From NCBI GenBank assembly GCA_965203315.1, contig OZ241857.1, positions 384,001 to 448,000 of the forward strand: a DNA stretch of 64,000 nt, written 5' to 3'. The number at the start of each line of letters is the position of its first letter. Position 1 is the first letter of the stretch. Below the pieces are notes generated by a model. It was not told where the DNA came from, ran no database searches, and saw only the letters and a list, made by a program, of their open reading frames with translations. Both the position numbers and the translations under genes were made by a program. This stretch comes from Nitrosopumilus sp. (GTDB taxonomy: Archaea; Thermoproteota; Nitrososphaeria; Nitrososphaerales; Nitrosopumilaceae). Shown one piece after another: positions 1 to 64,000 of the stretch.

Positions 1-271
1 AAAATTCTCTAATCTCAGTCGAGTATGCTTCGATCAGGTTCACTATCTCCATATGCTCTTCAGGTGTTGGGTCTCGCTGGTATTTCATCTGGAATCCGCT
101 GAGTGCCGAACCCACCATCTCACCTACAAAGAATCCACATAAAAAGTCACCAGTGTTATCACAGTTCCATATCTCGCCGATTCGAGGAGATGCGCCAGCT
201 GTCTTGTATAGATCAAGTGTCTGTCGTACTAGATTGCTCGTCAGTTCTGCAAACTCGGTATCAAGGGTCAT
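1..271 (-). CDS. Hypothetical protein, 3' end runs off the window
   Basis: Manual translation from ATG at 271: MTLDTEFAELTSNLVRQTLDLYKTAGASPRIGEIW...; open to the window edge; starts 12 bp after the L6 stop. Confidence 0.7.
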   Translation of the reverse strand, partial: MTLDTEFAELTSNLVRQTLDLYKTAGASPRIGEIWNCDNTGDFLCGFFVGEMVGSALSGFQMKYQRDPTPEEHMEIVNLIEAYSTEIREF

Positions 272-283
272 TAGAAATTGTCT

Positions 284-832
284 CTATTCGATTCCCTTCT
301 TCTTTTCATAAGCATAAATGCCATCTAGAAATACTCTATGATCTTTACCTTTTACCTTGCTGCGTAGTTCGATATTTGCAGCTGTCTGCGTGATATCGGT
401 CCATACTTCTCCTGTAAGAATAACATCTTCGCCTTTTGGTACGACCTTTGTATTTCCGACGATGTACGTCGTTCTAGGGGCACGCTCTCCTTGAAAGTTC
501 TCGATTATGATCTTTTTACCATCTACTTTGACAGTTATAGGAAAGTGTGCAAAGACCACCTTCATCTTTATAGTGTATCCTGTTACTAGTCCTTCACAGA
601 TATTTCGTATTATAGAACGAGCTGTGTGGAGTATTGCATAGTCACGTTTTCGACGAGCTGTGCTCTCTAGTCGAATCTCAGAGTCTGTGATCTGTATATC
701 CACTGGGATCTTTTTAAAGTTCTTGTGAGTCTTTCCTAGCGGTCCTTCAAAGGTCAACATTCGTCTCTTCATGGATACTCGTACGCCGTCTGGTATTGCC
801 ACCTTGTCTTGAAACTTTAACTCAATAGACAT
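284..832 (-). CDS. rpl6: 50S ribosomal protein L6
   Basis: AHFPITV, ENFQGER, KDHRVFLDGIY motifs; operon position. Confidence 0.97.
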   Translation of the reverse strand: MSIELKFQDKVAIPDGVRVSMKRRMLTFEGPLGKTHKNFKKIPVDIQITDSEIRLESTARRKRDYAILHTARSIIRNICEGLVTGYTIKMKVVFAHFPITVKVDGKKIIIENFQGERAPRTTYIVGNTKVVPKGEDVILTGEVWTDITQTAANIELRSKVKGKDHRVFLDGIYAYEKKKGIE

Positions 833-1214
833 AGCCTATCAAAAATCCCCCTATTCCTCTCTGCACTGCATCATGGTGTGACATTACACCTTGATTGGTA
901 GTGACTAGTAACATTCCACGATTATATGCTGGCAGATACTGTTGCTCCCATCTATTAAACTCGTCTGTCTTTACTTTAAATCTAGGAGATATTGCACCAC
1001 ACTTTGTAATCTTTGCTAGTAGTTTGATCTTGAACTTGCCTCCGCGTTTATCATCTACGTGTTCAAACTCTCCGATATATCCGTCACGTTTTAGTGTCTC
1101 TAGTACATCGACCCCTAGCTTTGATGTGGGCAGTACAACACACTCTCTCTTACGTCTGGCTTCGTTGTTGTATAAAGTAACAAAGAGATTTGCTAATACA
1201 TTACTTGCTGGCAT
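822..1214 (-). CDS. rps8: 30S ribosomal protein S8
   Basis: KCGAISPRF, LLVTTNQGVMSH, GGFLIGYVY. Confidence 0.97.
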   Translation of the reverse strand: MPASNVLANLFVTLYNNEARRKRECVVLPTSKLGVDVLETLKRDGYIGEFEHVDDKRGGKFKIKLLAKITKCGAISPRFKVKTDEFNRWEQQYLPAYNRGMLLVTTNQGVMSHHDAVQRGIGGFLIGYVY

Positions 1215-1221
1215 TCACATA

Positions 1222-1401
1222 TCACCTATTCTTCCTAAATCCCAGCGATGTCGCTACCTCTCTAAAACATCTTCTACATATCATCAGATCATACTTTTGA
1301 ATCACTGCTGTATAATCGCCACAGCGTTTACACCATCTCGAACCACGACCAAAGTCGTGTTTCTTTCTTCCTGTAAACTCGTACTCTCTGTTTTTGGCCA
1401 T
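1222..1401 (-). CDS. rps14: 30S ribosomal protein S14, zinc-binding type (not in ORF track)
   Basis: Manual translation, 59 aa: MAKNREYEFTGRKKHDFGRGSRWCKRCG...ICRRCFREVATSLGFRKNR; two CxxC pairs; lies between L5 and S8. Confidence 0.95.
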   Translation of the reverse strand: MAKNREYEFTGRKKHDFGRGSRWCKRCGDYTAVIQKYDLMICRRCFREVATSLGFRKNR

Positions 1402-1923
1402 CTATTCTACCTCCACTCCGAACTCGCGTATTAGATAATCCTTTGCTTCTTGACTTGTAATTATATGTGATTTACCTACACTGGCTTTGTGTTTGCTACG
1501 AGTTCTAATGTTATAGCCTGGTCTAGATAGTGCTATCGATACTCCTAGACCGAGAATGCCTATCTGTGGATCATACTTTACGCCAGGAATGTCTATGTGT
1601 TCATGTATTCCAAATGAATAGTTGCCAAAGTTATCAAATGATCTACCTCTCACTTTGTTGCCTTTTGCTTCCAAGAGTCGCTTCAACAGTTCACGTGCAG
1701 CATCTCCACGTACTGTGACTGCAACTCCTATCGGTTCACCCTTGCGTACTCCCCAATCTCGTTGTGAATCTTTTGCGTTACGCTGACAGGGTGTCTTGCC
1801 AGATATCTGAGTTAATGCTTTCTTGGCGATGTTTATGGCATCACCTGATTTACCCACTCCCATATTGAGTACGACCTTTTCTAGTCTGATCTCTTTCATA
1901 CGTGACTCGGTTATCTGCGACAT
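1402..1923 (-). CDS. rpl5: 50S ribosomal protein L5
   Basis: KVVLNMGVG, SFDNFGNYSFGI, YDPQIGILG. Confidence 0.97.
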   Translation of the reverse strand: MSQITESRMKEIRLEKVVLNMGVGKSGDAINIAKKALTQISGKTPCQRNAKDSQRDWGVRKGEPIGVAVTVRGDAARELLKRLLEAKGNKVRGRSFDNFGNYSFGIHEHIDIPGVKYDPQIGILGLGVSIALSRPGYNIRTRSKHKASVGKSHIITSQEAKDYLIREFGVEVE

Positions 1924-1925
1924 GG

Positions 1926-2642
1926 TTATCTCAGCTGTATTGCTGCCTCCTCTTTTCCTATGGCCATTATAATGTCAGCCGGAATCTCGATCTCTCTGTC
2001 TTGTAGTTCTAGAATAACTCGCTTTGGCAGGATGAACGTACCTTCCTCTACCGATTTGATCTTACCTATCTGTCCAGCATTGATTCCTCGCGTTACCAAA
2101 CCTTGCTCACCTGTCGCCAATTTTATTACATCTAGTATCTTTTGTTCTGGAACCTCGATCAAACAAGTATCTCCGATATTGACAAGAGTGTCCGATAGTA
2201 TGGAGCGACCATCATGAAATCCGATCTGAGTCTTCCCGCCTCGTATAGTCGTCTTGCTTGTTACTCGAACCAGTTTTTTCGTCTTCTCGCTGTGTGGTAT
2301 TGATATCGGTCTTAGTATCTTGCCATCGATCGGAACCATTCTGTATATCTCGTTGACATTTTCTAGTTCGACCACATCCATCAATCCTATGGAGTGATGC
2401 AGTGATCTTCTCACAACGCCATCGACCTTTACTCGACCAGAGTATATTGCAGCCTTTGCTTCTCGCAGTGTGGTTACTATGTGCAACACATCTCTAAGAA
2501 ATACTGCACTAGGTACCGAGTAATGTTTTTTGTGTGGGCCTGGTCTCGTCGTTACTACAAAGCGTTTATCTTTTCTAGATATTCCCCAAAACAGGGGCGC
2601 CATCTGTCTCTTTAGTTTCTTACTTCCAGAGATACTTACCAT
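1926..2642 (-). CDS. rps4e: 30S ribosomal protein S4e
   Basis: LKRQMAP, PGPH, VKVDGVVR, FHDGR. Confidence 0.96.
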   Translation of the reverse strand: MVSISGSKKLKRQMAPLFWGISRKDKRFVVTTRPGPHKKHYSVPSAVFLRDVLHIVTTLREAKAAIYSGRVKVDGVVRRSLHHSIGLMDVVELENVNEIYRMVPIDGKILRPISIPHSEKTKKLVRVTSKTTIRGGKTQIGFHDGRSILSDTLVNIGDTCLIEVPEQKILDVIKLATGEQGLVTRGINAGQIGKIKSVEEGTFILPKRVILELQDREIEIPADIIMAIGKEEAAIQLR

Positions 2643-3433
2643 TATTTTTCTACACTCCTAGAATCTGCATCTTGTGTATTTTGTACACCTTGTACATCTT
2701 GGGTATTCTCTATATTGTCTAGTTTAGTATCATTGATCTCACTAGTCGTGTTTGTATCATCTGTATCGTCTATACTGTCTGTATCGTTTATATCGTCTGT
2801 CTCATCAATATACTTGATATCCGAGTCTTTTGTATCTCTATAATCTGTCACTTTTGTATCTACCTGCGTGTCAGGTTCGTCGAGTGCAGCAATATCTGCA
2901 TCAATACTCTCAATCTCTCTCGGTTCTTCTACACTCGTATCTACCTGCGAGTCGGATTCGTCGAGTGCAGCAATATCTGCATCAATACTCTCGATCTCTT
3001 TTGTACTGTCATATGTATCATCTAGGACCCAACTAGCTTCATCTGTCTTGCCTCTAGATGTCTTGATCTCCTTGTTGGTCTTTGGATTCTTTCCCTCTAG
3101 TCGAGATATTCTCCAGTCATCCTCTGTATCCAAAGATGTGACTATGACATTTGATGGATGAATCCATACGTCGATCTTGTCTCCTTTGGATTTCTCTTTC
3201 TTGATCCCCTCTATTGCAATACTGTTGTTTAATATAGAGACTTTGGAGACTTTACCATCTACGTCTTTGTATTCTCCTCGTTTAACGATCACGTGGTCTC
3301 CCTCGACTATTCGCACACTTCGTTTACCGTATCTCTTTTGGAGATCTTTGGATAAAGAACTAGCTAGTTGATTACTACGTGTATTGTATGTTGCTCGATA
3401 TATCATTGCGTTGCGCATCTTTGTTGGTTTCAT
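2642..3433 (-). CDS. rpl24: 50S ribosomal protein L24 with long acidic C-terminal extension
   Basis: KOW-type core ([26 protein letters not shown]); true start taken as ATG 3433 (MKPTKMRN), just after the L14 stop. Confidence 0.92.
2856..3000 (-). repeat. Two-copy coding repeat, 81-bp period, in the L24 tail
   Basis: [14 protein letters not shown](S/P)D(S/T)QVDT occurs twice, near-identical in DNA. Confidence 0.85.
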
Positions 3434-3437
3434 TGTA

Positions 3438-3860
3438 TCATACCACCATCGATGCCAGATTTGCAACTCTTGGCCACTTCTCTGAAGCCTCGGCCGCAAC
3501 CGGTCCCTTGATATCTGTTCCTTTAGTCTCCCCTTCAGGAGTAATGAGTACTGCAGCATTGTCCTCAAAGCAGACTCGAACACCATTCAATCTTCGTACT
3601 GCATACTTTTGTCGAACTATGACTGCACCATAGACCTGTTTTCGTAGTTCTGCAGGTCCCTTCTTTACCACAACATTACAATAGTCTCCAACGGCCGCTG
3701 CTGGAAGTCGAGATACACGTGTCTTGTGTCGGGGTACGTTTATGACTTGTAGGATCTTTGCACCCGAGTTGTCAGCACATACTATATTTGCTCCCACTGG
3801 AATCGAACGTGTAACATATGGACGAAACTCTTCTACGCCTTTGCCTGCTTGCTTGGCCAT
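3438..3860 (-). CDS. rpl14: 50S ribosomal protein L14
   Basis: [22 protein letters not shown]. Confidence 0.97.
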
Positions 3861-4181
3861 CTATCTTTTAACCTCCACAACAACATATGATATAGACTTG
3901 GATATTGGTCTACACTCGGCAGTCAAGACACGATCACCAACATCTACTTTTATGCACGCAGGTACATGTGCATGTATAGTACTCTTTCCTCGTGCATAAC
4001 GCTTAAACTTTGCAAAGTATATTGGAGCATCCTTTTGTAGTGTGATGGTCTGTTTTGCTTTGTTACCTGTGACCTTGCCGTCAAAGAGTTTGCCACGTAT
4101 CGAGACGTGTCCATGGAAAGGACATTTTTTATCATCACAGTCTTTGGTCGGTCTAGTGACGTCTATTCCTATGTCTCTCAT
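3861..4181 (-). CDS. rps17: 30S ribosomal protein S17
   Basis: CDDKKCPFHG, ECRPISKS. Confidence 0.96.
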   Translation of the reverse strand: MRDIGIDVTRPTKDCDDKKCPFHGHVSIRGKLFDGKVTGNKAKQTITLQKDAPIYFAKFKRYARGKSTIHAHVPACIKVDVGDRVLTAECRPISKSISYVVVEVKR

Positions 4182-4441
4182 CTTCTACCAATCCTGTCAA
4201 ATGGCCTCTTTTGAATTTTGACACCAGGTATTGTAACGTCTAGTGTGTCGTTTGTAAACTGTAAGGTGTTGATCGATTTTGGAATACATTTGCAACCCTG
4301 TGTTGTCTCTACTAGTATGGTATTCTTTGTCTCGTGTATGATCGAACCTGTCATGCCGACCATGTCCGAGTTTGTAGATTGCACGACGGTTACAACGAGA
4401 CCGATTAATTCGTGTTGGGTAATGTTGTCGGGTGTGATCAT
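4178..4441 (-). CDS. rnp1: Ribonuclease P protein component 1 (Rpp29/Pop4)
   Basis: HELIGL, ETKNT, KRPFDR; canonical position between L29 and S17. Confidence 0.92.
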   Translation of the reverse strand: MITPDNITQHELIGLVVTVVQSTNSDMVGMTGSIIHETKNTILVETTQGCKCIPKSINTLQFTNDTLDVTIPGVKIQKRPFDRIGRR

Positions 4442-4641
4442 TCTCGTCTCATCTCGTTTAATCGAGTCAACATTCGTGCAATGTCTCGTCTCGTTCGTTT
4501 TATCTTGCCGTTCTCTTTTCGCAGCGTTCCCTTTGCATCGTTGGCGCGAAGTTTTGCAAGCTCACTTCTATGATCTTGAATCTCATCTAGCAAGTCTTTC
4601 TCATTAAACTCGCGAATGGTCTTCATGGATAATCGGCTCAT
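4438..4641 (-). CDS. rpl29: 50S ribosomal protein L29
   Basis: [13 protein letters not shown]; operon position. Confidence 0.94.
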
Positions 4642-5390
4642 TTCAGTTTAGCCTCCTCCTCTTCGAGCGTCTCCAGATCTTTCATCCTCTCCTCTTCTAG
4701 TGCAATGATCTCAGACTCTGTTCTGGCCATCTTTTCCAATTCTGTCTCATCTCTCATCTTGCCCGTCTTTTTATCTTTCACCTGCTTTGGTTTCTTTGTC
4801 TTCACGGTCATCTCAAACTCTGGTACAAACTTTTCCTTTCTTGCTATGCGTATACGTACTCCGATCATGCCCATAGGTGTGTTGACGTGAGCAATATCTT
4901 CGTCTACTATTACTTCTGCATGATGTCCTGCACGTGGTAGAATCCCAGCTGTATGTTTCTCAAATGCTGAACGATCTCCCCGCAGCTTGCCAGATATTGT
5001 TATCTGAACGCCCATCGCACCACTCTCCATTATCTGTTTTATGGTCCACATGGTGGCTCGTCTAAAGGGGGTTCCTCGTTCAAGATGAGATGACATTCTG
5101 TTGCACATGACGCTGGGCGATAGTTCTGGTTTTGGGATCTCGTTTACTTTGATCTGTGTATTCTTTAACCCAAACTTTTTCTCCAACGTCTCGGTCAACT
5201 CACGGATTCCTGTTCCTTTTTTACCTATTACGATACCTGGTCTGGTTACGTGTAGTACTACTCTGGTTCCGGTAGGTGTCTTGGATATGTCTACCCCAGA
5301 GAAACCTGCCTCTTTGATCTTTTCGCGTAAATGTTCTCGTAGTAACATCATGCTATAGTTATCCTTGATCACGTTCTTTACTACTGCCAT
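4638..5390 (-). CDS. rps3: 30S ribosomal protein S3
   Basis: KH motif [10 protein letters not shown]; [13 protein letters not shown]. Confidence 0.97.
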
Positions 5391-5849
5391 CTAGACTTCC
5401 CTCGCTACCAACTCGACATGTGTCAATACATTGTTCTTTGGAGTCGCACGCCCAAAGGCACGTGGAATGAAACGCTTTATCTTTACTCCTTTATGTGTTG
5501 TTGCATTTATGATCCGTAGACGAAATGTATCCATGCCTTTATAATCTGCATTCGACTCTAGGCTATTCAATAATATTAGAAATTTTTTAGCAGCCTTTTG
5601 TGGATAACGTCCTGCCATTACACCTGGATCTGATCGATGTCCAACTTGGGTCTTGAACCTCTTGAATGGTACTGCACGCTCTTTTGCGATTATCGCTGAC
5701 ATGTAGTCTCGAGCTCTATCGAGTTCCATGCCTTTGATCGCATGTGCTATCTCACGAGCATGTTTGTGGGATATGTCTACTTCACGCATGGATGCACGGA
5801 CATGAATCGAAGAGTCAAAGTTTTGAAAAGAGTAGTCGTGCTTGCCCAT
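5391..5849 (-). CDS. rpl22: 50S ribosomal protein L22
   Basis: GRYPQKAA, PRAFGRA; ATG 5849 preferred, GTG 5858 possible. Confidence 0.96.
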   Translation of the reverse strand: MGKHDYSFQNFDSSIHVRASMREVDISHKHAREIAHAIKGMELDRARDYMSAIIAKERAVPFKRFKTQVGHRSDPGVMAGRYPQKAAKKFLILLNSLESNADYKGMDTFRLRIINATTHKGVKIKRFIPRAFGRATPKNNVLTHVELVAREV

Positions 5850-5854
5850 CTTTA

Positions 5855-6250
5855 TCACTTTAGCGGTACGTAGAGACTAGATCTTGACGCGCCTACACCA
5901 GGTGCACCATGTGAGACTCTCTTGTTTGTTATGACATATTCTCCAAGATAATGACCGATCATCTCTGTTTGTATAGTAACCGGGACAAACTCTTTTCCTG
6001 AAAAAACATTTACTGTAACTCCTACCATCTTGGGTAGAATTATTAGATCACGTACGTGTGTCTTTATTGGATTGGTACTCTTGCCTTCCTTTGCTGCTGC
6101 AATCTCTCCGATCAACTTTCGTTTACCATCGGTTATGCCACGAGTCAGTGAGCGACGCTGTCTAGAGTTGAGTATCTCAAAGAGGTTATCATACGACATC
6201 TTTTCCAAGTCTGCCAACGAGACCCCTCTATATGCAAAATCTTTGACCAA
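5855..6250 (-). CDS. rps19: 30S ribosomal protein S19
   Basis: KTHVRDLIILP, MIGHYLGEY, GASRSSLYVPLK; TTG start. Confidence 0.96.
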   Translation of the reverse strand: MVKDFAYRGVSLADLEKMSYDNLFEILNSRQRRSLTRGITDGKRKLIGEIAAAKEGKSTNPIKTHVRDLIILPKMVGVTVNVFSGKEFVPVTIQTEMIGHYLGEYVITNKRVSHGAPGVGASRSSLYVPLK

Positions 6251-6293
6251 CTAGAGAACAACCTCCATCTCTGTTAAAATTGTACAGTCCATA

Positions 6294-6557
6294 TTATATC
6301 ATTCCTATCTTTGTTGCGAGGTCTCGCGCCTTATCTGAGCTCTCAAACTTTGCAAAGGCCTTCTTGCCGTATATGGTTCTAGCAGTATTGATCTTGATAG
6401 TCTTTTGGTTGTATAGTGTTTGAATCGCTTGTGCAATCTCTGTCTTGCTTGCTTGACGCTTTACAATGAAACAGATTCTTCCCTCCTCGACTGCCGCAAA
6501 CGTCTTTTCTGTTACATGCGGGCTGATTATTATCTTTGATGCTTGATCTACATTCAT
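6294..6557 (-). CDS. rpl23: 50S ribosomal protein L23
   Basis: PHVTEK, INT, GKKAFAK. Confidence 0.95.
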   Translation of the reverse strand: MNVDQASKIIISPHVTEKTFAAVEEGRICFIVKRQASKTEIAQAIQTLYNQKTIKINTARTIYGKKAFAKFESSDKARDLATKIGMI

Positions 6558-7366
6558 TGTACCATCGCCATTACCTCTAGGTGTGTTGAACGAATCTCTG
6601 CAATATCTTTGATCGCCGACATCGAATATACTACAAGTCGTATAGGATCAGAGCCTGGTGCCAAATCCAACACACTCAGTTCTCTAGCTTTTTTGGCCTC
6701 GACTCCTGGTATCGTGCCTACAGCTTTAGCAATCTCTTTGGAGTCATGTACTACAAACAGAACACTCTTGCCAACCTTTTTTGTTCTGCCACGTAATCTT
6801 GACTGACCGGATCGTCGTTTTCTGGAATCGAGTCGTTGCAGATCTGGCAACAGACCAAGTGACGTGATGATTTGGATCAACTCTTTCGTCTTTGACACTC
6901 TCTCTATATCGTCTGAGACGATCAGGGGTAGTGCTTTTACTTGATCTAGCTTGTGTCCTCTAGACGCTACAATATCGCTAGACTTTGTAGCTGCAATTGC
7001 AGAACATAATGCCAAGATGCGCTCTTTCTTGTTTATCTTTTTGTGTATTACTTTATCTACTATTGGTGGGTGTGCTTGTCTACCGCCACGTGTAGATGCA
7101 ACCTCTGCTCCTTGACCTTGTCTACCGCCTCCGCCACCTAGTGCTCGTGCAACACGAGACTGTCCACGTCCAGTCGGTGGATCATTCGAGTCTGCAGAGA
7201 CATCCATACCAGCTGTTGGGTGTCGACCTTGTGGTTGAAATCGGTGTGAGTTCATGTTGGTGTACACCTTGTGGATCACATCTCGTCTAAAAGGCGTCTC
7301 AAATATTGGTGGTAATTCTATCTGATCTAGTTCTTGGCCTCGGAGATCAAATGTCGCAACTCTCAT
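6554..7366 (-). CDS. rpl4: 50S ribosomal protein L4
   Basis: TGRGQSRV, STRGGRQAHPP, LDLAPG. Confidence 0.96.
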   Translation of the reverse strand: MRVATFDLRGQELDQIELPPIFETPFRRDVIHKVYTNMNSHRFQPQGRHPTAGMDVSADSNDPPTGRGQSRVARALGGGGGRQGQGAEVASTRGGRQAHPPIVDKVIHKKINKKERILALCSAIAATKSSDIVASRGHKLDQVKALPLIVSDDIERVSKTKELIQIITSLGLLPDLQRLDSRKRRSGQSRLRGRTKKVGKSVLFVVHDSKEIAKAVGTIPGVEAKKARELSVLDLAPGSDPIRLVVYSMSAIKDIAEIRSTHLEVMAMVQ

Positions 7367-8355
7367 ACTATGACCTCCAATATGTTTGGTTTTGTGATCT
7401 TTGACGGAGCATTTCTTATCTGGCTACGTAACTTTATCAGTCGTTTGTATGTTCCTGGCACAGATCCCTTTAGTATGATATAGTCTCCATTTACAAGACC
7501 AAAGTGTTTGTATCCTCCTTTTGGATTTATCTCCATCTTGCTGTCTTGGGTATTTCCGATCAACATTATTCTCTTGTCATACTCGATTCGTTGATGGAAT
7601 CCCATCTGACCTGCTCGTGGTACAGTATACATTACATATTGTGGCGATATTGGTCCTAGCGAACCCAACTCACGTACAGTCTTTCTAGATTTGTGCTGCT
7701 TCTTTTTTGCGCCATACCTCTGGATGACACCTTGCCATCCCTTGCCTTTTGTGATTGCAGCAACGTCTACGCTCGCACCGGTCTCAAATATCTGATCAAT
7801 TCTGATCTCCTTTCCTAGTAAATCATGTACATGCGCAAACTGTTTTGGAATGTCTCCTCCACTGACTGCTGCCTCAAATACGTATGGCTTTTTCTGTTCT
7901 AGTCCTACTGCACTAGGAGATGTTGCGACTATGGCAAATATTGATACAATCTTTGACATGGATCTCTTTGCTGCATCTAGAGCTCCATCTCTATTCTTTA
8001 ACTTAAACTCTTTTGTAATGTGCTTTGGAATATCTTGGGCATACAGATCAAACTCGGCATGTAGCCCATCATGATCCTTAGAGTAACCACGTACACCTAC
8101 AACCAAGATCGGTGGAGTAACTATAACGGTTCCAAGACTTACGAGTTGCTTACCTGCATTTGGAGTCTTGTCTCGGTCATCTATGCTTACAATTTGGACA
8201 CAACCTGCCTTGAATCCACAGTGTGCTAGGATCTTTGGCTCGTCACTCGATATGGTTGGCCATGCACGTATTCTAGCCTCCATGCTCTTGGCTCTACCTC
8301 GTGGTAGATACGCAAGGCTACCTCTACGCGGTTGACTGTGTTTTCTTGCACCCAT
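7363..8355 (-). CDS. rpl3: 50S ribosomal protein L3
   Basis: PRRGSL, TKGKGWQG, AGQMGFHQR, KGSVPG. Confidence 0.97.
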   Translation of the reverse strand: MGARKHSQPRRGSLAYLPRGRAKSMEARIRAWPTISSDEPKILAHCGFKAGCVQIVSIDDRDKTPNAGKQLVSLGTVIVTPPILVVGVRGYSKDHDGLHAEFDLYAQDIPKHITKEFKLKNRDGALDAAKRSMSKIVSIFAIVATSPSAVGLEQKKPYVFEAAVSGGDIPKQFAHVHDLLGKEIRIDQIFETGASVDVAAITKGKGWQGVIQRYGAKKKQHKSRKTVRELGSLGPISPQYVMYTVPRAGQMGFHQRIEYDKRIMLIGNTQDSKMEINPKGGYKHFGLVNGDYIILKGSVPGTYKRLIKLRSQIRNAPSKITKPNILEVIV

Positions 8356-8639
8356 TGTTATGACGCGTCATTAGACTCGTTATATATAGTCATGGAATGT
8401 TTGGTTAATCTCTAAAAATTTGGAGGTTAACCAATATGTGAGATTGTGTGTTGGTGAGTGTTTTATCTTTTGACTGTGTTTCATACCACGATTAGGGGAT
8501 CTCTTCGATTTATGTGAGATGGAGTTTTACAGACTCGTCATTGCAAGACTTGAATTATTGAAACGAAATATTCAAACTTTGTATTAAAATGTTAGGTGAT
8601 TAGCCGACTGCGTCCCCTAAATAATAAGGGGGTCCTGAC

Positions 8640-8765
8640 ACCAGTGCAAATACTATCCTTGCAAGCATAACATAAACAGTAGCGAAAGGTAGTACCATGT
8701 ACACTGACAAGTGGGCAAGATACAACTCGTTGCTCATGCACGGTTACGAGCATCTAACCAAAAGA
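8640..8765 (+). pseudogene. Possible IS1595-family transposase relic
   Basis: Fragment VAKGSTMYTDKWARYNSLLMHGYEHLT resembles the IS1595 GS-x-YTD..W..Y..L..GY.H segment; preceded by an in-frame stop. Confidence 0.4.
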
Positions 8766-8836
8766 GCTATTTTTTGTACAAAAAGTGTTATCTAAGTTAT
8801 CTGCGAATATGTTTAAAGTCTTTAGGCATTCGGAAT

Positions 8837-9295
8837 TCAGAGTTGTACAAGAGTTAAAACCTCATCGGCCTGATCAAAGTCTTTGATCTTTTTATCTTCC
8901 AACATTAAGATCAATCCAATTAATCCTGTGTGTTTTATATCTCGTTTTGACGCTATCTTTCGTGCGTTTCCGTCATCCAGAATACAATACACATTATTCT
9001 TGTACCCGCCTAGTTTTTGATATGTCAAGATCACATCTATCTCACCATTTTTAAGAATTCGTACATCTCTTCGAAATTTATCGATCTCTGTTAGTGAATT
9101 GATTTCTAGTCGTTTGAGTTTACGTTCTTTGAGTAATTTTTGTACATTTATACGCGATGGTTTAGCCTCCAACTCTTTTTGAACATATTTTGGTACCACT
9201 AATTCATGTCCTAATTTTAAAATATCATCAAAGACATCTGGTCTATTGATCAGATCAAATATTCCAATCAATACAGACGCGTCTAGTATCTTCAT
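8837..9295 (-). CDS. PIN-domain protein (DUF3368-like), putative toxin
   Basis: ILDASVLI, GEIDVI, ILDDGNARKIA, HTGLIG acidic PIN pattern. Confidence 0.8.
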   Translation of the reverse strand: MKILDASVLIGIFDLINRPDVFDDILKLGHELVVPKYVQKELEAKPSRINVQKLLKERKLKRLEINSLTEIDKFRRDVRILKNGEIDVILTYQKLGGYKNNVYCILDDGNARKIASKRDIKHTGLIGLILMLEDKKIKDFDQADEVLTLVQL

Positions 9296-9906
9296 AACTC
9301 TAGTTTCAACAATCCTCTATCGCACAGCTTGTCGTGCATGTCATATACTGTTTCACCTAGTAGTTCTCCTCCTCGTCCGCCACTGATCTTTTCTTTTGCA
9401 ATCATTGAAAAAATATGCTCTTCGATATCTGGTTTGAGTTTTTCATATGTTGTAGAATTTTTGGTCATATCAGGATACTCGCAGTACATAAATGATAACA
9501 TCTCTGGAATGGTCAGATCATTTATGAGATTTTTGTGATTACTAAACACCCACGTCATATCAAAGTCCCATGCATTATGAATCTCTGGGAGTTTGCTTTT
9601 CTCTTCTGCAATGACTTTGGCATACTCTACATTGCCTTTGGTTAATTGAATGGTATCGTCTTTTTCTACCAGTATGTTCATGTGTACTAGGTGCTTCAAA
9701 GTATCCTCTAGAACAGTACTGTGTGGGCCATCATCTCTTATTGTAAAATCACACCACTCTTTGATCTCTGGATAGGAATCGCCCAGCATGTACATTAACA
9801 GATGTAGTTTCTGTCTACCGTGCATAGGTTCGTCATTCACATATACAAGCAAAAGTATGTACTTTTCGAGTTCACTGATCTCTAGAGTTGCAGTGTCTAT
9901 TGCCAT
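9292..9906 (-). CDS. Putative antitoxin: Panacea/DUF4065-like N-terminus with UPF0175-like C-terminus
   Basis: GRQKLHLLMYML and GPHS motifs; C-terminal KISGGRGGELLG; 4-bp overlap with the PIN gene. Confidence 0.6.
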   Translation of the reverse strand: MAIDTATLEISELEKYILLLVYVNDEPMHGRQKLHLLMYMLGDSYPEIKEWCDFTIRDDGPHSTVLEDTLKHLVHMNILVEKDDTIQLTKGNVEYAKVIAEEKSKLPEIHNAWDFDMTWVFSNHKNLINDLTIPEMLSFMYCEYPDMTKNSTTYEKLKPDIEEHIFSMIAKEKISGGRGGELLGETVYDMHDKLCDRGLLKLEL

Positions 9907-9966
9907 GCTTTTTTATCCCACTAACGACATAAAAACATTCTAGCATTGTACAGTCATGGTACCAGT

Positions 9967-10084
9967 GATTATTCGGTTTACGTGGGACAGAATTTTTTAC
10001 AGAAAAATTACTATGTGATTCTATAGTGAAAATTTAATAAAGACAGTCTTGTAAAATGTCATCCAGCATAAACCGGAGAGATCC
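9967..10084. mobile_element. About 118-bp MITE with IS6-type ends
   Basis: Imperfect TIRs TTCGGTTTACG ... CATAAACCGGAGAGATCC; ends resemble those of 43928-44039. Confidence 0.6.
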
Positions 10085-10299
10085 AGATTAGGCACAAGAC
10101 CATCACGTCGTCTAGCAGACAACTGTCGCAAAAACCTAAACGGAACAGTCTCAAAACCATCGGATGGTATCAGTTGACTGAATCACTTTGCTTCCATGTC
10201 GGGATTACGCAACAGATCCTTGAGACAGATACCTGTGAATTGGTTTACAATCGTATGCTAGTTTAGCACTTGGAATTTACATGCAGTGTTGATAGTTTA

Positions 10300-11196
10300 C
10301 TAGTTGGGATAAACTTGTATATCTAGATCATTGTCTAGTACGCTTCTCAGATCTGCGTGTTCTCTGCCAAACTTTTTTGTTACATTAAATATCTGCGTGT
10401 CTGTAAATTTACCACCCTGGTTCATATACAAAATCACTCTGGGATACATCCAGTCTTCTAGATCATCTTCCTCTAATTTGGAATATGGGCCTCCACCTTG
10501 TACGTGTATCGCTCCTTCTGTTTGAAATTCGTACGGATAGTCCTGCACTCTATGGCATGTCTTACATATGGTCTGCATATAGGCTCCAAAATTACCTGAA
10601 CGGTCTACTCCATATGCATACCATAGTTGGTGTTCAGCTACGATTGCGCTCTCGCATCTCTTACATTCAAACACGGTCCGATCATCTTTGTCTTTTTGTT
10701 TTAATCTGACGCCTTGTCTAAGCGACTCATGCCCTCTCCATACGGTTCCGATCAATTTATCGCAATTTAGACAATGTCCTTTGTATGAAAAATCATAGTA
10801 ACCAAATACCAATCCTGGGTAAACCGTATAATTGTCTACGTGTTTCTTCAAACCTTCATCCAATTTACTCCGTAGTCTCTTCATTACGTTTAGAAAGTGA
10901 ATCTTGTATTTCATATCGTCCTCTTCTTCATCACTAGTAGAGATCGTGTTGATGATTTTATCTACAGTTCCATCAAAATCAGCATGTAACTTTTTTTGCA
11001 GTACTTTCATCTCTCTGTCTTTTTTTCTAATACTCGAAATAAATTTTTTGCTGGTTGACTCTGACTCCATTTTTTGAAGATTCCACTCGGTAAAAAAGTC
11101 GGTTCTTGTTGGATAGAGTTCTATATCGTTGTGATTCATTTTATGTTCACAATAGTTACAAATTATATCGATCTCTTGATCTATACTTTTCTTCAT
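10300..11196 (-). CDS. Hypothetical protein with four CxxC motifs
   Basis: 298-aa ORF; CNYC, CLNC, CKRC, CKTC. Confidence 0.7.
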   Translation of the reverse strand: MKKSIDQEIDIICNYCEHKMNHNDIELYPTRTDFFTEWNLQKMESESTSKKFISSIRKKDREMKVLQKKLHADFDGTVDKIINTISTSDEEEDDMKYKIHFLNVMKRLRSKLDEGLKKHVDNYTVYPGLVFGYYDFSYKGHCLNCDKLIGTVWRGHESLRQGVRLKQKDKDDRTVFECKRCESAIVAEHQLWYAYGVDRSGNFGAYMQTICKTCHRVQDYPYEFQTEGAIHVQGGGPYSKLEEDDLEDWMYPRVILYMNQGGKFTDTQIFNVTKKFGREHADLRSVLDNDLDIQVYPN

Positions 11197-11279
11197 AATC
11201 GTACAAACTATATGATTCTATAAAACTTTTCTCATGTTCAATATATTGGGGGTTATGATGTATTGTATTGCAAGATATT

Positions 11280-11563
11280 GTAGAGTATTGGGTCAGGAAG
11301 AGTCACTAAAAAGTCAACTTGTAATGTTCTATCTTGCAGTCTTTGCCAACTAGAGTCATATACAAGACTCTTGTATCTCAAGAGTAAATGGTCATACTAG
11401 AAGCAGAAAAGCAACTAGTGTCCAAGCAGATAGTATGTCTAGAGAGTGCGGTAGATGAACTGTACGTATTCATGATACAATCCTAGCAGAACCGATAAAC
11501 AGTCGTGCAGAACGTACTCAAGACTTGTGATGTTTAGTAATGTGTGTCAACACGTTGCATCTG
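11280..11563 (+). repeat. Degenerate element, inverted homologue of 34619-35036 (probable transposase relic)
   Basis: Shares CAAGACTCTTGTATCTCAAGAGTAAATGGTCA and GCAGAAAAGCAACTAGTGTCCAAGCAGAT with the reverse complement of the 34.6-35.0 kb copy; this copy has an internal deletion; ends approximate. Confidence 0.75.
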
Positions 11564-12006
11564 TAGTAAAGCGATCGGGATAGTATCTTTACAGGCACAG
11601 CAATGTGGCGGAATCAAGGACTCTAACTATATGAACTAAAGACTGTATGCGTATTATTAAGAGTGCCCATGCCCAATCATCAAACACGATAACAATGAAT
11701 CAATTTGCTTCTAGAAATTACAGCTGTGTTTTATTGTACCTTAAAATGTGTATATGATGTAAGAAATACGCATATAGTCTTATGCTGTTTTTGTTTAGTA
11801 TGTTATTTTACAACGCATGGATCCTAGCACGACACATGCCATCTGAAACAAAAGGATTCTCAGAGATGGGAAGAAAGTCACCAAAGTATACTTTAAGACA
11901 TTTTTACAGCTGCGTTTTCGAGAGTTAATGGCTAGTTGGCCACCGCCCACGAAATAAGTCTACGCGGCAGCACATTTGGGATGACTGTATGTGGGATGAC
12001 TGTAAA

Positions 12007-13485
12007 TCAACCCAAAGTTGGATCGACTATCTTGCCCATGAATAGTATCAGCCCAGTGTCATTATCTTGTACAAAGAATATGAATGGGTGATCGGCATAA
12101 AAGTATAGATTTGGTAGAAACTCCATGCCATCGGGTATTATTGTATCTGCTCTAGGTCTTGTATCTGTACCCATCCGATCAAATAAGAAATACACGGGGT
12201 GATACAACTTGTCTATTTGTAATTCATTTGAGTACTGGACAGTTGCATCTGTAAAGTTATTTTTCGAATCAAATACGTCTTTTACTCCCAACTGCTCAAA
12301 TATCCTACCAAGATCATGACTGTTTTTTATCTCGAATTTTGGCACTTCTGTGTACATGTATGTATGTTCTAAATTACTTTTCCATTCTTCAATCTGTTTT
12401 ACAGATATTGTCTCTTCTATCTCTTTTATGCCGACACTAACATTTGGTAGTATTATTGTTATGGATAGATGTTTTTGTTTGTATGGTATGTTTAATACTT
12501 GTACGTTATCATAATGGGCATATTTGTAACCATACCATGCAGGCTGTATCAAAACATCTACTATTACTTCTTCACTACTAGTCCACAAAGTACTTTTTTC
12601 TAAATGAGTTGGTTCAAATTGCCAATCCCAAGCTGATTTAAAATATGCATTACTTATCAACTGTGAAGACGAATTTTCAAAGTCGCTCGGCAAATATATA
12701 TTGATTATTTTTTCTCTTGTGTTTGTACTGATCCATTCGTTTATTTCATCTATGTTTTTGTTGTTAAAGAGTTCAACTGTGTTTGTTTGATCTTTGAATG
12801 TGTTTTGAGTTATATTGATGTATTTGTCTGTGAAGTTGGTATTTTTTGTAAGCCATATACTGTTGATTATATTGATATCTGTCCATTCCTCATGAACTTG
12901 GATTGTGTTAGTATGATAATTTCCATATTTGTCCTTATCGCAGCACTCTTCATAAGAGACAACTCCCATATGCTTCTTGTCGTTGTTTATAATTGACCAT
13001 AACTTTTTTAGTGATTCGTGTCTAGTTTGAGCATCTGGATTAAATCCCAATACCTTTTCTATCTGTTTTGCAGCATCGCCATCTACCCCCTCATACAGTA
13101 TAGAGAATGCCATAATCAGACTGGTTGGTGAGAAAAGGATGTTTTTGTCTTGGTATTTGGTATCGTTGTGGATGGTTTTGTAAAATTTTATGGCAAACTC
13201 GTTGTTTGCAGATACAATATCTTGTAGTTTACTGTCTGATGTATCTATCGACAGCATCTGTGTATTAGAATATGGCAACCATCCGCGTGTAATCAGTACA
13301 TCTCTGGTCTCTGGTGCAACACATGCTAACGTTCCGCTTGGTCGTTGTATATACACCATGTCTGATTTACATGCATTGTCAGCAAATACCATTCTGGGAT
13401 TTATGGGATCAGAGATATCAAGTTCATAGAATGTAGATGCCGATACAGCAAAGATAATAGATATTGTCAGTATGGTGATCTTCAC
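12007..13485 (-). CDS. Secreted serpin-family protein
   Basis: N-terminal hydrophobic signal; ANNEFA, NILFSPTS, INEWIS, YFKSAW, VPKFEI, FYADHPFIFFV, ILFMGKIVDP. Confidence 0.92.
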   Translation of the reverse strand: MKITILTISIIFAVSASTFYELDISDPINPRMVFADNACKSDMVYIQRPSGTLACVAPETRDVLITRGWLPYSNTQMLSIDTSDSKLQDIVSANNEFAIKFYKTIHNDTKYQDKNILFSPTSLIMAFSILYEGVDGDAAKQIEKVLGFNPDAQTRHESLKKLWSIINNDKKHMGVVSYEECCDKDKYGNYHTNTIQVHEEWTDINIINSIWLTKNTNFTDKYINITQNTFKDQTNTVELFNNKNIDEINEWISTNTREKIINIYLPSDFENSSSQLISNAYFKSAWDWQFEPTHLEKSTLWTSSEEVIVDVLIQPAWYGYKYAHYDNVQVLNIPYKQKHLSITIILPNVSVGIKEIEETISVKQIEEWKSNLEHTYMYTEVPKFEIKNSHDLGRIFEQLGVKDVFDSKNNFTDATVQYSNELQIDKLYHPVYFLFDRMGTDTRPRADTIIPDGMEFLPNLYFYADHPFIFFVQDNDTGLILFMGKIVDPTLG

Positions 13486-13793
13486 TGGACATACACCGCA
13501 AATGGTTCTCTCTCAGAGTCTGTTTCGTCAGATACCTGTACCCAGAATAGATACGTTCCTATTTCAAGATTTGAACTGTGTATAGTGATGTCTGCTGTAC
13601 CGTTTCCGTTATCTATAAGCGTCAGTCCGTCTTGTGGCATGATATCATACGGACTTGTAGTATCATCGGTGGGTTCGATATCAGGTGCGACGGACGATTC
13701 AAGATCGCCTGTATTTTGAGCAAAGACTATACTAGGTACAATTACAAATAATGCAAGTACAAGAATCAACATATGGTTTTTCTTATACAACAA
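13482..13793 (-). CDS. Small secreted acidic protein
   Basis: Signal-like N-terminus; beta-rich C-terminus; 4-bp overlap with the serpin start. Confidence 0.6.
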   Translation of the reverse strand: MLYKKNHMLILVLALFVIVPSIVFAQNTGDLESSVAPDIEPTDDTTSPYDIMPQDGLTLIDNGNGTADITIHSSNLEIGTYLFWVQVSDETDSEREPFAVYVQ

Positions 13794-13966
13794 TACACAT
13801 GACTAGAACGTATTATAAAACAATTATGATCTTGGGTTTATGCAATATCTGGATAGTGTGACATTCATCTGACACATATTTGACCTCATCAATCTCTGCT
13901 ACCGATGAATGTTTCTTGCATGTCTGTTTGATGTATAAATTTTATGAAATATATAGACTCGAACAA

Positions 13967-14146
13967 GAGGTTCTATTCAATTGACGGGGTTGGCATTTTC
14001 TACACAAAATTCTCGAAAAATTTTGCAAAATACGGAAACTGCCTCACACCGGCTATCGTAAATTGCTGATGTTTTGAGTCAGATATTGTGCGTTCTTTGA
14101 GATAATGTCATAACGATCTCAACCCTCATCAATTGAACAGAACCTC
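13967..14146. mobile_element. 180-bp MITE, copy 1
   Basis: TIRs GAGGTTCTATTCAATTGA / TCAATTGAACAGAACCTC; full-length inverted homologue at 42811-42990; no TSD seen. Confidence 0.85.
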
Positions 14147-14184
14147 ATCGAATGATTAATTAGTCCAAATTTGAGAGGGAAGAC

Positions 14185-14778
14185 ATGGGACGAAAAGAGA
14201 GACGTGAAAGAGAACAAAAGCGAGAGAGCTATGCCACAAAACATACTGCACAAAAACGAAAACAGACCATGATCGCGATCGGAGTCTTTGCGGTAATAGG
14301 CGTGATCGTATCTTTTGCAGCGATCGAGTTTACAAATATCTCTGATACGGCACTAGGCGGTCCTAGTGGGGCAGGTCCACAAGGTAGCGCACATGACCAC
14401 GCTGCCATATTGGTTAAAATATTTGGTGATACGTTTGATTTTTCGGCTCCTGCATACCAGATAAAGTCTACTTGGATTCACTTTGAAGGAAACGATGGCT
14501 CGACTATTCACAAACATGCAACAGGCGTAACGCTTGGATTCTTGTTTGACACACTGAGTCTAGGTCTAGATGATCAATGCTTTGAGTTTCAAGATGGACG
14601 AAGCTTTTGTACAAATGAAGAGAATAAACTAGTCTTTTACATAAATGATGAACAAGTACCAGACATACGGGATTATGAAGTGATGGAGAATGATCGAATA
14701 CTAGTATCGTATGGAGCCACTCCTGAAGAATTAGAGGCTCAACTAGTAGAGCTACGCAATCAAGTTCTAGTCAGATAA
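14185..14778 (+). CDS. Thaumarchaeal-type single-TM membrane protein with His motifs
   Basis: Basic N-terminus, one TM helix, AHDHA and IHFE..IHKHA motifs. Confidence 0.75.
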   Translation: MGRKERREREQKRESYATKHTAQKRKQTMIAIGVFAVIGVIVSFAAIEFTNISDTALGGPSGAGPQGSAHDHAAILVKIFGDTFDFSAPAYQIKSTWIHFEGNDGSTIHKHATGVTLGFLFDTLSLGLDDQCFEFQDGRSFCTNEENKLVFYINDEQVPDIRDYEVMENDRILVSYGATPEELEAQLVELRNQVLVR

Positions 14779-15211
14779 GAGTCATCTATAGCAAACATTC
14801 ACGTTTTCAGAGTTTTGATCTACTTGTTCTGGAGCATCATCGGTATGGATTTATTTTGTTCTGGATGTCTTGAGTGACATCTAGATGTTTTTCATATCGT
14901 GTGCAACACGTGATCTTTGTTCATAACATCCGATACATATCGTGAGTGTGGCTGTTTTCCTAGTATTTGACATCACATCCTCGTTTTATCTATCCTGGGG
15001 GTTGTCCGGTGAATATCTCGTAAAATCTATGCATTTTATGATCTCTTAAACAAAATACAACAAATTAACTCTATTTGCCGTTATTTTTCTATTAAAAGTT
15101 AAACTTTGGTGCAAAGTGTACCGTTTTGCACTTCAATAATCAAGTTTGATTAATTAAAACGCCACAAATTAATGCTCGACAAGCATGCATTTACCAAAAA
15201 ACAGTATTTGG

Positions 15212-16288
15212 TTACCACTCAATACCCACTTGTGCTAAAATTACTTTTGAATTATGTGCAGCAATCTTGAACTTTAACTCTTGAACCATGTTTTCCCATT
15301 TTATTGCTTTAATGTCTTCTCCAAATAGGAGTTTCATTGTTGAAAATACACCTTCAACATTTGCACGGTCTCCATATCCTAGAATTATCTTCCAATCATC
15401 TTGATTTTCTTCGCGTTCGTCTGTTGGCATGGAATTTAGATCTTTACCATCTAAAGCACCAAATTGAAACTCGGCTAATTTACTTCTGGGATCATCCCCA
15501 TGTGATACTGCATTACGTTTTATCAATATTCCGTTGATGAGATTATACATCATGCAAAACTCGTGAATCTTTTTTGTATCATAACCTTTGTCGGCGAGAA
15601 TTTTCTTTGTGATTGGTTTACCGGTACGATTACATTCATCAACTATCTCTGTTGCATCTTTTAATAGTTGCTTAAACTGTGACGAATCTGATTTCTTGTC
15701 AGTCGTAATGCTGTATGACCTTATAATCTTTGAATTCACGTCTATACAAATGTGCATTTTTACAAATCCATCTCGTTCTACTTTGTAACGGGCTTCAATC
15801 CATCGACCACCTGCATGTTGTCTAAAGCCAGAAGCATCAATAGCTAGAGTATGTGGCATTTTAGACTTTATAATTAAGAGATCGTTTAAAATATCGACTT
15901 CCTGTGCTTTTATTCTAGCGTGTAACTGAGATCTACGTGGTATCTTGAAATTAGGAAAAGATTTCTCTAACTCTTTTATGAGTCGTCTATATGAATAGTT
16001 GTTTCTAGATTTTGTAATACCTGCGTACATTATAAGAGCTTCTGAATAAAGGAATTGTCCACCACGTTTATTTTTATTCATAAGAGTTAACTCTTTTTCG
16101 AATTCTTCTTTAAATTTATCCTCGTCTTCCAATCTTAAAACAAGCATAAAAAATAAAAGTCTTAATCTTGGTTTATGTTTTAATGATTTCATAATTCTAC
16201 TTAAATTTCTTGCTTTCTCACGTTTTTCTTTACGATTCATGTCCTCATCTTTTAGAAACTTGAACCAATAAGGGAAATCACTCGCCAT
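15212..16288 (-). CDS. IS5-family DDE transposase
   Basis: IDASGF, KMHICID, LADKGYD, YGDRANVEGVFSTMK; paralogue of 60866-61945. Confidence 0.92.
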   Translation of the reverse strand: MASDFPYWFKFLKDEDMNRKEKREKARNLSRIMKSLKHKPRLRLLFFMLVLRLEDEDKFKEEFEKELTLMNKNKRGGQFLYSEALIMYAGITKSRNNYSYRRLIKELEKSFPNFKIPRRSQLHARIKAQEVDILNDLLIIKSKMPHTLAIDASGFRQHAGGRWIEARYKVERDGFVKMHICIDVNSKIIRSYSITTDKKSDSSQFKQLLKDATEIVDECNRTGKPITKKILADKGYDTKKIHEFCMMYNLINGILIKRNAVSHGDDPRSKLAEFQFGALDGKDLNSMPTDEREENQDDWKIILGYGDRANVEGVFSTMKLLFGEDIKAIKWENMVQELKFKIAAHNSKVILAQVGIEW

Positions 16289-16307
16289 GACATTTCTAAA
16301 AATAGTT

Positions 16308-16326
16308 CCCCTTTATAGATCTTTTC
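16308..16326 (-). promoter_or_regulatory. BRE/TATA-like promoter GAAAAGATCTATAAAGGGG of the transposase
   Basis: About 20 nt upstream of the start; same motif and spacing at 45330, 61966 and 63691. Confidence 0.65.
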
Positions 16327-16725
16327 ATTTTGATATCTATTTTGTGTTTTAAAATTAATTGTAAACTAGAACTTGTTACTAATTCTATGCAGCAGTTGAA
16401 AAAACAACACTAGAAACGATGCAATTAGAGAAAATATTTCTCATGTGTTCAAAATCGAGCGATTTGTATCCCCGATGAGTGGATTTGCAGCTGCCCTATT
16501 CCTATTCACCGGACAACCTCCTATCCTGATGTAGATAAACTAGGTTTGGTTCACACAGGTGTAAAATTGGACAAGAGAGTGATTCTACTCTTGACTGCAA
16601 CATTCAAGACATGTGCTATTACTCGACTTTTTGGAACGTTTGATGAACTGTAAAATTATTACGGAACATATTGTAGTCCATAAACACATAAAGATTCATT
16701 TTACGAGCTGTACGATGATACCGCA

Positions 16726-17685
16726 TTGTACAAAAGTCCACTGTTTGGAATCATACGGAAATACCTGCAGAATGGAACAGATGATCAGACGATTCACATA
16801 TTTGTGCCATACATAAAAACAAACGTACTAGAAAAATTGTTAAAAGATCTGAATAACAATGTGGTTGTGATAACTACATGGAAACCGCGAGATATCTTGC
16901 TTGGTTCATCAGATCTCGATCTGTATCCGTTCTGCAAAGAAAATAAAATTACATTATACATTAACAACAGACTACATCTCAAAGTGTACTCTGTTGGATT
17001 AAATGATGCAATACTTGCCACAGGTAACGTATCGAATAGAGGATTATTGAATAACGGCAATTATGAATCTGCAACACTCGTTCATTTGACTAGCTATGAT
17101 CGACTATTCTTTGAGACTATTAGACATGAATCTAGATTGGTCGATGACGAGATGTATGATCTGCTTGAGACATGGATTAAAGATAACAAGATTGAACCTA
17201 TCGATGACACTCCTATCGAAAGTATTGTGCCGATGTCTAAAAAAGATGACTTTCTTACATCTGCATTGCCAATGACTAGGAGTGTTGATGATCTCATTTA
17301 TGGATACCAAAAGATTGCGTCTGGTGAAGAACCTAGTACTGATTCTGAGACTAGAGCATGTATATTTCATGACTTGGCAAACTATCAGATCACTCAAGGA
17401 TTGAACGAACAAGAATTCAGAGATGAATTATCTGCCAAATTTTTTGCTCATCCATTTATCAAAAAGATCGATGAACTTGTTGATCCAGAAGCTTATTTTG
17501 GACAAATCAAAGAATGGATTCAAGGTAACTGTACCGATGTGCCTGTACCAAGTAGACGTGAATTGACAGGAAATGTTCAAGTGTTGTTAGAATGGTTTGT
17601 AAAACTAGGAAGATCTAGATATGTGATCGATGTGCCGGGAGTTAGATCACAACGTATTCGAAAAATCGACACTACTCATCACTGA
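16726..17685 (+). CDS. Phospholipase D-superfamily putative nuclease
   Basis: FVPYIK, LHLKVY, ATGNVSNRGL, NYE: single HxK motif with downstream GN of PLD-type nucleases. Confidence 0.8.
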   Translation: MYKSPLFGIIRKYLQNGTDDQTIHIFVPYIKTNVLEKLLKDLNNNVVVITTWKPRDILLGSSDLDLYPFCKENKITLYINNRLHLKVYSVGLNDAILATGNVSNRGLLNNGNYESATLVHLTSYDRLFFETIRHESRLVDDEMYDLLETWIKDNKIEPIDDTPIESIVPMSKKDDFLTSALPMTRSVDDLIYGYQKIASGEEPSTDSETRACIFHDLANYQITQGLNEQEFRDELSAKFFAHPFIKKIDELVDPEAYFGQIKEWIQGNCTDVPVPSRRELTGNVQVLLEWFVKLGRSRYVIDVPGVRSQRIRKIDTTHH

Positions 17686-17721
17686 TATCTTTTTAAACCC
17701 CAGTACAGCTCAACTGGTGAA

Positions 17722-19302
17722 TTGGATATCGAAGATCTCTTACGAAGAGCAAGCTCATCATTAGGCAAATTCTTAACAAAAGAAGCGTTAGAAGTCTTGA
17801 AAACAGATGCAGAAGCATTACGTCCAGAAAACTTGATCAGTCTTATTCTTGATTCGATCTCTCCATACAGTATGCTCAAAGATCAAGATATGCGTAACAT
17901 ACTAATAAAAGCTATGACGCAAAAAGATGCAGAAGAGTTTGCCAAGTTTATTGGGATTTCAGAATGGAATGACATTTACTATAAATTAACACATACGAAA
18001 TTTACAGATAAAACATTAAAAATTGCACTGGAATTTTTTGGTGAAAAATTTGAAGATGACATACAAATGACAAAACCTGATTTTGAGAATATCGCCCCAT
18101 CGAGGCCTCTGTTTGACTATCAAGTGAGTACAATCTACAAAATTCAAAAATTTCTATCCGTGAAACCACACAAAGTTTTACTACACATGCCTACAGGAGC
18201 TGGCAAGACGATCTCAACTATGAGAGTCATACTGAATCACCTATTAGAAAACCCACACAACCTTGTAATCTGGCTTGCTCATAACGAAGAGCTATGTGAA
18301 CAAGCATTTGTCGAATTCCAAAACTCGTGGAAATTTGGAGGAGATAGACCAATTGACACATATAGATTTTTTGGCAAAAGTCAAGTTGACCCATTGAATA
18401 TAACCGATGGGTTTATGGTAGCTGGTCTACAAAAAATGTTGGCGTCTGCAAGAAAGAATAATGAATTTCTAGCAAGAGTCTCTCAAAAAACTACTTTGGT
18501 GGTGATCGACGAAGCTCATCAAGCAATAGCTGAAAAATTCTCTATTGTCATCGAAGAATTAGCAGACAATGAAACAAAATTGTTAGGTCTCAGTGCAACA
18601 CCTGGACGTAAAACTGAAATTGAAGATGAAGAAAATAGAAAATTGGCGAGATTTTTTAATAGTCAAAAGGTAATGTTGGACACAGGCGATGAAAACCCAA
18701 TACATTATTTAACTAGAAATAACTATCTAGCAGAACCAAAATTTAATCAAATCATATATACTGGTGAAGTTTTAACCCCTCAAGATTTAAGCGACATAAA
18801 AAAACATGCAGACATTCCGTACAGAATTTTAGAAAAACTCTCAATTCAAACAAAACGTAATCTCGTCATAATGAGTGAGATCATGCGTCTTGCTAACATA
18901 CACAAAAAGATAATTGTGTTTGCGACATCTGTTAGTCATGCTCAAACAATTTCTCAGATACTAGCAGCTAAAAAATACAAAGCTCACTATCTCACATACA
19001 ATACTCCTTCCAATACAAGAAAGAAGATTTTACACAACTACAAGAACACAGATACACCGATGATCTTGTGTAATTATGGCATACTTACAACCGGTTTTGA
19101 TGCTCCTAGAACATCGGCAATCGTTATAGCGCGTCCTACTAAATCACGTGTTTTGTATGCTCAAATGGTAGGTCGAGGAATACGTGGTGAAAGAGCAGGT
19201 GGAAACAAAAGATGTGAAATCTCAACCGTTAAAGACGAGATCGATGAGTTTATTAATGTAGCAGAAATTTTTATACAATGGGAGTCTGCGTGGAATGACT
19301 GA
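17722..19302 (+). CDS. SF2 (DEAH) helicase/translocase, restriction-subunit-like
   Basis: MPTGAGKT, IDEAH, GLSATP, TTGFDAP, QMVGRGIR. Confidence 0.93.
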   Translation: MDIEDLLRRASSSLGKFLTKEALEVLKTDAEALRPENLISLILDSISPYSMLKDQDMRNILIKAMTQKDAEEFAKFIGISEWNDIYYKLTHTKFTDKTLKIALEFFGEKFEDDIQMTKPDFENIAPSRPLFDYQVSTIYKIQKFLSVKPHKVLLHMPTGAGKTISTMRVILNHLLENPHNLVIWLAHNEELCEQAFVEFQNSWKFGGDRPIDTYRFFGKSQVDPLNITDGFMVAGLQKMLASARKNNEFLARVSQKTTLVVIDEAHQAIAEKFSIVIEELADNETKLLGLSATPGRKTEIEDEENRKLARFFNSQKVMLDTGDENPIHYLTRNNYLAEPKFNQIIYTGEVLTPQDLSDIKKHADIPYRILEKLSIQTKRNLVIMSEIMRLANIHKKIIVFATSVSHAQTISQILAAKKYKAHYLTYNTPSNTRKKILHNYKNTDTPMILCNYGILTTGFDAPRTSAIVIARPTKSRVLYAQMVGRGIRGERAGGNKRCEISTVKDEIDEFINVAEIFIQWESAWND

Positions 19303-21094
19303 GAAAGACTATTCTATATTTGCAGGGGATAAATTCATAGAATCAATGCGTAGTAGCGGATATGAAGATACATCATATGCAGTAGCAGAACTAGTGGATA
19401 ATTCCATAGATGCAAATGCGAAACATATTGAGATATTGTGTCAAGATGTCGATGACCCTAGTACGGGCAGATCCATCTTAAAAAAAATAGCTGTGCTAGA
19501 TGATGGTAATGGAATGAACGCATCCCAACTGCGTAGTGCACTTTTATTTGGAGATGGTACACGTGGAGATAATTCTAAAGATATTGGAAAATATGGCATG
19601 GGGTTGCCAAATTCATCCTTATCTCAATGTAAAAGAGTCGAAGTCTACTCGTGGCAAAATGGTTCTAAACCAGTTTATAGTTATATTGATGTTGATGAAG
19701 TAAAACAAGGAAAAAAAGAGATTCCCATACCTGTTGAAAAAAAGATCAATGTTGCATGGATAGAGATGGCGACTCACTTTTCAAGAGAGTCAGGCACACT
19801 AGTGGTGTGGTCTAAACTCGATAGATGTACTTGGGTAACATCAAAGAAGATTATCGAACACTCTGAATTTCACATAGGGCGCATCTATAGAAAGTTTATC
19901 GCTAGTAAAAGAGCCACAATACTCATGACGGCTTCAAAAATAAACGAAAATGATCAAGTTGTTGACGTCAACGCCAAAGAAATGCTTCCAAACGATCCAT
20001 TATATTTAATGGCGCCTACGTCTACACCTGGCAAGTGGGGAAAAATTCCAATGTTTAAGCCAGACGTAACGCCTGAAAAAACCTATACTATAGATTATGC
20101 TGGGAGACCACACATAATAACTGTCAGGTATTCTATTGAGAAGGATGAGCTTAGAGCCCCAGAAAATGTATCTGGTGATCAAGGTAATACACCACATGGA
20201 AAACACGCTCGCAGAAATGTAGGTGTCTCTATTATGCGAGCTGATCGTGAAATAGCATTAGATATGAGCCTGGTTATAGGATCTGATCCTCGGGATCGAT
20301 GGTGGGGTGTTGAAATCGATATACCATCCTCATTAGATCGAGTAGTAGATCTTACAGCAGATAAACAAAAGATGGTTGCGTTGACACAAATAATGAGACT
20401 CATAGGTAGATTTGGTGATGATGACTCGGACAGAGATGATATCTTGTTAGATGTCTCTGAGATGGATCATGCTCGTTCAAAATTATTTTCAATAATCCGC
20501 GACACAAAGGCACACATAAGTTCTATGCAACGACGAATTAGAGCAACACGTGCAGGGACACGCACGAGTGTAAAGGGGTCAAAATTGAAAGCCAAGATCG
20601 ATGGCGGAATAAAGAAAGAAGCAGAAGTGGGCGAAATCGGAGAAAGTGACAAAGATAGAGAAAAGTTAACTAAAGAGGAGCGTATAACTATGCTTATCGA
20701 AGATCAAGTGTCTGACGGAGTCGAAGAAAGTCTAGCTAGAGAACGAGCAGAAAAGATGGTAGAGGAGGACTACAAGATCATCTTTGAAGAGGTAGAGGGA
20801 GAAGGAAGTAGCTTCTTTACTGTTCAAAATATTGGTGGAATACTCAAAGTAAAGATAAATTCCAATCATCGAGCATACAAAAATCTATTGACGTTGACTG
20901 TTTCAGAAAAGAAAGATAGTTTGAACTGTGATGAGCGTCTAGACCTAACTAAAGATGGACTGTGGCTACTGTTGGCATCTTGGGCACGTCTTGAAGATCT
21001 CACAGAGAATCGTGAAAAGAAAAGAAACATACAAAATACTAGATTTGATTGGGGTCGAGAGTTGGATATATTTTTAGAACAAAATGAAAAGTAG
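19295..21094 (+). CDS. GHKL/MORC-type ATPase
   Basis: AELVDNSIDA, DDGNGM, GKYGMGL, GTLVVW; 8-bp overlap with the helicase. Confidence 0.9.
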   Translation: MTEKDYSIFAGDKFIESMRSSGYEDTSYAVAELVDNSIDANAKHIEILCQDVDDPSTGRSILKKIAVLDDGNGMNASQLRSALLFGDGTRGDNSKDIGKYGMGLPNSSLSQCKRVEVYSWQNGSKPVYSYIDVDEVKQGKKEIPIPVEKKINVAWIEMATHFSRESGTLVVWSKLDRCTWVTSKKIIEHSEFHIGRIYRKFIASKRATILMTASKINENDQVVDVNAKEMLPNDPLYLMAPTSTPGKWGKIPMFKPDVTPEKTYTIDYAGRPHIITVRYSIEKDELRAPENVSGDQGNTPHGKHARRNVGVSIMRADREIALDMSLVIGSDPRDRWWGVEIDIPSSLDRVVDLTADKQKMVALTQIMRLIGRFGDDDSDRDDILLDVSEMDHARSKLFSIIRDTKAHISSMQRRIRATRAGTRTSVKGSKLKAKIDGGIKKEAEVGEIGESDKDREKLTKEERITMLIEDQVSDGVEESLARERAEKMVEEDYKIIFEEVEGEGSSFFTVQNIGGILKVKINSNHRAYKNLLTLTVSEKKDSLNCDERLDLTKDGLWLLLASWARLEDLTENREKKRNIQNTRFDWGRELDIFLEQNEK

Positions 21095-21124
21095 GTTTAA
21101 AAGCAACTGACCGCAGTTCCGTAT

Positions 21125-22291
21125 ATGCCATATATGGATTACAACTCTACAACACCCATAGACACTCGTGTGTTAGACATAATGAACAAAACATATACTG
21201 AACACTTTGGAAACCCATCGAGTACACACCCGGTAGGAATTGATGCAGATGATCTCTTAAATACAGCACGGGAAAATGTATCGGCACTAGTAAATGCTAA
21301 ATCAAACGACGTGATATTTACTTCAGGAGCTACAGAAGCCAACAATATGGTGATATCATGGATCGGAACAAAGAGTGATAAGCCAAACCGTCTCCTATAT
21401 GGATCCACAGAACACAAGTCAATAATTGAGACTTCCACTTACATGTCCAAAAAATTTGGACTCGAAATAAAACCAATCCCAGTAACAACGGATGGTGTTA
21501 TAGATATAGAAAGATACAAAGAACTCTTGGATGAATCATCTACAGATATCGTATCAGTGATGGCGGCAAATAGTGAGACGGGTGTAATTAATCCAATCAA
21601 AAAAATTGCTCACCTAGCTAAATCTCATGGCGCTATATTTCACTGTGATGCTACACAAGCTGTAGGTAGAATTCCTTTTGATATGAATGATCTAGATATC
21701 GATATTGTCACAATGAGCAGTCATAAAATTTATGGTCCAAAAGGTGTAGGAGCCCTAATTGCAAACAGATCAATCCGAAGGCAGTTGAGTCCTCTGATTC
21801 ATGGCGGAGGTCAAGAAGGAAATCTGCGTAGTGGTACAGAGAATGTTCCAGGCATAGTTGGATTCTCAAAGGCATGTGAGATAGCAATATCTGAAGGATT
21901 AGATGACTCTAAACGACAAGCAGATATGCGTGATAATCTAGAATCCCATTTGATATCATCACTAGATAATGTTACTGTAAATGGTGGTAATGTGGATCGC
22001 ATACCTAACACAACAAACCTAAGAATCGCCGGTGCTCTGGCCGATGCAGTAGTCGTAAACTTGAAAGAGACAGATATCTCAACTGGCAGTGCATGTTCAT
22101 CATCTACAATGGAGCCTTCACATGTACTAATTGCTATGGGTTTAACTAGAGATCAAGCAGATGAATCAATTCGTATATCTGTTGGAAGACCTACAACGCA
22201 ACAAGATGTGTACACGACAATTAGAGATATCATACAATCAGCTACATATGTTAGGCAAAAAGAGACAGAGATCACAGGACGTGTAATATGA
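21125..22291 (+). CDS. Cysteine desulfurase (IscS/DndA/SspA-like)
   Basis: YMDYNSTT, FTSGATEANN, SSHKIYGPKG (PLP lysine), STGSACSS (catalytic Cys). Confidence 0.95.
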   Translation: MPYMDYNSTTPIDTRVLDIMNKTYTEHFGNPSSTHPVGIDADDLLNTARENVSALVNAKSNDVIFTSGATEANNMVISWIGTKSDKPNRLLYGSTEHKSIIETSTYMSKKFGLEIKPIPVTTDGVIDIERYKELLDESSTDIVSVMAANSETGVINPIKKIAHLAKSHGAIFHCDATQAVGRIPFDMNDLDIDIVTMSSHKIYGPKGVGALIANRSIRRQLSPLIHGGGQEGNLRSGTENVPGIVGFSKACEIAISEGLDDSKRQADMRDNLESHLISSLDNVTVNGGNVDRIPNTTNLRIAGALADAVVVNLKETDISTGSACSSSTMEPSHVLIAMGLTRDQADESIRISVGRPTTQQDVYTTIRDIIQSATYVRQKETEITGRVI

Positions 22292-23253
22292 TGCTAATTA
22301 CCGAGGCTGTTCCCGCACCATCATTTTCACGACATGAATCATTTCATCTTCGATATGGTTGGCTCAAGAAAGCATATAATCAAGTAATGCAAGATAGTTC
22401 TATATTCAAACGTGATAACGCCCCTATCAAACTTGGTGTAGGAAAAAATATGGTACGCGCCATAAAGTTTTGGGGATTGGCTAGTAAAATATTGGAGATA
22501 GACTCTCAAACAAAGCATGGTCCTGTAATATCTACGTCTCTTGGCCATTACATATTTGCCGATAATGGACTCGATCCATACATCGAGAATCCAAACACGC
22601 TATGGCTTTTGCATTGGCTATTACTTGCTCCTCCGTGTAGACTTCCTGTATGGTGGTTAATCATGAACCGATTTACTGCAACAAACATCAAAGTAAATGA
22701 TCTTATAGACACAGTCACAAATCAGATCACAAACATTAGTGAATGGGCTTCGCCTAGCCCAAATTCTATAAAAAAAGATATTGATGTATTCATCCATACC
22801 TACACTACTAGACGAGATAAGATGTCCATAGAAGAATACTTGGACTGTCCTTTACGCCAAATTCACATACTTAAACAAAATTCTAAAGACGAGATACGCT
22901 TCATCTATGGCGAAAAATATGGATTGTCCCCTTTTGTGGTAGCATTTGCCTGTCTAGACTTTATAGACAGAGCAAACATTCAATCTAAGAGCGTATCTGT
23001 AAGTAAACTTGCGACAGAATATGGTGGTGTTGGGAACACATTCAAGATTACTGAACACGATTTAACAAAAATGTTGTTGGAAACCTCTAATCAAACTAGT
23101 ATTTTGTCAGTACAAAATATTGCGGGTCTGCCACATTTAACATTCAAAAGCACTGCAAAAGAAGCTTCATTAAAAATATTGGCAGAAATGTATGGCAAGA
23201 AGCGATTACCACACATCAAATCTTTATCAGAATTAAAGGTGATTATTCAATGA
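22288..23253 (+). CDS. sspB: DUF4007 protein (SspB-like)
   Basis: FSRHESFHLRYGWLKK, LGVGKNMVRAIKFW, DPYIE, TLWLLHW. Confidence 0.85.
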   Translation: MMLITEAVPAPSFSRHESFHLRYGWLKKAYNQVMQDSSIFKRDNAPIKLGVGKNMVRAIKFWGLASKILEIDSQTKHGPVISTSLGHYIFADNGLDPYIENPNTLWLLHWLLLAPPCRLPVWWLIMNRFTATNIKVNDLIDTVTNQITNISEWASPSPNSIKKDIDVFIHTYTTRRDKMSIEEYLDCPLRQIHILKQNSKDEIRFIYGEKYGLSPFVVAFACLDFIDRANIQSKSVSVSKLATEYGGVGNTFKITEHDLTKMLLETSNQTSILSVQNIAGLPHLTFKSTAKEASLKILAEMYGKKRLPHIKSLSELKVIIQ

Positions 23254-26200
23254 CAACTCTACAAAAGACTAAAAAGAAGACTAAACCACTATCTCGTCTA
23301 GTCACCACCATCCAAAAGCCAAACGCTTCTACAAATGTAGAGCATGATGATATTATCTCTTTAAAACAGTACTTTCCAGGTCCCAGTACACTAGATGTAA
23401 TCAAGCGGTTTGCAAACAGTCTTACTAACTCCAAAAATGGAGTAATGTTATCGATAACTGGTCCTTATGGATCTGGCAAATCCACCATGGCAACATTTCT
23501 AAAAGGATTAACGTCGTCTAGATCTACTACAGAATGGCAGACATCTCACCACATATTGAAGAAGATCGCTCCAGACATAGATAAACTACTTGTAGATGGA
23601 AGAAGACTCACCGAGACTGATGAACGTGGACTATTAACGTGTGCAATATCTGCAAGACGTGAACCACTATCTATAACAATACTTCGTGCTTTACATAAAG
23701 GGGCAGAACAATACTTTGGTAGATATACAAACAAGCATTTTGCAAATGCTGATCTTCTTGTACACGCGATCAATAATTTGGACAAAACACCTCCAAAAAC
23801 CAGCGATATCATAGAGATCATATCTAGTATGTGTCAAGTATCTCCTGTACTGTTATTGATAGATGAGTTTGGGAAGAATATAGAGTATTTTACAGTTGAT
23901 GGGACAGAAAACAGCGATCTGTTTCTTTTGCAACAACTTGCAGAGATGTCTGGTCGCGGAAGAAGAGTACCGTTATCGATCATAACGCTGCAACATATGG
24001 CTTTTGAAGAATACGTGGGTGTATCAATGAATCAAAAACGGGAATGGTCCAAGATTCAAGGCAGATTTGAAGATATACCTTTTGCAAACTCGCCAGATCA
24101 AATACGCCTGCTAATCTCAAAGAGCATACGTATTGACAACTCGATCGCTAGTAACAAAATCATTAAAAGATGGGCAGAACAGCAGTTAAAGAAATTACAA
24201 CATATTGTAAATAATGAGTCTAGTACAGATTTAATTGCAGCTTGTTACCCACTAGATCCATTATCTCTTGAAATTCTTCCTGAACTGTGTACTAGGTACG
24301 GTCAACATGAGCGAACATTATTGTCATTTATCACAAGTGGTGGTAAACACACAGTTGCGACATTTATAGATCAAAATACGTGGGACAATACCGCCAGATT
24401 ACCCACAATGAGTATTGATGTACTCTATGATTATTTCATAAGGGACACTAGTATGATTCATTCTAATTCTAACATAACTAGACTGATGGAGATTGAAACA
24501 ATAATCCGTGACGCACACGGTTTAACCGATCTTGAGACCAAAACACTCAAAGTCATAGGATTAATAAATTTAATTAGCACGTCTGGAAATCTACGTGCGT
24601 CTCAAAGAGTGATCGAGTATGCAATCGGATGTAATCCGAATTTAATCTTGAAGAAACTGGAAAAAAGATCCATCATTACATTTAGAAAACATGCTGATGA
24701 ATATAGGATATGGCGTGGCACAGACATTGATATTGCTGTCAATTTAGAGATACAGAGCAAGCGATATCAAAATACCCCTCTTCTAGAAATATTAAATCAA
24801 ACAATACGTATTGATGCAATAGTAGCTGCCAAACATAATATTGAAACTGGCAGTATGAGGCTCTTTGAGAGACGGTTTGCTGATGGTTCAAACACTGTTC
24901 ATGTCGATGATGCTTATGATGGCGCAATCATTTATAGAATTGCTAACTGTGCAATCCCAAAGGCTAACAAACCAATAATTGTGATCGACGCACAAGATTT
25001 TACTGATCTTCGTGTTGCGAGTATACAAGTTATGGCTATTCAAGATACTTTAAACGATGAGACTGTTGTTAATGATTGGGTAGCTACAAAAGAACTGCGT
25101 GAGAGACTTGCAGATGCTGAGACGAGAATGGATCAAGTGTTTAACAGCACGTACGGCTACGATGCTCGATGGTCATATCTTGGTAAGAATAAAGCAATCG
25201 GAAACGACACACTCAGTTCAATAGTATCCAAAGTTTGTGATGTCGCGTACAATCAAACACCAAAGATTTACAACGAGATGATCAACCGTAATGTAATATC
25301 TAGTCAAGGGATTACAGCTAGGAAAAATCTATTTGACAGAATGCTCACTAGTCCACATAAACATTCTTTTGGTATTGAAGGCTGGGGTCCTGAAAGAGCA
25401 CTTTATGAAGCCATGTTTGCAAAAAAGATTCATGTTGGTAAATTTAACTCAGAGTGGAAGTTACAAGATGTTAACGACGAATCCTTGACGCCTTCTTGGA
25501 ACATGATGCTTGATACAATCAGATCTTCAAAGACGCGCGTATCGATATTTGATATATATGAAAAATGTAAATTACCTCCGTATGGAATCAAAGAAGGAGT
25601 CATACCGTTATTTGTTATTCCTATTCTTTTAATACACAAAGATAACATCGCCGTGTATGAACATGGATCATACGTTCCAAAGATTACTATTGAAGTTATA
25701 GAAAGAATGGTCAAAAACCCTGTTCATTTTGAGGTAAAGTATTTCAAACTGACCCCATCAAAGAAGCAACTAATTCAAACAGTATCAAATGATCTAGGAA
25801 TAAAGACAAATTCAAGTATACTTGGTATTGTGAGTCACATTGTAAGAATAGTCTCTACATTACCCCCGTATGTGATCAAGACGCAGAGGTTGAACAAAAA
25901 CACACTAGCTGTAAAGGGTTCCATCATATCGGCAATAGAGCCAGATGTATTGTTGTTTCATACGCTTCCAAAAGCACTTGGTTTTAAGCCATTTTCTACT
26001 AGCGTCTCGGATAAAGATATTATAAAGTTCTCTAAAACACTCGCAAATTCAGTCAAGACACTGCAAAATGAATTCGACAAGACACTTGACGATGTTATAG
26101 ATATGTTATATGAAACAACGGGCATATACGATCGAGCAAAATTATCAAAGTTAGCCAAAATGATGTTAGATGACGTCACAAACAAAACGATGAAGACTTT

Positions 26201-26588
26201 TCTAAGCGCAATATCTACTGATGCATTGGAGAGTGATTATGATTGGATCAAATACGTTGCATTGAGTCTAACTGACATACCTCCTGCAAACTGGAAAGAC
26301 GAACAGAGATTGATGTTTGAGAACAAGCTTGCAGAAATATCGAGTCAATTTAATAGACTAGCCTCACTACATTTTGCAAATATTGTAGATGCTTTTGAAA
26401 CACCTTATTGCCAAATAACCATCACACATGCAGATGGTAATGAAGAACACAAGATGGTTGCCTTGAATCCTGAGCGAAAGAAGGTTATAGAAAAAGAAGC
26501 AAAGAACATACTTCGATCATTAAAAAAGAAAGGCTTTTCTGTTAAAGATAGAGACGCTTTAGTGGCTATCCTAAGTTCTGAAGACTGA
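23250..26588 (+). CDS. sspC: Large P-loop ATPase (SspC-like)
   Basis: Walker A GPYGSGKST, Walker B LLIDEFGK, EWSKIQGRF, QHERTLLSF, PPYGIKEG; lies between DUF4007 and PAPS-reductase genes. Confidence 0.8.
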   Translation: MTTLQKTKKKTKPLSRLVTTIQKPNASTNVEHDDIISLKQYFPGPSTLDVIKRFANSLTNSKNGVMLSITGPYGSGKSTMATFLKGLTSSRSTTEWQTSHHILKKIAPDIDKLLVDGRRLTETDERGLLTCAISARREPLSITILRALHKGAEQYFGRYTNKHFANADLLVHAINNLDKTPPKTSDIIEIISSMCQVSPVLLLIDEFGKNIEYFTVDGTENSDLFLLQQLAEMSGRGRRVPLSIITLQHMAFEEYVGVSMNQKREWSKIQGRFEDIPFANSPDQIRLLISKSIRIDNSIASNKIIKRWAEQQLKKLQHIVNNESSTDLIAACYPLDPLSLEILPELCTRYGQHERTLLSFITSGGKHTVATFIDQNTWDNTARLPTMSIDVLYDYFIRDTSMIHSNSNITRLMEIETIIRDAHGLTDLETKTLKVIGLINLISTSGNLRASQRVIEYAIGCNPNLILKKLEKRSIITFRKHADEYRIWRGTDIDIAVNLEIQSKRYQNTPLLEILNQTIRIDAIVAAKHNIETGSMRLFERRFADGSNTVHVDDAYDGAIIYRIANCAIPKANKPIIVIDAQDFTDLRVASIQVMAIQDTLNDETVVNDWVATKELRERLADAETRMDQVFNSTYGYDARWSYLGKNKAIGNDTLSSIVSKVCDVAYNQTPKIYNEMINRNVISSQGITARKNLFDRMLTSPHKHSFGIEGWGPERALYEAMFAKKIHVGKFNSEWKLQDVNDESLTPSWNMMLDTIRSSKTRVSIFDIYEKCKLPPYGIKEGVIPLFVIPILLIHKDNIAVYEHGSYVPKITIEVIERMVKNPVHFEVKYFKLTPSKKQLIQTVSNDLGIKTNSSILGIVSHIVRIVSTLPPYVIKTQRLNKNTLAVKGSIISAIEPDVLLFHTLPKALGFKPFSTSVSDKDIIKFSKTLANSVKTLQNEFDKTLDDVIDMLYETTGIYDRAKLSKLAKMMLDDVTNKTMKTFLSAISTDALESDYDWIKYVALSLTDIPPANWKDEQRLMFENKLAEISSQFNRLASLHFANIVDAFETPYCQITITHADGNEEHKMVALNPERKKVIEKEAKNILRSLKKKGFSVKDRDALVAILSSED

Positions 26589-26785
26589 TTCCATAGCGAA
26601 TCAACTATGCAATCTCTTAATTGATAAAGCACTAAAAATTGATGTTGTTAAATCGTTTTACGCATCATTCTATAACGCGGAATTAAAAAGTTACATCTCG
26701 TACTCCATATCCATATCTCTTGCAAAACTATGCTCGATCTAAACTTTTAGAAAATTTTAATAAATAGCAATATGATCTTAGATGT

Positions 26786-27625
26786 GTGGTTAGGCATGTC
26801 TGTGGCATATCTGGAGGTAAAGACTCTAGTGCTCTTGCTGTATATATGAGAGACAAAGTTCCAGACATGGAGTATTTCTTTTGTGATACGGGTGCCGAGT
26901 TGCCAGAGACTTATACATATCTTGCAAAGCTCGAGGTAGTACTAGGTAAAAAGATCGCCAAACTCAATTCAACACGTAGTTTCGATCACTATTTTGAAGT
27001 CTTTCGTGGAACTCTGCCATCGCCACAGATGCGTTGGTGTACAACAATGCTAAAGATAAAGCCACTCGAAGAGTGGATAGGCGAGGATGAAGTAATATCG
27101 TATGTAGCCATACGTGCAGACGAAAAGAACAGGACTGGATATGTGTCTACAAAGCCCAACATAACTACTGTATTTCCATTCATTGAAGACGACATAGATC
27201 ATTCAGGCGTAATCAGGATACTTGAAGATGCTGGAATTAATCTTCCAGAGTACTATGAGTGGCGAACTCGTTCTGGTTGTTACTTTTGTTTCTTTCAGCG
27301 AAAAGCAGAATGGGTAGGTCTAGCAGACAAGCATCCTGATCTCTTTGAACGTGCAGTTGCAATAGAACAAAAGATACTCAAAGATGCAGGTGTTGCAGGA
27401 GATGCAGATTTTAAATCAAGTGGAATGAAAGGTCGTCAGTATACGTGGTCACAAGGAGAGACACTCCCGGAACTCTTGTCTAGAAGAGAAGAGATAATGA
27501 AGAATCATCAAGAGAGCATCAAGAGAGCAAAATCAAAGCGAAAGAATCTACCTCTGATCGAAGTTCTCTCAGATGCTCTAGATGACGATGACGAGTCTAC
27601 ACCGTGTACTATGTGTCATCTGTGA
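26786..27625 (+). CDS. sspD: PAPS-reductase-family protein (SspD-like)
   Basis: GISGGKDS, DTGAELPETY, RWCT, RSGCYFCFFQ, C-terminal CTMC. Confidence 0.85.
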   Translation: MVRHVCGISGGKDSSALAVYMRDKVPDMEYFFCDTGAELPETYTYLAKLEVVLGKKIAKLNSTRSFDHYFEVFRGTLPSPQMRWCTTMLKIKPLEEWIGEDEVISYVAIRADEKNRTGYVSTKPNITTVFPFIEDDIDHSGVIRILEDAGINLPEYYEWRTRSGCYFCFFQRKAEWVGLADKHPDLFERAVAIEQKILKDAGVAGDADFKSSGMKGRQYTWSQGETLPELLSRREEIMKNHQESIKRAKSKRKNLPLIEVLSDALDDDDESTPCTMCHL

Positions 27626-28063
27626 ACTTGCACATAATTCGAGTACAATCAAACTTTTCAGATTATTGAACAATTTCGGCCATCCACAAGCATGTGCTGT
27701 ACAAATAATGTTTTGTTAATTTTGCAAGGATTGAGAGCGATGTGACACTATTTCAAGTAGCGTATATGCCGAAGTGCAAAAGTATTTTCCAAAAAATCAC
27801 TACACATATCTCAGTGAGGATCTCTTAGATTTACATGAGATAGAATGGTTACAGAAAAAACACTACAAGATCTTATAAGGGAAAATTAGAAAAAACCTTA
27901 TGAAATGTCATCGCACGTAAACAGAAAAGATTCATCATGATATGTCCTAATCAACAATTACAGTTAGAAACAAAATGACCACAAACATGTTTTTGTACTT
28001 GACTATACATGTTCATTGAGATCAAAGCACCTTGTTCTCAACCAGTTACTTCATTAACATAAT

Positions 28064-29701
28064 CTACGAATGAAATATCCGCCTCAAGCTAGAACCGCAA
28101 CTAGGACATACTCGTCGATCATGGATCAGTTCACAAGATACACAGCAAAACTCTAGTGAACTCTTGGTCTGATTGCTAGACTTTAACTTGACTATCTCTG
28201 ATTTTAACTCTTCAATCTCTGATCGTACTAGATCATAAGCAGACTCGTTTCTAGTCTCTTCTAGTTTTCGTAATCTCTGTACCTCTTGCGTCAAATGGTC
28301 AAAGTCGACTAGTTTGTTTGTCATCTCTACCTTTATCTTTTGAATATCATCACCCTTGTTCGTTAGACTTGCAAATCTAGTAAAAATATTGATCATGTAC
28401 GATGCTTTGGCAAACTCTTCACGCATCGCCTCTGGATATAGTACATGTTGTTTCTCGTACGAGTCTTTGGGCTTGTGTCCTATAACATGCTCTGCGACAT
28501 CTGCACGACATCCTGCAACTATTAATGTGGACTTTAATAGATCTCGCATCTCGTGTGGCCCTGCACGATTCTTGCCACCATATATCTTGGTACGAATGAT
28601 CTCTGCTTTGTTGCCGAGTTTTATGAAGCGATTATGAACCCAATAGTGTTTTATGGGAACGCATTTGTTGGTTATGAATAATGGCTGATCAGCAGACATT
28701 GGCTTACCTGTGACTTTGTATCTGTGCTTCAGATATGGTATCAATGCAGATACTGCATCTCGGTCTATATATCCTGAATGTTTATAGTCGGTCTTGACGC
28801 GTACCAAACTTATCGGTACAGGACAACGCGACAGATCCCACATCTCATAGTTTTCACCACCAAAGTGTTTCGCAATTTGTTCCCACGCGTCATAGTTGAA
28901 TCGATCAATAGTAGTAGATATGTCCATACCACGCTGAAACATGCACAAGAATAATGCTTTGTCTAGTACAGTGGGATTTCCATGTGTAAGCATGGCCAGT
29001 AAATCTGATAATGTAAACGACTTTTCTGCCACAAGTGTGGAGTGATTGACTTTGGGGTTATACTTGATGTTTAGATCACGATCATGGTGTGCAAAATAGC
29101 TCTTGACTGCAGCTTTTGTGACTACCAAAGAAGCGGCTTTCTTGTGCTTGTGTACCGGATCTTGAAGATATCGTGTAATTATACGAACCGTGTTTGATGG
29201 ATCTGTGCTTGGCTTTTTTGTAAAATGTAACAACTCTTCCACGTTATCGAATTGTTGATGAGTTATCTCTTGAGTATCTGTAGCATGATTGTATCTCTCG
29301 ATCTGATGTGTCTTACCTTGTAGCCATTGATCAAACTGAGTCAGCATAACCAAGTAGGCAGAGCGGGTAGTGCTCTTTGGTTTAGCATGATTGTACTTGC
29401 CACCGTTGAGATAACCCAACCAATATTGTACAGTATCTAGATGAGTTATATCATGTTCAACATACTCTATCTTTTTTGCTAATCCGACAGCAACAGCACG
29501 CTTTAAGGCATTACGAACACATCTGACCATATGATCGTCTGTCACTCCTGCAAACTCTGTGTGACGAGCATCCAGTATAGAGCGTACTGTTATTTTATCA
29601 CCTGGCTGGTAAACCTTCAAGATCTCTGCAAATTTTAAATGTACGTGAGGTATTGTGTTGGGCTCAACTATCTCATAAGTATCCATCATACTATAAGCCA
29701 T
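28064..29701 (-). CDS. Tyrosine recombinase/integrase with C-terminal coiled coil and zinc ribbon
   Basis: RVKT, HEMR (HxxR), IGH, SY; C-terminal CVSC..CPSC. Confidence 0.82.
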   Translation of the reverse strand: MAYSMMDTYEIVEPNTIPHVHLKFAEILKVYQPGDKITVRSILDARHTEFAGVTDDHMVRCVRNALKRAVAVGLAKKIEYVEHDITHLDTVQYWLGYLNGGKYNHAKPKSTTRSAYLVMLTQFDQWLQGKTHQIERYNHATDTQEITHQQFDNVEELLHFTKKPSTDPSNTVRIITRYLQDPVHKHKKAASLVVTKAAVKSYFAHHDRDLNIKYNPKVNHSTLVAEKSFTLSDLLAMLTHGNPTVLDKALFLCMFQRGMDISTTIDRFNYDAWEQIAKHFGGENYEMWDLSRCPVPISLVRVKTDYKHSGYIDRDAVSALIPYLKHRYKVTGKPMSADQPLFITNKCVPIKHYWVHNRFIKLGNKAEIIRTKIYGGKNRAGPHEMRDLLKSTLIVAGCRADVAEHVIGHKPKDSYEKQHVLYPEAMREEFAKASYMINIFTRFASLTNKGDDIQKIKVEMTNKLVDFDHLTQEVQRLRKLEETRNESAYDLVRSEIEELKSEIVKLKSSNQTKSSLEFCCVSCELIHDRRVCPSCGSSLRRIFHS

Positions 29702-29881
29702 TGTAAGATGTTTATAAAATATTTCTCAAGCATAGTGTTTAGAATGATTAAACAAGTACATCAATATGCGATTATAAAGCCATTTGTGAAGCTCGAGAAC
29801 GATATTTTGTAGAGTAACAATGTAGCGCATCTAGTCGTGATGAAATAGTTGAGACAACAATTCATATGAGATCGTGCTGAA

Positions 29882-30343
29882 TTATGTCTGTTGCGATGCC
29901 ACCCTTTCATAATAGTACTCTTGCCGCTTTAGATCTCGCGCGGTAATGATCCTACATTTACGTATGGGAATTAACCGTGATATCTGCTCGTACGTGCGCA
30001 TGTCTCTAATATCTGCAGCATATGCTATCTGTACGAGTGGAGCGCGTTCTTCGATCATTGGTTTTGCCTGCTCATATCCGCTATGTCTCATTCCGGCGCG
30101 ATACAGTCCAATGTTGATATCTCTCTTTGATATCAATGGATCTTGATAGCAACATAGTGAAAAGATATCATCATCATGCTCGATTATTGAGAGACGTGTA
30201 AACATATTGTTCCATACATCAACTTGATCTGCAATAAAACGCGCAATAGTTTTGTCTTCAAACACTGTAGACACTACGAGACGGTCATCTTCGTATGCCC
30301 ACGAGATGCCAAATTTCGTGTACCAATTGATCTCAAAAGTCAT
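29882..30343 (-). CDS. Hypothetical protein
   Basis: 153-aa ORF with AT-rich upstream region; no recognised motif. Confidence 0.55.
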   Translation of the reverse strand: MTFEINWYTKFGISWAYEDDRLVVSTVFEDKTIARFIADQVDVWNNMFTRLSIIEHDDDIFSLCCYQDPLISKRDINIGLYRAGMRHSGYEQAKPMIEERAPLVQIAYAADIRDMRTYEQISRLIPIRKCRIITARDLKRQEYYYERVASQQT

Positions 30344-30856
30344 AAAACAGCCTATTCATGATGTAAATTTAACTCTTAGAGAATGGATGAGCGAGTTACT
30401 GGCAACGCTCTTGTCGTATTTTGAAGATCGGAATGCCTAAAAGACTAGAGATCATACATGTCTAAACGTCAAATTTTCTTTGGGTTGTGTGTATCTAGAT
30501 CTATTTGTGTCACCGCCTCAGTTGCAGATATAACGTTTTAAAAAGATGAATTAAGCAGAGTGTCATAATGTTGAATTAATGTATCTATCTTTTTTAAATA
30601 GATTACTTGTCAAGATCGCATTGTATGGGTTAAATCTCTGGTCAGTCATTTTCATGTTCTGTCTATACAATTCACAGATTCTACATAGTCTGACAAGTTA
30701 TTCGTCTAGTTAACATTGTACTCATTCTTCTAAGTATATGCATCCCTGACTTTATATGACATTCATGGTGACGTCCCAGTTACATGACCTAAAAGAAAAA
30801 TTGAATTGTAAAGTTGAGCCATTCACTTTTCACATATACGAATAAATTACTAGATT

Positions 30857-32089
30857 TTATGATAATAGATCCTGCTTCAGAAGCGTATGTATTGGTACTA
30901 CGTCATTAAATTTCTCAACCATCTCGTGATCTCTTAATCTAGTCAAGGTTGAATTTCCATAGTCGTCTCTACTAGTTAGCAAAGCTTTGTCAATTGGTGC
31001 ATATTCTATGATATCAGGATTATTGGTGATGGCAATAATTTGTTTATCATCCGAGGCATAATCCATCAGATTAAATATTTTGCTCAGCAATCCAAGATGG
31101 AGACTATTCTCAAGTTCGTCAATTACGGCAAGCGATGAATCTTCAAAAAACATAAAGACTAGTAATGCAATAACATTTACTGTCCCATCTGAAACATATG
31201 GTGCAGGTATGTTTATGTCACTATGAAATTCTTTTAGCGCAAACTTTACTTTTCCATTATGGTGTTCTATAGAGACCCTTTCCAAAAACGGTAGTAAACT
31301 TTGTATGTGATTTAAAAATATTTCCGATTTTTCATCATCTTTTAGAATATTCTCCAAGATGCAAGACAGATTAGAACCATCATCTCTTAATAAAGAAAAT
31401 TTACTTGTAATTGTTGGAGTCTTTAACGCTTTTGGATCAAGATCACATATGGCTATTCCAGCGATAAATCCATACCAATTTGGAAGTATAAAATTAAGCA
31501 ATTGTCCATACGCCAACAATTCTTTTTCATCCCTCTGAAGATGTTTTAGCATCTCGAGTTGTTTGTAGTTGATGGTTTTTGTCTCATTATAAATATTATC
31601 AGAAATTACGATCTCTCCTTTGCTCTTTGAGATAAATATTTTATGAATATTTTTCTGCGAATCATTCTGATGATCGAGACAAATGATCACACGATCATCT
31701 GTTATGTCATAGTCCACACCTTGAGTAAATTTAATACAAAATCTGTAGATGATTTCTGTTGTTTTCATCTCAGTGGGCACTCTTCCAATTTTCATAATAG
31801 TCTCAGGGGTATCCGATAAGAAATGCATCTCAAAGGATAACAATGCATCTTTTGAATTAAAGTTGAGTACTTGTTCACGACCACCATGAATAGATAATGC
31901 TGAGGATAACCCTTTAGATATGATATCTTTAAAAAATGAAAAAATATTCTTAAAATTAGATTTTCCTGTTGCGTTTCGTCCAAGGATTATGTTGAATCTA
32001 TCAAGATCTATATCCACATCTTGGAAATTTTTAAAGTTGTGAACTCTGATCTTTCCTACATAAAAATTAGGTTTACTTGTGGCCAACAT
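30857..32089 (-). CDS. ABC-type ATPase of the AAA_21/AbiEii class
   Basis: NFKNF, GRNATGKSN, VSDGT, IDELENSLH. Confidence 0.85.
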   Translation of the reverse strand: MLATSKPNFYVGKIRVHNFKNFQDVDIDLDRFNIILGRNATGKSNFKNIFSFFKDIISKGLSSALSIHGGREQVLNFNSKDALLSFEMHFLSDTPETIMKIGRVPTEMKTTEIIYRFCIKFTQGVDYDITDDRVIICLDHQNDSQKNIHKIFISKSKGEIVISDNIYNETKTINYKQLEMLKHLQRDEKELLAYGQLLNFILPNWYGFIAGIAICDLDPKALKTPTITSKFSLLRDDGSNLSCILENILKDDEKSEIFLNHIQSLLPFLERVSIEHHNGKVKFALKEFHSDINIPAPYVSDGTVNVIALLVFMFFEDSSLAVIDELENSLHLGLLSKIFNLMDYASDDKQIIAITNNPDIIEYAPIDKALLTSRDDYGNSTLTRLRDHEMVEKFNDVVPIHTLLKQDLLS

Positions 32090-32236
32090 AGTATTTTTTA
32101 TAAATTTCCTTATATTCTTTTCAAAAGTCTACGATAGATGATTTTCAATCATATCTGTTGATATCAAGTGATCATGTAAATATTCTAGACTATTAATTTG
32201 GTACTCGACATATTGACAAATTAACGCCACTATGAA

Positions 32237-33961
32237 TTACCTAGATCGAACTTTGTCTTGTATCTGTGCTAGGATGAGCTCAGCCTTGTTTTTGTTCTCA
32301 AAGTTTTCGCTAGTCTCGTCAATAATCTCATCTATTTCATAACTCTTGTCGACCAGTACGTTTGCAACATGATCATCTAGTGTACCACTACCTATCAAAT
32401 AATATGCAAAGACAGTACTCTTTTGTCCAATACGATGTAATCGGTCTTCAGCCTGTCTGTGAATTGCAGGACTCCAATCTAGTTCTGCAAATACTACATA
32501 CTTTGCTCTAGTTAGGTTTATTCCAACGTTACCTGCACGCAAACCAGCAATCATCAGCTTTGTCTCACCTTGTTGAAACTTGTTTATGTTGGATTGTCGC
32601 ACTGTGTCTGTCTGTCCGCCTATTATTGATACTGGTGAAAACTCTGACAAACTATCGTGTAATAGTTTGTGCATGACTTTATGATGGCAAAAGACAACAA
32701 CACTCTCTTCAATCTCCATAATGTTTTGCACAAAGTTGATTATGTGTGGTAGCTTTGCGATACCAGCTATCTGTCGCTCACTCTGAATTGCGCGTTGGTA
32801 TGCAGCAGACTTTGAAAACTCACTCTTTGCTTCTTTTTGTGCACTCTCCAATGTGTCCCAAATTTTGGCCAACTCGTCTAGATAGTAATCGGTATTTGCT
32901 GCAATAACCTCTTTGTATCGAACTTTGTCTTTGAGTTCTTTTAAAACATCTGATTTCTTTCTTCGTAACATCACATGCTTTTGTAGTTCGTTACGAAGTG
33001 ATGCACGCCTATTCTCTAGCACTATTGCTTTTCCTTTAGAGTTTACATAGCAAAAGTACTCACAAAACTCTTTAAAACTTCCCAACAGTCCAGGTCGTAA
33101 AATATCTATGATTGGCCATATCTCAGAGCCTCGATTATATATGGGAGTTCCTGATAGACCTATTCTGTATCGAACAGTTGATAGTGCAGATAGTTTTTTG
33201 ACTGCCTTGTATTTCTGTGTGGTCTTGGAGCGGAGGTTATGAACCTCGTCACATACTATGCACTTTATTCCTGCTTTAGCAAGATCTGCATATCGTTTGA
33301 ACAACAACTCGTAGTTTATCAGATAGATATCAGTTTGTGGTAATGGACTAGACTTGCCGGTTCTAATTGTGGTCACGCTAGGTGACTCAGACTCTATGAT
33401 GCGACCGTTTCGACTCTTTCTCTTGAGAAACTTTCTTATCTCATTCTCCCAGTTGTTAAGAGTTACCAGCGGAGCCACTATCAGCATCGGAAATGACTGT
33501 TTCTCGGTTGCAGCGTACGCGAGTGTTTGGACAGTCTTTCCAAGACCCATCTCATCTGCAAGTAATGCATTGCCTGAAGATTTTAACAAGAAATCCAAGC
33601 CTTCTCTTTGAAAGTTTAACAACTTGCCTCTAAACTGTTCTCCCGCCTTTGCACGTTTCAGCTTTAGCCTTACAGCTGGAGCGGTAGTCTTTACATATGT
33701 ACTCTTTGTGATCTTTTTCTGCCACGCACTCTTTGATAGAATCTTGAGTGGGTATCTATCCATTATGAGTTTGATCTGTTTTATGTTCTCGTCACTGTCT
33801 GGGATGATTATCTCGTTGATGTTCTCACCATACCATGCCTCTGTGACTAGTCGAGACAGCATTGAGACAGCTCGATCTCCAGTAATCTTCCAACTCCAGA
33901 TCTTGGAGTATCTATCTAGAACATACTCTAGTGTACCAATGGTTTTGGTCATAGTCTTCAT
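32237..33961 (-). CDS. SNF2-family helicase
   Basis: LADEMGLGKT, CDEVH, LSGTP, GINLT, QAEDRLHRIGQ. Confidence 0.95.
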   Translation of the reverse strand: MKTMTKTIGTLEYVLDRYSKIWSWKITGDRAVSMLSRLVTEAWYGENINEIIIPDSDENIKQIKLIMDRYPLKILSKSAWQKKITKSTYVKTTAPAVRLKLKRAKAGEQFRGKLLNFQREGLDFLLKSSGNALLADEMGLGKTVQTLAYAATEKQSFPMLIVAPLVTLNNWENEIRKFLKRKSRNGRIIESESPSVTTIRTGKSSPLPQTDIYLINYELLFKRYADLAKAGIKCIVCDEVHNLRSKTTQKYKAVKKLSALSTVRYRIGLSGTPIYNRGSEIWPIIDILRPGLLGSFKEFCEYFCYVNSKGKAIVLENRRASLRNELQKHVMLRRKKSDVLKELKDKVRYKEVIAANTDYYLDELAKIWDTLESAQKEAKSEFSKSAAYQRAIQSERQIAGIAKLPHIINFVQNIMEIEESVVVFCHHKVMHKLLHDSLSEFSPVSIIGGQTDTVRQSNINKFQQGETKLMIAGLRAGNVGINLTRAKYVVFAELDWSPAIHRQAEDRLHRIGQKSTVFAYYLIGSGTLDDHVANVLVDKSYEIDEIIDETSENFENKNKAELILAQIQDKVRSR

Positions 33962-34618
33962 AATTTGGAATATGATATTTTCTTTGCTTTATGAATCTTG
34001 ACATTGTTCTTTAGAGGAGGGGTTGAGACATGCTGAGAAGACAAAACTAGGTCTGGATATCAAAGACTCGTCATGTTCAGTGTACGCTATATGATCTTTT
34101 GAATCATCTCAATGTTAACTAGTCGTCTTCCAGAGATAGAGTACATACACTAGTCTCGGTTCTAGTTAGTGAGTGTTTTGGTAAATTAATAGTTTTGGGT
34201 TTGCATAGACATTATGAACAGAATACCTAGTTATCGGTCTATTCATAGGACAGAGTTTAGAGGTTTAGGATAAGATACACAGATGGTAGAGCATCGATCG
34301 GCTGAGTCAAGCAGGATATCATAGAGCAATAGACCAAGACTACGAAATGAAACATCTCAACTGAAAAAGTGATGAGACAATAGCAAGTATCCAACTAGGA
34401 AGTGTTGATACCAAATCTGACAAGAACATCTGCAAACTATTCCAAGAAACGTTTGAGACTAAAGATGTGATGTTTGTACCAGCTACTGGATAGATTCTCA
34501 AATTCCAAAAGGCACTAGAACTCTCACACACAACTAGAGAGTTCTTTGTGCTGATCGTCCTTGTTGCATCCATGTAGTTATACATGTAAAGATTGAACTC
34601 AATCGCTGTCTACCTTTC

Positions 34619-35036
34619 TCAGATGCGACATGTCGACATACCGTGTTAAACATCACAAGCCTTGAGTACGTTCTGCCCGATTGTTTGCTGAATCTGCCCA
34701 CACGTGTCATGAATATGCATAGTTCATGTACTGCATCATCTGGATATGTCATCTGCTTGGACACTAGTTGCTTTTCTGCATCTATGGTCGCGAACATAAT
34801 GATTTTCCTAGTATGCGGTATCACAATTTGGCGTTAGCTGTTCTGCCAGAGGTAAATTCCGTCTCCGACCTCATATGCGAGAGTAAACAAGAAGACAATT
34901 CCTTTCGTGACTATAGTGTGACCATTTACTCTTGAGATACAAGAGTCTTGGATATGACTCTAGTTAACAAAGACTGTACAAGATAGAACATCACAAGTTG
35001 TCTTTTTAATACTTTATTCTTGATCCAATACCTTAC
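34619..35036 (-). pseudogene. Degenerate element, probable transposase relic; homologous to 11280-11563
   Basis: Direct sequence similarity; residual ORF 34534-34824 (IMFATIDAEKQLV) weakly recalls DDE strand motifs; ends approximate. Confidence 0.55.
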
Positions 35037-35083
35037 AATAATAACATACAAATCTTTAAAGAACTGTATTCCTCATACTGAAT

Positions 35084-35350
35084 ATGAGTATTGAGAGGAT
35101 TCAAGAAAATCTATCCAGGAAAGTTTTTCAACACACTAAAAGTCCAAGAAAAGCATCAAGCAGAGCAATGGGAACACTTTTAGAGATTATAACTTTCTAT
35201 ATGTTAAGAACTTGGAACTTTAGAGACTCAATATCTGTTGAAACTGCTGTTTCAGAATATGGATATAACCAAATTACGCACAATGTAGAGTATTCTTTAC
35301 ATCCGACAAGCACCACATACAACATCAAAACTAAAAGGTGGAATACTTAA
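35084..35350 (+). pseudogene. Truncated putative type II restriction endonuclease
   Basis: 88-aa ORF whose stop overlaps the methyltransferase ATG; too short for a full enzyme; call rests mainly on context. Confidence 0.45.
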
Positions 35351-36984
35351 TGACCGCGGGTCGACACATTAATTCATCTAAAAAAGATTGGGGCACTCCT
35401 GAAAAATATGTTACAGCTGTTCGTGAGGTGTTTAGAGGTACAATATGCCTTGATCCATGCTCAGATCGTTCAAGTATTGTTAATGCAGATAATGAATAGA
35501 TATCATGTATAATTCGTTATTCACATGAACGCTCTTTGTTGATTAAAATAACTTGTTGTATCGTAAATTACAGAAAAAATAACATGTACTCTGGCATTTA
35601 TTCAAATTAGAAATAACAAAGACGCCGCAAAATACGGCACGTTAGCACAAAGTTGTACTAAATCGTACAAAATTGTACACGATTGTACACAAATACACAG
35701 AAATCAAAAGAACGTGCGCAGTCTTGGGACCATATTCTGTATCAAATGTGTTTTGATGTCTAAATTTTACTTTTTTGTCCGAGCTTTTTTTCTGTGTTTG
35801 TGTCTTTCTCTATGTCGACGAAACTCTTCCAATTCTATCAAGCGTTTCGATGGTTTGTTGTTCTCCTTGTCCCATAATATATCGTGGTTGACAAGAGACG
35901 CTACTGCTGCGGTTTTGCGTTGAAACTGTGGTTTGGTACCTTCAAACTGATCATTCATGCAACCAAACTGTCTTAACATTCCAACGGAGTGTTCAACAAC
36001 TATACGAATTGCCGCAATCCATTGATTGTACTCTTTTTGTTCTTGCGTGAGTTCACCATTTTTCGGTTTCTTGTATGGAACATAGACACATGAGCCCAAC
36101 ATATCATCGTACAGTCCTACATATGCAGCATCTCCAAATTGCTCTGGTCTTTGATGGTATGGCGTATTTGGATCTAGTAGCTTTTCCCAGTACCCTGTGA
36201 AATCTTCAAACATTGATCGTAGTATGTTTATCTCTGATGTATCGGCATAGTACACCTTACTAATACACAGAATCAATTTGTCTTGATTTGTTAGGATCAC
36301 TTGACGATAGACGTGTTTCTTTGACTTGCCTGAATAAGCTGCTGTTTCATCCTTTGATTTTTTTGGTTTGTCTATCTCTGTCTCGAATCCATCCACGAAT
36401 ATTCTGCCACCTCTTTCGCCTGGTACCCATCTCTTGAACTCTCTAGTTGTTTTACAACTAGCGATCTTTTCAAATATGTTCTCTACCGAAGAACTATTGG
36501 TCTCTAAAAATTTCGATACGTATGCTAGATGTCGAGATACCGTACCTTGATCTAGATCAAACAAACCTCCGATCTTCCATTGTGATAGACCACACCTCAA
36601 ATACGCGATTATCATGAACAGATAATACTTGGACATGTATCTGCACACGTTTCCTTGTGTTACAAAGATATCTGAGAACTGTGGGGTTTTATTTGGATGT
36701 TCTTCTATATACTCTACAAACCGTTTGTGTAGGTCATCAAATCGCTCTTGTGGCATCCTAACGTACGTATAGAAGAGATTTGGTTTGCTCATTATTCTGT
36801 TCCAAAACTCTAACACGTGTTGCGTATCTCGTTTATTCGTTTTACGTTGAAGTGAACACATCCACATCGATTCTTCGATCTTTTGTCTGGCATGTGCAAA
36901 GTCGAGTTTCTCTTTCAACTCTTTGATTTCGGTCTTTAATTCTTTGATTTTAGTTCTCGATTCATCACGTTCACTAGTTACTTT

Positions 36985-38217
36985 CAGACATCGCAAATGT
37001 TCGTGTAAATTTTGGCATCTAGGGCGCAATCGGCTCAGGTAGGATCTCGATCAATGTTTGCGCAGTTTTAAGAAACAAGCTTTGGTACATCTTGTGAGAT
37101 GTGATACCTTCGACCAACAATACAAGATTGAATATAGTCCACAAGTTTAGCAACATTTGTGCAGACATGAACATGTAAGTTCTACACGGTGTTGATCTAC
37201 TGTGAGTTCTAACACGCATATTTCGAGTAAATTTGAATCCATTCTCAATCTCCCAACGATCCCGATATTTCTCTAGATCAATATTTGGATCATTTGTTGC
37301 AAATGCTCTATACTCTTCTGGGTCATCTCTGTCACGAGTTATTATGATGTAACATTCTGCTTGATCCTTGCTGTTCTTTATTACATATTTTGACACTCTA
37401 GCTCGTTCTCCTCGTTTGTATTCCTCTATTGCCTTTTTTATGCCAGAAGTGTTTACGCATGGCATCAGATATCTGTGTCTAGTTCCATTCAAGAATTTGA
37501 TCATAGCAACTGAATAAAACCCACGATCGGCAACAAACAGCGCTGGTCTTGTAGAGTTTATTTCGTAAAAATCCACAATTTTAGGCATAAAATCAGCATT
37601 TTTTCCCCTTTTTTGACTGAAAATGTAGATAAAACAAGTCTTGTGCCTGGGTTGACCAGCTGTGCAGAGATGTGTGTCTCAAATACAGTCGTACCGTCTT
37701 TCGCTCTACCCTTAATCAGATCTGGATTATCTTTATCATATCTTGAAAAACTCGTTCTGTCTACTCCGATGATAGGATGTCGCGGAAAGCGACCAAGCCG
37801 TTTTAGCCCTGACAGATGTTCCATCACGGCATACTTGAATATCTCATCTATCGGTTTCTCACACGTCTCTTCGATCCTCTTCCTAATCCATTCGCTTGTA
37901 GGTGCATAACCGTTACTATCTCTGATCAATCTGGAACGATCAGCAGGAGATTTGTTTGCTACTGATGCATCTATGATGAGCTTAAGTCCATCCCATTTTG
38001 CATATTTGGCATTGTGATAATTAGATACTTTGAATGGTATCTGATCCATAGCGTTTGTGAAAATATATCTACAAGTAGAACGGTTTCTAGATATTGCTTG
38101 TCTCGGCGAGTCTGATTGTTTGCGCATTAGATTCCTGAGACATGCAATCCTTATTGACTTTGTTTGATCGATATTTTTGATCTTTTGGTTAAATTATAGT
38201 TACTTTTGCGATGTCTG
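36985..38217 (-). mobile_element. ISH3-family insertion sequence
   Basis: TIR CAGACATCGCAAA(T/A)GT; 5-bp TSD ACTTT at 36980-36984 and 38218-38222. Confidence 0.9.
37019..38127 (-). pseudogene. ISH3 transposase in two frames
   Basis: IGVD, ADRGFYS, FATN, YRDRWEIENGF; frames join at the A6G4A6 run near 37600. Confidence 0.82.
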
Positions 38218-39273
38218 ACTTTGGCTAGTTTTCGTTCTAACGATTGTATCTTTTTGTTTTCTGCATCAGAGCATACTGTAACACTCTTCATAATGGCTAT
38301 TCTACACATTACCTATCTAAGCAACTAGGTCAGATTCTGTTTATAAGGAGGTAAACTAAATCTTACCGTTTGCTCCTGTGAAAACGAATTATACATGATA
38401 TCTAATACATACTGCCCATAGATGGTTTAAAAGAATCCTGGAACTTTCCCACCATATACATAAATCCACCTTACGGTATAGATAAAAAACGAAACACGAG
38501 AATTATACACTGGTTTCAGAAAGCAGTAGAATCACGAAAAGAGTACAAAAATGAGATAATAATGCTAGTACCTGTAGCTACAAACACCACGCACTGGAAA
38601 AAGTATGTGTTTGGTGAAGCAGATGTCATGTGTTTTTTGTATGACACGAGATTAAAGTTTTTGATTAATGGCAAGTCTGGCGGAAATGGAGCACCAATGT
38701 CGTGTGCCATGATATACTATGGTAATAATACCAAGCGATTCGTCAAAGTCTTTAAGCGATTTGGCGCTACTGTACACATACAGCATTTGAAGTGTAGATG
38801 ACGCAGTCAAAAATTATGAAAAACCAGATACAATACTTGCAGATTGTAGTAACTATAGTGGCACACAGTTCTATGTGTGTGAGGGGTCAAGAAAAAGAGT
38901 ATCTAAATTTGAGATGAGGTGGATAAAACTAGAAATCAAGTACATTCTTGCCCGAGCGTGACCCCCATAGATCAATGGTAATCTAGAACAGCTATTCGGT
39001 AAAGTTCAACACAAGTTGCCGGATTTGTTGCAATTATGTAGTGATTCAGAGACCTATTCGTATACAACTACAACTATGAATGACCACACATGTCTCTAAA
39101 GATCCCCGTGAACGACCAGCAGACGCATTTACCAGGAAACAACCCAAATTGTTGGTGGATAATCAAGAGATGAATCTCATGTCAAATGATTGGACATACT
39201 TTTCATATTCTCCATTTCATATTTCACAGAGAGATTGTGCTATAAAACATTCAATCGGACTAAGAATTTCAGA

Positions 39274-40173
39274 CTAGTTTGTAATCAGAGCTTCGATCAT
39301 CTTGTTTCGCAAACTCTCTGTAGAACCAATATGATAAAAGTGCTCATATTTGTGGATAGTGAATCTTGAAAAGTATTCTGCAATGTCATCGTTTCGTCTG
39401 TATGTGTTCTCGTACCATAGCGACAAGGCAAACCTACATTTGGTATTGTTGAGAAATTTGGCTAGATGTGCCATATCCGACTCGTCCCATGTGTCATAAT
39501 AGTTTGTATGCCTGCCATAGTATGGTGGATCGAGATAGATAAAGTCATCTGATTTTGTACGTTTTACAACTGTTTGCCAGTCTGTGACTTTGAACTGCCA
39601 GTCAACCTCTTGTAGTATGTCTTGAATATATTGTACCTGATTTGTTATCTTTGTTATGTAGGATTTTGAGAATCGACATGGTTTTTTACAGAATGGTGTA
39701 TTGAACTTGCCTTTAGAGTTGAATCTTATCAAACCATTAAAACCTGCCCGATTCAAGAACAAAAAGTCTAGTGGATCAATAGCACGTTTGTTGTGTTCAA
39801 TACTTTCAATCGCATCGTTGAATCGATCTCGAACATGATAATACCAGTCTGTATTCTCTTCTAAATTCTTACCTTCACGAGTTAGAAACTCTCTAACCAT
39901 ATCTGCAGTTATTGTACCGTTTTGAATTGCTTTGTAGAGGTTTATGATGTGTGGATTCACATCAGATACTAGAGCTCTCTTGGGCAGTATGTTGAACAGT
40001 ACAACACCAGAGCCTAGAAATGGCTCAATCCATCTACCTTTGCCAGACCACAATCTCTCTGATATGATTGTATCTGAGATAAACCTGACTAGCTTTGTCT
40101 TTATTCCTTGTGTCTTTATTGGTGGAACATGGATCTTTTGTAGAGTCTGGCTCAATATATGGTATTTAATCAA
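39274..40173 (-). CDS. Dam/D12-class N6-adenine methyltransferase, M.EcoRV-like, orphan
   Basis: VPPIKTQGIKTKLV, EPFLGSGVV, PLDFLFLNR, PFCKKP, DPPY.GRH, HFYHIG, EALITN closely follow M.EcoRV as I recall it. Confidence 0.9.
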   Translation of the reverse strand: MIKYHILSQTLQKIHVPPIKTQGIKTKLVRFISDTIISERLWSGKGRWIEPFLGSGVVLFNILPKRALVSDVNPHIINLYKAIQNGTITADMVREFLTREGKNLEENTDWYYHVRDRFNDAIESIEHNKRAIDPLDFLFLNRAGFNGLIRFNSKGKFNTPFCKKPCRFSKSYITKITNQVQYIQDILQEVDWQFKVTDWQTVVKRTKSDDFIYLDPPYYGRHTNYYDTWDESDMAHLAKFLNNTKCRFALSLWYENTYRRNDDIAEYFSRFTIHKYEHFYHIGSTESLRNKMIEALITN

Positions 40174-40676
40174 ATGAATTAATTAGTTTATTGCTCTGTA
40201 TATCTAGGTATAGTGAATCAAATCAAAATTTAATGAATTTACTAGAATGTTAAATCTTGGTTTTCGATAACAGTAAAACCCATCAAACGATCATGTCTAA
40301 ACGCTATGACAGTCCAACATATACAAAAATGAATCTCTCTGATTTACGTGGGAGTTTCACAAGGCTTTTTTCTAATTCCCTCTTATGGAATTTCATGGTG
40401 CTTTAACCATTAGTCTCATGTAAACCAAAGAGATCCGTAATAGTCAAACTCAACAGGATGTTGACGGTACAGATGGAAGCGATGTTTAATATTATCATCG
40501 ATAATATTTTGGGCACTACAAGCAACTGTACGTATGTTGTACTAGATTTCTGAGGACTCGAATTATACGGTAATGTTTCTAGATAATCTTGCAAAAGATA
40601 TCGATTACAATTTGTAAAGTACGTGATTGTGTTCCAAGGTGTGGAATATACCACGCGATAATATTTTTAAGGCAAT

Positions 40677-41333
40677 GTGTTTAGATGTTCTGTGGATTAT
40701 AAACCAAAATATGCAGTCAAGGTACTCCAAAACATAGTATCAAGAAGAGGTTCTGGAAGGATACTAACATTTAGCAGTCCACATGTGTACAAGGCACTTC
40801 AATTACTATCTGCAGAGAGATATGTGAGTAGAGCAACATTTGGTCAAGAGATTCATCTGGGAGGCGGAGCAGTAAAGACACTGATCTCGTATCTTCGGGA
40901 TGCAAATATTATACAGTCAACACGATCAGGCAGTTATCTGACACCACATGGTAAGGTGATCATATCAGCAGTACGCCGCATCTTGCCAAAAGAGTGTACA
41001 ATAGAAAAATGTACACTAGCACCAGAGAACTATAACCACGCCATAATCATAAAGAGATATGCAGACGAGATACGATTGGGCATAGAACAACGTGATTATG
41101 CAGTAAAATATGGGGCAACCAGTTGCTCGACACTGCTGTATATAGAATCCAAGTTTGTGTTCCCAAATGAGACCAAAGATTGCTTTGATACCGACGTGTC
41201 CACGAGGAACCACATGATATCAAAGTTATCACCAAAAGAGTCAGACATAGTTATAGTAGCATCTGCAGCAGATCCATTTGTGGCAGAGATTGCTGCTAAA
41301 AACTCGGCACTCTCGACAATATCAAAAGGTTGA
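40677..41333 (+). CDS. Archaeal winged-helix protein (DUF4443-like)
   Basis: HTH-like N-terminus (LGGGAVKTLI); GIEQRDYAVKYGA. Confidence 0.7.
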   Translation: MFRCSVDYKPKYAVKVLQNIVSRRGSGRILTFSSPHVYKALQLLSAERYVSRATFGQEIHLGGGAVKTLISYLRDANIIQSTRSGSYLTPHGKVIISAVRRILPKECTIEKCTLAPENYNHAIIIKRYADEIRLGIEQRDYAVKYGATSCSTLLYIESKFVFPNETKDCFDTDVSTRNHMISKLSPKESDIVIVASAADPFVAEIAAKNSALSTISKG

Positions 41334-41418
41334 GACGACATTGGTGATGTGTTGAATTCACCACTTACTAGTGAGCATAAACCACTCAAAATTAATATTG
41401 GAATTGGTGATACAGCTT

Positions 41419-42699
41419 ATGCCAAAATTAAACATAGAGCAACAAGACTCTGTAAAGATGTACAAGATTAGAAAGACGCTCGAAGAGCTATCTCACAAGA
41501 CTGGACGTGGTACAGAGTTGATAACGGTGTACATTCCAAAAGGTAAACAACTTCACGAGGTAATAAACACACTACAGCAAGAACAGGGAACAGCTGACAA
41601 CATAAAATCAGATACGACTAGAACTCATGTTGTAGACTCTTTAGGAAAGGTCATTCAGAGATTAAAACTATACAAAAAGACTCCCAAGAGAGGACTGGTA
41701 GTATTTTGTGGGGCACTGCCGCCAGAAGAAGGAGGACCACTTGGTAGCGAGGTGGTTATGGTATGGGAGGTTGATCCGCCAAAAGATCTCAATCAATACC
41801 TATACCGATGTGATGATCACTTTCATGTAGATATCTTGAAAGGGATGCTAAAGGATGACAATCTGATCGGATTCTTGGCAATAGATGCAAAAGACGCCGG
41901 GTGGGGTCTACTACACAGCGACAAGATCGAGGTCTTGTCTCAGACGGGTTCAGGCGTCTCTGGAAAACATCGACAAGGAGGACAGTCCGCCAAACGATTT
42001 CAAAAACTGCGCGAGATGGAACTCACACACTATTACAATCGGGTTGCACAGACGACACGTGAATACTTTATAGATATTTATCCAGTAAAAGGATTGATAG
42101 TATCTGGACCTGGCCCAACCAAAGAGGAGTTCATAAACGGAAATTATCTAGAGTATCGATTACAAAATAATATCATTTCTACAATCGACGCATCATATTC
42201 TGGTGCAGAAGGGATACGAGAAGCATTTGCAAAGTCATCTGATATCTTGGGGAACTTTAGAATGGTAGAAGAGAAGATACTGGTAGAAAGTCTCTTTAGA
42301 GAGATCAATGGTAATACTGGCAAGGGATCGTACGGACTAGACGAGGTCATTGATTTTCTAAAAGGCAATGTTGTAGGTACATTGATAATTACAGACGATA
42401 CAGGACTCGATCGTGTATATGCAAAATGTAATCGATGTAGAGATCTGCAAGAGGTTACACTAGAACGACATCTGACCATTCCAAAAAAGACAGAGTATTC
42501 CAACAGTCCATGCCCAAACTGCAACGCAATGGATAAAGAGATCCGAGAACAAGATATCATAGATTATCTAGAGCTACTTGCAGCAAAGACTGGCACTAAA
42601 TTAGAAGTGATCTCTGGCAGTACAGAGTATGGAAAGATGTTAGCTAGTCTGGGCAAAGTTGGTGCAATACTGAGATATAATCCTGGTCACGCTAGCTAG
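41419..42699 (+). CDS. prf1: Peptide chain release factor aRF1
   Basis: GTELI, NIKS, YRCD, GGQS; zinc-ribbon insert; start taken at ATG 41419. Confidence 0.97.
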   Translation: MPKLNIEQQDSVKMYKIRKTLEELSHKTGRGTELITVYIPKGKQLHEVINTLQQEQGTADNIKSDTTRTHVVDSLGKVIQRLKLYKKTPKRGLVVFCGALPPEEGGPLGSEVVMVWEVDPPKDLNQYLYRCDDHFHVDILKGMLKDDNLIGFLAIDAKDAGWGLLHSDKIEVLSQTGSGVSGKHRQGGQSAKRFQKLREMELTHYYNRVAQTTREYFIDIYPVKGLIVSGPGPTKEEFINGNYLEYRLQNNIISTIDASYSGAEGIREAFAKSSDILGNFRMVEEKILVESLFREINGNTGKGSYGLDEVIDFLKGNVVGTLIITDDTGLDRVYAKCNRCRDLQEVTLERHLTIPKKTEYSNSPCPNCNAMDKEIREQDIIDYLELLAAKTGTKLEVISGSTEYGKMLASLGKVGAILRYNPGHAS

Positions 42700-42810
42700 T
42701 ACTCGAGATGCTACGGATTTTGGCTGCAGGTACTGATAACTTGACGTCGTCTATGATCTCTCGTTTTGTCCAAACAGTTCCTCGTGCATTGTATGTAGGA
42801 ATTATATGAA

Positions 42811-42990
42811 CAGGTTCTGTTCAATTGACGAGAGTTGAGTTCGTGATGACGTTATCTCAAAGAACGCACAACATCTGACTCAAAACAGCAGCAATTTACG
42901 ATAGCCGATGTGAGGCTGTTTCCATATTTTGCAAAATTTTTCGAGAATTTTGTGCAGAAAACGCCAACCCGCATCAATTGAACAGAACCC
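42811..42990. mobile_element. 180-bp MITE, copy 2 (inverted)
   Basis: TIRs GGTTCTGTTCAATTGA / TCAATTGAACAGAACC; reverse-complement homologue of 13967-14146. Confidence 0.85.
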
Positions 42991-43037
42991 TAAAAATATA
43001 TCTTATATGTGACTATAATGATATTAAAGATGCGAGT

Positions 43038-43859
43038 ATGGAACGAGATCATGTTGATAGAATAGTGGACAAGATATCAAGTTTAGGTGAACAAGGCAGG
43101 CATGAAGAGGCATTAGCATTATGCGACAAAATGTTGAAGACTATGCCAAAGAGCTCGAGGATGTACATGATTAAAGCCGCTTATTATAAGAATCTCAAAG
43201 AATATGATAAAGCAATGAAGTGTATTGAACAAGCATTAGAATATTCTGATAAATACTCTAGAGCATCTTGCATATCTGTAAAGGCAGAGATTTTGTACCA
43301 TAGTCGTAGATATAGTGAAGCGATCGAGTTGATAGATAGATCGATACATAGTCGACTGTACTCACCAAACATGTATGCATTGAAAGGACTCGTCTTGCAT
43401 GCGCTTTATAGCAAATCTATGGACAAGAGAGAAGCAATGGAGATACTGCGCTGGTATGACAAATCATTAGAGTATGAACTAAATGATGTTATACTTGATA
43501 ACAAGGGAAGAATACTATACAATCTTGGCAGATATAATGAAGCGATCGAGTGTTATGAACGAGCACTGTCGATAAAACCCGAAAATGATCTATATTTAGA
43601 GAGTAAAGCCGCTTCGTTGTTTCTAGCAGACAGACTTGATGAATCCATCGAATGCTGCAGACAAGTAATCAAACTAGGCTCCAAAGATCCAAAGATACTG
43701 TTCTCATTGGCATGTACCATGTACAATCTTGATCTGTTCCAAGAAGCGCTAGATGCAGTAAACACTTCAATAAAACTAGATCCAACATCGGCTACAAGCT
43801 ATGAGCTTAGGCAAGATATCATGTCGGATTTACAATCTAGAACCAACAATCGATCATAG
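43038..43859 (+). CDS. Tetratricopeptide repeat protein
   Basis: Repeated KG..LY.LGRY.EA..CY..AL...P units; ATG 43038 chosen because TTG 42978 lies inside the MITE. Confidence 0.9.
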   Translation: MERDHVDRIVDKISSLGEQGRHEEALALCDKMLKTMPKSSRMYMIKAAYYKNLKEYDKAMKCIEQALEYSDKYSRASCISVKAEILYHSRRYSEAIELIDRSIHSRLYSPNMYALKGLVLHALYSKSMDKREAMEILRWYDKSLEYELNDVILDNKGRILYNLGRYNEAIECYERALSIKPENDLYLESKAASLFLADRLDESIECCRQVIKLGSKDPKILFSLACTMYNLDLFQEALDAVNTSIKLDPTSATSYELRQDIMSDLQSRTNNRS

Positions 43860-43927
43860 ATATCAAGTACTTAAATCTGCCGATTGACAACACAATAAAA
43901 ACAGATACGAAATCAAAAACATCTTGA

Positions 43928-44039
43928 GAATCTCTTCGGTTTACGCGGATGGCTTTTCGCAAGGTTTTTCGATAATTTTCTCCCGTAGAATCTCGTAGTG
44001 TTTTCTGACCCATCTATCCAACATAAACCGAAGAGATCC
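43928..44039. mobile_element. 112-bp MITE with IS6-type ends
   Basis: GAATCTCTTCGGTTTACG ... CATAAACCGAAGAGATCC; resembles the TIR of IS 46005-47508. Confidence 0.75.
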
Positions 44040-44168
44040 TAACAGATGTGTTTAACAAGAAACAATCTCCAAGCAGAGCAGTTATTCATGAGGAAACAAA
44101 AGTATGATGTTGTGTTGTCATTGATGTCAGGTATGATCTTTATGAAAAGTTTGTTTTTCGTGCATAAA

Positions 44169-44432
44169 CAGTTAACCCAAATATGTGTCTTTAGTGAAAG
44201 ATCTTACAACACTTGAGAAAAGTCATGAATCAATTATCACTACACAACCATGAGTTTGCTTTAAAACAACAACTGGCAAAACCGTTTGATCGATTTACGT
44301 CTAGAAACCTCACTTTCATTACAACTTTTGATTAGAAAATACATATGCAAAAATTACCGAGAGTATCTATTCGGTAATAGTCTCAGCGAAACATGACGCT
44401 GTCTTTTCAAAAAGGCACATTTGGGTTAACTG
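44169..44432. mobile_element. 264-bp ISH3-type MITE
   Basis: TIR CAGTTAACCCAAAT; 5-bp TSD ATAAA at 44164-44168 and 44433-44437; TIR nearly matches the ISH3 end at 45288. Confidence 0.85.
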
Positions 44433-44566
44433 ATAAACAACATGTCGACCTAATGTCATACAAACAAAATGTGAACAACGTGTCAGATGAGTAAGTGAAC
44501 TATTTTCTATACTCTAGTGTCTTCGACCACACATAAACTTTAAATACCAGCCACGAGTATTTAACT

Positions 44567-45184
44567 TTGATAACCATGAGAGAATTTGTGCTAGGCGTCT
44601 ATGACACAGTCATAGCAATAATGGATACATCGGAACAGATAACAGCCGCCGGTGCCAATCAGAGTGAGTTGATTGGAAGAACATCAATTCAAAAATTAAC
44701 ATATTTGATACAGCAAGCTTCTGACGCTGTAGAATTATCTGAATTTACACCATATCCATATGGACCTTACAGTCCTACAATTAGCCTAGTGATGAGGGAG
44801 TTGGTATCCCATGTCATTATAGAGGAAAGTAAAATTTCTGAAAAGAGTCATGACAATTATAGATACAAATTGACCGCAGATGGAAAGTCCATGGCAGAAG
44901 ATATTCAAAAAAATTGCAAAGATATCTATGAAGGGATTAAAAAATTGGTAAAAAAATGTCATGAATCTTGTTGTCTTAAAACAAGCCCGTTATCATATGC
45001 AGCAAAGTTACATTACATCACAAGCAAAGCTGAAAAGGAAAAAATAACTAGTGATGACCTAGAGAGACGAGCAAATGCACTAGGCTGGGATCTCAAAGAC
45101 AAAGATGTGAGCCAAGGAATAAGCGTACTCAAAAAATTAAATTTGATGGAGGACGAGTTACAAATAAATCAACAGTTACGATAG
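44567..45184 (+). CDS. Panacea/DUF4065 (YwgA-like) protein
   Basis: GRTSIQKLTYL, FTPYPYGPYS, Y.Y.LT..G. Confidence 0.7.
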   Translation: MITMREFVLGVYDTVIAIMDTSEQITAAGANQSELIGRTSIQKLTYLIQQASDAVELSEFTPYPYGPYSPTISLVMRELVSHVIIEESKISEKSHDNYRYKLTADGKSMAEDIQKNCKDIYEGIKKLVKKCHESCCLKTSPLSYAAKLHYITSKAEKEKITSDDLERRANALGWDLKDKDVSQGISVLKKLNLMEDELQINQQLR

Positions 45185-45287
45185 CAAAATTTAAACTGTT
45201 TTACTAGTCTCTTCAAATTTAGACTCCACTAACAAGTGTGCAAAACACACATAGTCATGACCAAAAATAATTTCCAGCATCTATAGT

Positions 45288-46001
45288 CAGTTAACGCAAA
45301 TGTGATCTTAAAACCTATAAACAAAAATAGAAAGATCTATAAAGGGTATTAAAAATTAATAACCATTGCAAAACCAAATTGAAAAATATGAACGAAAGTT
45401 TGCAAAATACATTGAAGATAATAAAATTACAAAATGGTTAACCGAAATATCTTTTCCAATATCGCAAAATTACAATGCCATGTATGGTACTTCTACAGTT
45501 TTCTCTCTCTTGTTTAAGTCGATAATGTCAAAAGCAAATATTGCAGATGTTGCAAATAATAATAAAGACAATGGTATGCCTACCGGTGAATGGGTTAGAA
45601 CATTATTCATAAAAATGGTAAATGAATGTGATCCAGCAGCAATGTTTGATAGGGTAGTTAAGGAACAAATTAGAATATTAAAACGCAAGGGGCGTTGGCC
45701 TAGTGTTCAAGACATTGCAATAGATATACACAAGGATCTGAGGTTCGATAAAACAGAAAGTGATTATCTGCATCGTGGTAAGATTGACAAGAAGACATGT
45801 CAGTATCAAAAACACATCACAGCTCAAATCACCATCAACGGGTCATCAATAGTGTTTGCAATATTTAGCATGTCAGACGAAGACACAAACGTTGATTGTA
45901 TACGTAGGAGTTCATGCGAAAGTCATTTTCAGGCACATATGATGTGTGATGGGTCAAATCTGACTAAATTCTCCGAGTTATTGCGGGTTTCGTGTATGTG
46001 A
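45288..46001 (+). pseudogene. Truncated ISH3 element (left TIR plus transposase N-terminal half)
   Basis: CAGTTAACGCAAATGTG at 45288; ORF 45366-46001 has PTGEWVR, IAID, HITAQ similar to 37558-38127; DRG and YxxRW motifs missing. Confidence 0.8.
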
Positions 46002-46004
46002 GGA

Positions 46005-47508
46005 GGATGTTTTCGATTTACGTTGGATGGTTTTTTAGACGACTTTTTCCTAAAACTACCCAACACTTCAAAAATAAAGCGATTGCGTCATATTTACTAG
46101 ATTTCTATTTGTAATTTAGTATATGATAGAAAACTTTAAATGAATAAAATTTTTTTAACTAAAAAATTAACTTTTTTTAAAAAAAGTGGTATATACTAGT
46201 ATATTTCTACTACACATGTGAAGCAAAATCTAGAGCAAATCTGCATGTCTGATGCTACAAAAGAATATTTGGAAATGTGCAAGTGTGTCAAAAAAGTACA
46301 AGATAACCACTACAAAGTCAAGATTCAAACAGGAGATGAAACATACGATGTTATGGGTGAACCAGGAAATTGGTTTTGCACTTGTAAAGGCTACAAGTTT
46401 GGAAAAAAGAGATGCAAACATGTCAAAATGGTTGATATCGTAGTGGAGGTTGGGACAAAAACAAAAGAAACTACGCTAGAGTCACTAAATGATGGCAAGA
46501 TTTGTTGTAAACATTGTGGCACACTAGAGACTGTAAAAAATGGCATCAGACCTAACAAAAATTATGATAATCAAAAATATTACTGCAAGATATGCGAGGT
46601 ATCGTTTTCTGGAAATGTAGGATTTGAGGGACTAGCCGCGTCACCAGAGCATGTAACTGATGCAATACATTTACATCTTACAGGATCTAGCTTGAGTGAA
46701 GTCGTACAATTTTTGGCAAAGAAAGGTGTCAAAGTTGGGTGTACCACCATTCACGACTGGACTGTAAGATACGTCAAATTGATGGATGAGTACATTTCAA
46801 CACTCGCACCTCAAATTGGTGAGATATATCATGCTGATGAAGTGTGGTTCGAGATCAATGGCAAACTGCATTATCTCTTTGCGATGCTGGATCGTAAAAC
46901 AAGGTTTTGGCTGGGCAGTCAAGTTGGCAAGAAGAAAAATAAAGCACAAGTCAATAAATTATTTAAAGAAGCAGAAAAGATTGCACAAAAAACACCATCT
47001 GTGCTGATAACTGATGGCGCAGCTTGTTATGAAGCATCGTTTAAGAAGATATTTGCAAAAGCAAAATCAGGCAAGTCATCTATTCACATTAGAGAAATTC
47101 ACATGGCAGGTGATCATGTACACAACAATGAGATGGAGAGTTTTAATGGAAAGTTTAGACATGTTGAACAAAAAATCAAAGGCTTCAAAAATGCTTTTCT
47201 TATTCGTGGAATTAGAATACATTACAATTACATTAGACCACATATGGGTTTAAACAGTGACACACCAGCCGACAGAGCTGGAATTATCATAAAAGGAGCA
47301 AATAAATGGCGCACATTAATACTGAACGCAGTGAAAACTCTGTATAATTTTAAATTTGTCTAGTAAATTCTAACAGAATTAAATAACAAGTGTTTTTTTA
47401 ATTGACATTTTAATACAAAGTTTGAATATTTCGTTTCAATAATTCCATAAAGTCTTGCAATGATGTGTCTGTAAAAAAAAATCCATCCAACGTAAATCGA
47501 AAAGATCC
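46005..47508 (+). mobile_element. IS6-family insertion sequence without TSD
   Basis: 26-bp TIR GGAT(G/C)TTTTCGATTTACGTTGGATGG; flanks TGTGAGGA and CTCAACTA differ. Confidence 0.88.
46218..47363 (+). CDS. IS6-like transposase with SWIM finger and zinc ribbon
   Basis: WFCTC..CKH, CKHC..CKIC, HADE, ITDG, NNEMESFNG, YNYIRPH. Confidence 0.9.
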   Translation: MKQNLEQICMSDATKEYLEMCKCVKKVQDNHYKVKIQTGDETYDVMGEPGNWFCTCKGYKFGKKRCKHVKMVDIVVEVGTKTKETTLESLNDGKICCKHCGTLETVKNGIRPNKNYDNQKYYCKICEVSFSGNVGFEGLAASPEHVTDAIHLHLTGSSLSEVVQFLAKKGVKVGCTTIHDWTVRYVKLMDEYISTLAPQIGEIYHADEVWFEINGKLHYLFAMLDRKTRFWLGSQVGKKKNKAQVNKLFKEAEKIAQKTPSVLITDGAACYEASFKKIFAKAKSGKSSIHIREIHMAGDHVHNNEMESFNGKFRHVEQKIKGFKNAFLIRGIRIHYNYIRPHMGLNSDTPADRAGIIIKGANKWRTLILNAVKTLYNFKFV

Positions 47509-47509
47509 C

Positions 47510-47858
47510 TCAACTAAACAACATACTAGAATCATTTAACAGCCAACGTTCGTCCTTGAACAATCCACAAATAATTCGTTTATTAGAAAATTATTTTATT
47601 GAACTGGCTCTAGTTATCTGTGAGTTGGGTAGATTGATAAGATCAGGCAGAAATGTATTCATGGTAAATGACAATGTACGCTATCATGGTATTGAGATTC
47701 CTGTTGACTTGATCCTAACCGATTTTGCAGAACAGAGTGGTTTTAGATGTGAGTCAATACGTATTTTGAAACGAGGTAAAGGAAACTCTAGCCAACAAAT
47801 GGGCAAGTTTGGCAAACAAGAGTTACGTAAATGTGTATACCATTGGTACAAACTATGA
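47510..47858 (+). pseudogene. C-terminal fragment of an amino-DNA methyltransferase
   Basis: VNDNVRY, PVDLIL, KGNSSQQMG; 5' part missing at the IS6 right end. Confidence 0.7.
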
Positions 47859-48804
47859 TAGACGAACTCGACTCTGCTAAAGAACGTGCAGTCACAATAA
47901 GTAAATTCGTAAAAAGTAGAATAAATCTAGATATCACATCAAAGATTAATGATCTTAAATTTGATCGAAATGAGTATGGTGATCTCGAGACTTTGGGTAT
48001 AAGTAAGGATGCATGGCTTTACATACTGAGCCAAGACATCGAACCAGAATTAGTATTTGCCCACCCAACAATTTTGATGACTATGCCACAATCATCATTA
48101 GACTATCGTGGAATTTCAACGTTGTCACTTAAACGTGTACAAACATTGGCATATCTGTAAAAGATGGGAAGATGGAACATATACAAGTCCATCAAAGTCA
48201 AAATGCGAAAAGATTGCTAAACTGTACAATACCATAATATCGACAATAATTCTGAATTCAGATGGTTGGACTAGAGAATGGTTATCGAAATATCGTGGCA
48301 ACGTTAGGGATAACAGCGGACGGACAGATAAGAAATCTCATTGGAGTTGAGGGTGAGACTAGTATCAGGCAATTAATTGTAAATTGGTTAGAGTCAGTTC
48401 CTGAAATATCGATCGAATCTATTGATGATCACTATCTTTTATCTAGTGGATCCAAAGTTGTTAAAATGATCTTTGCATCTGATCCAGATATAATATTTAT
48501 GACCAAACTTGATGATGAATGGAAGATTATGTCAACGATAGAGATAAAGAGCGGTACAGATCCTGCAGGAGCCTTAGAAAGATTAGGAGCAATTCAGAAG
48601 AGTTTTAAAGAAATACCAACTCAATCAAAAAATTTTGTTGTTCTTGGCGTAACCACTAGAGAAATGTTCAGTCGTCTAGAAAAAATGAATGTTGAAAAAA
48701 TATTTGACTTGTTTGATATATTGTATGGACACAAAAAGATAGAATTTCTTAACGAGATATTTCATTACACGTTAAGATTCGTACCCAAGGACATACGTTC
48801 ATAA
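47855..48804 (+). pseudogene. XcyI-like type II restriction endonuclease, frameshifted
   Basis: Three overlapping frames; PD-(D/E)xK core SDPDI..IEIKSGTDPAGALERLG. Confidence 0.7.
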
Positions 48805-48830
48805 TAAATTATACATATCTTGATTCATCA

Positions 48831-48892
48831 ACACAAACATAATCTGGAAAGGCATTTGACAAGTACTAGTCTCATTCTTTTACAACAGAATA
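48831..48892 (+). pseudogene. Relic of the 5' end of a HaeIII-family REase gene
   Basis: Aligns by eye with 53271-53333 (TQT*SGKAF vs TQTQSGKAF; shared CTTT(T)ACAAC). Confidence 0.55.
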
Positions 48893-48980
48893 GTGTACGA
48901 GACAGGTATAGCATCATGGTAAATTAGACATACCAAGCTAATTAATATATACAAAGACGAGATCTCCATATCAGATAAAG

Positions 48981-49937
48981 ATGTATCCACATATACTTGC
49001 CACAAAGACAAAGGCCTTTCTGTACCATGCGGACTGCCTAGATGTAATACCGACACTAAAGAAGAATATCGATCTCACATTTCTAGATCCGCCATTCAAT
49101 CAAGGTAAAGACTATGAGAATCACAACGATATGCTACCCGAAGAGCAATACTGGAACATGATGAAAACAGTTTGTAAAGATGTTTATGACAAGACCAATG
49201 ACGGCGGTTGTATCTATTTTATGCAGAGAGAGAAAAATACTATACATGTATTGAATATATTACAAGAGACAGGCTGGACATTCCAAAACTGCATAATCTG
49301 GAAGAAAAAGACTTCGGCAGTTCCTATGCGTTATCGTTATGGCAAGTCGTATCAAGTTATCGTCTTTGCGACTAGAGGTAGTGCACCAAAGACATTCAAC
49401 AAACTTCGGATAAACCCTGAAACTCCACCACACTATAAACTAAAACGAGACAATGGTATCTTTGTTACAGATGTGTGGGATGACATACGAGAGTTGACAT
49501 CTGGCTATTTTGCAGGTGAAGAGCCACTCGTTGATAACAATGGTAGATTCCACAAACAACAGACATCACTTGAAGTGTTGTTGAGAATCATACTATCTTC
49601 TACACAGAAAGGTGATACAATACTAGATCCCTTTGCCGGTACTGGTACCACGTCACTTGTGGCGTCACAACTATCAAGAAGGAGCATCTCTATCGAGAAA
49701 GCAAAGAGAAATATCACTTGTATCAAAAAACGTATTGAGAATATCCGCACAGTTGATAACATTGAGAGACATTACGACAAGTATAGTTTTACCGAAAATT
49801 TATCTACAATCTGGGATTATACCAATGATGCCATGTTGGGTCATTCAGATAAACAAACTAGATCGACTTTAAGAGACACTAACTCTCAATTAATGGCAAA
49901 CGGTCTCACCAAAAAGGAGGATGATCACAAGTGTTAA
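48981..49937 (+). CDS. Beta-class N6/N4 DNA methyltransferase
   Basis: DPPF precedes LDPFAGTGTT. Confidence 0.9.
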   Translation: MYPHILATKTKAFLYHADCLDVIPTLKKNIDLTFLDPPFNQGKDYENHNDMLPEEQYWNMMKTVCKDVYDKTNDGGCIYFMQREKNTIHVLNILQETGWTFQNCIIWKKKTSAVPMRYRYGKSYQVIVFATRGSAPKTFNKLRINPETPPHYKLKRDNGIFVTDVWDDIRELTSGYFAGEEPLVDNNGRFHKQQTSLEVLLRIILSSTQKGDTILDPFAGTGTTSLVASQLSRRSISIEKAKRNITCIKKRIENIRTVDNIERHYDKYSFTENLSTIWDYTNDAMLGHSDKQTRSTLRDTNSQLMANGLTKKEDDHKC

Positions 49938-51229
49938 AGAGTATACACAAAAACAAGCCAAGTGAAGAATGGACATTTCTAGATATCAGTACCAAAAAAT
50001 ATACACACGCTTTACATCTATACCCTGCGCGCATGCATCCAGAGATAGCCAAACGTTTAATCATAAAATATGCTGACAAGAACGATGTGATTCTAGATCC
50101 ATTTGCAGGATCAGGCGGAGTCATACTTGAATCAATAATACAAGGACACAACTCTATTGGAATTGACATAAATCCATTTGCGGTATTGCTTTCAAGAGTA
50201 AAGACCACGCCGATAGAGAAAAATCTTGCACAAACATTAAAGAGAATAATATCAAATTCATCTAGAGATTGTCACGATAAAGATTATCATCTAGAGTGTG
50301 TTCCAGATACAATAGATCTGAAACAATGGTATCCTAGTTACTCTCTCAAGAGACTTGCTAGTTTAAAATACCATGTATTCAAGATTCGAGATATCAACGT
50401 GAGGGACTTTTTCAAGATATGTCTCTCACTTGCCATTAGGAGATCAAGCTATCAACGAAATGGTGCTTGGAAGATTCATAGAATCTCAGAATCAGATAGA
50501 ACATACTTTAAACCAGATCCTATAAAGATATTTGCAGATATTGCTCAAGATAACATAAACAAGATGCATGACCTAGTAATCACTAAACCAAAAGGCAAAG
50601 CATATGTTCAACTAGGCGATTCTAGAGATATCACGGGCATCTTTTCAAAGATCAATAACAATATACTACAAGAAAGAAAGGCAAATCTAGTAATCACTTC
50701 ACCACCTTATGGAGATCATAGCACTACAGTAGCATATGGTCAATTCTCAAAACACTCTAGCATGTGGCTAGAGCTAGGGAAAGAGAGTGCACTTGCAGTT
50801 GATTCAATTGGTTTGGGAGGTACTCAAAAAACAGGTGAGGAACTAGGATCAGATATACTAAATGACACATTAGACAAAGTTTACAAAAATGACATTAAAA
50901 TGACAAAGAACAAAAAACCATGTCGAGTATCTGCTGTATACTCTTTCTTTTATGACTTGGACAAATGTATGTACGAGATATCTAAAAATCTAGTTCCTGA
51001 CAAGAGTCATTGCTGTCTTGTTGTCGCCAATAGAACAGTTAGACGTGTTGTGATTCCAACCGATCAAATCACAATAGATCTAGGTAAAAAGTATGGATTC
51101 CGAGTAGAGCAGATAATCAAACGAGACATACCAAACAAATCTATGCCAATAAAGAATGCACCAGAGAATATTACAAACGAGACAGGCAATACAATGACTC
51201 AAGAAAAAGTTATAGTCCTGAGTTACTGA
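49931..51229 (+). CDS. Alpha-class N4-cytosine methyltransferase, M.MvaI-like
   Basis: THALHLYPARMHPEIA, DPFAGSG, then ITSPPYG. Confidence 0.88.
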   Translation: MLKSIHKNKPSEEWTFLDISTKKYTHALHLYPARMHPEIAKRLIIKYADKNDVILDPFAGSGGVILESIIQGHNSIGIDINPFAVLLSRVKTTPIEKNLAQTLKRIISNSSRDCHDKDYHLECVPDTIDLKQWYPSYSLKRLASLKYHVFKIRDINVRDFFKICLSLAIRRSSYQRNGAWKIHRISESDRTYFKPDPIKIFADIAQDNINKMHDLVITKPKGKAYVQLGDSRDITGIFSKINNNILQERKANLVITSPPYGDHSTTVAYGQFSKHSSMWLELGKESALAVDSIGLGGTQKTGEELGSDILNDTLDKVYKNDIKMTKNKKPCRVSAVYSFFYDLDKCMYEISKNLVPDKSHCCLVVANRTVRRVVIPTDQITIDLGKKYGFRVEQIIKRDIPNKSMPIKNAPENITNETGNTMTQEKVIVLSY

Positions 51230-51231
51230 GC

Positions 51232-51951
51232 GTGTTATCAATGAGACGCTATGAAGATATTCTGAAAGATCTGATCGAAATAAAAGAACGTGGTTTTATC
51301 AAAACACATAGAAGAGGAAATACAGGTGTAGGTAAGACTTTGGAAGATCTGTTGAACATCAAAGAGAACAATATTCCAGGGCCTAACAGTCATTTGACCG
51401 AACTAAAGTCATCTAGAAAGAACACTCAAAGTATGTTGACATTATTTACAAAATCGCCTCTACCAACAAAGATAAACGGAAGACTGTTTGATGTGTTTGG
51501 TCGTAGAAACAGAGATGGCAAGAAATCTCTACATACCATTCTAAACGCTACCTCGAGAAATACTCTGTATGGCAAGAGAGGGTTCATTATCAAGATAAAC
51601 GGCACGAGAATTGAGATTGATTGTCCTACAGATGATCTTGGACAAGTACCATACTGGAATGAATACATTTTAGAGAAATTCTTTAATCGTAAATACGTTA
51701 AAAATCTATTGTATGTGAAAGCCGATCATAGAAATAAAGGAGTAAATGAAGAGTTTCATTACACTGAGGCATATCTTTTGAGTGGATTTAGTTTTAAACA
51801 TTTCAAGAAACTACTCAAAGAGGGTAAAATTCGGATAGATGTAAGAATTGGACAACACTCCGACGGTACTCCTCACGATCACGGTACGGGGTTTAGGATA
51901 ATGCACAATGATCTCGATTTGTGTTTTTCAACCCGAGAAAGGGTGCTATAA
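51232..51951 (+). CDS. MvaI/BcnI-family restriction endonuclease
   Basis: TGVGKTLEDLL, ENN, ELKS, LTLFTKSP, HDHGTGFRI. Confidence 0.9.
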   Translation: MLSMRRYEDILKDLIEIKERGFIKTHRRGNTGVGKTLEDLLNIKENNIPGPNSHLTELKSSRKNTQSMLTLFTKSPLPTKINGRLFDVFGRRNRDGKKSLHTILNATSRNTLYGKRGFIIKINGTRIEIDCPTDDLGQVPYWNEYILEKFFNRKYVKNLLYVKADHRNKGVNEEFHYTEAYLLSGFSFKHFKKLLKEGKIRIDVRIGQHSDGTPHDHGTGFRIMHNDLDLCFSTRERVL

Positions 51952-52011
51952 GTTTGGAAACCAAATCCGGAAACGAGGACCTGGATCATTTAGATACTAA
52001 ACCATGCAATT

Positions 52012-52080
52012 TTTCTCACTTTAATACAAAATTTCTCTCATGTACACATGAAAGTACTATCACTGCCTAGCAGATCACTC
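52012..52080 (+). repeat. 69-bp direct repeat, copy 1
   Basis: TTTCTCACTTTAATACAAAATTTCTC..TGAAAGTACTATCACTGCCTAGCA; copy 2 at 54297-54365. Confidence 0.9.
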
Positions 52081-52472
52081 AATATACACTAGATATGAAG
52101 TGTCTAGCAAAGAAAGAAGTATAATTCCTGAATCTGAGATGCTAGACTCATCAAAACCTGAAATTGCTGAAAACATTGAGACCATCTCAGAAAGTCCAAC
52201 TATCAAAACTACAAGAATACGATATACAAAAGCGAAGGAGTAAATCTAGTGCTGTCGATAACACTAGCTGGTAAATCTCCACATTGCCAATCTTTCTATA
52301 TGGTCTTTGAACAAGATTATTCTTATCCATTATGCAAGTGATGACAATCTACCAGAATAGTATTTTAAACTCTTAAAACAAGACTAGGTGTCGATACATA
52401 ATGAACTATGTAATCAGTCAGTGTCTGATATTTTTTCCAGCTTGTACATATAGTCAACTATTGAATGTGGAG

Positions 52473-53265
52473 ATGACATAAACTGCTAGTCTTAAAGAAA
52501 GAGTCAAGATCGCCACTAAGATATGCAGGTGGAAAGACCAGGGGAGTAGCAGAGATAGCAAGTTTCATTCCTACTGGTACCAAGGTACTTTGCTCACCAT
52601 TTTTTGGTGGCGGTTCAGTTGAGCTACTCTGTGCGAGTCGTGGAATCAAAGTATGTGGATTTGATAACTTTAAACCGTTGGTGGAGTTTTGGCAATGTCT
52701 GCTACAGAATCCCAAGAAACTAGCAGAGATCGTCAGTAAATATTATCCACTTCCCAAATCAAGATTTTACGAGTTACGAAATACTCTACATACACTTAAA
52801 ACAAAATATGAGCGAGCAGCTGTCTTTTATGCATTGAATCGTTCGTCATTCTCTGGAACAACACTCTCTGGAGGCATGTCTCCTGGACATCCTCGTTTCA
52901 CACCTTCGTCTATAGAACGCCTAGCTAATTTCAAGATAGATAATGTAAGTGTACAACAAGCCGATTTTGGAGACTCTATACAAAAGTCACGAAACAACTT
53001 ACTATATCTCGACCCTCCGTATCTACTAAATCAACGGCTTTATGGAAATAACGGCAACATGCACAACAACTTTGATCATACTCGACTGGCTGAGATACTT
53101 TATACAAAAGACAACTGGATCTTGTCATATAATAACTGCAAAGCGATCCATAAATTGTACAAAGAGTATACGATTCACTATCCTGCTTGGAAGTATGGCA
53201 TGTCAAATAACAAAGATTCACGAGAAGTATTGATACTCAGTCACAATATCGCTAGGGGAATATGA
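52473..53265 (+). pseudogene. Dam/D12-class adenine methyltransferase with a damaged or non-canonical start
   Basis: Frame opens at 52477 and reads SPLRYAGGKTR, SPFFGGGS, LNRSSFSG, LDPPY; nearest ATG (52473) is out of frame by 1 nt; CTG 52483 is a possible start. Confidence 0.75.
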
Positions 53266-54215
53266 TGCCCACTCAAACCCAATCTGGAAAAGCGTTTGAA
53301 TATGCACTGGCCTCATCACTTTACAACAAGATCCGGAACTATCAAGATGTCGAGTTGGTTATGGATTCCTTGTATGAAAACGCTCAAAAGTGCTTCAAGA
53401 TATTTAGCAAACATGAAAAGCAACAATACAGTGTTGCATCAGATGTAGCAATCCGTCACATATGGGATCTTGAACCTAGATTGGCGAACCCATTGACAAA
53501 AAATTCACGTATTAAAATCTTGATCCAATCTGATCAAAAAGGCACGATGGGTGATGTACGGGATATTGTTACTGTAAACTCGGATGATGATTGGCAGATA
53601 GGATTTTCAGCAAAGAACAGGAATGACGTAGTAAAGAACTCGCGATTATCAGACAAGATTGACTTTGGTAAAGAGTGGTTGGGAATACCATGCTCTGACA
53701 TATACATGAACAAAGCTAGACATATCTTTGGAGAGTTGAGGGATATTATATAATCCACAAAATATTGGAATCAACTAGATAACAAAACAACTGAATATTA
53801 TGCTCCAGTTCTTTGTGCATTACAAGAAGAGTTGTCTAGGCTGGCAACAAGTAACAATAGTGTACCTGAACGTTTGATCTCATATATGATGGGCAAGAAA
53901 GACTATTACAAGATTATAAAGTATAACAAGTATACTGAGATTAAAGGGTACAACATGTATGGTACGTTAAATTGCTCATCTGGAAAGATTAAACCGAAAC
54001 ACAGAGTCAAACAAATCCAGTTTCCATCTAAAATATTAAAGATAGAGATGATTAGAGAGAATAGACTAGAGATCTTTTTTAATGGTGGGCGGACATTAGG
54101 ATTCAGAATTCATAACGCAACTTCAAAGATAGAGCCATCACTTAAACTTGATGTCAGAACTATTGGAATACCAAACAACATGTATGTTGATCGAGAGAGA
54201 TGGGATTCTGCATAA
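53262..54215 (+). pseudogene. HaeIII-family restriction endonuclease with one in-frame TAA (53751-53753)
   Basis: GKAFEY, GDVRD, IGFSAK, SRLS..IDFG, FRIHNA..IEPSLKLD; both halves are in the same frame. Confidence 0.82.
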
Positions 54216-54296
54216 TTTAAACAAGTGACTGTATACGTACAGTCACATAACAAGCTAGTAATATTGCACATATTACATCTGGGACATTCTCTCATA

Positions 54297-54365
54297 TTTC
54301 TCACTTTAATACAAAATTTCTCTTACGTACACGTGAAAGTACTATCACTGCCTAGCAAATCGCTC
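54297..54365 (+). repeat. 69-bp direct repeat, copy 2 (TATA-like box plus first codons of the downstream gene)
   Basis: Near-identical to 52012-52080; contains TTTAATA and the GTG start at 54333. Confidence 0.9.
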
Positions 54366-54935
54366 CTCGATACCAGATGGATAAATCTCTCTATCCGAAA
54401 CTTTTCCCCTCGAGAGTTTCTGGGTTTGGTTGTAGGTTTACTGTGTATTGTGGGGACGATTGCAGGCAAAATCCATCCTGCTATGATACCACTTGGTATA
54501 CTGATCATGATCTTTGGATTTCTGCCGTTTGGGTTTCTACCTCCTGAGATACAGATACAGAGTTTTATACGATTTCATTTGGCAAGAAAGAGAGTCAGGA
54601 CAGCAGCAACGAAATCACACATGCTTGGATATGGCATGTACAGTACAGAAGATATTACAACCATAACAGAGGATACCGAAATAGTACGTGTACAAGACCT
54701 AGATACACCATATACTATACGATTAAAGACCGACACTAAAGGTCAGTTTATTCCAGTATCGATATATTTCACTAAAGATAACAACGAGATTCACATCGCA
54801 GACTCTACTACTGATATACGTGGTATGGTGTCATGTACAATACTCCTAGATGACTATGGAGAGAGACAGATCAGAATAGTAGATGCAAACCACACTGTAC
54901 TATACGACAAGACGGTGAGGTTTGAGCACAAATGA
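54333..54935 (+). CDS. Two-TM membrane protein (PrgI/VirB3-like topology) with beta-rich C-terminus
   Basis: FSPREFLGLVVGLL TM hairpin; 4-bp overlap with the next gene; start reassigned to GTG 54333. Confidence 0.55.
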   Translation: MKVLSLPSKSLLDTRWINLSIRNFSPREFLGLVVGLLCIVGTIAGKIHPAMIPLGILIMIFGFLPFGFLPPEIQIQSFIRFHLARKRVRTAATKSHMLGYGMYSTEDITTITEDTEIVRVQDLDTPYTIRLKTDTKGQFIPVSIYFTKDNNEIHIADSTTDIRGMVSCTILLDDYGERQIRIVDANHTVLYDKTVRFEHK

Positions 54936-57226
54936 TCTGTATCACACTACCACCAAAGATACCAGATCCACCAAAACGATCTATGTCGTCTAGATTTACG
55001 AGTATAATACGTATAGTCAAAGAGACCAAATCGACACTAAACAGTCCATTATCTGCTGTGGTTCCAGGTGTTACACCTGCACTACAAGCACTGATCATCA
55101 TAGGTACAATAGTTGCATTCAATGGGGCAATGTTGGCTCTTGTAAATCAGATCAGACTAGAGTTCCTAGAGTTGATTACAACAATGCCCAATTTCGAGTT
55201 CTCTGTAAATGATGCAGGACAAGAGACAGGCAACTTTTCGTTTGTGTTGTATTCACTGTTACGAGATGCTGCGTTGTATTTCTTTATCTTTGTGTTTATG
55301 ATATTTGGCATATTATTGATGTTGAAACAGGCAGAACTAGTAACAACAGAGACACTAAAGAATATGGTCAAGACCTCATTAATAGGGATAATCATAATAA
55401 TGATCTTTCCATATATCTGGGATCCAATATCAGACATGTCAGAGGGTGCAGCTGTATGGATATTGAATCCGTTATACACAGGAGATCCAGACAATCCCTG
55501 TCTTACTGAGAGTGACAACTATCTAGTTGCTGAACTATATTCACACCAACGAAACATGTCCAAGTTTGCTTCAGTGGGTGGCATATACGCAGACAACGAA
55601 CCATGTAATCCAAATCTACGAATCAACTATCTGTTCGCAAAGGCAGTCTTTGGAGCATCCGAAGAGATCAAAGTCGAAGAAGGCTGGTGGAACTTTATAG
55701 ATACTATTAATGCATGGTTTCAGACAGGAACAGAGTCGGTATTTAGTGCCATATTTCTATCTGTAACAAAGGTTAGTATTCTATTCTTTTTAACTACATT
55801 TGCAGCTCTGTTGGGCTCTGTACGACAGTTACTGACAGATGTCGTTGCTATATCGTTACCATTACTATTGGTCTTTCGTTCATTGCCGTTCTGGGGTATC
55901 GACAAGATGGCAAATACTCTTCTTACAATATTTGTGCCACTGATATTTGTCCCATTCTTTACTGCATTGATTATAACTGCAGGTTCTACTAGTCTGATGA
56001 CCCAGGAGATTGATCTGACTACAATAACAGAAGAGGAGAGACAAGCAGGTGCAATAGATACTTTGGCACGTGACAGATACATGTTTTGGTTGTATGCCAT
56101 TGCAACACTGACTCTGGCTGTACTCACGCCTGTACTATTTGTACCCATGTTGAGTAGTGTTGCAGGTACTATCAGTACTATGGTACAGACAGGCATACAA
56201 TCTGGTGTGATGTCGATGGCTGGTGTAACAGCTGGAGCAGCTGCAGGCGCAACAGGTACAGTACAAGGCATGGCAGCTGGAGCTTCAGCCACAGGATCTG
56301 GACTGTTGTCGACTATGGCATCGCGTGGCGGTATGGGCTCCATGATCAAGGGCATGGCACAAGGGATGGTATCAGAGGGAACACACGGCAAGATAACTCC
56401 CGGTGGCGGACCAGCAGGATATGAAACAGGATATCACACTGCAGAGCAACGAGCACACAACATCGAAGCTGCACGTAGAGTATCGGCAAAGGGAATCTTT
56501 ACAGGTGCAGGTGGTGTTCCTGGCGATCCGGTTCCTGGCTCAGCACCATTTGGCGTAACACCAGGTACACAGGGACAGACTGGTACTAGTGGTACTGGCG
56601 GTACAAGTGGCACTCAAGTACCAGGCCAATCAAACCTACATGTGTTTGGAGTACCTGGTGGCATTCCTGTAGGAACCAGTATGCCGTCCAAGAGTCATGC
56701 ACCACTAGGTGATTATGGACAAGAACGCAAGTACATTACACAAAAAACTGGTATTCAAAGGATCAGAGATCTCGAACATGATGCTCAAATAGGTAATCTA
56801 CCTAGCACAAACACCCTTAGAGAGTGGAATAACGACATGTATCCACTACGAACAGCTGCACTAGAGGCACATAGAGAAAACTCAAAGCAGAGAGATCTCG
56901 AAAAGATACAGAGACAACACCAGAGAGAGTATGACACGTCTGAGGCTAGATACCAAAATGAATCATTTTTTAGAGATCGTAACGAACAGCAAACTCGTGG
57001 CAAGAGTACTGGTAAGAGTGGCAAGAAGGTGTTCCACCCACAACAAGAGAAACTATGGAAGAACCTCCCATCAAATGAGCAATATGTGACTTGGACTCCA
57101 AGCGATATCAAATCAGACGCAAATGGCACAGAAAGTGAGAAGCGAAGCCAAATCGGTGATACTAAAAGGAATGATTATGTAGAAAATAACACACACAGAA
57201 AGAATGAATTAAAAAAACAAATCTAG
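54932..57226 (+). CDS. Polytopic membrane protein, VirB6/TrbL-like
   Basis: Multiple TM segments, then a Gly/Ala-rich tract and a hydrophilic tail. Confidence 0.6.
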   Translation: MICITLPPKIPDPPKRSMSSRFTSIIRIVKETKSTLNSPLSAVVPGVTPALQALIIIGTIVAFNGAMLALVNQIRLEFLELITTMPNFEFSVNDAGQETGNFSFVLYSLLRDAALYFFIFVFMIFGILLMLKQAELVTTETLKNMVKTSLIGIIIIMIFPYIWDPISDMSEGAAVWILNPLYTGDPDNPCLTESDNYLVAELYSHQRNMSKFASVGGIYADNEPCNPNLRINYLFAKAVFGASEEIKVEEGWWNFIDTINAWFQTGTESVFSAIFLSVTKVSILFFLTTFAALLGSVRQLLTDVVAISLPLLLVFRSLPFWGIDKMANTLLTIFVPLIFVPFFTALIITAGSTSLMTQEIDLTTITEEERQAGAIDTLARDRYMFWLYAIATLTLAVLTPVLFVPMLSSVAGTISTMVQTGIQSGVMSMAGVTAGAAAGATGTVQGMAAGASATGSGLLSTMASRGGMGSMIKGMAQGMVSEGTHGKITPGGGPAGYETGYHTAEQRAHNIEAARRVSAKGIFTGAGGVPGDPVPGSAPFGVTPGTQGQTGTSGTGGTSGTQVPGQSNLHVFGVPGGIPVGTSMPSKSHAPLGDYGQERKYITQKTGIQRIRDLEHDAQIGNLPSTNTLREWNNDMYPLRTAALEAHRENSKQRDLEKIQRQHQREYDTSEARYQNESFFRDRNEQQTRGKSTGKSGKKVFHPQQEKLWKNLPSNEQYVTWTPSDIKSDANGTESEKRSQIGDTKRNDYVENNTHRKNELKKQI

Positions 57227-57377
57227 TAAACCAAATAAGCCACACTTGTAAGGAACAAAGAAAAAATGATCACACTTGTATTCGATTATACAGTATATTC
57301 TGCAATCTATTGATCTGTCTCGAATATTCGGTCTCATTAATTCATCAAACTGCACAAAATAGCCTCATGCTCCTTGC

Positions 57378-59474
57378 ATGCAACCTTTAAAAGCAACAAG
57401 TACCTTACAATACAGTATGATCGCTAAACAAGCAAACGAGTATACGATAATAGAGATTCCACTCAAGAAGGGAAAGACCCTAGAGATCACAAACCAATGT
57501 ATTGGAGTATACAGCTCCAAAGGAGTCCATCTACTGATTCCTGTACACAACATACGAATCATATCTCCTGTAAATAAGAATAAAATTCGCATTCAATACA
57601 TCGAAGTGGATCAACAGAACCCAAGCATCTATCAACGCAGGCAGATAATCTATGATCTCGATAAACCCAACCTCTCTCCTTTACAACTATGTCACAAGAT
57701 TCTAGAAGAGTATGAGAAACTAGGCATTGTCTCTAAAAATCCGGATGGCTTACTGTTTATGCCACCGGATGAGCATATTGTCGTAACATACCCAAACGTC
57801 CACACAAACGAAGGCAATGGTCTATTATACATCACAAATCTAGGTATTACACTTGAGACAAATGAGGGTATATCCTGTGACATATCCTATGCGCTAATGT
57901 CATTAATCACCGATCACAAGAAAGACATCATCAGAATAGTCTGGGAAGAGATATCACCTAAAGGCTCTACATCAAAGCATACATTCGACTTTACATTACC
58001 AAAAAAAGTAGACCGTGATCTAGCATCAAACTTGGCTAAAGAACAACTCTCTCGATTTAGAACAGAGAGCAGCTATGCATTTTTGCAGATGGACAAATAT
58101 TACAACAATCTCAATTATGATGCACTATATGATCTAGCAAGAAAAAGAGATGAACAGTTTGAGTCACATCTGATGCGTCACACAGAGTTTACTTTTGGTC
58201 ACATATCCCCCGAATTTACAGAATTTGAGAAGGATCTAATTCAATCATGCAAGCTACTCGGATATGATATAGGTTTAATCACAGAAAAAACAGACGAGGA
58301 AATAGAGCAACGTAAATCTGCAACACAATACATGCACTTTCACAACAGAGTCAAGAAAGAGATAAAATCACATAGTGAAGCAATGGATAGACTTTGGAAA
58401 GATCTTCCCAACGCACCTGAAAAATATGAAGACGCATTGAATATATTGTATGAAAATGAAGAGTGGCAAGATCACAATAGAGCAATCATAGAGATAGAGA
58501 ACAGAAATCCAGAGATTCTAAAGAGTCAGCAATACTTTAACAAAATATTGGCTGAGGGTTTGAGATACTATGATAAACGCGCAGTGATACTGTACAAAGA
58601 ATGGTGCAAGAATGTACCATTACAAGACTTTACAGACGAGTATGACGACGAATGGATCAACTATTTGCTAGAGAAACTAGATACGCCTCAAGGACATAAT
58701 CCTCTCTCTAGTTCATGTATATCTCGTGACAAATTAAAAGAACAATTAAACATGAGAAACAGAAACAGAACGACACTTGCAAACTTTTCAGCGCCAGACC
58801 ACATAGACAAGAGAGACATCTATAACAACTGTTGGTATGACAAACAGCATGACATGTGGTATGTCCAAGATGATAATTTAGATGAAATATTACAAGGACA
58901 TGCAGACTCTGATCTAGATGACTCACAGAGTACAATCGGCAGACGTGTGTGGGGATTCAAAGGCGATAATGTACAAATGTTTTGTGGCTGGCCGTCAATC
59001 ACATATGAGAGTGAAGATGGCAGATACGAAGATAGAGTTACATTTAGTCGAGTGACAGGTCAAGAGTTGCGTAGAACCGAATTTAAGTTCGTCTCTTTTA
59101 TCTTACCAATCTTGAGAGATGAGGATATCAATAAGCATATGGAGTGCATGTATGGGGGATTAGCATATTCGTCAACCGAAGTAGCGTGTTGTATTTTGCC
59201 TAGTGGCGGTTTTAAATGGATGACTCCAAAGATGTTAAAACTCGCTGGTGAGAATTATGGGTTTGGTGACATTCCATTAAATGAACGAGTCAGACGTGCA
59301 TTATTCAAGGTGGAATCAGGTGTCTGCTTTAATGTTCAAGCACCACTAGAACCTGTACCGATCAAGATTCCTGACGAGTATCCAGATCATCCGTACATGA
59401 ATAGATTTGCACGTACAGCTCCGTTTGTAGTCTGCTGGCCAAAGAAGAGAATGCCTGATAGGAGTCACGTCTAG
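57378..59474 (+). CDS. Hypothetical protein with two N-terminal PH/GRAM-like segments
   Basis: 698-aa ORF; TLEITNQCI and GLLYITNLGI segments. Confidence 0.6.
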   Translation: MQPLKATSTLQYSMIAKQANEYTIIEIPLKKGKTLEITNQCIGVYSSKGVHLLIPVHNIRIISPVNKNKIRIQYIEVDQQNPSIYQRRQIIYDLDKPNLSPLQLCHKILEEYEKLGIVSKNPDGLLFMPPDEHIVVTYPNVHTNEGNGLLYITNLGITLETNEGISCDISYALMSLITDHKKDIIRIVWEEISPKGSTSKHTFDFTLPKKVDRDLASNLAKEQLSRFRTESSYAFLQMDKYYNNLNYDALYDLARKRDEQFESHLMRHTEFTFGHISPEFTEFEKDLIQSCKLLGYDIGLITEKTDEEIEQRKSATQYMHFHNRVKKEIKSHSEAMDRLWKDLPNAPEKYEDALNILYENEEWQDHNRAIIEIENRNPEILKSQQYFNKILAEGLRYYDKRAVILYKEWCKNVPLQDFTDEYDDEWINYLLEKLDTPQGHNPLSSSCISRDKLKEQLNMRNRNRTTLANFSAPDHIDKRDIYNNCWYDKQHDMWYVQDDNLDEILQGHADSDLDDSQSTIGRRVWGFKGDNVQMFCGWPSITYESEDGRYEDRVTFSRVTGQELRRTEFKFVSFILPILRDEDINKHMECMYGGLAYSSTEVACCILPSGGFKWMTPKMLKLAGENYGFGDIPLNERVRRALFKVESGVCFNVQAPLEPVPIKIPDEYPDHPYMNRFARTAPFVVCWPKKRMPDRSHV

Positions 59475-59510
59475 TCCAATCACGATAGAGATATATGAGT
59501 GAGATAAACT

Positions 59511-60149
59511 ATGAATTTAATTGTCGTAATTGTTCTAGGTCTAGTCGCAATTTCAACACTGTTTGCAGTTTCAGTTCTGTATATTGTACCCATCATAATC
59601 ACAAGTATCGATATTGATGCAGTGTACTTTTTAGCTGCAATTGTTACAATCTTTTCACTCATTCTTTCACCTCTTGTGTATTTCATAAAGAGATGGAATA
59701 ACGAAAAAGCAGAAACAAAGAGAGCATCTGGCAACATCTGTCGTGAACTTAGAGATACACTAGAGTCACTAGATCGTAGTAAATTTCGCAACGAATCCAT
59801 AGATTTTACAACTAAAGATGGCAAAAAAGTCTATTTCATGAACAGGGTTCTTAATCATGACTTTTATGATAGCTTGATATCGTCAGGAAAGATTAACTTT
59901 CTCGATCCTGATCTTCAACAACATGTTCAAAATATCTTTAAATTAATTAAAAGACACAACGAACATCTAAAAATAGCTGAGAAAATAAGAATTGATAAGC
60001 AAGAATCATTTCCAGAGGAAACACACATATACCACATATGGATGGAACGTGATGAAAGAATGTTGCTACAAGACATACCTGTTTTGATAAAGAATATAGA
60101 GTTCAAGTTTGGTAATTGCACTTACCTATCTTTGAATAATTATGGATAG
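59511..60149 (+). CDS. Hypothetical membrane protein with two N-terminal TM helices
   Basis: Hydrophobic N-terminal ~58 residues then a soluble domain. Confidence 0.65.
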   Translation: MNLIVVIVLGLVAISTLFAVSVLYIVPIIITSIDIDAVYFLAAIVTIFSLILSPLVYFIKRWNNEKAETKRASGNICRELRDTLESLDRSKFRNESIDFTTKDGKKVYFMNRVLNHDFYDSLISSGKINFLDPDLQQHVQNIFKLIKRHNEHLKIAEKIRIDKQESFPEETHIYHIWMERDERMLLQDIPVLIKNIEFKFGNCTYLSLNNYG

Positions 60150-60682
60150 TGTTCTTTTTTAGGCGTGGTTTGTTTTTTTGTGTTGCATAGTCCACAATAT
60201 GAATCCATCTTACGGAAATCAAATGGACACAATTTGAACGATTTTGCCCATAGAAATAACACATACGCTGTCGTCATTACAAGATGAGTACGTCCATAAA
60301 AAGTACACATACGTTCTTTTGTTGCCGTCTTGGAAAACACTTTTGCGCTCTAGTGTATTAACACAAGATTGTGATCTTTGCGATAGTTCATATTTACAAT
60401 CCCATCTCCCAAGGATTATACAGAACCCGCAATTGTGGGATCCAAAAAGTAGTTCGCCCCTCGTTTGATGTGGTATTCTTTTTACGAGTCATCGATTTCT
60501 ACTCCTTTTGGCGGTTGTTTGTTGATAAACGCTTTGTATGGTGTCTCTCTGATGTCAATATTGAGAGACATGTGAATGCGTTCATAGTTGTACCATTTCA
60601 TTGTATTTACTACAAACATGTCTACTGGATCACTTGTTCGTTGCATGTATCCTGCAAATACTGGATATTTGCGTTCTACCTC

Positions 60683-62143
60683 AGCTCTGTTCAATGAATA
60701 TTTTTGCAATATGATGGTTTAGTGGTGGTTTAGATGAAAACACATCAGATGTGCAATTCGGAATCAATTTCTCATTAAAATTAAAGCTTGTTGTACTGAA
60801 ATGTTGTTTTTTACTACAAAATGAACAAGATTCTGACAATCAAAAGTTAGAAATCATTAAAAAAATCAAAGGTTTGCAAGTATTTGTTTTTTAATTATTC
60901 GCAAGTTATGTGCGGCAACCCTAAATAACAATTCTTGAACCATATGTTCCCACAATATCGATTTTAGACCTTCGCCAAACAGACGCTTCATTGTAGAAAA
61001 TACACCCTCCGATGCAGAGCGTTCACCATAACCGTTTTTTCTCCCCCATCTTGCTTGATTTTTTAATCTATCTTTTTTTGTGATCTTTGTTACATCTTTG
61101 CATTTTGAGCCAAAAGTTAACTGAATCTGAGCAGTTTTGCTTCTAACAGTTTCAAGATATGTTTTGGCAGTGTATCTTATTGGAATTATTGGTTTAATCC
61201 CACGCTTTTTACAGTACTCGAAGATTTCAACTGTGTCGTAGCCTTTATCAGCTAGAATTTTAATCTCTATGTCATTAATATTACAACATTTTTGGAGCAT
61301 ACCGATCGCAAATTCAACGAGTTCAATAAATTGAGATGAATCTGCTTCAGAATCGGTTGTAATGGTACATCCTAGTATTGCCTTTGTTTTTACGTCTATG
61401 ATTGGGTGTAATTTAACAAATCCTTTCTTCTTTACTTTGTCCTTTTCTTTCTCGAACCTAAACTCGATCCATCTACCGCCTGCGTGTTGTGTAAATCCAG
61501 AGGCATCCAGGGAAAGAATGACTTCTTTAAAATGATCTGCAACTGCGATATCATTTAAAATGTCTACCTCCTTGTCATTTATTCTAGTAAATAATGTAGT
61601 ATAAGCTGGTATATCGAAATCAGGAAAAAATCGTTTTAATTCGTCTTCTAATTCTCTATATGATAATCCTCGCTTAGCTCTTATCATTGCAGCACATCTC
61701 AAAAAAGATTCCGAATAGGCGTATTGACCGCCACGTTTCTTTACGTTCATCTTTTTTAATTCTTTCCTAAACAGTTCTGCAAATTCCTCAGTATCGATTA
61801 CTCCAAATTCAAATAATAACAAAACATATCTGACCGTTGAACCTTTACTAAGTTGCTTTGCTATTCTTCTTATTTTATTTCTTTCTTTATTTTGAACTTT
61901 TTTATCTTTTAAAATTTTGAATGTTGACTTGTTTTTACGTTTCAATATCTTGTAGAAAATAGATACCCTATATAGATCTTTTCATTTAATTTTAAAATTA
62001 CGTCACAAAAAACGAAATCATAATTAAAAGCAAACTAACGTGCAATTTAATTTCATAATCTCTAATCAGCTCCGAATTTGACGCAGTTGAGTATTAACTA
62101 ATGAGAAATTTTGCAGTTTTGTGCCTATTCATTGAACAGAGCA
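60683..62143 (-). mobile_element. IS5-family insertion sequence, intact
   Basis: TIR (A/T)GCTCTGTTCAATGAATA; 9-bp TSD TTCTACCTC at 60674-60682 and 62144-62152. Confidence 0.92.
60866..61945 (-). CDS. IS5-family DDE transposase
   Basis: LDASGF, LADKGYD, YGERSASEGVFSTMK. Confidence 0.92.
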   Translation of the reverse strand: MKRKNKSTFKILKDKKVQNKERNKIRRIAKQLSKGSTVRYVLLLFEFGVIDTEEFAELFRKELKKMNVKKRGGQYAYSESFLRCAAMIRAKRGLSYRELEDELKRFFPDFDIPAYTTLFTRINDKEVDILNDIAVADHFKEVILSLDASGFTQHAGGRWIEFRFEKEKDKVKKKGFVKLHPIIDVKTKAILGCTITTDSEADSSQFIELVEFAIGMLQKCCNINDIEIKILADKGYDTVEIFEYCKKRGIKPIIPIRYTAKTYLETVRSKTAQIQLTFGSKCKDVTKITKKDRLKNQARWGRKNGYGERSASEGVFSTMKRLFGEGLKSILWEHMVQELLFRVAAHNLRIIKKQILANL

Positions 62144-62433
62144 TTCTACCTCTCCAAATAGTCGTTCTACTTTGCCGTTGGTCTGTGGATGATTTACGCG
62201 TCCAAGAAGATGCTGTATTCCTAGTTCTGCTAATCTTGCCTCAAACTTGGATATTCCTTTCTTCTTGTTCTCACCTGCATTGGCGTAAAACTGCGTTCCA
62301 TGATCTGTAAGGATTGCTTTTGGTTTTCCATAATTTTTGATGGCCTCATCCAACACTGCAAGTGTATTCTCTGCTGTTGCATGGTCAAATATGCCATATC
62401 CGACCACAAATCTAGACGCATCGTCCAGATAAG

Positions 62434-63902
62434 GGTTCTTTTAACTTATCGGGGGGTAGTAAATTGACAAATTTGACACTAAATTTTAGAAATAACGAAT
62501 CATGTATTAAAATATAGAAAAATAATAGAGAATAATTGCAAACTGGTTGTTTGTGATTTAAAATTATGACACACTAGTTGGCAAGAGCTGCATTTTCAAT
62601 CAATATGCGCCATTTATTGTCACCTTGTATTACAATTCCAGCTTTTTCAGCTGGCGTGTTTCCATTTAAACTACTATGCGGCCTTATGAAATTATAATTT
62701 ATCCACATGCCCTCAAAAAATGGACTAGAGGTTGTTTTCAAACCTCTGAGAACTTTTTCACGGTCTCTTATACTGCCGTTAAAGCGTTCTTGTTTGTTGT
62801 TGTTTTTTCTTTTCTTTTGCATGTGAATCTCTTTAATGTGTGTGGGCTTTTTAATTGCAGATTTAAACGCGTTTTTGATGGCAAAGGGATACACTGGCGA
62901 ACCATCAGATACCACTTTGCTAGGAACCATTCTTGTAATTTGTTGAGCAGAATTAAACATTTTGATTGCATTGTGTCCCTCTTTTGTATCGCCTAGTTCA
63001 TATGAAATAAAAAATCTTGTAGTACTATCAGTTATTGCAAAGAGCCATTTTATCTCACCATTGATCTTGACGTACATCTCATCTGTGTGCCATTTTATCC
63101 CAACCTTTGGTGAAAACTTTGACAAATATGCATGTATTAGTTTAGTGTATTTTACGACCCATTTGTATATGGAAACAAAGGACACTTTACATCCTTGTCG
63201 TTTAAAACACTGTTCAATAGCGACAAAAGACATTCCTGAAAAATACAAGTCTATGGCCAAAGTTATCCATTTGGGATCAACTCTAGCTCGCTCAAATCCT
63301 ACATTGCCACAGAATTCTCTGTTACATTTTAGGCATTCATACCTCTGAACGTCACCGCTTTTGTTATGACGTATACCATTTTTGCGAAATTTTCTTAATT
63401 TGCAATGCGTGCAACGAATAATCTCTGCAGGTTTAATTTTAATTTTCTTTATCAGGTTTTTTAAAAATTCAATAACCAACAAGACATGTTTGCACAAATG
63501 TTTTCGAACTCTAATACCATTGCAGGAACAACACCAACAAGATTTATCTTTTTTAATTTTATACGTTTTATTCTCTTGTTTGGATTTAACTGTATAGCGA
63601 TTGTTCCTTCTCGCTTTAATTGAGTACTTGTCGCTAACGATTTTTTCTATCTGCATTAATTCTTGCTCCATAATTACCTCAAAATCGATACCATATATAG
63701 ATCTTTCGGAATAAATCTACTATTTCAAAAATATTTTACTGCCAATATGTAAAAAATCTTAATTACAAAAACACGTGTGCGATTTTTATTAGATGAAATA
63801 ACACACGATATCGAAAAACAAGGTCGTTATGAAATTTTAACACTCAACTCGCTGATTAAAAACACCAAAAACAACGTCATCCCCCGTTAAGTTAAAAGAA
63901 CC
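62434..63902 (-). mobile_element. IS6-family insertion sequence, intact
   Basis: TIR GGTTCTTTTAACTTA(T/A)CGGGGG; 8-bp TSD CAGATAAG at 62426-62433 and 63903-63910. Confidence 0.92.
62574..63671 (-). CDS. IS6-like transposase with SWIM finger and zinc ribbon
   Basis: WCCSC..CKH, CTHC..CLKC, WHTDE, VSDG, NNKQERFNG, YNFIRPH. Confidence 0.9.
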   Translation of the reverse strand: MEQELMQIEKIVSDKYSIKARRNNRYTVKSKQENKTYKIKKDKSCWCCSCNGIRVRKHLCKHVLLVIEFLKNLIKKIKIKPAEIIRCTHCKLRKFRKNGIRHNKSGDVQRYECLKCNREFCGNVGFERARVDPKWITLAIDLYFSGMSFVAIEQCFKRQGCKVSFVSIYKWVVKYTKLIHAYLSKFSPKVGIKWHTDEMYVKINGEIKWLFAITDSTTRFFISYELGDTKEGHNAIKMFNSAQQITRMVPSKVVSDGSPVYPFAIKNAFKSAIKKPTHIKEIHMQKKRKNNNKQERFNGSIRDREKVLRGLKTTSSPFFEGMWINYNFIRPHSSLNGNTPAEKAGIVIQGDNKWRILIENAALAN

Positions 63903-64000
63903 CAGATAAGCGATTAACCATCTACCATCAGGTAGTTGTTTCCAGTCTACATGCCATAAAGAGTTGGAATGTTTACGCTCATATCGCACAAATTTGCGTT

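Follow-up and report, generated by a model that had tools for sequence, protein, structure and literature searches.

A helicase, a MORC-like ATPase and an HKD nuclease linked to ssp genes in a Nitrosopumilus-related archaeon: probably a widespread, still unnamed effector of the Ssp defense system

Background

SspABCD proteins belong to a family established as writers of phosphorothioate (PT) marks. Among 2,678 sspBCD clusters, 2,211 have neither sspE nor sspFGH beside them, and further partners have been proposed (PMC8092258); most such clusters are therefore without a known restriction partner. A candidate is offered by a locus of a Nitrosopumilus-related archaeon, in which genes for a PLD nuclease, an SF2 helicase and a GHKL ATPase (below, the trio) precede four genes of the Ssp type. 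Is the trio a restriction partner? If it is, a sizeable share of sspBCD clusters would become complete restriction-modification systems.

In this report, we analyzed the locus in its window (the whole stretch of DNA under study, 64,000 nucleotides long) and in its own genome, and compared it with related loci in other genomes. Our main finding is that the trio adjoins ssp genes in many bacteria, which makes it a probable effector of the Ssp defense system, widespread and still unnamed. The study establishes the gene content of the locus, its intact catalytic motifs, its folds and a linkage to ssp genes that spans phyla; the Ssp-linked module is real and conserved, and apparently undescribed, as a literature search found no paper linking Ssp to the trio. 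We favor, with reasonable confidence, the view that the locus is a PT restriction-modification island whose three upstream genes are the effector module.

Seven co-oriented genes in a defense island

The ORF listing of the window places seven plus-strand ORFs between positions 16726 and 27625 (Table 1), spaced in order by a 36 bp gap, an 8 bp overlap, a 30 bp gap, two overlaps of 4 bp and a 197 bp gap; the coordinates and spacings given in a first-pass annotation were all reproduced. The genes are packed as a single unit, with the helicase and GHKL genes overlapping and only 30 bp left before sspA. Seven long, co-oriented ORFs with family matches are no chance pattern. The gap upstream of sspD contains an A+T-rich, TATA-like stretch that may correspond to a promoter.

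Table 1. Genes of the locus, with positions in the window
Product	Positions	Strand	Length
HKD/PLD-fold nuclease, one HKD motif, C-terminal helix-turn-helix array (about residues 168-319)	16726..17685	+	319 aa
SF2 helicase/translocase (ResIII type), about 125-residue N-terminal domain of unknown fold	17722..19302	+	526 aa
MORC-like GHL ATPase (GHKL + S5 transducer, about residues 1-420), helical C-terminal region	19295..21094	+	599 aa
SspA, cysteine desulfurase (sulfur donor)	21125..22291	+	388 aa
SspB (DUF4007), DNA-binding/target-recognition subunit	22288..23253	+	321 aa
SspC, large BrxC/PglY-like P-loop ATPase	23250..26588	+	1112 aa
SspD, PAPS-reductase-like sulfur-transfer enzyme	26786..27625	+	279 aa

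The four downstream genes do form an Ssp module, as first proposed: SspB, SspC and SspD occur together with a cysteine desulfurase, each near full length. With the PADLOC models, SspA scores 434.7 bits (DndA, 425.1; Aminotran_5, E 7.2e-77), SspB 299.8 bits, SspC 956.9 bits over profile positions 3-1104 of 1104 (BrxC, 333 bits) and SspD 370 bits over positions 1-276 of 277 (PAPS_reduct, E 7.4e-11). SspB also reaches 278.5 bits with DUF4007 (cut-off 27) and is the sole DUF4007 match in the genome. The domain calls made at the outset hold along the whole locus, since ResIII/DEAD/Helicase_C, HATPase_c_3, Aminotran_5, DUF4007 and PAPS_reduct all match.

Around the cluster, the window is a defense island: it contains IS elements as well as genes for a D12 methylase, an SNF2 helicase and an AAA ATPase. 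Most nearby restriction-modification genes had been described as broken, which was not confirmed: the D12 methylase and the AAA ATPase align with almost the whole of their models, a paralogue of the 574-aa SNF2 protein, equal in size, exists elsewhere in the genome, and the only neighbors that look split are transposase pieces (37019-38127). The argument for selection, drawn from an intact cluster amid broken neighbors, did not hold up.

Three enzymes with intact active sites

The match of the nuclease to Pfam PLDc_2 is weak (E 0.006, 16.8 bits, cut-off 27), but its identity is confirmed by its conserved residues and its predicted fold. H84, K86, N101, N112 and E114 are invariant in an alignment of 32 sequences, and the HxK...N catalytic motif is carried on a PLD fold, as in the PLD/HKD nuclease superfamily; where that motif has Asp and Gly-Ser, this protein has G91 and A98-T99. 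In the structural model (pLDDT 88.7), the N-domain matches Nuc, BfiI, SauUSI, NucT and Zucchini (Z 9.7-12.4), the best structural match being the PLD domain of SauUSI (Z 12.4, 133 residues, rmsd 2.9), with Nuc at Z 11.6 (126 residues, rmsd 2.7) and BfiI at Z 10.3. The C-domain matches N.BspD6I (Z 7.8), BrxA (Z 6.9), SspB (Z 6.5) and FokI (Z 6.2), the likeness to SspB being at the fold level only and of middling Z, with a negative profile comparison (hhalign probability 0.1%). No PT-reading domain was identified by sequence. The nuclease family counts 1406 representatives at E<=1e-30.

The helicase matches ResIII (E 5e-21), DEAD and Helicase_C in Pfam; GAGKT, DEAH, SAT and QMVGRGIRG motifs are readable and intact in its translation, and its nearest solved sequences are those of RadD (1.8e-21) and SauUSI (1.8e-10).

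The third protein matches HATPase_c_3 (Pfam, E 5.3e-24), and E32, D35, N36, D69, G71, G73, G98, G101 and G103 are invariant among 22 sequences. Residues 1-419 of its model (pLDDT 81.8) align to the ATPase module of MORC3 (Z 23.2, 308 residues, rmsd 3.5), followed by MORC4 (21.8), SMCHD1 (21.5), Hsp90 (19.4), MORC2 (19.2) and MutL (18.4). By its predicted fold, the ATPase is MORC-like, MORC heading a list in which Hsp90, MutL and TopoVI-B follow at no more than about 5 Z units. The locus shares with MORC/paraMORC operons a GHKL ATPase with an S5-fold transducer and intact ATP-binding motifs, and adjacent SF2 helicase and nuclease genes. The check with PADLOC suggested earlier showed that, weak DrmC and MzaB matches apart, version 2 offers no model for either the PLD or the GHKL protein. 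The Mza system was rejected: MzaB scores 54 bits in PADLOC (N-terminal 210 residues) and 77.9 in NCBIfam against a cut-off of 850, and the other Mza genes have no match in either collection.

Linkage to ssp genes across phyla

To describe the surroundings of the trio elsewhere, we used the best 80 of 320 confirmed GHKL relatives, obtained from 582 pattern matches; these loci were thus selected by closeness to the query and not at random. The best 80 of 320 cover at least nine bacterial phyla and one archaeon (cyanobacteria, Actinomycetota, Pseudomonadota, Bacillota, Chloroflexota, Bacteroidota, Planctomycetota, Armatimonadota and Spirochaetota). Among these 80, 69 loci have the helicase gene immediately upstream of the GHKL gene and 76 have it somewhere in the locus, 57 contain a PLD homologue, 19 have the nuclease gene missing or replaced, and 64 encode at least one of SspB, SspC and SspD. 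When only loci with flanks of 8 kb or more on each side are retained, SspB, SspC or SspD lies within 10 kb in 47 of 50, the three without SspBCD being L014, L041 and L056. Gene order is shuffled while the neighbors stay the same: L088 has SspD between PLD and helicase, the order is SspD-helicase-GHKL in L089, and SspBCD-helicase-GHKL-PLD, on one strand, in L084 and L086. The nuclease slot holds another endonuclease-like protein in four loci, a kind of swap that is frequent in multi-gene defense systems, and several cyanobacterial loci have a missing PLD gene or a truncated helicase.

Linkage was also examined from the side of Ssp, in genomes chosen for DUF4007. Four of 12 independently drawn Pseudomonadota genomes have the GHKL gene 6-12 kb from SspB, all four with helicase-GHKL-PLD adjoining SspBCD; for cyanobacteria, where the GHKL gene alone was checked, it is present in 8 of 25 genomes with full-length DUF4007, seven times on the contig of DUF4007, at a distance of 6-17 kb. 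Roughly one in three genomes with SspB thus has the GHKL gene. Of 401 genomes from the window's own phylum, 7 have DUF4007 and six have a close GHKL orthologue (E<=1e-168), all six being among those seven. Conservation of the trio beside ssp genes elsewhere, on which the initial proposal depended, is therefore strongly borne out across phyla.

Such linkage could also mean that the trio serves modification itself, through SspBCD scanning or loading, nick processing at PT insertion, or repair or turnover of PT sites. This is unlikely: about two thirds of the sampled Ssp-bearing genomes are without the trio, so that modification does not need it, and in E. coli SspBCD requires only IscS to modify DNA (PMC8092258). 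The kinship of the helicase with the repair helicase RadD and of the ATPase with MutL and MORC, the interleaving of trio and modification genes, and the loci with an absent or replaced nuclease gene all fit a modification role; the invariant HKD catalytic residues do not, nor does the combination of HKD nuclease and SF2 helicase, which is the effector architecture of PbeA and SauUSI.

We consider it quite improbable that the trio is a self-contained, ATP-dependent restriction system of MORC type (type IV-like or RM-like), acting independently of PT and merely sharing islands with Ssp. Operons with GHKL, SF2 helicase and nuclease genes do occur with methylases or alone (PMC2292703), the window is a defense island, the three full-flank loci named above are without SspBCD, and distant GHKL paralogues occur without DUF4007 in two genomes (G323 and G132). 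Ssp genes nevertheless lie close by in nearly all full-flank loci of many phyla, interleaved with the trio genes in several orders, and the close GHKL orthologue is never found without DUF4007 in the 401-genome sample of the phylum, although DUF4007 itself is rare (13 of 401 Pseudomonadota, none of 14 control genomes).

Mutual exclusion of the trio with sspE and sspFGH had also been proposed as a check, and it was not observed: helicase-GHKL adjoins SspFGH genes in 7 of the best 80 of 320 loci, and bona fide SspE genes were confirmed in six. In view of this co-occurrence, the trio may be an add-on rather than a primary effector.

Restriction partners in the window and in the genome

The known partners SspE, SspFGH, PbeBCD and PglZ were not found in the window, in agreement with the first reading of the locus. 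In PADLOC, the trio matches no model for SspE, SspF, SspG or SspH. A scan of the seven cluster proteins and 23 other window ORFs gave no match to SspE and, for ORFs of at least 100 aa, none to PbeC (a CxC ABC ATPase), PbeD (DndE-like) or PbeB, a small protein that a shorter ORF may still encode. SspF, SspG and SspH had no matches in the genome (99.98% complete), with models that work, as ORFs of L011 and L067 score 307-734 bits; PglZ (PF08665) had none either, the control being positive in 2 of 14 genomes.

Two complete systems were rejected as identities of the locus. For PbeABCD, the helicase matches the helicase part of PbeA (PADLOC, E 3.5e-25) and covers only profile positions 232-617 of 672, and the PLD nuclease is a separate gene without PbeA match. 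For BREX type 4, PglZ is without match in the genome and no BrxL was found among the window ORFs scanned.

Absence of a partner from the genome as a whole, in contrast, could not be maintained. A DndI-like DUF262-HNH gene is located on contig 1 at about 1.838-1.840 Mb, beside dnaJ and 1.4 Mb from the cluster, and has a homologue beside the cluster in the closest relative. The protein scores 416 bits with the PADLOC model 'Orf5' (profile positions 6-542 of 543), and it is the only SspE match of the genome (54.6 bits, SspE profile positions 24-133); its only PDB sequence match is DndI 9jfl (E 2.2e-15), with a P-x-Y-Q patch and DGQQR aligned. Orf5 was renamed DndI (PMC4198939), a PT-sensing restriction nuclease (PMC11662687), and in L003, L089 and L090 the Ssp cluster has a homologue of the protein within it or next to it. 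It is nonetheless very unlikely that this protein performs PT-dependent restriction here and that the trio is redundant, decaying or unrelated, given the distance of its gene from the cluster, the frequency of GmrSD-type genes in the family (13 of 61 genomes, whatever their Ssp status), the Orf5 model being positive in 4 of 14 control genomes as well, aligned motifs that are general to DUF262, and three intact trio genes with invariant catalytic residues; moreover, SspE and SspFGH act additively (PMC8092258), so that a second effector need not leave the trio idle.

Proposed mechanism and significance

Returning to the trio as an effector of Ssp, we infer that its products form a complex, sense PT and have antiviral activity. 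SspABCD, by extension from its family, would put PT marks on host DNA. The SF2 translocase and the MORC-like GHKL ATPase would be the constant core, the ATPase, like MutL and MORC, being expected to dimerize on ATP and to clamp DNA or draw it into loops. This core would be coupled to the single-HKD-motif nuclease, which presumably must pair to make one active site, like Nuc and BfiI, and would hold DNA by its own FokI/BrxA/SspB-like helix-turn-helix array. Most likely, the complex would load on DNA and translocate until host PT marks stop or release it, while foreign DNA without PT would be nicked or cut. As for the direction of the PT effect, the mark might be protective, or might be an activating signal as for SspE.

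There is perhaps an even chance that helicase, MORC-like ATPase and HKD-HTH nuclease represent a third major class of PT-linked restriction machine, which would accompany roughly a third of bacterial Ssp modules and reach ammonia-oxidizing archaea. If so, a good part of the 'orphan' sspBCD clusters would be explained, and a PT-based system would join the small set of defense systems known in Nitrosopumilus-like archaea. A prokaryotic MORC relative would then act downstream of a DNA-backbone epigenetic mark, in parallel with eukaryotic MORCs acting on marked chromatin. The trio is easily recognized, absent from PADLOC v2, and composed of three enzymes with clear active sites; it could offer a tractable bacterial model of a MORC-type ATPase that, with a motor and a nuclease, answers an epigenetic mark.

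Comparison with known systems

SspABCD-SspFGH resembles the locus in having the modification module and a three-gene effector beside sspBCD, but the trio proteins have no relation to SspF (Walker A), SspG or SspH (FtsK-like); SspFGH damages non-PT DNA (PMC8092258). The partners in SspABCD-SspE and IscS-DndBCDE-DndI are PT-sensing, each a single DUF262-HNH protein with no domain common with the trio; the cluster of the window has no protein of this type, the DndI-like gene being elsewhere in the genome and, in relatives, beside the cluster. BREX type 4 has homologues of SspD, SspC and SspB in BrxP, BrxC and DUF4007 (PMC12839542). SauUSI also joins a PLD nuclease, an SF2 motor and a DNA-reading domain, but it is a single polypeptide that reads 5-methylcytosine, with neither GHKL partner nor modification module.

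DndCDEA-PbeABCD likewise pairs PT modification with an HKD/PLD nuclease and a ResIII-type SF2 helicase, PbeA being an HKD nuclease fused to an SF2 helicase (PMC6459918, PMC10853773). In the window, by contrast, nuclease and helicase are encoded separately, the nuclease carries a helix-turn-helix array and does not match PbeA, PbeB, PbeC and PbeD are missing, a GHKL ATPase occupies the ATPase slot, and the modification module is Ssp, not Dnd.

Operons of a MORC-type ATPase, an SF2 helicase and a nuclease were described in 2008 by Iyer, Abhiman and Aravind (PMC2292703). Nitrococcus mobilis, the source of our locus L024, is among the species abbreviations of a figure legend in that paper, and the terms PAPS and phosphoadenosine are absent from its text. 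In these MORC/paraMORC operons, a GHKL+S5 ATPase adjoins a Rad25/ResIII-like SF2 helicase and a nuclease, sometimes HKD, as in the window; they were tied to methylases, whereas the modification linked to the trio is Ssp. The parts of the trio are thus not new in kind, the pairing of HKD nuclease and SF2 helicase being PbeA-like and the operons of MORC ATPase, helicase and nuclease having been known since 2008.

Gene layout and the Ssp module

An ORF listing of the window returned the seven plus-strand genes at exactly the coordinates of the first-pass annotation, and with the spacings reported there, in order 36 bp between the first two genes, 8 bp shared by the second and third, 30 bp before the fourth, 4 bp shared at each of the next two junctions, and 197 bp ahead of the seventh. 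The first three encode a PLD/HKD nuclease, an SF2 helicase and a MORC-like GHKL ATPase, designated here collectively as the trio. The four proteins encoded downstream, previously proposed to form an Ssp phosphorothioate (PT) modification module, are indeed a complete modification set, as the PADLOC profiles are covered almost end to end (SspA 434.7 bits, SspB 299.8, SspC 956.9, SspD 370). DUF4007, the SspB domain used below as the marker of Ssp modules, scores 278.5 bits for a Pfam cut-off of 27, and this SspB gene is the sole DUF4007 gene of the genome (2.47 Mb, 99.98% complete). That the window is from an archaeon follows from its genes for aRF1/eRF1 and for the archaeal-type ribosomal proteins L3 and L4. 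Among the sequencing runs, none of RNA was listed as containing the locus.

Features of the window
Feature	Position	Strand	Evidence
PLD/HKD nuclease (trio)	16726-17685	+
SF2 helicase (trio)	17722-19302	+
MORC-like GHKL ATPase (trio)	19295-21094	+
SspA	21125-22291	+
SspB (DUF4007)	22288-23253	+
SspC	23250-26588	+
SspD	26786-27625	+
Neighbouring 410-aa AAA_15/AAA_21 ATPase and 574-aa SNF2 helicase	30857-33961	-	PADLOC
D12-class N6-adenine DNA methyltransferase, intact	39274-40173	-	PADLOC type II MTase, 367 bits
Transposases DDE_Tnp_1, DDE_Tnp_4, IS240-type	15212-16288, 35767-38127, 46218-47363
492-aa serpin in an archaeal genome	12007-13485	-	Pfam Serpin, E 3.8e-74
Small ORFs	8837-9295, 44567-45184		PADLOC candidate PDC-S70 (E 3e-14), DarG C-terminal part (E 3.7e-11)

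Other genes of the window

The 410-aa AAA ATPase matches HEC-01A in PADLOC (130 bits) and is also AbiLi-, AriA- and mad3-like, while its SNF2 neighbour matches ZorD (249 bits) and DpdE (200 bits) over the C-terminal two thirds of these profiles; the two genes may constitute another defence pair. A SNF2 paralogue of the same size lies on contig 1 (361958-363406). No restriction enzyme was recognised beside the D12 methyltransferase among the ORFs scanned. One transposase gene precedes the PLD gene at a distance of 437 bp, and the pair at 37019-38127 looks like a single DDE_Tnp_1 gene split in two. No tRNA gene was found in the window, and neither small ORF has a Pfam match.

Proteins of the trio

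The nuclease (319 aa) matches PLDc_2 of Pfam below threshold. Five residues (H84, K86, N101, N112 and E114) are invariant in an alignment of 32 sequences, and the structure model is confident (pLDDT 88.7). In this predicted model, residues 1-150 fold like PLD nucleases (SauUSI Z 12.4, Nuc 11.6, NucT 11.0, BfiI 10.3), with BfiI, SauUSI and Zucchini as top Foldseek matches. There is a single HKD motif per chain, and by likeness to Nuc and BfiI the active site would need a dimer. Residues 168-319 of the model align to DNA-recognition modules with middling Z values (N.BspD6I 7.8, BrxA 6.9, SspB 6.5, FokI 6.2, BpuJI 5.1), and to ArsR-type winged helices. Despite these middling values, we read this domain as a helix-turn-helix (HTH) array, because the same set of matches is grouped as one HTH array in passages of PMC12839542 and PMC10853773. 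Its resemblance to SspB exists at the fold level only, sequence homology being rejected by hhalign (probability 0.1%). A search of the ESM Atlas with the C-terminal domain gave a best score of 0.81, under the meaningful level. The PLD-HTH family is large: of 1.84 billion representatives, 1406 fall within E<=1e-30, and almost all of these are 290-335 aa long.

The second protein (526 aa) is an SF2 helicase with motifs GAGKT, DEAH, SAT and QMVGRGIRG, and among proteins of solved structure RadD and SauUSI are closest to it in sequence; no domain was assigned to about its first 125 residues. The third (599 aa) carries a HATPase_c_3 domain in which E32, N36, D69 and the glycine boxes are invariant. 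Residues 1-420 of its model align best to the GHKL and S5 modules of MORC3 (Z 23.2), MORC4 and SMCHD1, with Hsp90, MORC2, MutL and TopoVI-B trailing MORC3 by a few Z units.

When proteins 1050-2995 aa long were searched for fused GHKL forms, no match reached E<=1e-20, a negative result of little weight, and one candidate (P0190, 886 aa, with a C-terminal PLD domain) was rejected as its N-terminus is unrelated to GHKL. A single 896-aa ORF containing both GHKL ATPase and PLD nuclease occurs in one homologous locus (L041, 9968-12655), from a Pleurocapsa metagenome-assembled genome, where the helicase gene is displaced 6 kb upstream; this single case could be a fusion or an assembly error.

Conservation seen from the trio

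A scan of one genome per species with a 22-sequence ATPase alignment gave 582 pattern matches and 320 confirmed relatives, the closest related locus being that of a Nitrosopumilus genome (ATPase identity 59%). The best 80 of the 320 loci, which span at least nine bacterial phyla and one archaeon, were kept. The seven proteins of the cluster, together with an iterated PLD profile, served as queries against their six-frame ORFs. Among these best 80 of 320, the helicase gene lies directly upstream of the ATPase gene on the same strand in 69, and anywhere in the locus in 76. A PLD homologue is present in 57 of the 80, directly downstream of the ATPase in 53; another endonuclease-like protein takes this slot in 4. 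At least one of SspB, SspC and SspD was detected at E<1e-15 in 64 loci and none in 16, of which 13 end early at a contig end and three (L014, L041 and L056) have full flanks.

The first-pass annotation had joined the trio to the Ssp module as an alternative restriction effector, and the proximity of the two holds well beyond the window: among the best 80 of 320 loci, 50 are flanked by 8 kb or more on each side, and 47 of these contain at least one of SspB, SspC and SspD, 46 at least two and 36 all three. Bacterial loci usually run helicase-ATPase-PLD, and the locus L003 repeats the arrangement of the window with PLD first. Two loci (L084 and L086) have all their genes on the same strand in the order SspB-C-D-helicase-ATPase-PLD, another (L088) PLD, SspD, helicase, ATPase, SspA, SspB, SspC, and a fourth (L089) SspA-B-C, a DUF262 gene, SspD, helicase, ATPase. 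That the trio and ssp genes stay neighbours under such changes of order argues for one functional unit.

Several loci have particular contents. In those from Xanthomonas (L058), Vogesella (L067), Comamonadaceae (L076) and Acidovorax (L082), the PLD slot just downstream of the GHKL gene encodes a 363-381-aa protein whose first ~100 residues match the PADLOC model 'Effector, endonuclease' (PDLC00735), and in the last three the helicase gene is immediately preceded by those for SspG and SspH. Two archaeal relatives (L003, 6642-7406; L090, 18908-19696) have, directly before the PLD gene, a gene absent from the window that encodes a DUF2196 and Schlafen/AlbA_2 protein. L090 (14487-18930, minus strand) has the order PLD-ATPase-helicase and a close PLD homologue (E 2.4e-136), its helicase (3.5e-65) and GHKL ATPase (3.5e-33) being far more divergent, which suggests module swapping within the system.

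Conservation seen from Ssp

DUF4007 occurs in 7 of 401 genomes of the phylum to which the window belongs, all of one family, and in none of the 23 of the same genus. Six genomes of the phylum have a close ATPase orthologue (E<=1e-168), all among these seven; in another DUF4007 genome the ATPase is divergent, and the same PLD is close by. The 401 Pseudomonadota genomes gave 13 with DUF4007 including the seed, hence 12 independent ones; four of the 12 have the ATPase gene, 6-12 kb from SspB, and all four loci consist of SspBCD and helicase-ATPase-PLD. Near SspB in the same 12 genomes, full-length SspH was found in five (plus one weak match), SspE in one, and none of these in two. In 301 cyanobacterial genomes, DUF4007 is present in 34 including the seed, and 25 of the others are full length; the ATPase gene accompanies 8 of these 25, and in seven cases the two share a contig at a distance of 6-17 kb. 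The trio is thus found with about a third of the sampled Ssp modules, cyanobacteria being counted by the ATPase gene alone, and in the Pseudomonadota sample its frequency is on a par with that of SspFGH.

Coexistence with known PT restriction partners

The proposal that the trio and sspE or sspFGH exclude each other was contradicted. Among the best 80 of 320 loci, true SspFGH genes abut the helicase-ATPase pair in seven, from which the PLD gene is missing. Of eight DUF262-like ORFs scored with PADLOC, six are bona fide SspE, one is of the Orf5/DndI type and one is other. Such combinations of several effectors with one modification module are normal, since SspE and SspFGH act additively on one SspBCD, as passages of PMC8092258 report.

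The PADLOC 'Orf5' is DndI (PMC4198939), a PT-sensing DUF262-HNH restriction nuclease (PMC11662687). The genome itself has a DndI-like gene (Orf5, 416 bits) adjoining dnaJ, 1.4 Mb from the cluster, and the sole PDB match of its product is DndI (9jfl, E 2.2e-15). In L003, a homologue with 39% identity precedes the PLD gene by 1.3 kb, and in L089 and L090 further homologues are part of the cluster itself. Since 13 of 61 genomes of the family have GmrSD-type genes, the DndI-like copy of this genome need not be tied to PT.

Proposed mechanism and novelty

Folds, motifs and context suggest that the constant pair would combine a motor, the helicase, with a MORC-like clamp, the ATPase, and that the nuclease would be the exchangeable part, its HTH array being the foremost candidate for the element that reads DNA or PT. 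PT would either protect, as it does with SspFGH, DndFGH and DndI, or activate, as it does with SspE.

The single elements are known: Ssp, HKD and SF2 effectors, and MORC-type restriction operons, the latter already described in 2008 with Nitrococcus mobilis (L024 here) among the species listed in the relevant passages of PMC2292703. No statement joining Ssp to the trio was found in the running text of openly accessible papers. The passages of PMC10853773, PMC12839542 and PMC12914056 contain no mention of MORC or GHKL; a 'topoisomerase' label is defined in the Fig. 2 legend of PMC12914056, and its neighbourhood data, as well as Table S2 of PMC8092258, might list trio genes. The Ssp-trio pairing is real and widespread, and offers a clear experimental path.

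Comparison with known Ssp, Dnd and BREX partners

The trio is no known Ssp, Dnd or BREX partner. PADLOC v2 includes models for SspE, SspF, SspG, SspH and PbeA-D, and the only matches to the trio were PbeA, weak DrmC and weak MzaB. The 'SspH, a HATPase regulator' of Streptomyces (PMC9137472) is an unrelated 142-aa protein with only the name in common. That the trio could be SspFGH under another description was also rejected, as the SspF, SspG and SspH models match other ORFs and not the trio; they are functional as controls (ORFs of L011 and L067 score 307-734 bits), and neither they nor PglZ had a match anywhere in the genome by model search. SspFGH is a different machine, which passages of PMC8092258 present as a Walker-A protein, a protein of unknown kind and an FtsK-like protein. 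The helicase matches the PbeA models in their helicase part only. PbeA, in the passages that describe it, is an HKD-SF2 fusion whose partners are a CxC ABC ATPase and a DndE-like protein, whereas in the window nuclease and motor are split into separate genes and a GHKL ATPase stands in.
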